From the NCBI GenBank assembly GCA_010202845.1, contig CP047921.1, forward strand, positions 660,001-692,000: a stretch of DNA of 32,000 nucleotides, read 5' to 3'. Of this stretch, positions 1-32,000 are shown one piece after another (the stretch's first letter is position 1; each line of letters begins with the position of its first letter). Under the pieces are notes generated by a model that saw nothing but the letters and a program-made list of their open reading frames with translations, ran no database searches and was not told the origin of the DNA. The position numbers and the translations under genes were made by a program. Source of the DNA: Candidatus Saccharibacteria bacterium oral taxon 488 (lineage in GTDB: Bacteria > Patescibacteriota > Saccharimonadia > Saccharimonadales > Saccharimonadaceae).

Positions 1-378
1 AATGCAGCCGTTCTGGCAGATGAATTAAAGCGCGGCGGCCTGAAATTGGTAACAGGTGGCACCAGCAACCATCTAGTGTTGGCAGATATCTATGGCAGCT
101 TCGGCATTGATGGTAAAATTGCTCAGGAGCGGCTAGAGGCCAGCGGCATCACCGCCAACGCCAATGCCATCCCCAACGACACCCTACCGCCATTCCGTCC
201 CAGCGGCCTGCGCCTCGGCACGCCAGCGGTGACGACACGCGGCATGACGGAGGCGGAGGTCAAACAGATTGCCAAGTGGATTATCACAGCGATAACCGCA
301 GAGGACCCGACAGAATACACAAAAATCAGGCAACAAACCACTAGCCTTGCGGCGCGTTTTCCGCTACCATATAACTAA
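1..378 (+). CDS. glyA: Serine hydroxymethyltransferase, C-terminal part (5' end lies outside the window)
   Basis: The frame is open from base 1. The translation ...VTGGTSNHLVLADI...ITANANAIPNDTLPPFRPSGLRLGTPAVTTRGM... matches the conserved SHMT C-terminal blocks (GGTxNHL; NxNxxPxDxxxPFxxSGxRxGTPAxTTRG). Confidence 0.9.
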   Translation, partial: NAAVLADELKRGGLKLVTGGTSNHLVLADIYGSFGIDGKIAQERLEASGITANANAIPNDTLPPFRPSGLRLGTPAVTTRGMTEAEVKQIAKWIITAITAEDPTEYTKIRQQTTSLAARFPLPYN

Positions 379-392
379 TACTAAATAACTTG

Positions 393-496
393 GGGGGCAA
401 ATCAGAAATGATTTCTTCAAACAAAACTAAAGGTTTCACATTGGTTGAGCTCTTGATCGTGATCGTGGTCATCGCTATCTTGGCTGCTATTTCGAT
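393..496. repeat. Left arm of a perfect 104-bp inverted repeat (pilin 5'UTR/SD plus the first ~30 codons)
   Basis: Base-by-base comparison shows 393-496 is the exact reverse complement of 1262-1365. Identity ends abruptly at 497/1261. Confidence 0.95.
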
Positions 497-830
497 AGCA
501 GCATACAATGGTGTATCCAACAAAGCTCGAGACGGTGAAAGACTAGCCAGTGCACGCGACATCATCAACGCCGCCGCCGTGTATAACTCAGAAAAGGGTC
601 ATTGGCCGACAATAGCAGAGCTGGGGTCGTTCAATACCATCAAACTATCCGACCAGATAAAGAGTCGCCTCGGAACCACTGCACCAAGCCCAAGCGACAG
701 GAGTAAGTATAAGTACGAGCTATGTGGAACTGCGCCGGGCTTTACTGGCGCAAAAGTTACCTACTGGAAAGAGGTAATTGATGGACACGAGACTCACGAG
801 AAAACAGTAAGTAGTGGTAGCGGCTGTTAA
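408..830 (+). CDS. Type IV pilin (prepilin-type N-terminal cleavage/methylation domain), copy A
   Basis: MISSNKTKG|FTLVELLIVIVVIAILAAISIAAYNG is a class III signal peptide: short basic leader, Gly-Phe cleavage site, Glu at +5 and a hydrophobic helix. A G-rich SD (GGGGGG, 392-397) sits about 10 nt before ATG 408. The ORF track's TTG at 390 is less likely. A C-terminal Cys pair is present (C116...C146). Confidence 0.85.
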   Translation: MISSNKTKGFTLVELLIVIVVIAILAAISIAAYNGVSNKARDGERLASARDIINAAAVYNSEKGHWPTIAELGSFNTIKLSDQIKSRLGTTAPSPSDRSKYKYELCGTAPGFTGAKVTYWKEVIDGHETHEKTVSSGSGC

Positions 831-851
831 GAAAGTAACATGACACAGAAT

Positions 852-875
852 AAACCCCGGAACTAGCCGGGGTTT
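852..875. terminator. Bidirectional rho-independent terminator between the convergent pilin genes
   Basis: Perfect 9-bp stem AAACCCCGG / CCGGGGTTT with a 6-nt loop (AACTAG). It is flanked by an A-rich run upstream and a T-rich run downstream, so it reads as hairpin plus U-tract on both strands. Confidence 0.65.
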
Positions 876-909
876 ATTTATGTCCTTCCTATTTCCTAGT
901 ATAGGGATA

Positions 910-1350
910 TTATGAACACTTACCGCTTGTTACTTCTTGGACGTGGTTTGTGCCGTAGTCAACATCTTTCCAGTACTTAACCCGAACACCAGTCGCCTCG
1001 TTCTGATTGGTCGTAGTACCACCACCATCTTTACAGAATTCATATCCATAATGATTCTTGTCGGTTTCACTTGGAGCGTTAGCATCAGTTGCCGAAATCA
1101 CAGTACCCGGAACCTTAATGGTGTTAAACGAGCCAACCTCAGAGACAGTTGGCCACTTGTCTTTCTCTGAATTATATGATGCAGCCGCATTCACAAGGTT
1201 GCGCGCATTTGATTGACGCTCATCGTCACGTGCTTTTTGTGTCACACCATTGTACGCCACAATCGAAATAGCAGCCAAGATAGCGATGACCACGATCACG
1301 ATCAAGAGCTCAACCAATGTGAAACCTTTAGTTTTGTTTGAAGAAATCAT
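910..1350 (-). CDS. Type IV pilin (prepilin-type N-terminal domain), copy B
   Basis: MISSNKTKG|FTLVELLIVIVVIAILAAISIVAYNG. The same SD (GGGGG) and 5'UTR as copy A. The C-terminal globular part is diverged from copy A but alignable (SYNSEKDKWPT / FNTIK / YWK / SG.C). Confidence 0.85.
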   Translation of the reverse strand: MISSNKTKGFTLVELLIVIVVIAILAAISIVAYNGVTQKARDDERQSNARNLVNAAASYNSEKDKWPTVSEVGSFNTIKVPGTVISATDANAPSETDKNHYGYEFCKDGGGTTTNQNEATGVRVKYWKDVDYGTNHVQEVTSGKCS

Positions 1351-1365
1351 TTCTGATTTGCCCCC
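1262..1365. repeat. Right arm of the perfect 104-bp inverted repeat
   Basis: Exact reverse complement of 393-496. Confidence 0.95.
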
Positions 1366-1394
1366 TATTTTTAGTTAGTTATTATTGTAACTTG

Positions 1395-1423
1395 ATTGTA
1401 GCAAAGCGATTATAAAAGCGCAA
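1395..1423 (-). promoter_or_regulatory. Sigma70-type promoter for pilin copy B
   Basis: On the minus strand, TTGCGC - 17 nt - TACAAT, with TGc immediately upstream of the -10 (extended -10). It lies about 45 nt upstream of ATG 1350. Confidence 0.55.
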
Positions 1424-1463
1424 GCATTTTATGAATAATTCCCTGATTCGACTCACGTTGGCC

Positions 1464-1487
1464 ATAAAAACAGAGGTAGTACCTCAA
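1464..1487 (-). terminator. Weak candidate terminator after the minor-pilin operon
   Basis: On the minus strand, GAGGT-ACT-ACCTC (5-bp stem) followed by TGTTTTTA. The stem is short. Confidence 0.3.
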
Positions 1488-1537
1488 AGCACTTCCTGCT
1501 CGGAACAGGCGTTATCCACACGACCCACCCGAACCCG

Positions 1538-2203
1538 CTATGGACACGAGGCGCCGGCAGTGCCGTTTGCAGGAACATTGATTGACTTGATGAGGCGCTG
1601 GCTGGAGTACTGAATGTTTTCACCAGCAACGGTCTTGGTCACCCCGAGGCTGACCTTGAGTGTGCCGTCGTTGATCTTGCAGACCTTGAAATTAAGCACC
1701 GTACTCGTGTCGATAATCGTTTCGACTGCGCCGTTCAACTGCCAAATACGATCACTAGCGCTCGGGCATGAGCCGTCATACATTGTCTTGCGCTTGAGTT
1801 CCGAGCCGCTCTGGAAATACTCAGTGGTATAGGTCTTGGCATCAGCGATAGCAACCGCTCCCCACGCCACACCGCAATCACTTTTTTGGATCAGACGCCG
1901 CGTCGGGCTGTAGGGGTTGTCGCTAGTAGCGAGACTATGCATGCGTACATATGATGAGGTTGTTCCCTCAAGCGTAGTACTGAGCCGCACGTCCGCCTCA
2001 ATCCGATCAAGTGCCGTTAGCACATCGCTCTGTAGTTGTGACCTGGCACTAGTGATCATTGATGAGCCAGTAAGGTTGATAATTAGGCCGATGATACCCG
2101 CCAGCACCAAGATAATGACTGGCGCAATCGCCAAGATCTCGATCAGCGTAAATCCCCGGCTGCGCTGTCGCCGATTAGAATTAGCCCGAAATGTACGTCG
2201 CAT
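1538..2203 (-). CDS. Prepilin-type minor pilin / pseudopilin
   Basis: MRRTFRANSNRRQRSRG|FTLIEILAIAPVIILVLAGIIG carries the G-F-T-L-x-E prepilin motif. AGGAGG lies 8 nt upstream of ATG 2203, which is why this start is preferred over the ORF-track start at 2230. Confidence 0.75.
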   Translation of the reverse strand: MRRTFRANSNRRQRSRGFTLIEILAIAPVIILVLAGIIGLIINLTGSSMITSARSQLQSDVLTALDRIEADVRLSTTLEGTTSSYVRMHSLATSDNPYSPTRRLIQKSDCGVAWGAVAIADAKTYTTEYFQSGSELKRKTMYDGSCPSASDRIWQLNGAVETIIDTSTVLNFKVCKINDGTLKVSLGVTKTVAGENIQYSSQRLIKSINVPANGTAGASCP

Positions 2204-2594
2204 GCACCACCTCCTGCGCTGGCGTTCCATAAGTAATAATCACTGCGACGCGAATCACTGCGACGCTGTTTGGCACTTTACAATATTCGACTCGAGCACG
2301 TACTGGATCCGGCAATGTTGGCGTGGTCGGTGGTGTCACGTGTTCAGTCTTGACCGCACCGCTGCCACAAACTTCAGACACCGTTTTGTACAGGCCGCGT
2401 TCACGCAGAATGCTATATCCGATACTGGCGGCCTCCGACGTACGGCGAGCCTCAGTATTGCGCGCCAACACCGCCCCATACAGTTGGTAGCCGCTCATTA
2501 TAAAGATCCCGGCGATAATCAAGGTGATCATCAGTTCGACAACGGTGAAACCGCCCGCATGCTTTAGAGACGTTTGCTGTTGAGTACTTGCCAT
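2181..2594 (-). CDS. Prepilin-type minor pilin / pseudopilin
   Basis: MASTQQQTSLKHAGG|FTVVELMITLIIAGIFIMSGY carries the prepilin motif with Glu+5. AAGGAG lies upstream of ATG 2594. The gene overlaps both neighbours. Confidence 0.75.
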   Translation of the reverse strand: MASTQQQTSLKHAGGFTVVELMITLIIAGIFIMSGYQLYGAVLARNTEARRTSEAASIGYSILRERGLYKTVSEVCGSGAVKTEHVTPPTTPTLPDPVRARVEYCKVPNSVAVIRVAVIITYGTPAQEVVHATYISG

Positions 2595-3151
2595 TTACCC
2601 GGCTCCTTTGTTTCTAAATGATAAAAAATCGTATAGCGCCGACAGGCCGTACCTATCTCGTCACACACGCCACCGTAAACCCCAGCAATGTAGACGTACG
2701 CACCGTTCGGATAATTAGTAATCTTGGTGTTTTCGTAATCATCCTTCTTGGCAAACAGCTGACCCACGTTAGCGATCGGATTGACACCGAATGTACCGTT
2801 AATCGCCGAAATAAGGCGTTCTCGATCCAGTGGGCCGGTCTTGGCGGCACCACCCAGTTCGTCAAACGCCGCTGCAAACTGCGCCGCAGTCATCTTGCCA
2901 GCACCGCTGGCGCCAGAAACATACGCCGGATAGCCGCCAGCAGGCTTGATGACGTTACCGGCACTGTCACGAATTTCCCGTGGATAGACGCTCTCGAGGT
3001 AGTTCTGCAAGGCTAGTACATCGGCCTCACGCTCCTTATCGCGTGCCGCTGCCTGATAATTACGAAAACTTAATGTCGCGAGCACCAGCAAAATCGCCAT
3101 GACGGCAATAGCAATGATCAGCTCGACTAGCGTAAACCCCCGTCCCTTCAT
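2564..3151 (-). CDS. Prepilin-type minor pilin / pseudopilin
   Basis: MKGRG|FTLVELIIAIAVMAILLVLATLSF. The start is uncertain, with candidates at 3151, 3178 and a TTG at 3202. ATG 3151 gives the canonical short leader. Confidence 0.7.
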   Translation of the reverse strand: MKGRGFTLVELIIAIAVMAILLVLATLSFRNYQAAARDKEREADVLALQNYLESVYPREIRDSAGNVIKPAGGYPAYVSGASGAGKMTAAQFAAAFDELGGAAKTGPLDRERLISAINGTFGVNPIANVGQLFAKKDDYENTKITNYPNGAYVYIAGVYGGVCDEIGTACRRYTIFYHLETKEPGKWQVLNSKRL

Positions 3152-3198
3152 ACCCCCATCATACTCGGAAATATGCATAAGCGCAAGCGTTTTGGCGC

Positions 3199-4218
3199 TC
3201 AAATTTCCAACGGTTCTTGCTGGATCTGGATGTGGAACTTATCGTAGACTGACTGAATGATAGCGTCACGTGCCGCCGCCAGATCGTGGTAGCTGGTCGC
3301 CGACTCATTGATCAATACCAGCGCGTTCTTGTCGTGCACCCGCATGCCGTGAAGCAATGCCCCCTTGAGCCCAGCCTGCTCGATCAACCAGCCCGTTGGC
3401 ACCTTGTGTCGGCCGTCCGGCATATCATAGGATGGGGCATCTGGATACCGTTCACGAAGTTCATTCAGTTGCCATGATTCGATCAGCGCGTTCTTGAAGA
3501 ATGAGCCAGCATTAGGTCGCTCGGTCGGATCAGGTAACTTATCAAACCGAATCGCCATCACCGCGTCGCGGATCACCTGCGGCGTAAAGGTCGTGATATT
3601 CATGTTGGTCAAATACCGCTGGAGGCCGGCGTAAAATGGCGGTTTTGGCGCTGCGTGATGGAGCTTGATGGTAATTGAGAGAATGCAGTAGCGACCGCTC
3701 GCCTCACCGCGAAAAATACTATGCCGATACGAAAACCCGCACTCTGCCGCGCTCAAGGTTACCACCCGGTCAGTCAGTGAGTCGTACGCCTCTAGCTCAG
3801 TGAGCACATCAGCAACTTCCTGGCCATACGCACCGACATTTTGCACCGGCGCAGCGCCGGCTGTACCAGGGATGGCCGACATCGCCTCAATGCCGCTCAG
3901 TCCCATGGTAACTGTACGCTTAACCACCTCATCCCATATTTCACCCGCACCAACCTTGATCGTTGCCGTCTGACCATCATCAGTCAGCACTGCAAACCCC
4001 TTGATTTGATTGAGTAGCACCACCCCCTCAAACCCTTCGTCGCGAGCGATGATATTACTGCCGCCGCCGAGGACAAAGATCGGGATACCTTGCATCTTGG
4101 CACTCTTATATAACTCTCTGACTTCATTCACCGACGTCGCCGATGCCATAAAGCGTGCTGTGCCGCCGAGCCGCATCGTCGTATATTGTTGCAACGGAAT
4201 CTCTGTTCGTATCTCCAT
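3199..4218 (-). CDS. murB: UDP-N-acetylenolpyruvoylglucosamine reductase
   Basis: An FAD-binding PCMH-type N-terminus (YTTMRLGGTARFM...IPIFVLGGGSNII) and the MurB C-terminal domain (SAGSFFKN...GWLIEQAGLKG). ATG 4218 is chosen because TGaTATAAT sits 7 nt upstream. The longer ORF-track start (4278) would run into the tRNA gene. Confidence 0.9.
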   Translation of the reverse strand: MEIRTEIPLQQYTTMRLGGTARFMASATSVNEVRELYKSAKMQGIPIFVLGGGSNIIARDEGFEGVVLLNQIKGFAVLTDDGQTATIKVGAGEIWDEVVKRTVTMGLSGIEAMSAIPGTAGAAPVQNVGAYGQEVADVLTELEAYDSLTDRVVTLSAAECGFSYRHSIFRGEASGRYCILSITIKLHHAAPKPPFYAGLQRYLTNMNITTFTPQVIRDAVMAIRFDKLPDPTERPNAGSFFKNALIESWQLNELRERYPDAPSYDMPDGRHKVPTGWLIEQAGLKGALLHGMRVHDKNALVLINESATSYHDLAAARDAIIQSVYDKFHIQIQQEPLEI

Positions 4219-4225
4219 GTGATAC

Positions 4226-4234
4226 ATTATATCA
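4226..4234 (-). promoter_or_regulatory. Extended -10 (TGaTATAAT) for murB, 7 nt upstream of its ATG (leaderless geometry)
   Basis: The minus strand reads tagaaaTGaTATAATgtatcacATGgag. No SD lies between the box and the ATG. Confidence 0.55.
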
Positions 4235-4235
4235 T

Positions 4236-4264
4236 TTCTATTTCGGCGCGGTGCGTGGTATAAT
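4236..4264 (+). promoter_or_regulatory. Promoter for the tRNA-Arg pair
   Basis: TGgTATAAT (extended -10; the -10 is at 4259-4264) ends 10 nt before the tRNA 5' end. The -35 is weak (TTCTAT/TTTCTA). Confidence 0.5.
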
Positions 4265-4274
4265 ATCCTCGTGT

Positions 4275-4351
4275 GCACCCGTAGCTCAGTGGATTAGAGT
4301 ACTTGGCTTCGAACCAAGGGGTCGCAAGTTCGAATCTTGCCGGGTGTACCA
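4275..4351 (+). tRNA. tRNA-Arg (anticodon UCG), CCA encoded
   Basis: Manual cloverleaf: acceptor GCACCCG/CGGGTGT, D stem GCTC/GAGT, anticodon stem CTTGG/CCAAG with loop CT-TCG-AA, T arm GCAAG-TTCGAAT-CTTGC, then A73 and CCA. Confidence 0.85.
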
Positions 4352-4400
4352 TGAATTTCGCGCTTTCCCACCGGACCTTTTCCTATCAGCGCGTTAGTGT

Positions 4401-4476
4401 GCCCCGTTAGCTCAACTGGATAGAGCGTTGGTTTCCGGTACCAAAGGTTGCAGGTTCGATTCCTGTGCGGGGTACC
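4401..4476 (+). tRNA. tRNA-Arg (anticodon CCG), CCA encoded
   Basis: Manual cloverleaf: acceptor GCCCCGT/GCGGGGT, D stem GCTC/GAGC, anticodon stem TTGGT/ACCAA with loop TT-CCG-GT, T arm GCAGG-TTCGATT-CCTGT, then A73 and CCA. Confidence 0.85.
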
Positions 4477-4482
4477 ACTATA

Positions 4483-5871
4483 CTAGACGATACCCTGGTC
4501 GATGACGGGGTATTTTTGTTGGAATTCCTCAGTTGTTGGCAATGTCAACTTGCCATCCGTCATGTCTTTGATTTCACCTTGAAAATAATCATACGCCTCG
4601 TGTATCGACAGACTGGGGGTGATCATCTGCGGTAATTTATGGATGAAGTCCATTGCCCATATTATTGCTGGTGTATAGACGCCTTGTTCGCCTCCACTAA
4701 AACCTATCAGCGTTTCTCCGCTCAGAGACCGCATCAACTCATCATGAAATACTTTCGCTGATTGACACTTAATTTCTTCTTCGGTAACGGTCGTGAGGCG
4801 CTCTATCGTGGCATCAAACTCGCGCCGCGATTGTCGTTGCTGTTCTTCCCGCTCTAGTCGGTCGTGTGTCTCTTTCACACCATCGAACAGCTGCAAGAAA
4901 CAGTCCGCCAAATATTCATCAGTATGACTCTCACGCGCGTCCAATTGACCATCGTTAGTTTTTATGCCCATGCTAGTACGAACTTCCAGTGCGGCTCGCT
5001 CACGCTGTATTGCGTCATACTCTTGTTGGCACTCTTGGCACTTCTTGGCAAACATAAGGGCGTCCGAGTTATATCGCGGATCTCTAAATATAAACCGAAT
5101 AATATTATTGATAGTTATTATCTGTGCATCAAATCTAAAGTTAGGGTCGACTCTGCTCGTCTCCCAAAACCACTGCAGACTAGATACCACCGGTGACGGC
5201 TTGCTCGCTCGCGCCTTGTCAATAAGGTCGAGGTTAATGGTAATGTTGTCGGGGCGTTCATGTATTACCCGACTAAGTTGTTCTACCTGCCCCTCAAGCC
5301 ATTTTCTTTCAGTCAGTCGAAAGCCAATCGACCCAACCGCACCACCCACAACAGTCCCAGCTGTCGTCAGAAATGGCTCGCCAGAACCTAGCCATGACAT
5401 ACCTCCACCAGCGACAAAGCCGCCAAATCCGAGAGCACCCATATCCCGTAGTGTTAGCCTAGTATGTCGATCTTCCCGAGCTATATCTTCAAGTTGCTCG
5501 ACAATATTCACGAGCATAGGATCTTGGCATATGGTAACAAAGCCATGGTTGGAGATGCGGCCGTTATATTCAACCATCTCAGACCCGGGGAGATCAAGAA
5601 AACACCCCCCTACAATTACCCCGTCCGCGATAACAAAACAGGAGTCCTGCACCTCTCTTGAAAGCTTCGGGTCAACCAATTCTCCATCCTCTAGCACCTT
5701 AATAGGTGTTAATATCTCCACACCCCCTCGCGGTATGGCACGACGTGTCCGCTGGGTTAGTTGCCCACTTTCATCAATAAAACCACCCTCCACAAGCCCC
5801 TCGATTGAACGAGGTGACTGCTCTTTCATCTCATTTCCGTGCCCGAAAAAATCCATACCGCTCTTAGCCAT
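4483..5871 (-). CDS. Hypothetical protein with a central glycine-zipper-like hydrophobic segment (orphan)
   Basis: A long uninterrupted ORF. ATG 5871 (MAKSGMDFF...) is preferred because TTGCCA-16-TATAAT lies 6 nt upstream. The central segment is GALGFGGFVAGGGMSWLGSG...TTAGTVVGGAVGSIGF. The C-terminal half is charged and coiled-coil-like. I recognise no family motif. Confidence 0.6.
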   Translation of the reverse strand: MAKSGMDFFGHGNEMKEQSPRSIEGLVEGGFIDESGQLTQRTRRAIPRGGVEILTPIKVLEDGELVDPKLSREVQDSCFVIADGVIVGGCFLDLPGSEMVEYNGRISNHGFVTICQDPMLVNIVEQLEDIAREDRHTRLTLRDMGALGFGGFVAGGGMSWLGSGEPFLTTAGTVVGGAVGSIGFRLTERKWLEGQVEQLSRVIHERPDNITINLDLIDKARASKPSPVVSSLQWFWETSRVDPNFRFDAQIITINNIIRFIFRDPRYNSDALMFAKKCQECQQEYDAIQRERAALEVRTSMGIKTNDGQLDARESHTDEYLADCFLQLFDGVKETHDRLEREEQQRQSRREFDATIERLTTVTEEEIKCQSAKVFHDELMRSLSGETLIGFSGGEQGVYTPAIIWAMDFIHKLPQMITPSLSIHEAYDYFQGEIKDMTDGKLTLPTTEEFQQKYPVIDQGIV

Positions 5872-5877
5872 ATGCCT

Positions 5878-5905
5878 ATTATACAATAATAAATTATATT
5901 GGCAA
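5878..5905 (-). promoter_or_regulatory. Promoter of the orphan 462-aa gene (leaderless geometry)
   Basis: On the minus strand, TTGCCA - 16 nt - TATAAT - 6 nt - ATG(5871). It sits in the 36-bp gap after the Clp-like gene's stop. Confidence 0.55.
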
Positions 5906-5907
5906 CT

Positions 5908-8376
5908 CTACTGTCCGGGTGATATCGGCGGCACGCCCGGGCCTGGGGACACCATACTACTGCCATCGGCCGCATCGCCGACCACTGCTCGTATCTGCTC
6001 CGCCGTGATAATCGTCGTTGAGCCTGGCGCGACAGTGCCAGCGAGCAGCTGCTTGGCGACGGTATTCTCGACGGCTCGTTGCACCACGCGGCGCATCGGA
6101 CGAGCGCCGAGGCGCGGGTCGTAGCCAGCATCGACCAATAATTTTTTACCCGCCTCCTCGACAGCGACTTGGATTTTTTGTGGCGCCAGCGTTCGATTGA
6201 TACCAGCCAAAATGAGATCAACGACCTGCAGCAGCTCTTCTTTGCCCAAGGGACGAAATAGCACGATTTCATCAAAGCGGTTGAGAAACTCCGGACGAAA
6301 CAGATTGGCATTAATCAGCTCGTTGATAAATGTTTGTTCGAACTGCTCCAGTTGGTAGCCACGCTCGATGTATTCGCGAATTCTCTCAGCACCAGCATTT
6401 GACGTGGCGATAATAATGGCGTCACGAAAACTAATATCGCGGTTTTTCTCGTCGCGTAAAATTCCCTCGTCCAGTAGCTGCAACAGTGTCGTGAGCACCT
6501 GCGGATGGGCCTTTTCAATTTCATCGAGCAACACCACCGAGAATGGTCGCTTTTGCACCTGGGCGGTCAGGCTCATCGGATCATTCGCGCCATCAGCGAT
6601 CAAGCGCGCCACGTCCTCGGCCCGCACAAATTCGTTGAGATCCAGCCGGATTAGGTTGCCCTCGCCACCAAAGTAGATATCCGCCAGCGCCTTGGACAGC
6701 TCAGTTTTACCAACTCCAGTCGGGCCAAGGAACAGAAACGTACCAATCGGCCGATCAGGGTTGCGCACGCCGGCGCGCGCTCGCCGAATCGCATCAGAGA
6801 TGACACTAACGGCACGCGTTTGATTGATCATCCGTTGATGAATCAGGTCTTCGAGATTCAAGAGCTTCTCTCGTTCATCGTCAGTCGAGGCGGTCGCGAT
6901 CTTGATGCCCATGGTTTTTTCGACCGCGTCATCAACCGACTGGGCCGTCACCAGACCGGACGACGCATAGTGGGCTGCCGCCTCCAGCACCTTGAGCGCC
7001 CGACCTGGCATCGCCACGTCTTGGACGTAGCGCTCGCCGACACGGTAGGCTTCGGCGATGGCTTGATACATGTAGGTCACTTTATGGCGATGTTCGAGGC
7101 TGATCAGCTGATCGCGCATAATTCGCACCGTCTCCTCCGGCGATGATGGCTCGATAACGATGGTATTGAGCGCCGTCGCCAGCTGGGCATTACGCTGAGA
7201 AATCTGCAAGTAGCGCTGACTATCCATGGTCAAGATAATTCGCAGCCTACCCGCCTCCAAAATCGGCAGTAGTAAATTACTCAGATCAACCGAACCGACA
7301 CCCTCCTCAAAAAACAGCTGGGCATTATCGAGACACAAAATGACATTCTTTGATAAAAATGCTTCGTTGAGAATTTGCGTCACCAATGCTTCCAGCTCGC
7401 CCCGACCAGCCGCCGCCGAAATCAGCGACGAGGCGTCCAGCAGGAAAATCTGCCGATAGAGGAGCGATGACGGTACGGTTTTATGCCCATCGATGAGCAT
7501 CTCGGCGAATGCCGCTACGACTGTGCTCTTGCCAGCCCCATCGAGCCCGATCAGCGCTGCATTTTGTCGGCCGTTCGAGCCAAAAATTGTCATCAATTGA
7601 TCCAGCGCCACCTGATGAGCGTCTAGCTGCGCGATCATCGTCCCGCCCGATACCTGTAGGCTGAGGTTCTGGGCGAACCGGCTCAGGAGTGGCGTATAGC
7701 CAAACGACCAATCGCGTGCGATGCCGCCAGTGTGAAGCGGCTTTTGCTTGAACTGCTCGATCAACGACTTGAGGCGCTCATACCACATGATACCGCCCAA
7801 TACATCGCGAAAATCAATTTTCAAATTCGCGAGCAAGGCGTCATGATTCGGAAATTGCTCAACAATCGCCGCCGCCAGCACCGCACCTGTTACTTTCGGG
7901 CTATTAGTGTCACGCCAAATCTGCAGCGCTGATTGCCACAAGGCTGACGTATCATTTGGATCATCCGAGGCGATATTCGCTAAAAAGTTCGGCGTGAGAC
8001 CCAGCCGCACTCCGAGGAATTGCCCGGCCCGTGACTGACCAACCGCCAGCGCGATCTCTTTTGGCGTCGGTCGCTGACTCAGGCGGCCCAGCACATCCGC
8101 TGCCATCACATCATCAATCGTCTCCACTCGTGCGCTCACCGCCATCGTCTTGAGATCGCCCTGCCACCACACACTGAGCATCGCCAGTGGCCCCACCAGA
8201 CCGATCATCAACCAGCCAACCGGCCCGTGCTTGATCAATAGCCAAACGCCACCCGAGCCCAATGCAACAGCGACGAGCACCACCAATACATGCCAGACCG
8301 CACCAAACCGCGCCGTGAACCGCGCCTTTTGCGCCCGCAAGCTGTGATAACGAAACTCCGGTCGCACCTCGTTCAT
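5908..8376 (-). CDS. Membrane-anchored Clp/Hsp100-family double AAA+ ATPase (atypical ClpA/B/C-like)
   Basis: D2 has a canonical Walker A (FLFLGPTGVGKTE), Walker B (VVLLDEIEKAH) and sensor-2 (GARPMRR). D1 has Walker A GLDGAGKST but a Walker B of ILCLDNAQ (Asn in place of Glu). The N-terminus has two predicted TM helices (FGAVWHVLVVLVAVALGSGGVWLLI; GWLMIGLVGPLAMLSVWW). ATG 8376 overlaps the upstream stop as ATGA. Confidence 0.85.
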   Translation of the reverse strand: MNEVRPEFRYHSLRAQKARFTARFGAVWHVLVVLVAVALGSGGVWLLIKHGPVGWLMIGLVGPLAMLSVWWQGDLKTMAVSARVETIDDVMAADVLGRLSQRPTPKEIALAVGQSRAGQFLGVRLGLTPNFLANIASDDPNDTSALWQSALQIWRDTNSPKVTGAVLAAAIVEQFPNHDALLANLKIDFRDVLGGIMWYERLKSLIEQFKQKPLHTGGIARDWSFGYTPLLSRFAQNLSLQVSGGTMIAQLDAHQVALDQLMTIFGSNGRQNAALIGLDGAGKSTVVAAFAEMLIDGHKTVPSSLLYRQIFLLDASSLISAAAGRGELEALVTQILNEAFLSKNVILCLDNAQLFFEEGVGSVDLSNLLLPILEAGRLRIILTMDSQRYLQISQRNAQLATALNTIVIEPSSPEETVRIMRDQLISLEHRHKVTYMYQAIAEAYRVGERYVQDVAMPGRALKVLEAAAHYASSGLVTAQSVDDAVEKTMGIKIATASTDDEREKLLNLEDLIHQRMINQTRAVSVISDAIRRARAGVRNPDRPIGTFLFLGPTGVGKTELSKALADIYFGGEGNLIRLDLNEFVRAEDVARLIADGANDPMSLTAQVQKRPFSVVLLDEIEKAHPQVLTTLLQLLDEGILRDEKNRDISFRDAIIIATSNAGAERIREYIERGYQLEQFEQTFINELINANLFRPEFLNRFDEIVLFRPLGKEELLQVVDLILAGINRTLAPQKIQVAVEEAGKKLLVDAGYDPRLGARPMRRVVQRAVENTVAKQLLAGTVAPGSTTIITAEQIRAVVGDAADGSSMVSPGPGVPPISPGQ

Positions 8377-8753
8377 GCCAAAACCCTCATCTGCCACAAG
8401 ATAATTCCTATCACCGGCGTCAACGGTAGCAGCGCCCAGACGACAATACTACCGACCACCCACACTACCCGGAGACCAATGACCACCAGCCCCGCAAACA
8501 GTACCAGAAGCCGCACCACTGCACCAACTGCTCGCGAGAACAGTCGGTCAAAAAAGGCCTGCATTTTCACGGTGAGCGGCGCCTGAGCACGAATTTGCCC
8601 TGCAGAAATTTGGCGAAATGGATCAAATAATGTCCGCACCAACAAACCAATTGAGAAAAAATCGGCCGTCCGCAGCACACCGAGACCAACGCGCTGCATA
8701 TGCCGCCGCCAGCCTGCGCCATACCACCACTGGAAAATACCCACCAAAAACAT
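8373..8753 (-). CDS. Small polytopic membrane protein (hypothetical)
   Basis: MFLVGIFQWWYGAGW..., with a C-terminal hydrophobic stretch AVGAVVRLLVLFAGLVVIGLRVVWVVGSIVVWALLPLTPVIGIILW. ATG 8753 is preferred (TGcTACAAT 6 nt upstream). The stop overlaps the Clp-like start. Confidence 0.6.
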   Translation of the reverse strand: MFLVGIFQWWYGAGWRRHMQRVGLGVLRTADFFSIGLLVRTLFDPFRQISAGQIRAQAPLTVKMQAFFDRLFSRAVGAVVRLLVLFAGLVVIGLRVVWVVGSIVVWALLPLTPVIGIILWQMRVLA

Positions 8754-8759
8754 AGTTCT

Positions 8760-8768
8760 ATTGTAGCA
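8760..8768 (-). promoter_or_regulatory. Extended -10 (TGcTACAAT), 6 nt upstream of ATG 8753 (leaderless geometry)
   Basis: The minus strand reads gtgTGcTACAATagaactATG. Confidence 0.5.
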
Positions 8769-8790
8769 CACTGCTTGGGCGCGGTATAAT
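8761..8790 (+). promoter_or_regulatory. Promoter of murT-gatD (leaderless geometry)
   Basis: TTGTAG - 18 nt - TATAAT (8785-8790) - 7 nt - ATG 8798. There is no SD. Confidence 0.55.
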
Positions 8791-8797
8791 ACGAAAT

Positions 8798-10063
8798 ATG
8801 TCACGACAGATTCTCAGTACACTCATCGGCAAAACCATCAAACAAGCTGCTCGACTGCGCGGCGGCGGCTCGGCGCTCCCGGGGCTGGTCATCGAAAAGA
8901 TTGATCCGGGCTTTATCGCTCGCACTCTGGCGCAAGTACCGCGCGGCGTGGTGGTTATCAGCGGCACGAATGGCAAGACCACTACTACTAAGATTGTCGT
9001 TGAACTGCTCGAGGCGGCCGGCCTTAAGGTTTTTACCAATCGCACGGGCAGTAATTTCTCGCGCGGTGTGGCGGCAGCGCTGCTCGGCGAGGTAGATATG
9101 CACGGGCGGCTGGATGCCGACATCGCGGTGCTGGAGCTTGACGAGGCCTGGGCAGTCAAGTTTGTTCAATTGGTACCGCCGCGCTACAGCCTGTTGCTCA
9201 ACGTCATGCGCGATCAGCTGGATCGGTTTGGCGAGATCGACACGGCGGCTGGTTTCTTGGCAAAAATCGCCCAGGCAACCACTGATACCGTGGTGCTCAA
9301 TCGCGACGACCCACGCATCTATCGCCTGCACCAAAAAACGGCGGCAGACGTAGCGTTTTTTGGCACGACCGACCAGCTGCTGAAACTGATGCCGACTGAC
9401 GATGCGCTCAAGACTGGTCGCGCTCAGGCCAACCAGACGGCCCCAGCCGACGTGCTGCTCGCGGACATCGACGGGCAAACAGCGACCTTTCACATTGACA
9501 ATGCCAAGCACGCGGTGCGAATGCGGCTAAATGGCGTGTATAATCTGCTGAACGCGGCGGCGGCACTGAGTTTGGTACGACAAATTATGGGAGAGAAAGC
9601 CGAGCTAACGACACTACTGGGCGCCCTATCAGACGTAGCGCCGGCATTTGGCCGAGGCGAGACCATCGTGATTGACGGCACGCCGATTGAGCTAATTCTC
9701 GTGAAAAACCCGAGCGGCTTTCGGCTCAGCCTGCTGTCATTTGCCGACGGAACAGCGGATACGATGATTGCTATCAATGATAATTACGCTGACGGACGCG
9801 ACGTTAGTTGGCTGTGGGACGTGGACGTTTCACGCCTCGAGCAGGTGGCGGTGGTCAGCGGCGTGCGCGCTCATGATATGGCGCTGCGGCTGGAGTATGA
9901 CGACATTACGCCAGAAATCATTGAGCCAGATTTGGCGGCGGCGCTGGAGAAATTGCTAGCCCATCATCCACGCCAGCCAAAACATATTTACTGTACCTAC
10001 ACAGCGATGATGCGACTGCGCAAATTATTATCAATCAAAACCGATGTGGAGGCCATCCGATGA
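8798..10063 (+). CDS. murT: Lipid II isoglutaminyl synthase, Mur-ligase-like subunit MurT
   Basis: Mur-ligase P-loop VVISGTNGKTTTTKI; NVMRDQLDRFGEID; the C-terminal DUF1727-type motif INDNYADGRDVSWLWDVD. Coupled by ATGA to a GatD-type amidotransferase. Confidence 0.9.
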   Translation: MSRQILSTLIGKTIKQAARLRGGGSALPGLVIEKIDPGFIARTLAQVPRGVVVISGTNGKTTTTKIVVELLEAAGLKVFTNRTGSNFSRGVAAALLGEVDMHGRLDADIAVLELDEAWAVKFVQLVPPRYSLLLNVMRDQLDRFGEIDTAAGFLAKIAQATTDTVVLNRDDPRIYRLHQKTAADVAFFGTTDQLLKLMPTDDALKTGRAQANQTAPADVLLADIDGQTATFHIDNAKHAVRMRLNGVYNLLNAAAALSLVRQIMGEKAELTTLLGALSDVAPAFGRGETIVIDGTPIELILVKNPSGFRLSLLSFADGTADTMIAINDNYADGRDVSWLWDVDVSRLEQVAVVSGVRAHDMALRLEYDDITPEIIEPDLAAALEKLLAHHPRQPKHIYCTYTAMMRLRKLLSIKTDVEAIR

Positions 10064-10779
10064 CGATCACGATTATTCAATTGTATCCGCGCGATATGAA
10101 TCTCTATGGCGACTGGGGCAATACGCTGGCGCTGAAAAAGCGGCTGGAATGGCGCGGCTTTACGGTACGTATTATTGATCATAATCCGGGCGATACGACT
10201 GATTTTGCAGCGGGAGATATTTTCATCGGCGGTGGTGGTCAGGATGCTGGGCAAGAAATTATCCAGGACGATTTGCTGGCGCGAGCGGATGAGCTACGGC
10301 GCTTAGCAGAGAGCGACGTGCCAATGCTGATGATCTGTGGTATGTATCAATTGTTTGGCCGAGCGTTCACCACACACGAGGGACACGTGATTCGCGGTGC
10401 GGGGATTTTACCGCTGGAGACATACGCCAAGGCAGAACGCCTGATCGGCAATATCACGCTCGAGAGCGAGGAGTTTGGACAGATCGTTGGTTATGAAAAT
10501 CATAGCGGCCAGACGCTGCTTGATGAAGGAGGGTTGCCGCTGGGGCGCGTGGTGCGGGGCGCTGGTAATGACGAGACTGGCCAAATCGAGGGCGCGAGGC
10601 TGCACAATATCGTGGCGACGTACCTGCACGGGCCGATCTTGCCAAAGAATCCACGACTCGCTGATTTTTTGATCACCGCGGCACTCACGCGAAAAGGCTA
10701 TACAGATAAACTCAGCGCACTGCCCATCGACCGCACCGCAGAACATGCCCAGCAGGTGGCGATGGAGCGAGGGCGATAA
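10060..10779 (+). CDS. gatD: Lipid II isoglutaminyl synthase, glutaminase subunit GatD (CobB/CobQ-like GATase)
   Basis: Nucleophile-elbow Cys in MLMICGMYQLFG; YENHSG; the His region ATYLHGPILPKNP. Sits immediately downstream of murT with an ATGA overlap. Confidence 0.85.
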   Translation: MTITIIQLYPRDMNLYGDWGNTLALKKRLEWRGFTVRIIDHNPGDTTDFAAGDIFIGGGGQDAGQEIIQDDLLARADELRRLAESDVPMLMICGMYQLFGRAFTTHEGHVIRGAGILPLETYAKAERLIGNITLESEEFGQIVGYENHSGQTLLDEGGLPLGRVVRGAGNDETGQIEGARLHNIVATYLHGPILPKNPRLADFLITAALTRKGYTDKLSALPIDRTAEHAQQVAMERGR

Positions 10780-10823
10780 GCCAACCAGATTAGGTTCACA
10801 TGCAACCTTCTGCGACAAAAATG

Positions 10824-10846
10824 CCCCCGGAGCGGAGCTCCGAGGG
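10824..10846. terminator. Candidate hairpin terminator between gatD and tRNA-Pro
   Basis: CCCCCGGA / TCCGAGGG (7 of 8 pairs) around a 7-nt loop, preceded by AAAAA and followed by GTGTGTT. The U-tract is imperfect. Confidence 0.35.
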
Positions 10847-10868
10847 CGTGTGTTCGAACAAGATGAGT

Positions 10869-10946
10869 GTGGTCGGGGTGAAAGGACTCGAACCTTCGAC
10901 CTCACGGTCCCAAACCGCGCGCGCTAGCCAACTGCGCCACACCCCG
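10869..10946 (-). tRNA. tRNA-Pro (anticodon UGG), CCA encoded
   Basis: Minus-strand cloverleaf: acceptor CGGGGTG/CACCCCG, D stem GCGC/GCGC, anticodon stem CGCGG/CCGTG with loop TT-TGG-GA, T arm GAAGG-TTCGAGT-CCTTT, then A73 and CCA. Confidence 0.85.
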
Positions 10947-11054
10947 AGAAGCTAATCTCGATACTCACTCCGCTCCATTCTACCACACTTTACACATTAA
11001 ATACAGCAATAATTAGTGATTTCAGTTAATATATAACTGTACTCTCTCATAATC

Positions 11055-11681
11055 ATGCCTAATACTAATCACACCGCCCACACAACTCACCGCCGACAAA
11101 TAATATATCTCTATACCATTGTCTGCGTGTACCTCACGCTGCCCATCCTGATTTGTATCGGCATTATTCCTTGGAATATGAAATTCGTGGCACTCATCGT
11201 CGGTGTAGTAGCGATGTACATAGTGATGCGAATACTCGGCAATACGCATAGTGACATCGGTATTACGCGGCAACGTACCATCTATTCACTCAAAACCGTG
11301 CTACCGATAACTATAGTTCTCCTTATCGCAGCCGGGCTGTTTCTACTCCTCGAAAAGCCTCGATTCTCACCAACCGAAGGAATAGGATTTTATGTATTTT
11401 ATATTCTCATCTCGTGCCCGGCGCAAGAACTGTTATTTCGCGGTATCCTCAGCCGTATGCTGCAAGAACTACGGCTGCACCGGGTGTTGGAGCTTGGCGT
11501 AGCAGCCGCCCTTTTCGGTTATGTACATATCATCTACGGCGATATGCTCACTGTTGTTGTCATGAGCATCGTCGGCATTGTCTGGTACCGAGCGTACCAG
11601 CGCTCATCAAACCTCATCGGCGTAACAATGAGTCACGTGATACTTGGCGTGATGACGATTGCTCTAGGGATTATTGATTGA
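11055..11681 (+). CDS. CPBP-family (CAAX/Abi-like) intramembrane protease homolog
   Basis: Multi-TM protein with CPBP motifs: AQELLFRG (an EExxxR variant with Gln at the first position), FGYVH (FxxxH) and a late MSHVILG. The start is uncertain; a later ATG at 11178 is possible. Confidence 0.7.
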   Translation: MPNTNHTAHTTHRRQIIYLYTIVCVYLTLPILICIGIIPWNMKFVALIVGVVAMYIVMRILGNTHSDIGITRQRTIYSLKTVLPITIVLLIAAGLFLLLEKPRFSPTEGIGFYVFYILISCPAQELLFRGILSRMLQELRLHRVLELGVAAALFGYVHIIYGDMLTVVVMSIVGIVWYRAYQRSSNLIGVTMSHVILGVMTIALGIID

Positions 11682-12108
11682 CATTGGCCACCCCTTTTGT
11701 TTAATGGTCAATAAGATGGGGATGGATTGGCCAGAGCCACCTCCCGGGAAGGAATTGTGGGATCCCCCAGGAAGGATTGAAGTCTATGTACATTCAGGAC
11801 TTTCTGAGGCCTATGGGGTTGATGAGACTGTCGGTATGGATAAAGTAGTCTCGGAGGATAATATTCGTAGAGCCAGGGCATGCCGGGAGATTGGTGATCA
11901 GATTGAACAGGGGCTCATTGACAAGAAAGAGAGTTACCGAAGGATCGGTGAATTGCTTTTAAGTCGCGACCACTTTTTCACCTCAGAAGAAGAACTCGCC
12001 GAGCGAGGAATCAGTCTGGCAGCCCTGATCAAGATCGCAGAGCGCAGAGATGATCCGGTAGATGATGGGTATGGTGGCTATTCTACTGGGAATTCCGCAC
12101 ATGAATAA
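11674..12108 (+). CDS. Hypothetical protein (orphan; start uncertain, ATG candidates at 11704/11716/11722)
   Basis: Only ORF evidence. The translation is acidic and helical (…IRRARACREIGDQIEQGLIDKKESYRRIGELLL…). I recognise no motif. Confidence 0.35.
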   Translation: MIDIGHPFCLMVNKMGMDWPEPPPGKELWDPPGRIEVYVHSGLSEAYGVDETVGMDKVVSEDNIRRARACREIGDQIEQGLIDKKESYRRIGELLLSRDHFFTSEEELAERGISLAALIKIAERRDDPVDDGYGGYSTGNSAHE

Positions 12109-12566
12109 TGCACCAAACCAATCTCATCAACCTCGACCGAAGCAATCCCCGTGTCTGCTAATGAGCGGAGTTCCTCTCTTGTCTTTGCTACGGGGTTGGT
12201 AGTAAGGAAGGCTATCCTCCCTACATCACCTGATTCACCAGCCATGAGGGCTTGAAGCGCGTTCACATATCGTCCCCTCATCGGATGCCTTAGAGGTAGT
12301 TGACGAACTTGAACGGCTAGCAATGCCGCTGCTGCCAGTAATCTTTGGCCCCTCTCGTGCTGCAGGTAAGGTGACTCTACGGTTTGGCCAGGGATCTGGT
12401 CATCAATGTCAAGATTATCAGGGCGCCCCTCACGGCGTGCCTTTCTCTTAAGGCTGCCTCCTTCGACGATGGGCACCCTGAAACACTTACTATTCTCGAC
12501 AGCTGCGTGACGACGCTCGGACCCATTGGATTCTCTTCGGGGGGTTGTAGTGGTTCTTCCTTTCAT
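12078..12566 (-). CDS. Hypothetical protein (orphan)
   Basis: Only ORF evidence. A basic N-terminus (MKGRTTTTPRRESNGSERR...KRKARREGRP) followed by an Ala/Leu-rich region. Its 3' end overlaps the convergent ORF by 31 nt. Confidence 0.35.
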   Translation of the reverse strand: MKGRTTTTPRRESNGSERRHAAVENSKCFRVPIVEGGSLKRKARREGRPDNLDIDDQIPGQTVESPYLQHERGQRLLAAAALLAVQVRQLPLRHPMRGRYVNALQALMAGESGDVGRIAFLTTNPVAKTREELRSLADTGIASVEVDEIGLVHYSCAEFPVE

Positions 12567-12620
12567 TTCCCAGCTATTATTACACAATTCACATCAGTCT
12601 TCAAGGCCACAATGTCTGCC

Positions 12621-12649
12621 TTGGCAAACTAGCTACTTCAGGGTACTAT
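12621..12649 (+). promoter_or_regulatory. Promoter of the NrtR-like regulator (leaderless geometry)
   Basis: TTGGCA - 17 nt - TACTAT - 7 nt - ATG 12657. There is no SD. Confidence 0.55.
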
Positions 12650-12656
12650 ATATTGT

Positions 12657-13334
12657 ATGAAATACACGAAACCATACGTTCCACCGACGCTAACCGTTGA
12701 CGCCGTGATATTCCAAATTAGTAACGGTGCGCTAGAAGTCCTGCTTCTAAAGCGCCCCAACGAGCCGTTCAAGGGTGAATGGGCGCTACCCGGCGGATAC
12801 AACGCCAAGGGCGAGACGACGACAGCCGCACTGAGACGTATCGTTGCCCAAAAAACGGGCGTGGATGTTAAGAATGACTTGAGCTACATTGAGCAGCTCT
12901 ACACCTTTGACACGGTCGACCGTGACCCACGAGGACATGCTGTATCGGTGACATACCTCGGGTGTGGGCGTACTATCCCGCTCGATGAGGCGACGTCGCA
13001 CGCGACATTTTTTGATGTACATAATCTACCGCCACTGGCTTATGATCACGCCAGCATTATTGAATACGCCAGAGAGCGGCTAATCGCCAAGTTAACATAT
13101 ACGAATGCTGTGTCGGCATTTCTGGAGCGGCGTTTTACCCTGACCCAACTACAGAACGCCTACGAAATTATCTTTGATCGTGAATTTGACAAGCGTAATT
13201 TTCGCAAAAAATTCCTCAGCCTCAACCTCATTCATGAAACCAACGAGCTGTGGCGTGACGGCGCACATCGTCCAGCAAAACTATACGAGTTTAATTCCCA
13301 AAATCTCGAGACGTTATCACGAAGTTTCGACTAG
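12657..13334 (+). CDS. nrtR: NrtR-family regulator (degenerate Nudix domain plus C-terminal winged HTH)
   Basis: Nudix fold with a degenerate box, GGYNAKGETTTAALRRIVAQKTGV (REUxEE replaced by RIVAQK). The C-terminal part FTLTQLQNAYEIIFDREFDKRNFRKKFLSL is typical of the NrtR wHTH. The gene sits directly upstream of the pncA/pncB salvage genes. Confidence 0.8.
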   Translation: MKYTKPYVPPTLTVDAVIFQISNGALEVLLLKRPNEPFKGEWALPGGYNAKGETTTAALRRIVAQKTGVDVKNDLSYIEQLYTFDTVDRDPRGHAVSVTYLGCGRTIPLDEATSHATFFDVHNLPPLAYDHASIIEYARERLIAKLTYTNAVSAFLERRFTLTQLQNAYEIIFDREFDKRNFRKKFLSLNLIHETNELWRDGAHRPAKLYEFNSQNLETLSRSFD

Positions 13335-13390
13335 TGAATAGCAGCCAGGTAGAGTAGGGTAATAATTTCATAGTATTTTACTAATTAGTG

Positions 13391-13426
13391 TTGACTACAC
13401 AATAACTAGTTGTTAGACTATATAGT
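13391..13426 (+). promoter_or_regulatory. pncA-pncB promoter with embedded palindromes (candidate NrtR operator)
   Basis: TTGACT (13391-13396) - 17 nt - TAGACT (13414-13419). The spacer contains the palindrome AACTAGTT (13404-13411). The -10 overlaps the perfect 10-bp palindrome ACTATATAGT (13417-13426). A strong SD (AAGGAGG, 13448-13454) precedes ATG 13462. Confidence 0.45.
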
Positions 13427-13461
13427 AAGTGTAATTTATACATTAAGTAAGGAGGTAATCC

Positions 13462-13986
13462 ATGGAAACAGTAAAACCAACTCGAAATATACTTGTTGCC
13501 GTTGATGTGCAGCATGATTTTATCGATGGTAGCCTGGCAGTTGCCGAGGGCGAGCAGGTCGTTGCCCCGCTCAATACCATCGCCGAGACCGTGCGGCACC
13601 ATGCTGGGCAGGTCGTTTTTACCCGTGACTGGCACCCCGCAAAAACACCACATTTTGTTAATTGCGGTGGCCAGTGGCCAGTCCACTGTGTCGCTGGCAC
13701 AACTGGCGCTGCCTTTCATGATAAGCTTGACGTGCAGCCTGATGACATTATTATCAACAAAGGCATAAGTCAAACTGACGGGTATTCTGGTTGGGAGGGT
13801 CAAAGTGACACAGGCGAGACGCTGGAGACCATCATCACACCACGAACACCTCGCGAGAAGGTTCAGGTATTTCTCGGCGGGCTGGCAACTGATGAAGAAG
13901 AGGCCTTAGCCGCCATGAAAGAGGCCCACGTTCTGGCGGTTTCAACCAGTGAGGCTAAAATGATGATCGAAAGGAGTGTTCAATGA
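13462..13986 (+). CDS. pncA: Nicotinamidase/isochorismatase-family protein (PncA-like) lacking the catalytic-Cys segment; possibly inactive
   Basis: The N-terminal two thirds are a canonical PncA: VAVDVQHDF (catalytic Asp), TRDWHP...H / WPVHCV (metal ligands), IINKG (catalytic Lys). After GGLATD the expected YCV... block is absent, and the sequence continues directly into the C-terminal helix (EEEALAAMKEAHVLAVSTSE). Confidence 0.75.
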   Translation: METVKPTRNILVAVDVQHDFIDGSLAVAEGEQVVAPLNTIAETVRHHAGQVVFTRDWHPAKTPHFVNCGGQWPVHCVAGTTGAAFHDKLDVQPDDIIINKGISQTDGYSGWEGQSDTGETLETIITPRTPREKVQVFLGGLATDEEEALAAMKEAHVLAVSTSEAKMMIERSVQ

Positions 13987-15221
13987 ACCGTGAACCTAAA
14001 TTATCACAAGGACTAGATTATTATAAGGCGACCATGGGGCAGCTGGAGTACGACAAGCATCCTGATGCCGAGGTCACCTTTACCTTGAAAAATCGCGCCC
14101 CTACCCTGCTATCAGAATTTGTGAGCGCGGAAGAGTTACGCGCCCAGCTCAGTAACGTAGCAAACGGTTGGCAACCTGATGAGATCGCCTATCTCGCCAG
14201 CCTACAAAATCAAGACGGCACAGCACAGTTCACGCCCGACTACCTTGACTTTTTAGGCGACAATCCCCTACCACCTGTTAACATTGGTTATGATAAGCGC
14301 GGCGATTTAGCGGTTAGTACTACGGGCAAATGGCCGCTGGTCACGTTCTGGGAAACAGTGGTCATGAGCGAGCTGAACGAATTATATTTCCAGAATAAAC
14401 TTGCCCATGAAGGTAGTTCGCTCAAAGAACTATACGCCGAAGGAGATCGGCGATTAAGCGAGAAAATTGACATATTACGAAATCGCCCAGACATCAAGTT
14501 CTCTGACTTCGGCACGCGACGACGGTTTAGCTACGACTGGCAAAAGCATGTCATTGAGCGCGTCGCACGTGAACTTCCTGATAATTTCGTTGGCACTTCA
14601 AATATTTATTTGGCACATGAGCTTGGCTTGCAGCCAATTGGTACATTCGCACATGAATTACCGATGGTTTACGCAGCACTAGCCGACAAGGCCGGCGACA
14701 ATCCGTTAGATGGCCACTATCAGGTACTCCAAGACTGGCGGCAGCTGTATGGCGAAGGTTTATCAACCGCCCTAACCGACACATTTACGACAGAGTTCTT
14801 TTTCGCTGACTTCACACCGGAGCAAATGACTTCATGGCAGGCTCTGCGTCATGACTCTGGCGACCCGATGCAGTTTGGTGATACGGTGATTGCATTTTAT
14901 GAACAACATGGTATTGATCCGTACGAAAAGACGATCGTCTTTAGCGATGGGCTGGATGTCGAGACAATTATTAAACTGGCTGATTATTTCAAGGATCGTA
15001 TCAAGGTGACATTTGGCTGGGGCACAACACTGACAAACGACCTCGGAGTTGAGGCGAATAATTTCGTCATGAAAGCCACTGCGGTTGATGGCGTGCCGAC
15101 AGTTAAACTGAGCGACGTTGAAGGTAAGCACACAGGCCCAGATGATAAAATTGAAGAATATAAAACACATGTAAAAGAAAAAATTGGTCGTCAAGCGTTA
15201 AGGCAACTGGTCGCCGCATGA
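13983..15221 (+). CDS. pncB: Nicotinate phosphoribosyltransferase
   Basis: LDYYKATMGQ at the N-terminus, FGTRRRFS, HE(L)P, and a TIVFSDGLD-type C-terminal barrel, all typical of the NAPRTase family. ATGA-coupled to pncA. Confidence 0.85.
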   Translation: MNREPKLSQGLDYYKATMGQLEYDKHPDAEVTFTLKNRAPTLLSEFVSAEELRAQLSNVANGWQPDEIAYLASLQNQDGTAQFTPDYLDFLGDNPLPPVNIGYDKRGDLAVSTTGKWPLVTFWETVVMSELNELYFQNKLAHEGSSLKELYAEGDRRLSEKIDILRNRPDIKFSDFGTRRRFSYDWQKHVIERVARELPDNFVGTSNIYLAHELGLQPIGTFAHELPMVYAALADKAGDNPLDGHYQVLQDWRQLYGEGLSTALTDTFTTEFFFADFTPEQMTSWQALRHDSGDPMQFGDTVIAFYEQHGIDPYEKTIVFSDGLDVETIIKLADYFKDRIKVTFGWGTTLTNDLGVEANNFVMKATAVDGVPTVKLSDVEGKHTGPDDKIEEYKTHVKEKIGRQALRQLVAA

Positions 15222-16555
15222 ATGAAATGATGTCAATCACGGAGCAGAAACTGTGGTATGATGGACCAAATTATACCGCTGATAGTATCGTTATTCATCC
15301 GGAATCACGACAAGTTCTCTTGGTCAAACGGAAAACCGGCGAATGGGCGCTACCTGGCGGTTTTATCGATCCAGGAGAAGAACCACTCACGGCAGCCCAT
15401 CGTGAAGTAATGGAAGAGACTGGTGCAACTATTGGCGGTGATCCGACCCTTGTGTTCTGTGGACTGGTTAACGACTCGCGTAATACCCAGACTGCCTGGA
15501 TAGAAACCAGTGCTTATCTATTTACGGTCCCCGACCTAACGGCAATAACTGGGCGTGATGATGCGGTTGACGCCGGCTGGCACTCGCTTGATCACCTACC
15601 TGAGCTATATGCCTCACATGACGAGATTGTAGCAAGAGCGCTTGATCATCTGGCGTGCCGACCACTGGCTGAATCGGTGCAGAATCCTGAATGTCTCTAC
15701 CATGTTGATGGCGGTCATATGCAATACGAAAAAGCAATTGCCACAAAGGATCATCACGCCGCTTTTATCAAACAACTGTCAGCCAAATATGACAGCGTCC
15801 AAAAACGGCAGCGATTACAGCAATATTTAGATAAAGAGGCGTTTACTATGGCGCACTTGCGACAGAGTGGTTATGATGGCGTTCCCGCACAGTCTGTCTT
15901 GTGTGGTGATGCAATCATCATGGAAGCGCTGCGGCCCGACGATGGCTGGAGATGGCGAGCTGAAGCCGAGACTCTTGATGATTACGTCTGGGCGGCTGCA
16001 GAAAAATTTGCCAAACTAGAGACTATTCCACTGCCAGCTGACTCATTCGCCATTGAACCATCATGTATCAGTTTTATCAAAGAGGGCTGGCAGACAATTG
16101 ACGAACAGGTGGTTGCTCAACTATATCAGATTCTGCCAGATTTTCTGAATCAAATGACACCACACAGCCAAGCCGTCACCCAGGATTTGCTGACAGATCT
16201 ACCTTCTCTGCAGCGCGCTGGGATTCAGCCGAATCGATTTCATCTACAAGCCTTTTGTCATCACGACATTAGGCAGTCAAATATTGCCTGGCATCCAGAG
16301 CATGGCAGCAGGTTAGTCGATTGGAGTTGGTCTGGACCGGGCGAGCCGGGCAGCGATATTACGAGCCTGTTGATTGATTTACATAAAAGCGGCCACGATA
16401 TTTCACCGTATCGTGATATGATTAATCTAAATCACTGTCTAAAGCTCATCGGCTTTTGGTTAAATCACGCTACCTGGCCATATCACGGTGAGAACACGGT
16501 TAGATTTCAACAATTCTTATCAGCACTGAGCGCCTATGAAATTCTACGCGCCTAA
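15218..16555 (+). CDS. Fusion protein: catalytic Nudix hydrolase (N-terminal) plus APH/choline-kinase-like phosphotransferase domain (C-terminal)
   Basis: Intact Nudix box GGFIDPGEEPLTAAHREVMEETGA. The C-terminal domain has the protein-kinase-like catalytic loop CHHDIRQSNIAW (HxDxxxxN) and the metal-binding LVDWSW (the DxG/DFG equivalent). ATGA-coupled to pncB. Confidence 0.75.
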   Translation: MNEMMSITEQKLWYDGPNYTADSIVIHPESRQVLLVKRKTGEWALPGGFIDPGEEPLTAAHREVMEETGATIGGDPTLVFCGLVNDSRNTQTAWIETSAYLFTVPDLTAITGRDDAVDAGWHSLDHLPELYASHDEIVARALDHLACRPLAESVQNPECLYHVDGGHMQYEKAIATKDHHAAFIKQLSAKYDSVQKRQRLQQYLDKEAFTMAHLRQSGYDGVPAQSVLCGDAIIMEALRPDDGWRWRAEAETLDDYVWAAAEKFAKLETIPLPADSFAIEPSCISFIKEGWQTIDEQVVAQLYQILPDFLNQMTPHSQAVTQDLLTDLPSLQRAGIQPNRFHLQAFCHHDIRQSNIAWHPEHGSRLVDWSWSGPGEPGSDITSLLIDLHKSGHDISPYRDMINLNHCLKLIGFWLNHATWPYHGENTVRFQQFLSALSAYEILRA

Positions 16556-17194
16556 TTACGCGTTCACCGCCTCAATCTCCACCGACAGCACGTCTTTATT
16601 CGTCGGTAGATCAGACGTCGGCTCAAAGGTGTAAACCAGTAACTGACCAAACGGCATTTCCACATGGGCCATATCTGCTTCTGGTACGTGGTCGAGGTGC
16701 TTCATTAACGCACGGATAGAATTACCATGCGCCACCAATAGAATGTTCTCACCCGCCTGTAATTTCGGTAGTATCTCCCGCTCAAAATATGGCACGACCC
16801 GCGCATAAACATCTTTGAGCGTTTCACCGCCCGGCACCGGATAGTCCCAGCCGCGCCGAATACCGTTGAATGCTTCCTCGCCGATCTCAGCCTTGACTTC
16901 CCACTTATTTTTACCGGTCAAATCACCATAATCACGTTCGTTCAGCTCGGCCGCCTGTGTCGTCGGTAAACTGCCCTTACCGCGCCCCTCAAGCAGTGCG
17001 TCCAGCGTTTGGTGCGTCCGCTGCAGCGCCGACGTATACGCCTCATCAAACCTGATGTCTTTGAGTAGCGCACCCAGCCGCACTGTGTCGGCCCGCCCCT
17101 TTTCCGTGAGCCCCACGTCCGTCCAGCCCGTCCACTTACCGAGCAGATTCCATTCACTCTCGCCGTGTCGACTGATAACCAATGTTCCCATCAT
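16556..17194 (-). CDS. gpmA: 2,3-bisphosphoglycerate-dependent phosphoglycerate mutase (histidine phosphatase family)
   Basis: LVISRHGESEWNLLGKWTGWTDVGLTEKG (the RHGE motif), LLVAHGNSIRAL (the second catalytic His). A GGAGGAGG SD lies upstream. Confidence 0.85.
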   Translation of the reverse strand: MMGTLVISRHGESEWNLLGKWTGWTDVGLTEKGRADTVRLGALLKDIRFDEAYTSALQRTHQTLDALLEGRGKGSLPTTQAAELNERDYGDLTGKNKWEVKAEIGEEAFNGIRRGWDYPVPGGETLKDVYARVVPYFEREILPKLQAGENILLVAHGNSIRALMKHLDHVPEADMAHVEMPFGQLLVYTFEPTSDLPTNKDVLSVEIEAVNA

Positions 17195-17214
17195 TCCTCC
17201 TCCGTTTATTTTTC

Positions 17215-17742
17215 CTACGAACCAAATCCCACGAATTGCGTAACCGCCTCTTGACGTTCGTCATCGCCGTCAACGATTCGCGTCTCGACATAACCGCCTG
17301 GCTGATGATGAGCCCAATGTGGTATCGACCACGCGAATCCTTCATTGCTTGCCAGCACTGCGTCGCGACTCATGAACTGATAGGCATCAATTTCCGACTG
17401 CTGCAAGACAATTCGTTCCAATCGCTCATCATCCAGCACTGCCCTGAACACATATTGATGCGCCAGTCCTTTGTCGCTGGAGCGTGACGCCACCGCGAAA
17501 AACGAAACTTCCTCCTCAGTAACCACCAGCCCGACCTCTTCCTGGGTTTCGCGAAGTGCTGCCTGTAGCGGCGTTTCGCCAGCGTCAACCATACCACCAG
17601 GCAGACTCCAATGCGTCTTGTAATATGCCTTGACCGTGAGCAGCTCGCCCGCTGAATTTTCGATCAGCAACGCGGCGCTGGCGATCCGAGTGTCCTGCGC
17701 TTTCTGCCATTCCTCATACGGCAACCAACCACTTTTTATCAT
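17215..17742 (-). CDS. Nudix hydrolase (canonical box)
   Basis: GGMVDAGETPLQAALRETQEEVGL matches Gx5Ex7REUxEExGU. Confidence 0.8.
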   Translation of the reverse strand: MIKSGWLPYEEWQKAQDTRIASAALLIENSAGELLTVKAYYKTHWSLPGGMVDAGETPLQAALRETQEEVGLVVTEEEVSFFAVASRSSDKGLAHQYVFRAVLDDERLERIVLQQSEIDAYQFMSRDAVLASNEGFAWSIPHWAHHQPGGYVETRIVDGDDERQEAVTQFVGFGS

Positions 17743-19229
17743 TTTGCGTACTCGATCGCCCGTGTTTCGCGGATAACGTTAACCTTGATGGTGCCTGGGT
17801 ACTGCATGGTCGATTCAATCTTGGTGGCGATATCGCGCGATAACTTAAATGCGCTCAGGTCATCGATATCTTCTGGCCGAACAATCACCCGCACCTCACG
17901 CCCGGCCGAGATCGCATAGGCCTTGTCAATCCCGTCAAAGCTGGTTGCCACATTTTCTAGATCGCGCATCCGCTCGGCAAAGTTCTCAGCCGAAATATTA
18001 CGTGCTCCTGGCCGAGCAGCGCTGGCAGCGTCGCACACTCGCACGATCAGTGCCTCTGGTGTCGTCGCCTCGATATCATCGTGATGCGCTTCGATGGCGT
18101 GAACGATCCGCTCATCCATGCCGTATTTGCGCGCTAGCTCGGCACCGATGTGGTGATGCTTGCCCTCGATCTTGTGAGTCACCGCCTTGCCAACGTCATG
18201 CAGCAGTGTCGCGATTTTCGTGATGCGCACATCAGCACCAATTTCCTCAGCGATCATTCCAGCCATCTGAGCCATCTCGGTCGAATGCTTCAATACGTTC
18301 TGCCCGTAACTCGTTCGGAATTTCAGCTCACCTAGCAGTCGCTGCATTTCCTTCGGAATGCCGACAACGCCCGTCTCGCGCATGGCATCCTCACCAGCCT
18401 GCTTGACTTCTTTATCAATCTGCTTTTTTGCCTTGGCGACGACTTCTTCGATGCGCGCTGGATGGATACGACCATCTTTCATCAACATCTCGAGACTCAA
18501 GCGAGCCACCTGCCGGCGAATCGGATCGAAACTCGACAGCACAATCATACCCGGCGTGTCATCCACCAAAATATCGACACCAGTCTCGCGCTGCAACGCC
18601 TGAATGTTGCGGCCTTCTTTGCCGATGATTCGACCTTTCATCTCATCATCAGTCAGCTTGACAGCCGTGACTGTTCGCTCAGCCGTTACCTCGCTGCTCA
18701 TCCGCTCCATCGCGGTGAGCAAGATCATCTGCGCCCGCTCTTCGGCATCATCCATAGCCTCGTGTTGTAATTTCGACACCAATCCAACCAGGTCGTTCTT
18801 GATATCGCGCTCGGTCATTTGCATGAGCTTGTCGGCAGCATCCTTTTTCTTTAGGCCGGCAATCTTCTCGAGCTTCTCCTGCTGGCGCGTGCGAATAGTG
18901 CGAATCTCTTCCTTGAGATTGTCAACCTCATCTTCGTGCGTGCGCAGCTTCTCCGCCCGCTTATCTAGTTCGTCCAATTTCCGATCCAGCGTCTGCTCGC
19001 GATCCGCCAACCGATTCTCGGTCTTTTGCCACTCGCGGCGGCGCTCATTTTCGATTTTTAAGGCTTCGTCCTTAGCCTTCAGGACAATGTCGCTGGCCTT
19101 ACTCTTTGCCTCGGCAATGTCACGCTCAATTTGTGACTTGCCGTTAGCTTGCCTCGTCCGCTGATAGGCGTAAAAACCGCCCACGCCAAGTGCCGCGCCA
19201 ACCAAGCCGCCAATAACTATTCCTACCAT
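17739..19229 (-). CDS. rny: Ribonuclease Y
   Basis: N-terminal TM helix (MVGIVIGGLVGAALGVGGFYAY), a long coiled coil, a KH domain (GRIIGKEGRNI) and an HD domain (LLHDVGKA...HH). ATG 19229 has an AAGGAAA SD. Confidence 0.9.
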   Translation of the reverse strand: MVGIVIGGLVGAALGVGGFYAYQRTRQANGKSQIERDIAEAKSKASDIVLKAKDEALKIENERRREWQKTENRLADREQTLDRKLDELDKRAEKLRTHEDEVDNLKEEIRTIRTRQQEKLEKIAGLKKKDAADKLMQMTERDIKNDLVGLVSKLQHEAMDDAEERAQMILLTAMERMSSEVTAERTVTAVKLTDDEMKGRIIGKEGRNIQALQRETGVDILVDDTPGMIVLSSFDPIRRQVARLSLEMLMKDGRIHPARIEEVVAKAKKQIDKEVKQAGEDAMRETGVVGIPKEMQRLLGELKFRTSYGQNVLKHSTEMAQMAGMIAEEIGADVRITKIATLLHDVGKAVTHKIEGKHHHIGAELARKYGMDERIVHAIEAHHDDIEATTPEALIVRVCDAASAARPGARNISAENFAERMRDLENVATSFDGIDKAYAISAGREVRVIVRPEDIDDLSAFKLSRDIATKIESTMQYPGTIKVNVIRETRAIEYAK

Positions 19230-19384
19230 ATGATTTCCTTTCTTTTCCGACCAATCGCCCCGGGTATACACCCCGAGAAATGTATCAACGACTGACCATA
19301 TTCAACTGATGCAATAAAACGGCCCAAGCCACTAATCTAAAGCCGCCTTACTTTTATTGTACGATATTGCGGAGGAAAATACCA

Positions 19385-19759
19385 CTATTTGCGCGGAGCC
19401 GTGATGTGAGCTTCGCCACCATATTCGGGGAGAATAATCGTGTCGTTTTCGCCGCACTTCAGCCGCTCCAGGCAGTCATCTCGCCAGTGATCGCCACTAC
19501 TGCCAACGATCGGAACACCGAGTCCCTCCGCCAGCGTGTTTGCCACCGCACAACCAATCCTCAGTCCCGTAAAGCTGCCCGGCCCCCGCATGATACCGAT
19601 ACCACTGATGTGGTGAATGCCGCCGACCTGCTCGTCCAAAAATCGTAGCAGCCCTCGGGCTAAACCACGACCCGCTTCCCACACTACCTCTCGCCGGCTA
19701 TCGCCCTGAACAATCGTTAAACGGCACGTCATCGTCGATGTATCGAGCAGAATAATCAC
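19385..19759 (-). CDS. tsaB: tRNA t6A biosynthesis protein TsaB, unusually short form
   Basis: ILLDTST...IGIMRGPGSFTGLRIGCAVANTLAEGLGVPIVG is the TsaB/YeaZ N-terminal signature. The protein is only 124 aa. Overlaps tsaE. Confidence 0.75.
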   Translation of the reverse strand: MIILLDTSTMTCRLTIVQGDSRREVVWEAGRGLARGLLRFLDEQVGGIHHISGIGIMRGPGSFTGLRIGCAVANTLAEGLGVPIVGSSGDHWRDDCLERLKCGENDTIILPEYGGEAHITAPRK

Positions 19760-20232
19760 ACCAACTCCTCGTCCGCCGCGCTGATTGCCACGAGGAGTGC
19801 CTGGCTCGTCGGCCCGCCAGCACTCAGCGTGACACGCCGCGATTGCTCGTCAATTGCTAGAATCCTCGCTGTCAGTCGATCGGCTGGCAGCACCTGCTCG
19901 ACGGCACCAGCCCACTCAACCACTGTCACGGTCTGCGGTTGCATGGCTACCTCATGAATCTCCTCCGCCATGATACCCGCCTCGCCCAATCGATAAAAAT
20001 CGTAATGGGCCAGCGTCAAGCCGCCCGGCGACTGGTACACACGGGAAATAGTAAACGTTGGGCTCTGCACCGGTTCAGTAATGTCGAGCCCCTTGGCAAC
20101 ACCTTTCGTTAGCGTCGTCTTGCCAGCGCCGATGTCCCCGATTAACTCGATAACTTCCCCACCCTTCAGGTTGCGCCCAATCACTTGACCCAGCCGCTGC
20201 ATCGCTGCGGTACTGGTAATAATTTGGTTCAT
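19756..20232 (-). CDS. tsaE: tRNA t6A biosynthesis ATPase TsaE
   Basis: GDIGAGKTTLTKG (P-loop), SPTFTI and HYDFYRL, the diagnostic TsaE/YjeE motifs. Confidence 0.85.
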   Translation of the reverse strand: MNQIITSTAAMQRLGQVIGRNLKGGEVIELIGDIGAGKTTLTKGVAKGLDITEPVQSPTFTISRVYQSPGGLTLAHYDFYRLGEAGIMAEEIHEVAMQPQTVTVVEWAGAVEQVLPADRLTARILAIDEQSRRVTLSAGGPTSQALLVAISAADEELV

Positions 20233-20813
20233 TTGCTGTCGCTGCCGTCAGCTTCGGCCGCAGGGTGCGCCTTTCGGAATGGATTTTCGAACGTTGCTTG
20301 TGGCTGCACGACCGGCTCCTTGTGGCGGATCTCTGGCGTCTTGACAACGATATGTTCGTCGGTCACACGAACAATTTGCGAACGATGAATCAGCAGTTCA
20401 GTATCGCCAAAACTCTTGAGCAGCGGTCGCCGCACCCGGAGCTGCTGAATGACAAAATTACCGGCCTCCAACGTATAGCCGATGACCTTACCGACCTTAT
20501 GCTTTTTTTCATCAATGACCTGCTTACCAACTAGTGCGAACTGAAACTCATACACTTCCTTGATCTTCAGGACGTCACCTGGCATAATCAGCTCGTCCGC
20601 CGAATCAATGATCAGACCCAGCGGTCCAATTTCCCGCACATCGGCGATCCGTAGTAAACTCGGCGATTGATCAAGCGTCGGCCCCTCCAGCTCATACGCC
20701 ACGATCGATAAACTACGCGGGTCGATCACCGCCCGCGATGTCCGTGCCAGTTCCGAGCCAGTCTGCAGGCTCATCACCGGTGCGTTATCAAATCGTTCAG
20801 CAGAAATTAGCAT
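20229..20813 (-). CDS. PRC-barrel-like domain protein (tentative)
   Basis: Two repeats of a pattern resembling PRC-barrel/YlmC-type domains (short beta-strand-rich modules with V.D....K.GKV.g). The start is ambiguous (GTG 20822 or ATG 20813; a TATAAT at 20823-20828 on the minus strand lies just upstream). Confidence 0.45.
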   Translation of the reverse strand: MLISAERFDNAPVMSLQTGSELARTSRAVIDPRSLSIVAYELEGPTLDQSPSLLRIADVREIGPLGLIIDSADELIMPGDVLKIKEVYEFQFALVGKQVIDEKKHKVGKVIGYTLEAGNFVIQQLRVRRPLLKSFGDTELLIHRSQIVRVTDEHIVVKTPEIRHKEPVVQPQATFENPFRKAHPAAEADGSDSK

Positions 20814-20840
20814 ACTTCTCACATTATAGCGATATCCACG

Positions 20841-21128
20841 CTATTCGGCAAACAGGTTCGTCCGCCCTGCCGGCAGACTAAAATTGGCGTTGGCGGTATC
20901 GCGCGTACGGAAACTGTTGATCTGGTCAATTGTCTTCTGGTCAAATCGCGTCGTCTGTTGCTGAATGGTATCTTCTTTTGGATTTGACGAGGCGAGCAGA
21001 CTGTAGAGCAGGAAAATTGCCACCGATACGCCAACCACCACTGTCAACGTATAGAGAATAACGTGGTAGCGATGGAAAAACCGCGATACTAGCGTACCGA
21101 TTTGTGAAATATCAGGTGAGTTTTTCAT
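20841..21128 (-). CDS. Small single-pass membrane protein (hypothetical)
   Basis: ORF with one TM helix (VILYTLTVVVGVSVAIFLLYSLL). Overlaps the pilO-like stop. Confidence 0.5.
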   Translation of the reverse strand: MKNSPDISQIGTLVSRFFHRYHVILYTLTVVVGVSVAIFLLYSLLASSNPKEDTIQQQTTRFDQKTIDQINSFRTRDTANANFSLPAGRTNLFAE

Positions 21129-21754
21129 CGAACATATACCTCCACTTCCAAGGTTTGTGTATTCACTTGACCTGTCCCCTCGGTCTTGGACATACTGACA
21201 CTAGCGATCTGCATCCGCGTCAAGTTCTGCTCGATCAAATGCATAAACCGAAGCAGCGCCATATAATCTGTTTTTTCGTTGAGGCGGACCGACACTTTCA
21301 TGCTTTTTGGCCCGGCAGCGCTGTTTGAACCGGAGCTATTATTCGTACCCGAGGTTCCTGATGAACCCGAGTTTGACTTGGCTCCAGCCGAGCCTGATGT
21401 GAAGGTGAACCCAGCGATACCAACACCAGATTTATTGGCGTAGGCCGTGAGGTCATTGATAATTTGGTTCTGGTACTGATACTGCTGCGTTTCTGCCACT
21501 AGCTGCTGCGCCTTGGCAACACTATCCTTATATTTCTCCATCTCTTTTTCCAGCCGCGCTAGATTCTGCACTTTAGCATCAACCGCTTTTGCCTCAGTCT
21601 GAATTTTAGAAACTTCCTCGGCAGTACCTTGCAGCATGGTGTAGCCAAAATAGACGACCCCTCCCATGCCGACCAAGATCAGTACCAGCGACAGCGCAAA
21701 GACGATCCGCATGGTCACCGCCGGTGTCATTTTTTCTCGTTTTCTCTCACTCAT
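21125..21754 (-). CDS. pilO: PilO-like type IV pilus alignment protein (tentative)
   Basis: Position after pilM-pilN. N-terminal TM helix, then a coiled coil (AEEVSKIQTEAKAVDAKVQNLARLEKEMEKYK), an S/G/N-rich linker and a C-terminal alpha/beta region. The call rests on architecture and synteny, not a diagnostic motif. Confidence 0.5.
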   Translation of the reverse strand: MSERKREKMTPAVTMRIVFALSLVLILVGMGGVVYFGYTMLQGTAEEVSKIQTEAKAVDAKVQNLARLEKEMEKYKDSVAKAQQLVAETQQYQYQNQIINDLTAYANKSGVGIAGFTFTSGSAGAKSNSGSSGTSGTNNSSGSNSAAGPKSMKVSVRLNEKTDYMALLRFMHLIEQNLTRMQIASVSMSKTEGTGQVNTQTLEVEVYVR

Positions 21755-22311
21755 TGCTTCGCAACCTCCGGCACCATCGTCACATTAATTGTAATATTGA
21801 TCGGATAGCCGTCCTTGTTTTCTTTCTCGGCCACCGCCGAGGCGAGATTAACATCCTTAAAGAGGCTTGACTGCTGAAAACTGTCCTTGAGCCGCAGCGC
21901 ATCGCCATACGTTTTACCGCGCGCGTTGATAGTCATCGGCGTGCCGAGCTTCTTGCTATCTAGCGTCAACGTTTGCAAAATTGTCCCCGACGGCATCGCC
22001 TGAGCGATCTTGAGTGCTACCTTTGAATACCGCACATCTTTATCGAGAATCGCCTTGGCAATCTTGAGGTTTGCGCTGAACGATTCATAATCCTGCTGAA
22101 CTTTTTGATATTGCAGCGCTCGACGATTACCTGTTTCAATCGCCTGTCGAGCAGTTGTCCGAGTATGCGCCATAATAAAGTAGATACCCGCTGTCGCCAC
22201 GATGAGTAAGAAGCCAAGAATCAACGACACCACGCAGTAACGCCACAGTATCACATTTGACCGGCCAGCGATAATCTCGCGTTTAACTTTCGGCGGTAAT
22301 AGATTAATCAT
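21751..22311 (-). CDS. pilN: Type IV pilus assembly protein PilN
   Basis: N-terminal MINLLPPK (the INLLP PilN signature), followed by one TM helix and a periplasm-type domain. Overlaps pilM and pilO. Confidence 0.75.
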   Translation of the reverse strand: MINLLPPKVKREIIAGRSNVILWRYCVVSLILGFLLIVATAGIYFIMAHTRTTARQAIETGNRRALQYQKVQQDYESFSANLKIAKAILDKDVRYSKVALKIAQAMPSGTILQTLTLDSKKLGTPMTINARGKTYGDALRLKDSFQQSSLFKDVNLASAVAEKENKDGYPINITINVTMVPEVAKQ

Positions 22312-23413
22312 GCCAAATCTCCTCCGCTCGCACTAGCGACAAACCAGCTGCCGTCATGAACCGCGGTCGTAGCTGTTTGGCCGGTGGTGCTAAATTATTA
22401 AAGTTCAGCGACTGCCACGGACTGGCCACTCGTGCTGGCAAGGTCAGCTCGCCCGTAAAGTACTCACCAAGCCCCGGCACGCTACTGCCGCTACCAACGA
22501 TCAATACCTGCTCAAGGCGTGACTCATCCGGGAAGCGATCGGTGTAGTAGCGAATAACTTTCTGGATTTCACCGATGATCCGCTGCAGGCTCGGCTTTAG
22601 TGCCTCGGTAATTTTTTCTTGACGAGGGCCAGTGTTGAGGCCATTAAGCACCTTGAATTGGTGCGCCGTCTCAAGTGGTACGTTCAATTTTTTAGCGATG
22701 TCAAGCGTCAATGTATTGCCACCAATGTTTAGACCACCGGTCACACGAATTGCCGCATCAAGAATAGCGATATCGGTCGTCGCCGGGCCGATGTCAACGA
22801 TGACTGTCGGCAGCGACCCCTCTTTGGTGCGCTCAAGCAGTCGCGCCACCGCATTGATACTCGGCTCAATCATTGCCACCTCAATACCGCACGATTCAAC
22901 AATTGCCAGCTGCTCGTCAACGATCTTTTGCGGCACCGCGCACATCAAGACTGATAAGTTCTCTTTGCCGCGCTTGATAATCTGATGATCGACGTAGAGC
23001 GAATCAAGCGGCATCGGCACATACTGCTCGACCTCGAGATTCACCGCCTCTTCAATCTTATTCTCCTGCTTGATCGGCAGCGCAAAGGTGCGTGCATATG
23101 TCTTGGTCGTCGGTAGTCCCAGCACCACGCGGTTACTGCCGAGCCGCCCGACAATATTTTTTTCAAACATTTGATTGATCTTGCCGCAGAGATACTCTGC
23201 CCGGTCATCGCTCTCGTCCTTCGCCGGATCCAGCTCAATTGCGCCGTATCCGTGCACCGTCATCCGTGCCATGTCGACTGACATTACCCGAACGCCAGCC
23301 TTGTTAATATCAAGCCCGATGATCGGCTTTGACTTGTAGAAAATATTTGCCACTATCGTTTGCCCACATCTCTTCTTTTTGTTAAGTATAGCATAAGCAT
23401 TTTGAAAAACCAA
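22304..23413 (-). CDS. pilM: Type IV pilus assembly ATPase-fold protein PilM (actin-like)
   Basis: IIGLDINKAGVRVMSV at the N-terminus, VIVDIGPATTDIAI, and LIVGSGSSVPGLGEYF, the phosphate-binding motifs of the PilM/FtsA-like actin fold. The start is uncertain (TTG 23413 or GTG 23353). Confidence 0.8.
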   Translation of the reverse strand: MVFQNAYAILNKKKRCGQTIVANIFYKSKPIIGLDINKAGVRVMSVDMARMTVHGYGAIELDPAKDESDDRAEYLCGKINQMFEKNIVGRLGSNRVVLGLPTTKTYARTFALPIKQENKIEEAVNLEVEQYVPMPLDSLYVDHQIIKRGKENLSVLMCAVPQKIVDEQLAIVESCGIEVAMIEPSINAVARLLERTKEGSLPTVIVDIGPATTDIAILDAAIRVTGGLNIGGNTLTLDIAKKLNVPLETAHQFKVLNGLNTGPRQEKITEALKPSLQRIIGEIQKVIRYYTDRFPDESRLEQVLIVGSGSSVPGLGEYFTGELTLPARVASPWQSLNFNNLAPPAKQLRPRFMTAAGLSLVRAEEIWHD

Positions 23414-24640
23414 CTATCCTTTAATTTGATTTGCTAATCCAGTAATCGGCATCATCACCGCCGCCGCGATCAAGCCGACCATACCACCCATAAAGACGAT
23501 CATCACCGGCTCAATCGTCGAACTCAAGCCGCTAATCGCCGCATCGACTTCTTCCTCATAAAAATCCGCCACCTTGACCAGCACCTTATCCGTTTGCCCC
23601 GTTTCCTCACCGACCGCCAGCATCTGGCCAACGATTGGTGGATAGAGATCTTCGCGCTCATTGATAATCCGCGACAAAACCTCGCCATTCTTAATGCGCT
23701 TGGCAGCATCAAGCAATGAATCTTGATATACCGTATTACCAACTGCCCGGGCTGTTACTTCCAGCGCCTCGAGTACCGACACGCCCGCACCGATCAGCGC
23801 TGAGAAGGTACGGGTAAACCGCGCCACCGCCACCTTGCGAATAATCTTGCTGATGATCGGCGCTTTCAGGACGAAATGATGGAACTTGACTTTACCTTTT
23901 GGGGACTTGATGTAGCGAAGCAGCGCATACACACCGCCAAATAGCAACGGGAAAATAATATACCAAAAACTCACCATAAACTGGCTGATACTCATCAGTA
24001 TCTGCGTCAGCGCCGGCAGCTCTGCGTCCTCACCCGCCAGATCCTTAATCGTCTTGCCAATCATCGGCAGCACAAAAATCATCAAGCCAAAGAACGCCCC
24101 GATAGTGATGACGATCAGCACCATCGGATAGGTCATGGCGCTCTTGATCTTCTTTTTCATTGATGAGTTCTTTTCCTGCTGCAGAGCCAGCCGCTTCAAA
24201 ATATCGTCCAAAATACCACCCGTTTCACCAGCCCGCACCATGTTCACATACACATCGCTGAAGGCCTCGGGGTACTTACTCAGTGCATCAGCGAACGAGG
24301 CACCGCCTTCAATCTCCTTGGACACCGCGTTCAAAATCTCGCGAAAATGTGGACTCTCGGCGTGCTGCGCCATTGAGTTGAGTGACCTGAGAATTGGCAC
24401 ACCGGCAGACACCATGGTGCTAAGCTGCCTGGTAAAGCCAACCAGCTCCTCGGTCGGCACTGACTTCTTGCCACCCCCAAAGCGAAAACCTTTCTTCTCG
24501 TCACCAGCCTCCTTGAGGTCGACCAACCTCATACCCTGAGTTTGAATGAGCTGAATGGCACTGGCGCGGCTACTGGCTTCTAGCTCGCCGTTGATCGGCT
24601 GATTATTATTTTTAGTTGCGATATATTTAAATTTTGTCAT
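23414..24640 (-). CDS. pilC: Type IV pilus platform protein PilC (GspF family)
   Basis: Two T2SS-F repeats (FTRQLSTMVSAGVPILRSL... / FTRTFSALIGAGVSVLEAL...) and three TM segments. Confidence 0.9.
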   Translation of the reverse strand: MTKFKYIATKNNNQPINGELEASSRASAIQLIQTQGMRLVDLKEAGDEKKGFRFGGGKKSVPTEELVGFTRQLSTMVSAGVPILRSLNSMAQHAESPHFREILNAVSKEIEGGASFADALSKYPEAFSDVYVNMVRAGETGGILDDILKRLALQQEKNSSMKKKIKSAMTYPMVLIVITIGAFFGLMIFVLPMIGKTIKDLAGEDAELPALTQILMSISQFMVSFWYIIFPLLFGGVYALLRYIKSPKGKVKFHHFVLKAPIISKIIRKVAVARFTRTFSALIGAGVSVLEALEVTARAVGNTVYQDSLLDAAKRIKNGEVLSRIINEREDLYPPIVGQMLAVGEETGQTDKVLVKVADFYEEEVDAAISGLSSTIEPVMIVFMGGMVGLIAAAVMMPITGLANQIKG

Positions 24641-26422
24641 TTATTGCTCCCTTGTTGCTCTCAAAACTTCCTCTAGCGTTGTCACGCCACGCAGCGACTT
24701 GACAAAACCGTCCGTCTGCATTGTCACCATTCCTTCAGTAATCGCCTGCTGCTGAATCTCATTACTAGTGGCATTGGCGGTGATCATTTTTTGGATTGGA
24801 ATCGAAATACCGAGAACCTCGTAGATACCGACGCGCCCCTTGAAGCCATTATGGCCGCACTCGTCACAGCCCTCGGGATTTGGTCGCCATAAATATTGAA
24901 TCGTCACGTCAGTCGAGCCGAGCGGTGTATTGCCGCCAATCTTGTCAGCTGCCGCCTGCTGCTCCAGCGCATGCAGTCGCTGCATCGAGCCCTGCTTGAG
25001 ATTAAACATCTGAACGATGTAGGCCAGCTCTCCGGCGTCCGGCACATATTGCTGACGACAATGCATACACAATCGCCGCACCAAGCGCTGGCCGATCACC
25101 GCCTTGACCGTCGAAGCGATCAGGAACGGCTCAATTCCCATATCCAATAGACGCGGCAGACAGGTCGCTGCGTTGTTGGTGTGGAGGGTTGAAAACACCA
25201 AGTGCCCAGTCAGCGCTGCCTGCACACCGAGGTTGGCGGTCTCGCCGTCGCGAATCTCACCAACCATGATGATGTTCGGGTCTTGACGGAGCAGTGCGCG
25301 CAGTCCTGAGGCGAAGGTCATGCCGGCTTTTGAGTTAGTCTGGGTTTGGTTGACCCCGGGGATTTTGTATTCAACCGGGTCTTCAATGGTTGAGATATTC
25401 ACATCTGGCGTATTAAGTTCTGATAGCACACTAAACAAGCTAGTCGACTTTCCCGAACCAGTTGGCCCGGTCACCAAGATCATACCATTTGGTTGCGCCA
25501 TAGCGTCTTTAAGTGTACTCAGCGATAACCCCCAATAGCCGAGGCTATCGAGGGCAACCGCCTGGTTGGACTCGTCCAAAATACGCATGACGATCTTCTC
25601 GCCATCAGCGATCGGCAGCGTCGACACACGCAGCGCGTATTGCTTACCAGAAACCTTGATCTTGAAGCGACCATCTTGCGGCACGCGGCGTTCATCAATT
25701 TTTAGGTTTGACAAGATCTTGATGCGGCTAACCAGCGCACCTTGGACATTGCGCGGCAATTTATTCACTTCCTTGAGCACGCCGTCGATTCGGTAACGAA
25801 CTTGGACGAAATCCTCGCGCGGCTCAATGTGAATGTCGGAAGCACCCGACTTGATAGCATACTCGAGCAGCAAATTAACCGTCTGGGCGATCGGCGAATT
25901 CTCAGAAATCTCCTCCTCAGAGACGTTTTGTGAATCTGACTCAGCGCCGCTCTGGATTGACACCACCTCATCCAGCTCATCGGTAATATTACCGCGATAA
26001 TTTTCCAGGCAATCAAGGATATTATTTTTTGTCGCCAGGAACACCTTAATGTTGTAGCCAATCTCTTTCTGGATGAAATTCAGCGCCTGCACATCATCCG
26101 GATCTTCCATCGCCAGACTCAAGACGCCATTATCATCGACGGCAAACAATACGACATTGTACTGACGGGCGATGTGCTCGGGGATACGCTTAAGAACATC
26201 GTCAGGAATATCCTTTGGCTCAATGGTTACAAACGGCACATTGATGTATGCGCCAATCTTTTGCCCGAGCTGTACCTCGCTCAGGATTTTGTGCTCCAAG
26301 ATAATCGTCTGTAACGAATGGTGCGTACGTTCCGCCTCCATCTTTAACTCGGCCAGCTGTGACTCAGAAATTACCTCACCCTGGCGCAAAATCTTCTCAA
26401 TACTACTGTCAGAAATGCGCAT
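24641..26422 (-). CDS. pilB: Type IV pilus assembly ATPase PilB (GspE family)
   Basis: GspE N-terminal domain; Walker [13 protein letters not shown]; Asp/His boxes ([19 protein letters not shown]); tetracysteine motif (C..C...C..C near CMHC...CDEC). Confidence 0.92.
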
Positions 26423-26439
26423 AATTACCCTTATGCTTG

Positions 26440-26468
26440 AGTATAGCGCATATCGTATGGGAGTTCAA
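26440..26468 (-). promoter_or_regulatory. Promoter of the pilB operon
   Basis: On the minus strand, TTGAAC - 17 nt - TATACT, followed by an AAGGG SD 6 nt before ATG 26422. Confidence 0.6.
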
Positions 26469-26490
26469 TAAAAAGAGAAAAAGTAGTACA

Positions 26491-26499
26491 TGTTACAAT
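26491..26499 (+). promoter_or_regulatory. Extended -10 (TGtTACAAT), 7 nt upstream of the HAD gene's ATG (leaderless geometry)
   Basis: TGtTACAAT (26491-26499) - atcagac - ATG 26507. There is no SD. Confidence 0.5.
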
Positions 26500-26506
26500 A
26501 TCAGAC

Positions 26507-27145
26507 ATGAACGATTCAGTAATTTCAGCAATCCTTTTTGATGTTGGTGGTGTACTTGTCAGTGACTACGACATCCAAAGTGACCTGAGAAACGCCCTGT
26601 ATAACCCCGAGCATTTCGACCAACAATGGCCAAAAGCTTTGCACGACTACGAAAGCGGTTTCATAGACGAGAGCGTATTTCTGCGAAAGCTAGGTTGTGA
26701 TCATCCATCCCCAGAGCAATACGATCGGCTAACTCGTGGCTTCCGTGATCATCAAGTATACTTCCAAAATGTCATCACATTTGCACGTTCATTGACGACG
26801 CATGGACTACAGATCGGTATCCTCAGCAATGCTATGCCGAGCCACTCTGCTATCTTGCAGCAAGCAGGTATCTATGACGGTTTTAGACCATGTCTTTTAT
26901 CGTGGCAGATTGGTTACCACAAACCTGAACGGGGTGCATTTACATCTGCCCTCTCAGCATTAAACCTATCTGATAATCCAGAGCACGTACTGTTTATTGA
27001 CAATCATCAAAATAACCTCGACGCAGCAGCGGCTTGTGGCATGCATACCCTCCTCGCAGTGCGCCAAGCAACACAAGCGCAAACTGAGCAAACGATCATT
27101 ATGGGAATAACCGATAAACTACTGTCCCTTGGCGTCGTGCTATGA
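26507..27145 (+). CDS. HAD-superfamily hydrolase (subfamily IA-like)
   Basis: Motif I ILFDVGGVLV (the DxG variant seen in YihX-like phosphatases), motif II ILSN, and a late IDN/D acidic motif. Confidence 0.7.
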   Translation: MNDSVISAILFDVGGVLVSDYDIQSDLRNALYNPEHFDQQWPKALHDYESGFIDESVFLRKLGCDHPSPEQYDRLTRGFRDHQVYFQNVITFARSLTTHGLQIGILSNAMPSHSAILQQAGIYDGFRPCLLSWQIGYHKPERGAFTSALSALNLSDNPEHVLFIDNHQNNLDAAAACGMHTLLAVRQATQAQTEQTIIMGITDKLLSLGVVL

Positions 27146-27487
27146 TCAGCGATTATCACCCCGCCCGTGCAGCTGCTGGCGGGCTTGGCGGCTGGCGAGC
27201 TTTTGGTTGTTCATCCGGGCAACTTCCTCGAGGCTAGAACCGAGCAGGTGCGCCACTGCATTAACATACCACAACACGTCGCCTAATTCTTTGAGAATTT
27301 CTGTACGGTCATCGTCTGTCAGTATTCCCTGCTTGTCGCGAACCAGCTTTTTGAACTTTTCAGCCACTTCGCCCGATTCGCCGACCAGCCCAAGCACTTG
27401 CGCCATTAGTCGCGCATCAATCTCCCCATACTCATGCGTACCAATCAGTGTCGCGATGGCTTTCTTGGCGTACTCATCAATTGTCAT
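27146..27487 (-). CDS. MazG-like all-alpha nucleoside triphosphate pyrophosphohydrolase
   Basis: LGLVGESGEVAEKFKK...ELGDVLWYV is the paired EExxE/ExxD metal-binding helices of the MazG/dimeric dUTPase-like family. An AAGGAG SD precedes ATG 27487. Confidence 0.8.
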   Translation of the reverse strand: MTIDEYAKKAIATLIGTHEYGEIDARLMAQVLGLVGESGEVAEKFKKLVRDKQGILTDDDRTEILKELGDVLWYVNAVAHLLGSSLEEVARMNNQKLASRQARQQLHGRGDNR

Positions 27488-28181
27488 AGTTTCTCCTTTC
27501 AATTACCTCATTTAATTCTGCCACAAATTCCTCAAAAAAGAACGGGTCGTGAAAGAACGTCCGTGCTACGATTTGCTCAACCGCTGGCGCCAAGTCATAA
27601 TCCGCCAATCGATGCGGACGGGCCCACACCAATTCTCTGCCCGCCACGACTTCATCAGTCTCACCATAAAACACGTGCGCCAACGTTGATGATAATATTT
27701 CCTTCCCCACAAGGACACGAATATAGCAATCACCCGCGTGTGTCAGCGGCAGCTTATCCACCGCTAATTTCTCACGTGCCTCCCGCTGAGCGGCGGCCAA
27801 GACCGACTCATCATCAATATGTAGCTTGCCGTACGGCAGTGTCCAGGTATCGATATGCGGCTGTTTGGTGCGCCGCTGGAGCAGCACATCACCATTGGCA
27901 TTTTGGACAACAATCATAGTAATAATTTTTGGTTGGGTACGAACTTTGAGCGATTTAATACTAACTCTATCGACGTACGACAACCCCTCCCGCCCGAGGC
28001 AGTATCCATCATCCGTCTTGATGACGAATCCTCGCTTCTTCAATATATTTAAGTGGTAGGTATAGAGATTGGTATCGACTTTTGGCGGCCGCATATCCCG
28101 AAACCGTGCATATTTCATATGCATCAACACACCAAGAATATGCTTCTGAATATGATGTTCGGGGATAAATTGGTCAATCAT
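27477..28181 (-). CDS. N-terminal winged-HTH plus C-terminal degenerate Nudix domain protein (putative ligand-sensing regulator)
   Basis: The N-terminus (HILGVLMHMKYARFRDMRP...NLYTYHLNILKKRGFVIKTDDGYCL) looks like a MarR/ArsR-type wHTH. The C-terminus is a Nudix fold with a degenerate box, YGKLHIDDESVLAAAQREAREKLAV (EE replaced by EK, Gly replaced by Ala). Confidence 0.65.
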   Translation of the reverse strand: MIDQFIPEHHIQKHILGVLMHMKYARFRDMRPPKVDTNLYTYHLNILKKRGFVIKTDDGYCLGREGLSYVDRVSIKSLKVRTQPKIITMIVVQNANGDVLLQRRTKQPHIDTWTLPYGKLHIDDESVLAAAQREAREKLAVDKLPLTHAGDCYIRVLVGKEILSSTLAHVFYGETDEVVAGRELVWARPHRLADYDLAPAVEQIVARTFFHDPFFFEEFVAELNEVIERRNYDN

Positions 28182-28222
28182 AGTTGAGTCAAATTATACT
28201 TGCTATTCATACAAGTAATTCT

Positions 28223-28241
28223 ACACTACAATCACTAGTGT
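28223..28241. promoter_or_regulatory. 19-bp palindrome ACACTA-N7-TAGTGT overlapping a TACAAT -10 box (candidate operator)
   Basis: Read directly from the sequence: ACACTAcaatcacTAGTGT. TACAAT is at 28227-28232. It lies in the 88-bp divergent intergenic region between the wHTH-Nudix gene and the CYTH-kinase gene. Confidence 0.45.
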
Positions 28242-28269
28242 CATCAACACAACTAAAGGAGCGACGCTT

Positions 28270-29421
28270 ATGTCAATCGAATCACTCATCCACACACCCG
28301 AATTTGAAGGGAGATTGCCCGTAGAGACTGAGCGTAAATTCATGGCTATCTTTCCGGAAAAACTCACCGATCTGCGCAAAGAAGCCGAGCCGATTGAACA
28401 GTTATATCTATCACACCCGGACGAGCCATTTAGTCTACGCCTCCGCTCAACCTTTAGGCGTGATACCGGCGAGCTACATTACGAAGCAACCCTCAAAGAC
28501 AATGGCTTCCGGAGTGGCGATGGTCTGCGTCGGCTAGAGGTGACGACTGAGATTAGCCCCGAGTTATATGAATACTACCGTAACGACGAGACACCAATTA
28601 TCCGCAAACTACGCGCCGAACCGCTACCCGGTGTCGTTATTGATTTTTTCGAAAACGACGGCCTAGTACAAGCTGAATTAGAAGATAATGGATCATGGCA
28701 ACAATTTACTGACCAGTTTGGTAATATATTCATGGAAGTGACCGGTGAAATAATGGCTACCAGTGAGTGGCAGGCGCACTACGACTTCCGACGACAACAC
28801 GAGGGGCGGGAGGCGCTGTCAATTCAGCCGGAGCTTGACATTGATACTATTGTTTCTGATATTCTCACCCCTACCGCAAACTCTCCGCGCATCATCCATA
28901 TCGCTGGCCGTAGTGGCTCTGGTAAATCAACCATCGTCAAACAACTCCGCAAGCGGCTGGATGAGCTCAACATTAATTCAATTACTATGTCAACTGATGA
29001 CTATCATCGTGGGGCAACCTATCTTTATTATTATAATGATCGTCAGGAATGGCAGCACTGGGATGACCCGTTTGTATATGACACCGAAACGATGGCCATC
29101 GACCTACAAAATCTCGTTAATGATAAGGAGATATACCATCGCCACATGAATTGGCAAACTGCGGAGCCCTATATAGCGGGTACACTTAGCCCAGCAGAAG
29201 TAATCATCGTTGAGGGAATCTACGCCAAATCACCTGATATTATCACTGACAATAGCCTCGTCTACGAAATACCAACCCCAATCGCCACCTGTATTGGTCG
29301 GCGTATCCTGCGCGACCTTAACGAACGCCCGCAATTTTGCAACCCCTCGGAAAATCTACTCTATTTATTGAGTGAGGCCGAGCCAGCATATCGTGCTCAA
29401 CAGCAACCAACCAATGCTTGA
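28270..29421 (+). CDS. Fusion protein: CYTH (triphosphate tunnel) domain plus uridine kinase/PRK-family P-loop kinase
   Basis: CYTH signature series: VETERKF (ExExK), IEQLYL, FSLRLR, ATLK, RRLEVTTEI, IRKLRAE, VIDFF...AELE. Kinase half: HIAGRSGSGKST (P-loop), STDDYH, WDDPFVYD, IIVEGIYA, RRILRDLNERP. An AAAGGAG SD is present. Confidence 0.85.
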   Translation: MSIESLIHTPEFEGRLPVETERKFMAIFPEKLTDLRKEAEPIEQLYLSHPDEPFSLRLRSTFRRDTGELHYEATLKDNGFRSGDGLRRLEVTTEISPELYEYYRNDETPIIRKLRAEPLPGVVIDFFENDGLVQAELEDNGSWQQFTDQFGNIFMEVTGEIMATSEWQAHYDFRRQHEGREALSIQPELDIDTIVSDILTPTANSPRIIHIAGRSGSGKSTIVKQLRKRLDELNINSITMSTDDYHRGATYLYYYNDRQEWQHWDDPFVYDTETMAIDLQNLVNDKEIYHRHMNWQTAEPYIAGTLSPAEVIIVEGIYAKSPDIITDNSLVYEIPTPIATCIGRRILRDLNERPQFCNPSENLLYLLSEAEPAYRAQQQPTNA

Positions 29422-30107
29422 GGGGATGAGGGCTCACTTTGGCTTTCATTAATCCGATGGTCGACTGCTCGCACAAACCCAATCGCCTTCCCCTCGCCAA
29501 CCCACCGCTGCTCGTAGGTTGTCATGATCCGGGCATCGCTCTCCTCATCAAGTCGCTCCGATTCGTGCAGATCAAACGTTAGCTCCCGAAGCTGCCAGCC
29601 AGCCACCACCAGCTGCTCCAAGCTCCAACAGAAAAAGTCGTGATCATCGTGCTTGAGTAGTAGCTCGCCGCCCTCATCAAGCAACTTTGCGTACTGCGTT
29701 AAAAAATGTGGGTGCGTCAAACGCCGACCACTGGAGCGCTGGCGTGGAAACGGATCGGGGAAAGTAACCCACAACTGACTGAGTGATCCAGCCTCACATA
29801 ACTCACCCAGCTGATCCGCTCGTGCCCGCACAAACCAGATGTTCGTGAGGCCGCGTCGCTCGGCCTCACGTGCCCCTTTTTGCAATCGATCGGCCTTGAC
29901 ATCAACCGCCAGAAGCCGCTGCTCGGGACGGCGCGCCGCCAGCTCGACACTAAACAGTCCCGTTCCCGCACCGACCTCCAGTACATCAATCGGCCGCGGC
30001 GTCCACTCATCATACTCAAAACAAAGCGGCGAATTGTTAAATAGCGCAAATTTATACTTCTTGCGCCGCCGAGTGATAACGAATTGATTTGGATCGACAA
30101 AACTCAT
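29397..30107 (-). CDS. trmB: tRNA (guanine46-N7)-methyltransferase
   Basis: VLEVGAGTGLFSVELA (SAM motif I), LWVTFPDPFPRQR and RRLTHPHFL, the TrmB signature blocks. ATG 30107 is preferred (TATAAT 7 nt upstream). The 3' end overlaps the convergent CYTH-kinase gene by 25 nt. Confidence 0.85.
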   Translation of the reverse strand: MSFVDPNQFVITRRRKKYKFALFNNSPLCFEYDEWTPRPIDVLEVGAGTGLFSVELAARRPEQRLLAVDVKADRLQKGAREAERRGLTNIWFVRARADQLGELCEAGSLSQLWVTFPDPFPRQRSSGRRLTHPHFLTQYAKLLDEGGELLLKHDDHDFFCWSLEQLVVAGWQLRELTFDLHESERLDEESDARIMTTYEQRWVGEGKAIGFVRAVDHRINESQSEPSSPQALVGCC

Positions 30108-30122
30108 ACTTTTCATTATACT
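30094..30122 (+). promoter_or_regulatory. Promoter of the MscS-like gene (leaderless geometry)
   Basis: TCGACA - 17 nt - TATACT (30117-30122) - 6 nt - ATG 30129. Confidence 0.55.
30115..30120 (-). promoter_or_regulatory. -10 box (TATAAT), 7 nt upstream of the trmB ATG (leaderless geometry)
   Basis: The minus strand reads tagTATAATgaaaagtATG. It overlaps the opposite-strand -10 of the MscS-like gene by 4 bp. Confidence 0.5.
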
Positions 30123-30128
30123 AAACTC

Positions 30129-31031
30129 ATGACGGATACGCTTATCAAACAACTGTTAAATTCGTCGCGCTTTGATGAATGGATGACTGAGCATGGACTA
30201 GGCTGGCTGGTAAGCGAGCGGATGGTTGAAACAGTCAGTATCGTCATTGGCGCGGTTATCGTTTATTATTTTGGCCGCATGTTTATCACCTGGGCGATCC
30301 GTTACGCGATCCATTCCACTGCCAAGCACCGCTCGTGGCACCGCAAAGATATCGAAAAGCGCGAAAATACGCTGACGCAGCTGATCCGTAGTTTTTGGCG
30401 CATCACTATCATTGCCTACATCGCCGCCATGGTCGCCAGTAAGTTATTCTACTTCGACTTGTCACCACTGTTTGCCAGCGCCGGCATCATTGGCGTAGCG
30501 CTCGGATTTGGTGCACAATCACTTGTCAAAGATTTTCTGGCCGGCATCTTTATCATCGCTGAAAATCAATATCGCGTCGGCGATATCGTTGATGTCATGG
30601 GTGCGAGCGGCACTGTCGAGCGCGTCGGCACCAGGTCAACCGTGCTCCGCGATGCTGATGGTAATGTGCACTACTTACCAAATGGCACCATCCAGCATGT
30701 CATCAACAAAACGATGGGGTATAGCATGTCGCGCTTTACCTTGCAGCTTGATCCAAGTACCGACATCAGCCGCGCCGCTGATATCATCAACGAGACCGGC
30801 CAGCAATTGAGCAAGGAAAAATCTTGGGACAAGAAAATTATTGAACCGCCAAAATTTGTCTCCGTCGGCGATATCACCGGCCGCTCGGTCGAATTGATCG
30901 TTGCCGGTAAGGTCCAGCCATCAGATCAATGGGCGGTTACCTCAGAGATGCGCCGCCGACTCCTCAAAGAATTTGAAAAACAAGAGATCGAGCTAGCTGT
31001 CATCCCAACGGCGATAACGCATAAAAAGTAA
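30129..31031 (+). CDS. Small-conductance mechanosensitive channel (MscS family)
   Basis: Pore-helix and beta-domain signature GVALGFGAQSLVKDFLAGIFIIAENQYRVGDIVDV...GTVERVGTRSTVLRDADGNVHYLPNG. Confidence 0.85.
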   Translation: MTDTLIKQLLNSSRFDEWMTEHGLGWLVSERMVETVSIVIGAVIVYYFGRMFITWAIRYAIHSTAKHRSWHRKDIEKRENTLTQLIRSFWRITIIAYIAAMVASKLFYFDLSPLFASAGIIGVALGFGAQSLVKDFLAGIFIIAENQYRVGDIVDVMGASGTVERVGTRSTVLRDADGNVHYLPNGTIQHVINKTMGYSMSRFTLQLDPSTDISRAADIINETGQQLSKEKSWDKKIIEPPKFVSVGDITGRSVELIVAGKVQPSDQWAVTSEMRRRLLKEFEKQEIELAVIPTAITHKK

Positions 31032-31038
31032 TCATAAC

Positions 31039-31455
31039 TCACTCTGGCGAACTGTCTTGACCCTGTGTCGTCGTACCGCCCGCGCCATTGCCACTACCAC
31101 TGACGCCCAGCTGATCATCGCTCAACACATCGCTAGCAAACGCCCGCGCACCATCGGCTTTCTTTTCTTCTTGCTTATATTTTTGCAGAAAATCATCCAG
31201 CACTTTGCCCGTCACCTCACCCTGCGCCTCAAACATGTCTCGATTATGATTATTGGAATTATCAATCTGCGCTCGATACGGTACATAGTCCGGCCGACTC
31301 AAATCCACTCGGAAAGCATCTGACGAGTAATATAAGTGCATCGAGATACCAACGAGCACGATCGACACCACGATCACGCTAATTACCATCGTCGGTAACT
31401 TATGCTGCATAATTAACCTGACCATCCGGCGACCGAGTCGCTTGAACTTATCCAC
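31039..31455 (-). CDS. Hypothetical single-pass membrane protein
   Basis: ORF with an N-terminal TM helix (LPTMVISVIVVSIVLVGISMHLYY). Overlaps the upstream gene by 8 nt. Confidence 0.5.
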   Translation of the reverse strand: MDKFKRLGRRMVRLIMQHKLPTMVISVIVVSIVLVGISMHLYYSSDAFRVDLSRPDYVPYRAQIDNSNNHNRDMFEAQGEVTGKVLDDFLQKYKQEEKKADGARAFASDVLSDDQLGVSGSGNGAGGTTTQGQDSSPE

Positions 31456-31990
31456 GACTGCCTCCGCTCGATAGCTTTACCTTGAGCTGTTCCACCGCCA
31501 CGCGATAATCCGCCGCCAGTTTACTCATCGTCGTCACCGACTCACTGACCTGTCGACGTGCGTCGCGCGTCTTGATCAGCTGTGCGTAAAATTCGCCCGG
31601 TTTGTCGGTACAATCTGTCTTGACCAACGCCGTCAAATTGGACTCATACTCATTGTACTGCTGAGCAAACGCCTTGCGCGCTTCCTCGTAGTCGCGAGCG
31701 ATCATCACCATCCGCGAGCTATCAATCTGCGCTAGCGCCAAGCGGCTATTTAGTTTGGCGATGAGATTAGTCGAGATCGTGTTATATGCTTGGCCGGCGT
31801 TAACCCGCAGCAAGGCGTCGTTATGCTGAATCCGCTGCAATGTTGAACGAATGGACTGGCACTGACTGCGGATCAGATGGAGCGGCGGTGAACTCGGCGC
31901 AGTCTGCGCCACAGCAATACCCGACCGTATCATTACGCCGGCCAGACTAATGCCGCACACAAAAAACGCGAGATTACGAAGATATTTCAT
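31448..31990 (-). CDS. Hypothetical secreted/envelope protein
   Basis: Signal-peptide-like N-terminus (MKYLRNLAFFVCGISLAGVMIRSGIAVAQT), then a helical region. No recognised motif. Confidence 0.5.
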   Translation of the reverse strand: MKYLRNLAFFVCGISLAGVMIRSGIAVAQTAPSSPPLHLIRSQCQSIRSTLQRIQHNDALLRVNAGQAYNTISTNLIAKLNSRLALAQIDSSRMVMIARDYEEARKAFAQQYNEYESNLTALVKTDCTDKPGEFYAQLIKTRDARRQVSESVTTMSKLAADYRVAVEQLKVKLSSGGSRG

Positions 31991-32000
31991 CTTTTTTATT

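Follow-up and report, generated by a model that had tools for sequence, protein, structure and literature searches.

The inverted duplicate genes tufA and tufB of Salmonella undergo concerted evolution by homologous gene conversion. These two paralogues lie on one chromosome and are identical over stretches of high homology through non-reciprocal general recombination, with neither a dedicated recombinase nor a dedicated site. Gene conversion among pilin paralogues is textbook knowledge and a classic of pilin gene families, and the mechanism proposed below is in this sense not new. Two papers describe pilin antigenic variation by unidirectional gene conversion at pilE/pilS of Neisseria (PMC3547852, PMC13463697). 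In Moraxella bovis and M. lacunata, pilin inversion is carried out by Piv (PMC4073114). At pneumococcal spnIII, DNA flips at an 85-bp repeat without a site-specific recombinase or RecA; in clonal populations either orientation is easily measured, and the flip changes which gene is active (PMC6620402). For Saccharibacteria, a literature search returned no paper on gene conversion or inversion of pilin genes.

The window analysed here is a stretch of 32,000 nucleotides. Its homologues carry the annotation Candidatus Saccharibacteria, oral taxon 488 or Nanogingivalaceae, and human oral metagenomes are the origin of the related contigs. The window contains two convergent pilin genes, A and B, separated by a 79-nt spacer (Table 1), and the products of both are encoded together on an 853-kb contig. 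About 30-35 distinct locus haplotypes from related genomes and oral metagenome contigs served for comparison (L numbers below). A profile search of genome contigs with a pilin alignment was swamped by generic pilin N-termini and gave useful loci only as L013-L015, and a sequence-pattern search of metagenomes, validated on known loci, found 6 loci. Gene order at the locus is conserved, with murB followed by three minor-pilin-like genes, one major pilin gene (the X position) and then the convergent glyA. Synteny in the relatives comprised only murB, the pilins, glyA and an EPSP synthase fusion. In the window, the X position is occupied by gene B, with the minor-pilin-like genes upstream and co-directional. 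Gene A is an extra, inverted paralogue between X and glyA that is found only in some lineages (absent in L096-098, L099 and L108-110). A-type variable parts are fairly conserved (78-90% identical between lineages), and the X-position partners of A fall into very different types, labelled B, C and D (59-81%).

Table 1. Features of the pilin locus and its surroundings, in window coordinates.
Feature	Position	Strand	Basis
glyA 3' end (serine hydroxymethyltransferase)	1..378	+	ORF 46-378; PF00464 SHMT on full orthologues; stop TAA 376-378
Inverted repeat, left arm (perfect): 15-nt ribosome-binding leader and gene A coding nt 1-89	393..496	+	exact reverse complement of 1262-1365
Gene A: accessory type IV major-pilin paralogue, 140 aa, QHU94058.1	408..830	+	ORF, translation, PF07963 N_methyl
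Symmetric G+C-rich hairpin with A-run and U-run at its flanks: candidate bidirectional intrinsic terminator	848..879	.	fold of 828-912
Gene B: positional orthologue of Saccharibacteria pilA1, 146 aa, QHU94059.1	910..1350	-	ORF; same locus slot as P0041
Inverted repeat, right arm (perfect): leader and gene B coding nt 1-89	1262..1365	-	exact reverse complement of 393-496
Gene B promoter: -35 TTGCGC 1418-1423, 17-nt spacer, extended -10 TGcTACAAT 1395-1403	1395..1423	-	conserved in all lineages, single-pilin species included
Three minor-pilin-like genes (1538-2230, 2181-2594, 2564-3202)	1538..3202	-	GFTL(I/V)E motifs; N_methyl matches in two; conserved synteny
murB	3199-4278		precedes the three minor-pilin-like genes
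PilB, PilC, PilM and PilN homologues (pilus machinery)	21751-26422		Pfam scan

Genes A and B are both type IV major-pilin genes of oral Saccharibacteria. The N-terminus of either product reads MISSNKTKG, the prepilin leader, followed by FTLVELLIVIVVIAILAAI, the type IV pilin N-terminal helix. Both proteins thereby show the hallmarks of a major pilin with a class III signal peptide, namely a short basic leader ending in Gly, a hydrophobic helix, Glu at mature position 5 and a PF07963 match. C106 and C145, the conserved Cys pair of the small globular C-terminal domain, are invariant in an alignment of 18 pilin sequences. The context, with three adjacent minor-pilin-like genes and pilus machinery in the same window, is that of a major pilin. 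Protein P0041, named pilA1 by one source, sits in the X slot of a single-pilin lineage (murB, three minor pilins, pilin, glyA). Judged by this shared slot and by the conserved promoter, gene B is the orthologue of pilA1, the gene for the major pilin of the thick pilus T4P-1. Going by its name, P0041 would be the TM7x protein of PMC11623550. In N. lyticus TM7x, pilA1 is reported to encode a highly expressed major pilin and its deletion was not achievable; the gene is part of the essential thick pilus, which serves twitching motility among other functions (PMC11623550).

Several features of the two transcription units had been proposed in an earlier note made from the letters of this DNA, and they were found as described. 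The promoter TTGCGC-17-TACAAT of copy B is present on the minus strand (-10 hexamer at 1395-1400) and is conserved. It carries an extended -10 TG, and the pattern TTG[CT]G-17-TG[AC]TACA[AC]T is kept in every lineage examined; a generic promoter scan missed it, as the -35 element matches at just 3/6 positions. Copy A had been placed directly behind glyA. Indeed, it starts 29 nt past the glyA stop, no terminator is visible in this 29-nt stretch, and gene A is probably co-transcribed with glyA. A bidirectional terminator had been postulated between the facing genes, and the spacer holds a symmetric hairpin, AAUAAACCCCGG-loop-CCGGGGUUUAUU, that is 100% conserved across strains. The fold has a dG of -30.2 kcal/mol (z = -4.64), and equally stable structures were obtained in 0/200 shuffles.

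The perfect 104-bp inverted repeat reported in the same note was confirmed, the two arms being exact reverse complements (104/104) that enclose an interior of 765 nt (497-1261). In a repeat search the pair stretched to 251 nt at 80% identity (393-643 / 1115-1365), and this pair is the sole long repeat within the 32-kb window. Each arm consists of 15 nt of 5' leader (GGGGGCAAATCAGAA) and coding nt 1-89, which correspond to codons 1-29 and two bases of codon 30. Right past the boundary synonymous codons differ, as had been claimed: within codons 1-29 all conserved degenerate codons are identical between A and B (28/28), whereas the same codon is used at only 11/32 conserved residues of codons 31-83 (Fisher p = 2.9e-8). 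At the outside rate, the chance of 28 matching codons is (11/32)^28 ~ 1e-13. The view that the repeat as a whole signals homogenisation holds for its coding part but not for the leader. These 15 nt are invariant in every pilin gene examined, including those of single-pilin species and the non-homogenised L104 pair. Such invariance indicates that the leader is kept by selection on the translation-initiation region; it gives no evidence of homogenisation, and this part of the arm identity needs no conversion. Beyond position -15 one arm is flanked by glyA coding sequence and the other by the promoter, which are unrelated, and homology therefore stops there by construction.

Comparison with related loci shows that the A/B duplication is old, because the variable parts of A and B are saturated at synonymous sites and A-type orthologues occupy the same slot across lineages whose glyA 3' ends are 82-94% identical. 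The 89-nt coding part of the repeat is able to diverge, since single-pilin orthologues differ from B at 10-15 of these positions, all synonymous, and in the L104/L107 lineage, which is not homogenised, the arms differ at 12 positions and by a codon indel. Orthologues in other lineages carry 10-18 synonymous changes over the same 89 nt. The two arms of one genome, in turn, were often found to vary together. T54, T66, C84 and T99 are present in both arms of L004, T54 and C84 in both arms of L015, C54 in both arms of L100 and T45 in both arms of L002. Position 54 occurs in three states, each as a concordant arm pair. In L004, L015 and L100 the arms are identical within the genome and differ from those of other strains.

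On such sequence comparisons, we consider the case of L114 decisive for exchange between the copies. Its A copy bears the leader MVSSKNKVK of its partner, extra codon included. Over the 5' module, this A copy matches its own partner at 90/92 nt; against its closest A orthologue (L104 A) the match drops to 72/89 nt with a 3-nt gap. The variable parts of L114 A and L104 A are 87.5% identical. In L114, as in L004, L015 and L100, paralogous segments are therefore closer to each other within a genome than to their orthologues elsewhere, which is the mark of concerted evolution.

The inner end of the identity is not fixed. It lies at coding nt 89 in the window, L006, L093 and L095, at nt 95 in L015 and at nt 107 in L004, L100-103, L111, L115 and L116, where the A-native ATA GCA GCA is overwritten by the B-like ATT GTG GCG. 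In all of the latter and in L015, the A-native haplotype at nt 90-96 is replaced by B-like sequence. Conversion tracts reach deeper than nt 107 in P0038 and P0053; these two were the only yield of protein painting for further A/X mosaics, a method too coarse on the gappy alignment to give more. Perfect runs in 28 distinct two-gene haplotypes measured 29, 41, 59, 68, 101, 104, 110 and 122 nt, and every inner edge falls at a mismatch cluster where the proteins begin to differ. The copies are thus mosaics with variable tract ends (nt 89, 95, 107 and deeper), and the knife edge is not a fixed boundary among the loci compared but moves between strains. Mismatches within the repeat, 1-3 in number, are common in sister strains and fit a balance between mutation and conversion. 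The direction of transfer could be read in two cases, L114 and the nt 90-107 tract, and was from X to A in both. Taken together, co-varying arms and divergent orthologues support the earlier argument that protein-level selection cannot give this pattern, and the leader takeover in L114, the arm co-variation in L004, L100 and L002 and the shifting inner edge speak for gene conversion acting on the 5' module.

Recurrent gene conversion between the inverted pilin 5' modules is, in our judgement, very likely the explanation of the repeat, and the best supported mechanism is general homologous recombination that makes the inverted paralogues evolve in concert. The loci compared demonstrate concerted evolution, variable tract ends and, in two cases, X-to-A transfer; no recombination event was directly observed and the case is comparative throughout. 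Gene A is an old accessory paralogue, inserted in inverted orientation between pilA1 and glyA. Leader peptide and N-terminal assembly helix are both encoded by the 5' constant modules and are near-invariant at the protein level family-wide, so that the copies retain long near-identical DNA. Such DNA could support repeated homologous recombination of the short-tract, non-reciprocal kind between the inverted copies, and synonymous differences in the modules would thereby be wiped out again and again. Tracts would span from -15, the upstream end of homology, to the first mismatch cluster where the proteins diverge (codons 30-32 in the window, codons 37-38 or further in for other strains), and a tract bounded in this way would give the knife edge. 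We infer that the enzymology is that of host RecA-type recombination and that homogenisation arises as a by-product, with no dedicated switch behind it. The accessory pilin would probably benefit in retaining the leader and assembly helix of the essential major pilin, since one peptidase and one machinery would then serve both subunits. Natural competence has been reported for Saccharibacteria (PMC10187176).

Two simpler accounts of the arm identity have to be weighed against gene conversion. Perfect identity with a sharp edge resembles a fresh duplication junction, and it would be expected if the 5' end had been duplicated in inverted orientation only very recently in this genome, before the arms could diverge. 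This account is refuted by the comparative loci and has next to no probability: the same two-gene architecture with the same edge at -15 is found in many lineages with 82-94% glyA identity, sister strains differ in their inner tract ends and show the occasional 1-3 mismatches, and the unconverted state exists in L104. The earlier note had named diverging 5' modules in relatives as the sign of a recent duplication; in several relatives the arms co-vary, and one lineage (L104/L107) is unconverted. Nucleotide-level selection without any exchange, acting in a very highly expressed gene on translation initiation, codon usage or the structure of the mRNA, draws support from the leader, for which we accept it, and from the window clade, where 5' modules differ by 0-3/89 nt between lineages with 6-10% difference in the glyA flank. 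Since the modules diverge less than these flanks, codon-level selection or inter-strain exchange probably also damps their divergence. As the sole cause, however, such selection is very improbable and was rejected. It does not agree with the 10-18 synonymous changes of orthologues elsewhere, the private variants shared by both arms of single genomes (L004), the partner's extra codon acquired by the A copy of L114, or the inner boundary that shifts between strains (the nt 90-107 tract). A caveat to the conversion evidence is that metagenome assemblies can themselves blur near-identical repeats.

The earlier note had further proposed that a flip of the interior changes the expressed pilin. A crossover at the 104-nt arms would regularly invert the 765-bp interior, acting as a recombinase-independent pilin switch that swaps which variable domain follows the strong pilA1 promoter and which follows glyA. 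The geometry permits this, as the arms are perfect and the interior holds both variable domains and the symmetric terminator, so that no gene would be broken; from the spnIII precedent, low-frequency inversion is mechanistically possible. Two contigs show flipped junctions. L129 (= L136), a 1236-bp k141 contig of ERZ27319386, runs from promoter flank through the repeat, A variable part, terminator, X variable part and repeat into 12 nt of promoter flank, and the canonical strain L093/L126 matches every one of its segments at 100% identity. L134, a 5796-bp k119 contig of ERZ26859091, contains an EPSP synthase gene, glyA, the repeat, the pilA1-type variable part, the terminator, the A variable part and 65 nt of the repeat, where the contig ends. 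However, L129 has promoter flank at both ends and cannot be one genome. The interior of L134 is 100% identical to the L093 type while its glyA flank reaches no more than 91-93% identity with any known lineage, a pattern typical of a mis-join between strains at the shared repeat. Both contigs are short and end abruptly inside or just past the repeat. They may plausibly be de Bruijn mis-joins at low coverage, made while the repeat was traversed at k below 104 (99 or less) and carried into k = 119 or 141, and we do not accept them as proof of inversion. A minority flipped population may be compatible with them, and their junctions leave room for reciprocal exchange in addition to conversion.

All more complete sequences are canonical: every contig above 10 kb, the complete genome CP039999.1 (L133) and the 853-kb contig with the window's own proteins, across the A+B, A+C and A+D pairings and both leader variants, in at least 8 lineage or partner combinations. 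The inverted configurations that the note had suggested looking for in related genomes were found in no contig >10 kb and no complete genome (about 30 examined), only in the two short suspect contigs. When flanks and variable regions were classified, the A type lay behind glyA in 32/33 haplotypes, and the X type lay behind the promoter wherever the flank was visible, except in L134. A Pfam scan of 30 ORFs in the 32-kb window detected no recombinase, integrase, invertase, transposase or Piv/IS110-like domain, so that the linked dedicated recombinase of invertible switches and shufflons was not found. Nor is there one expression site with promoterless 3' segments, as both copies have a ribosome-binding leader, an ATG and a full ORF. 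With a complete start region on both genes, an inversion would silence nothing; the genes would exchange promoters, and neither would be turned on or off. No reliable evidence speaks for a switch-like flip of the interior segment, and we regard regular inversion as unlikely.

Compared with the described systems, the locus is neither a Piv-type switch, nor a shufflon, nor a Neisseria-type system. With tufA/tufB it shares two inverted paralogues on one chromosome that are kept identical over high-homology stretches. Unlike in tufA/tufB, only the 5' constant module (~100-140 nt) is homogenised and the remainder is highly diverged, and the copies lie 0.9 kb apart, facing each other. Like Moraxella, the locus has two pilin variable regions in opposite orientation with recombination sites inside the conserved 5' coding region; Moraxella, however, has a dedicated site-specific recombinase and a single expression site, whereas here both starts are complete and both orientations were not reliably observed. 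The spnIII locus resembles it in having inverted repeats of ~85 nt within paralogous coding sequences at which inversion is possible without a dedicated enzyme, but both of its orientations are measured in clonal populations, whereas here flipped junctions are confined to the two short contigs. As in Neisseria, sequence passes between a type IV major pilin gene and a pilin copy close by. In Neisseria the donors are many, promoterless and devoid of the 5' constant region, whereas here the donor is one complete gene with its own ribosome-binding region, and the best-documented tracts lie in the constant module, not in the variable region. Positions 1-3300 of the window contain no G-quadruplex motif on either strand; neither silent promoterless donors nor a G-quadruplex initiator were found.

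One mosaic extends into the variable region and, with its patch of ~75 nt, would resemble a single mini-cassette event of Neisseria. L138 is a 1032-bp contig of ERZ27319294 in which the mosaic gene sits behind the pilA1 promoter. Two parts of the gene, nt 1-293 and the stretch from ~nt 369 onwards to its end, show complete identity with the D-type partner of L111, and the patch between them is identical to the neighbouring A type, with ~20 differences and indels from D. At the left edge of the patch D and A share only 7 nt, which is too short for a k-mer mis-join at k>=21, and the mosaic therefore probably exists in the reads. This single observation hints at A-to-pilA1 conversion within the surface-exposed part. 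A tentative and on the whole doubtful extension is that A and pilA1 form a minimal two-cassette pilin variation system of a genome-reduced episymbiont, operated by general recombination. Constant-module tracts would then be routine, variable patches such as that in L138 occasional, and whole-interior inversions such as that in L129 would perhaps occur. If so, subpopulations with altered epitopes on an essential thick pilus would arise, and variation would come about without a dedicated recombinase, a G4 element or a silent-cassette array.

Under gene conversion, the picture of surface-pilus diversification in these bacteria, which cannot be cultivated alone, is a testable one. Many oral lineages bear a second, inverted pilA1-like gene. 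The constant module of A would be continually overwritten by the gene in the pilA1 position and would occasionally donate to it, and in the pilA1 position variable regions of widely differing types (B, C, D) replace one another. These points are relevant to work on Saccharibacteria pili and on the assembly of oral metagenomes, since a constant module that is identical within and between co-occurring strains constitutes a hotspot of mis-assembly.

Strongly differing gene types (B, C and D) occupy the pilA1 position, the slot between the minor pilins and glyA/gene A. Their variable parts are 59-81% identical, and the flanks are otherwise syntenic. These types were seen in the related loci L014, L104, L111, L112 and L117-L124. 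One and the same A-type protein, P0057, recurs in different samples with partners that differ in length (142 versus 143 aa). Judged from sequence, the L014 gene looks like the front half of a B-type allele joined to the back half of a C-type allele, and allele swapping seems to be common in this slot.

A mosaic pilin gene, preceded by the pilA1 promoter, was observed on contig L138 (384-806; ena:ERZ27319294:k141_251659). Sequence comparison on this one contig revealed that the gene matches the D-type partner exactly, save for a ~75-nt patch (SKYLYELCGTAPNV...) that is identical to the neighbouring A-type gene. Since the D-type and A-type genes have just 7 nt in common at the left edge of the patch, a k-mer mis-join is unlikely here. 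Conversion from the A-type gene to pilA1 within the variable region is a possible origin of the patch. Flipped junctions were found in only two contigs (L129/L136 and L134, see table). In L129 both ends carry the promoter flank, and in L134 a divergent glyA flank, with only 91-93% identity to known lineages, is fused to an interior 100% identical to a different strain. Both flipped junctions are likely to be mis-joins at the common repeat.

The 15 nt 5' of the start codon (GGGGGCAAATCAGAA; window 393-407 and 1351-1365) did not vary in any major-pilin gene of this family among the pilin loci L001-L138, across lineages with 59-100% protein identity. By this comparison, the leader of these genes is an unusually rigid translation-initiation region. 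Directly 5' of gene A, a G homopolymer (window 388-397) adjoins the ribosome-binding region and is variable in length: most strains carry 6 G there, L004 and L114 carry 7.

Coordinates of flipped-junction contigs and of further genes in the window
Feature	Location	Strand	Description
L129/L136	ERZ27319386 k141_34191		1236 bp; junction promoter-inverted repeat-variable part of A-type gene
L134	ERZ26859091 k119_71567		5796 bp; junction glyA-inverted repeat-variable part of pilA1-position gene
467-aa ORF	4483-5886	-	between two tRNA-Arg genes (4275-4477) and ClpB-like gene
NUDIX-domain protein	12657-13334
NUDIX-domain protein	15218-16555
NUDIX-domain protein	17215-17742
NUDIX-domain protein	27477-28181

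Among the minor-pilin-like genes, the 14-mer AATCACTGCGACGC is duplicated exactly in tandem with 1-nt spacing (window 2238-2266), where the listed ORF start of the third gene (1538-2230) meets the second gene (2181-2594). The 467-aa ORF had no Pfam match. In L004 and L009, gene calling puts two smaller genes in its slot, one of 66 or 92 aa and the other of 344 aa, so the slot may in some strains be disrupted or variable. Four separate NUDIX-domain proteins are encoded within these 32 kb of a ~0.85-Mb genome. One of them also carries an NrtR winged-helix domain, and another is a fusion with a kinase-like APH domain. Genes for NAPRTase and isochorismatase adjoin these NUDIX genes, and the region looks like an NAD salvage neighbourhood.

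Follow-up and report, generated by a model that had tools for sequence, protein, structure and literature searches.

Genes and candidate control signals at the locus

The window (the whole stretch of DNA analysed, 32,000 nt) comes from an oral Saccharibacterium and contains a divergent locus in which the gene for a winged-helix–Nudix protein, followed by a small MazG gene, faces the gene for a CYTH–kinase fusion. The features of the locus, in window coordinates, are as follows.

26507–27145, + strand: HAD-IA phosphatase (Pfam Hydrolase and HAD_2), convergent on the MazG gene without a spacer
27146–27487, − strand: small, single-domain MazG-type NTP pyrophosphohydrolase, 113 aa, second gene of the regulator operon
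27477–28181, − strand: winged-helix–Nudix protein, 234 aa, predicted ligand-responsive transcription factor
27493–27498, − strand: AAGGAG Shine-Dalgarno of MazG, read from the sequence, within the 3′ end of the regulator gene
27516–27929, − strand: C-terminal Nudix-fold domain, residues 85–222 (Pfam NUDIX and NUDIX_4, PDB profile search, Foldseek)
27759–27830, − strand: Nudix box, residues 118–141, GKLHIDDESVLAAAQREAREKLAV
27966–28157, − strand: N-terminal winged helix-turn-helix, residues 9–72 (AlphaFold and Pfam)
28171–28200, + strand: candidate promoter of the CYTH–kinase gene, TGGTCA-18-TATACT (consensus match only)
28182–28194, no strand: operator candidate, 13-bp palindrome AGTTGAGTCAAAT, abutting the regulator ATG
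28182–28206, no strand: conserved 25-bp control block, on the regulator strand aTAGaAAGTaTAaTTTGAsTCAAAt, then ATG
28218–28247, − strand: candidate sigma-70 promoter of the regulator operon, TTGATG-18-TAGAAT (consensus match only)
28256–28261, + strand: AAGGAG Shine-Dalgarno of the CYTH–kinase gene, 8 nt ahead of the ATG at 28270
28270–29421, + strand: CYTH–kinase fusion, 383 aa, divergent from the regulator
28312–28749, + strand: CYTH (triphosphate tunnel) domain, residues ~15–160, with a hydrolase-type signature
28867–29403, + strand: PRK/uridine-kinase-family P-loop kinase domain, residues ~200–378

The three open reading frames of the original prediction were all recovered at their predicted positions. 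The start of MazG is the ATG at 27487, supported by the family in that related loci match the 113-aa form over its full length, and its AAGGAG lies 5 nt upstream. As the TGA of the regulator gene ends at 27477, the two genes overlap by 11 nt (27477–27487), matching the predicted overlap and Shine-Dalgarno. The HAD-IA phosphatase matched nucleotidase models weakly (NCBIfam) and occupies this position in ∼20 of 80 Saccharibacteria loci; it is possibly an accessory nucleotidase, of uncertain membership in the module.

A winged-helix–Nudix protein with a substituted Nudix box

The 234-aa protein belongs to a family of 1335 clusters at E < 1e-3, or 161 at E < 1e-30, in a representative library, most of them ∼220 aa long and matching both domains. 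All organism names recovered for the family belong to Patescibacteria (CPR) lineages but one, a relative on a 9.5-kb contig of a metagenome-assembled genome labelled Dongiaceae. The searchable literature contained no description of a winged-helix–Nudix regulator/CYTH system, and we infer that the protein represents an undescribed type of putative gene regulator.

Its AlphaFold model (pLDDT 84, pTM 0.78) places a winged helix ahead of a Nudix fold, with N-terminal elements H10–21, H27–30, H37–49, E53–56, E59–62, and H64–71 (topology H-H-H-E-E). The recognition helix, TNLYTYHL, contains N38, Y42, and H43, which are invariant or nearly so across the family. The N-terminal domains of 28 out of 28 members matched winged-helix Pfam families at E ≤ 1, mostly below Pfam cut-offs: DUF7347 in all 28 and HTH_45 in 18, along with HTH_20, ArsR, HxlR, and MarR. 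Modelled topology and profile matches support a winged-helix fold, though no specific family within it.

In the C-terminal domain, Pfam NUDIX covers residues 88–172 with 43 bits (cut-off 21.1), and the AlphaFold model resembles many Nudix structures (E ∼1e-8), placing the domain in the Nudix superfamily. PDB profile searches and Foldseek against the PDB put it closest to Nudix proteins of the MutT/NudG/YfcD/GDPMH type, and its top-scoring NCBIfam models are NTP-type Nudix proteins. Family members share the box G-x5-E-x7-R-E-L-x-E-K-T-G-L (REUxEK): at the site of the last catalytic Glu, 97 of 136 representatives carry Lys and three carry Glu, while the other box residues (G, E, R, E, U, E, G, and U) are conserved. 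The box studied here reads G118-x6-E125-x7-REAREKLAV, with E-to-K and G-to-A changes and one additional residue between G118 and the box Glu; the complete motif of active hydrolases, GX5EX7REUXEEXGU, is absent. The original prediction had called this box degenerate, which is right in that it is altered but overstated, the family box being canonical apart from one Glu-to-Lys substitution.

In the published MutT and ADP-ribose pyrophosphatase mechanisms, the substituted Glu is a direct metal ligand. Because this metal-binding residue is Lys throughout the family, the Nudix domain most likely binds an NTP-like nucleotide without hydrolysing it. Some residual catalysis may persist, since two of the three box Glu residues and the Arg are retained, a point that weighs against the purely sensory role we favour. 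A less probable but tangible alternative is that the protein is both enzyme and repressor, or mainly an enzyme, its Nudix domain hydrolysing a nucleotide, for instance a non-canonical (d)NTP, in the sanitation pathway of MazG and its winged helix merely autoregulating the gene or tethering the enzyme to nucleic acid, as in NadR, BirA, and PutA. The otherwise canonical box would fit such an enzyme, as would active hydrolases as the nearest relatives in sequence and structure (NudG, MutT-like, YfcD, and GDPMH) and the translational coupling of the gene to that of a hydrolase, MazG. The Glu-to-Lys change, however, presumably strikes a direct metal ligand and is fixed family-wide rather than sporadic, a pattern characteristic of domains that are sensors or pseudo-enzymes, the one in NrtR among them.

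The NrtR family (including Bacteroides AraR) likewise combines a winged helix with a Nudix domain whose altered box serves as a small-molecule sensor, and its members are likewise encoded beside the metabolic genes that they control; the Nudix domain of NrtR (3gz8, 3gz5) aligns to the one studied here at E ∼1e-7 (Foldseek). The domain order differs, since the winged helix of NrtR is C-terminal and its Nudix domain N-terminal (PMC2330246), whereas the winged helix here precedes the Nudix domain; both the two-domain composition and the order opposite to NrtR thus agree with the original prediction. Further differences are that the winged helix is ArsR/MarR/DUF7347-like and of another type than that of NrtR, that the operator motif is distinct, that the neighbours are CYTH, kinase, HD, and MazG genes rather than NAD synthesis genes, and that the family is found, as observed, in Patescibacteria only. 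The NCBIfam model for the ADPR-responsive repressor NtrR (NF050029) reached 18.8 bits against a cut-off of 400, over the Nudix core only, which leaves the protein outside that family. The winged-helix–Nudix protein is best read as an independent, convergent fusion relative to NrtR.

Partner enzymes and their neighbourhood across Patescibacteria

The structure model of the CYTH–kinase fusion has a pLDDT of 90.6. Pfam CYTH scores 24.4 bits (cut-off 23.2), and the hydrolase-type signature (ExExK, S-x-R-x-R, K, E, KxR, ExE) is complete: E19xE21xK23, R57xR59, K76, E90, K113xR115, and E136xE138 are invariant in 22 homologues, as is the P-loop GRSGSGKST of the kinase domain. Class IV cyclases (CyaB) are marked by HFxxxxExExK, by Ala in place of the second Glu of ExE, and by replacement of the central Arg (PMC8233210). 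By these rules, an adenylyl cyclase of the CyaB type was rejected, there being no HF four residues before ExExK and E136xE138 and R57xR59 being intact; thiamine triphosphatase was rejected for want of a W/Y before RxR (PMC8233210).

The kinase domain matches Pfam PRK/uridine kinase (40.4 bits, cut-off 22), and its top Foldseek matches are human UCK2 and Thermus uridine kinase (1e-10). Aligned to UCK2, it keeps the P-loop Lys, the catalytic Asp243, the ribose-binding Asp265, and the lid RRxxRDxxER, but not the base-specifying Tyr112 and His117, where Met/Ile and Ala stand instead. The NCBIfam uridine-kinase models stay below cut-off (PRK05480, 66.5 vs 180; TIGR00235, 54 vs 220), so that by both score and pyrimidine-specifying residues the domain departs from uridine-cytidine kinases (Udk/UCK). 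Judged by sequence, it is a PF00485-family kinase whose substrate remains putative. The original description of a CYTH domain joined to a complete uridine-kinase/PRK domain therefore holds good for the CYTH motifs and the kinase family, while the identity as a uridine kinase is putative, given the lack of Tyr112 and His117.

Plant and amoebozoan TTM1/TTM2 likewise unite, in one polypeptide, a CYTH tunnel domain with a uridine-kinase-like domain of PF00485; AtTTM1 (7z66, 7z67) was recovered by both sequence and fold searches, and the kinase domains are related. The order is kinase–CYTH in plant TTM1/2 (PMC9582702) and CYTH–kinase here, the contrast that had been predicted. In plants, the TTM domain has neither ExExK nor ExE and is catalytically incompetent (PMC9582702, PMC8233210), unlike the CYTH domain described here, in which all catalytic residues are invariant. 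The fusion also has no coiled coil or membrane anchor and no extension past the kinase, which sets it apart from the plant TTM1/2 type. The literature describes the kinase–TTM tandem as plant-unique, or limited to Viridiplantae and Amoebozoa, a statement outside which the bacterial fusions fall (CYTH–UK here, AAA_28–CYTH in other CPR). The bacterial TTMs CthTTM, NeuTTM, and YgiF share the full hydrolase signature (ExExK, RxR, K, KxR, and ExE) but are single-domain or CHAD-fused, whereas the CYTH domains described here are joined to a kinase of the nucleoside type or to an HD_3 phosphohydrolase, in a gene placed under a dedicated putative regulator.

The product of the second gene in the regulator operon belongs to the MazG family (Pfam PF03819, 41.1 bits, cut-off 22, E = 2e-10) and has the metal motifs ExxE and ExxD in the form of ESGE and ELGD. 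Its nearest solved relatives, at weak E-values of 0.002–0.1, are 2q73, 2q5z, YpjD (2gta), and the dCTPase DCTPP1. House-cleaning MazG proteins (YpjD, dCTPase DCTPP1/RS21-C6), among which integron iMazG is also counted, likewise consist of one MazG domain of ∼110 aa with conserved acidic metal motifs. Identity to the YpjD/DCTPP1 type is low, and the gene here differs in its translational coupling to a Nudix-domain regulator. We regard the product as a putative NTP pyrophosphohydrolase.

Across CPR genomes, the pairing of regulator and CYTH-type gene is repeated at ∼90 independent loci, which puts the arrangement far from chance. The constant partner of the regulator is the CYTH domain, not the kinase: a CYTH neighbour occurs at 70 of 78 Saccharibacteria loci and at six of ten loci in other CPR, either as a stand-alone protein or in fusion with one of three partners (UK-like kinase, HD phosphohydrolase, AAA_28 kinase). 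The divergent gene in Saccharibacteria encodes HD+CYTH at 31 loci, CYTH–kinase at 29, CYTH alone at nine, CYTH with a disrupted reading frame at one, HD alone at three, and nucleoside deoxyribosyltransferase at two; in other CPR, an AAA_28-kinase–CYTH fusion or CYTH alone adjoins the regulator at the six loci, and the remaining neighbours are unrelated. The kinase is thus replaceable by an HD domain, an AAA_28 kinase, or nothing, and regulators that are 93% identical face either CYTH–kinase (L007) or HD–CYTH (L008, L010) in the same slot. MazG is a frequent but not a constant member, lying directly downstream of the regulator in at least 55 of 80 Saccharibacteria loci; at one (L075), an ITP/XTPase-type NTPase takes its place. 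The original prediction had envisaged a regulated unit of three co-occurring genes. Co-occurrence is borne out, the regulator/CYTH pairing recurring across Saccharibacteria and other CPR, and conservation of neighbourhood and palindrome speaks strongly for a regulated unit, but its core is the regulator and the CYTH enzyme rather than the three-gene ensemble.

The same neighbourhoods bear on a rather doubtful alternative, in which the locus is a NAD-metabolism module, with the regulator as a functional NrtR analogue sensing ADP-ribose or a pyridine nucleotide and the fused kinases phosphorylating nicotinamide riboside instead of pyrimidine nucleosides. The AAA_28 Pfam family also holds the ribosylnicotinamide kinase domain of NadR, and AAA_28 is the kinase fused to CYTH beside the regulator in Paceibacterota-type loci. 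In L090, a locus outside Saccharibacteria, a CTP_transf_like gene of the NMN-adenylyltransferase type is adjacent, the UK-like domain is without the pyrimidine-specifying residues of UCK2, and NrtR, a known Nudix-domain regulator, senses ADP-ribose (PMC2330246). Against this, the NAD-salvage operon in the window (NAPRTase, 13983–15221, then a Nudix–APH fusion) has no operator-like site, and the alternatives found in the same slots have nucleotides or deoxynucleosides as their substrates (YfbR-like HD, nucleoside deoxyribosyltransferase, MazG, and ITP/XTPase). The best structure and sequence matches of the kinase are uridine-cytidine kinases, with no nicotinamide riboside kinase among the matches listed, and it is NTP-type models, not NtrR, that score highest on the Nudix domain.

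An anti-phage or conflict system, with Nudix, MazG, and CYTH effectors depleting or modifying nucleotides, is most improbable. All three domains are known from nucleotide-centred conflict systems, and MazG matches the PHROG MazG-like phage family at 2e-32. No specific defense-system model in PADLOC matched the locus, however, the only hits being a weak, generic match of the Nudix domain to the candidate PDC-S07 and P-loop noise. The locus keeps a fixed, syntenic chromosomal position amid core genes (TrmB, MscS, and type IV pilus genes) in at least 80 species-level genomes; it has no mobile-element genes at its flanks, and its composition is unremarkable.

A conserved palindrome and the predicted circuit

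The palindrome, with the family consensus ATTTGAsTCAAAT, lies directly 5′ of the regulator start in 73 of 80 Saccharibacteria genomes (≤ 1 mismatch) and is the sole good match in the window. Nine positions (−12 to −8 and −6 to −3) do not vary across 30 non-redundant Saccharibacteria lineages, and the central one (−7) is always either G or C, the pattern to be expected if a dimer binds the palindrome; with 13 bp and no spacer, the palindrome is unable to form an RNA hairpin. The exact core TTGAsTCAA, of which there are only 11 sites in 85 kb of distant CPR loci, stands upstream of the regulator in nine of ten such loci, and in the tenth (L088) between the regulator and a downstream kinase–CYTH gene. 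The distance to the ATG is 0 in Saccharibacteria and 23–56 nt elsewhere, with the sequence kept. The 25-bp control block, which contains a TATAAT-like hexamer and no Shine-Dalgarno for the regulator, has a homologous counterpart in other CPR classes, CTAGTCAAA-N3-4-ATTTGAsTCAAA. On the CYTH–kinase side, the palindrome falls in the spacer of the candidate promoter; at the place equivalent to the candidate regulator promoter, −35 GACA and −10 TAnnnT recur in other lineages.

Because the palindrome abuts the start codon within a −10-like block in Saccharibacteria, its conservation could partly reflect promoter or translation-start signals, which tells against an operator. In a further reading, which we consider very unlikely, no regulatory link exists, the genes being separate housekeeping genes that stay together through slow rearrangement and the block comprising no more than the promoter and start signals of a leaderless or short-leader gene. 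TrmB and MscS likewise stay near the locus across many Saccharibacteria, and the hexamer and the missing Shine-Dalgarno suit such a gene. Yet the partner gene has been swapped repeatedly, always for CYTH or nucleotide enzymes, and the pairing is found in other CPR classes amid otherwise different neighbours. The palindrome also persists at varying distances from the ATG and, in L088, stands before the CYTH gene. Promoter hexamers leave a perfect 11–13-bp dyad with a G/C-only centre unexplained.

We consider it probable that the locus encodes an autoregulated, nucleotide-sensing repressor controlling triphosphate-processing and nucleoside-salvage enzymes, analogous to NrtR but independently assembled. 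The gene anatomy, domain identities, conserved residues, family-wide Lys, palindrome, and neighbourhood are observed; DNA binding by the regulator, repression rather than activation, and the identity of the ligand are predicted, and any substrate named for CYTH, kinase, or MazG is putative. The ArsR/MarR-like winged helix would bind ATTTGAsTCAAAT as a dimer and, from a site between the regulator start codon and the divergent gene, could control both sides: its own operon with the small MazG pyrophosphohydrolase, and the facing CYTH-fusion enzyme with its hydrolase-type tunnel domain and uridine-cytidine-kinase-like nucleoside kinase. The MutT-like Nudix domain would bind an NTP-like nucleotide without hydrolysis and relay its occupancy to DNA binding. 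Apart from the retained box residues and the position of the palindrome, three points count against this repressor model: the CYTH neighbour is absent from four of the ten loci outside Saccharibacteria, adjacency within Saccharibacteria could partly be inherited synteny, as TrmB and MscS are also nearby, and a MazG–NUDIX pair beside TrmB in Southlakia epibionticum is non-essential in Tn-seq (PMC10633639), although the NUDIX protein of that pair, no longer than 192 aa, may be missing the winged helix (PMC10633639).

Through such a circuit, enzymes for nucleoside salvage and for triphosphate processing or pool cleaning would be expressed in step with nucleotide supply, and the regulator probably tunes nucleotide salvage in this way. 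To judge from their published genomes, Saccharibacteria are epibionts unable to make nucleotides de novo, and control of salvage matched to supply matters for such an organism. More speculatively, and on balance unlikely, the locus may form a Patescibacteria-specific signalling axis, in which a small molecule bearing a triphosphate, perhaps inorganic triphosphate or an unusual nucleoside polyphosphate, would be made or removed by CYTH enzymes linked to nucleoside kinases or HD phosphohydrolases, and read by the Lys-substituted Nudix regulator. If so, the repeated and independent joining of CYTH to kinases of the nucleoside type (in plants, CYTH–UK in Saccharibacteria, and AAA_28–CYTH in other CPR) would point to a shared coupled reaction, and the locus would represent a new second-messenger-like circuit by which ultra-small epibionts handle host-derived nucleosides.

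Gene order and a conserved palindrome

The module (regulator, MazG and the facing CYTH-fusion gene) comes from an oral Saccharibacterium, and two related loci of Candidatus Saccharibacteria oral taxon 488 (L001 and L002) encode proteins 98–99% identical to those of the window, in the same order. The ORF listing bore out the three genes of the original prediction, and reading of the sequence agreed with what it had claimed for MazG, namely an 11-nt overlap with the regulator gene, whose TGA ends at 27477, and a Shine-Dalgarno sequence of its own (AAGGAG, 5 nt upstream of the ATG). The real MazG start is the ATG at 27487; the resulting protein of 113 aa aligns over its full length with its counterparts in relatives. 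The divergent CYTH-kinase gene, encoding a CYTH domain fused to a uridine kinase-like kinase, also carries an AAGGAG, 8 nt ahead of its ATG.

Features of the module and its flanks
17739-19271, minus strand, RNase Y, in the 16556-26422 cluster
22304-23413, minus strand, pilM, type IV pilus
23414-24640, minus strand, pilC, type IV pilus
24641-26422, minus strand, pilB, type IV pilus
26507-27145, plus strand, HAD phosphatase, flanking
27146-27502, minus strand, MazG ORF
27477-28181, minus strand, regulator, 234 aa
28182-28194, operator candidate, 13-bp dyad, candidate operator sequence ATTTGAGTCAAAT
28270-29421, plus strand, CYTH-kinase, 383 aa
29397-30152, minus strand, TrmB, flanking

MscS also flanks the module, as do pilB and pilC of the type IV pilus; the long minus-strand cluster directly beside the module (16556-26422) is syntenic with it in the closest relatives only. 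Both outer boundaries are convergent and lack a spacer: the CYTH-kinase and TrmB genes overlap by 25 nt at their 3' ends (29397-29421), and the stop codons of the HAD phosphatase and MazG genes abut (27145-27146). No terminator-like hairpin was found between either convergent pair.

Within the intergenic region, the 25 nt before the regulator ATG are conserved and the rest is not. Their consensus is aTAGaAAGTaTAaTTTGAsTCAAAt-ATG; in 30 non-redundant lineages nothing varies at positions -12 to -8 and -6 to -3, and the dyad centre is always G or C, the pattern that a palindrome predicts. Allowing one mismatch at most, the 13-bp dyad ATTTGAsTCAAAT directly precedes the regulator ATG in 73 of 80 Saccharibacteria loci and is almost absent elsewhere in 1.5 Mb. 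The few further matches in these loci fall inside coding sequence and look like chance. The candidate site is the sole good match in the 32-kb window, where no second site was better than three mismatches, a grade found at chance frequency. Such conservation typifies the site of a dimeric DNA-binding protein, here one that would be autoregulatory and shared with the CYTH gene. An RNA element was considered and rejected: the dyad has no spacer and so no loop for a hairpin, and an Rfam search of the intergenic region returned none.

The motif persists far beyond Saccharibacteria. The 85 kb of ten distant loci holds 11 exact matches to TTGAsTCAA. Nine of them lie 23–56 nt upstream of the regulator ATG, usually in the form CTAGTCAAA-N3-4-ATTTGAsTCAAA, so that between loci the sequence stays constant and its position relative to the start codon shifts. 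L088, a locus on a Paceibacterota contig, lacks a site upstream of its own regulator and has one between the regulator stop and the downstream kinase-CYTH gene. The other remaining site, at L088 771-789, is a composite operator-like ATTGACTCAATTTGACTAG, the reverse complement of CTAGTCAAATTGAGTCAAT; it sits in a 1.7-kb stretch (1-1766) with short ORFs and no called gene, and a UPRTase-cytidylate kinase fusion gene lies downstream (1767-3116).

Promoters, including the recurring -35 and -10 elements, were assigned by consensus matches only. The window's regulator gene lacks a Shine-Dalgarno sequence, and its transcript leader may be very short. The regulator genes of the non-Saccharibacteria loci L089-L097 lack one too and carry a -10-like hexamer (TATACT, TATAAT or TATTAT) 6–9 nt before the regulator ATG at 4001, which together suggests leaderless regulator mRNAs in these CPR lineages.

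A variable partner gene with a recurrent CYTH domain

A scan of one genome per species yielded 133 regulator relatives; the analysis retained the 80 best loci, each with as much as 10 kb of flanking sequence per side. MazG lies directly downstream of the regulator in at least 55 of these 80, and the co-occurrence that the original prediction proposed to look for is present: a CYTH domain stands opposite the regulator in 70 of 78 loci, while its fusion partner varies.

Divergent upstream gene in the 80 Saccharibacteria loci retained
HD_3 (YfbR-like) + CYTH fusion: 31 loci
CYTH-kinase: 29 loci
CYTH alone: 9 loci, plus 1 with a disrupted reading frame
HD alone: 3 loci
Nucleoside 2-deoxyribosyltransferase: 2 loci
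Unknown: a few loci

The deoxyribosyltransferase-like genes occupy the CYTH slot at L017 9301-9849 and L079 881-1312, and an NTPase_I-T (ITP/XTPase) gene fills the MazG slot at L075 1531-2064. The stand-alone CYTH protein shares 49% identity with the CYTH portion of the HD fusion. In the reverse direction, sampled by single-protein look-ups, both CYTH-kinase homologues examined (P0070 and P0063) lie divergent to a neighbouring Nudix regulator gene; a metagenome scan with the CYTH-kinase alignment gave one true relative among the matches listed.

Three loci whose regulators are 93% identical to that of the window capture an in-place cassette swap: with the same flanking genes, L007 carries the CYTH-kinase, and L008 and L010 carry HD-CYTH. 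The swapped region (locus ~8580-9915, equivalent to window 28270-29421) lies between TrmB and the regulator, and the HD+CYTH gene is unrelated in length to the CYTH-kinase gene of L007. The sequences become similar again precisely at the conserved 25-bp control block, suggesting recombination there as the route of exchange.

An exhaustive profile search returned 1335 regulator-family clusters at E<1e-3 and 161 at E<1e-30, mostly of ~220 aa with both domains matched; named distant members belong to the Patescibacteria group, Paceibacterota, Nomurabacteria and Parcubacteria. Six of the ten distant loci inspected have a CYTH gene adjoining the regulator, and across the ten the other neighbours are mutually unrelated. 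Inherited synteny is therefore not needed to account for the association, and mere synteny of the module genes is an unlikely explanation. Five of the ten have an AAA_28 kinase of ~370–430 aa beside the regulator, with a C-terminal CYTH domain detected by Pfam (L090), a custom HMM (L088 and L093) or motif reading (L096), and assumed from similar length and position in L092; L094 has a stand-alone CYTH gene.

Southlakia epibionticum ML1, a genetically tractable Saccharibacterium, has the order MazG-NUDIX-TrmB (SEML1_0748 to SEML1_0750; PMC10633639 supplementary tables) with no CYTH gene adjacent, and all three genes were non-essential by Tn-seq (PMC10633639). This says little about the present module because the NUDIX protein, only 192 aa long with a Nudix domain spanning residues 18-145, may have no winged helix and probably differs in architecture from the window's regulator.

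Domains of the regulator and the CYTH-kinase

Pfam scores are above cut-off for MazG (41 bits) and for the NUDIX domain at regulator residues 88-172 (43 bits). The AlphaFold model of the regulator (pLDDT 84, pTM 0.78) places a helix-helix-helix-hairpin-helix fold at residues 10-71, followed by a flexible linker and the Nudix fold. The N-terminal-domain profile and all 28 single members searched match winged-helix families (DUF7347, HTH_45, HTH_20, ArsR, HxlR and MarR), mostly under Pfam cut-offs. Residues N38, Y42 and H43 of the recognition helix are nearly invariant across the same span of loci as the operator motif. Foldseek comparison of the full model with the PDB found Nudix domains only (YfcD, GDP-mannose mannosyl hydrolase, MutT-like proteins and the NrtR Nudix domain) and no solved structure with both domains in the same order; the two-domain Nudix enzymes CDP-Chase and UDP-X diphosphatase were set aside because their alignments exceeded 10 Å rmsd.

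The original prediction called the Nudix box degenerate, an apt description of the window's REAREKLAV, which also has a G to A change, but not of the family. Among 136 representatives of the wider family the box reads G-x5-E-x7-R-E-L-x-E-K-T-G-L and is otherwise canonical, its hallmark being a single fixed substitution: the last Glu of the EE pair is Lys in 97 and Glu in 3. In 21 close homologues G118, D124, R133, E134 and K138 are conserved, as is E137 with one exception. In published Nudix mechanisms the last Glu of this pair is a direct metal ligand. Its fixed replacement by Lys is the pattern expected of a domain that binds without turning over substrate; it is not proof of inactivity, and a bifunctional enzyme-repressor is a less likely alternative. 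The nearest relatives of the domain are NTP-type enzymes (NudG and MutT-like proteins), which only weakly favours an NTP-like effector.

The CYTH-kinase matches CYTH (24.4 bits) and PRK/uridine kinase (40.4 bits), both above Pfam cut-offs. ExExK, RxR, K76, E90, KxR, ExE and the P-loop are invariant in 22 homologues (50–90% identity), and by published TTM signature rules (Vogt et al., PMC8233210) the tunnel domain is classed as a hydrolase-type TTM. It does not read as a class IV cyclase, since it lacks the HF extension and retains both ExE glutamates, nor as a thiamine triphosphatase, since the residue preceding RxR is small. The model (pLDDT 90.6) best matches uridine-cytidine kinases (1e-10), and Arabidopsis TTM1 aligns to it through the kinase only. 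Aligned with human UCK2, the kinase keeps the P-loop Lys, catalytic Asp (D243), ribose-binding Asp (D265) and lid RRxxRDxxER, but not the pyrimidine-reading Tyr112 and His117, and NCBIfam uridine-kinase models score far under cut-off. The predicted fusion stands as a complete set of CYTH motifs joined to a PF00485-family kinase, probably active on a nucleoside-like substrate, while its naming as a uridine kinase is not established.

A candidate nucleotide-responsive circuit

We propose that the regulator would bind the palindrome and control the operon that it forms with MazG as well as the CYTH-fusion gene opposite, and that a nucleotide bound by the Nudix domain would shift its DNA binding. 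The predicted partners all act on nucleosides, nucleotides or triphosphates (TTM triphosphatase, UCK-like or NadR-type kinase, YfbR-like HD phosphohydrolase, nucleoside deoxyribosyltransferase, MazG and ITP/XTPase), and for that reason the circuit's most likely role is to match salvage and pool-cleaning to the supply of nucleotides. The original prediction of a regulated nucleotide unit was right in outline, given the conserved neighbourhood and candidate operator, and needs refinement: the CYTH domain recurs and its fusion partner varies, being a kinase, HD or absent. A defence system is unlikely and was rejected on a search for defence-system models.

The regulator could instead be a functional analogue of NrtR centred on NAD, as the NadR-type AAA_28 kinases beside distant regulators and one NMNAT-like neighbour gene might indicate, but the window's NAPRTase operon lacks an operator site, and we consider this role improbable. 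The apparent NAD-salvage operon, with no operator-like site near 13983-16555, comprises two genes overlapping by 4 nt, the second encoding another unusual Nudix fusion:

13983-15221, plus strand, nicotinate phosphoribosyltransferase
15218-16555, plus strand, 445-aa Nudix + APH-type phosphotransferase fusion

The only Nudix-domain regulators that we found described in the searchable literature are NrtR and AraR, which differ from the circuit proposed here in their opposite domain order, their winged helix and their NAD or arabinose regulons, in contrast to a CYTH-centred candidate regulon. The word Nudix was not found in the top-ranked Saccharibacteria and Patescibacteria literature, and none of the papers found describes the regulator family. 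From these comparisons we infer that the regulator is a transcription factor of the Nudix-sensor kind, arisen convergently, with a defined candidate operator and, across CPR, a candidate regulon centred on CYTH; Nudix-sensor regulators appear to have arisen twice, as NrtR and in the reversed architecture. Iyer and Aravind (2002), as cited in PMC8233210, noted in general terms that CYTH is fused to HD and to nucleotide kinases. Recent papers regard the PF00485-kinase-TTM tandem as unique to plants or limited to Viridiplantae and Amoebozoa, and its tunnel as catalytically dead, whereas the bacterial fusions have the reverse order or another kinase family and keep all catalytic residues. CYTH-kinase fusions are not confined to plants: bacteria have versions, catalytically intact as judged by these residues, in two arrangements, which could serve as simple models for plant TTM1/2 function.

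Patescibacteria have tiny genomes and very few recognisable transcription factors, and to our knowledge almost none of these has a known operator, regulon or ligand. What is gained here is a family of hundreds of sequence clusters, together with a candidate regulon and a precisely defined candidate operator, ATTTGAsTCAAAT; the three are open to direct testing in those Saccharibacteria that have become genetically tractable. Because nucleotide acquisition is central to the epibiont lifestyle, the regulator is a plausible handle on host dependence.
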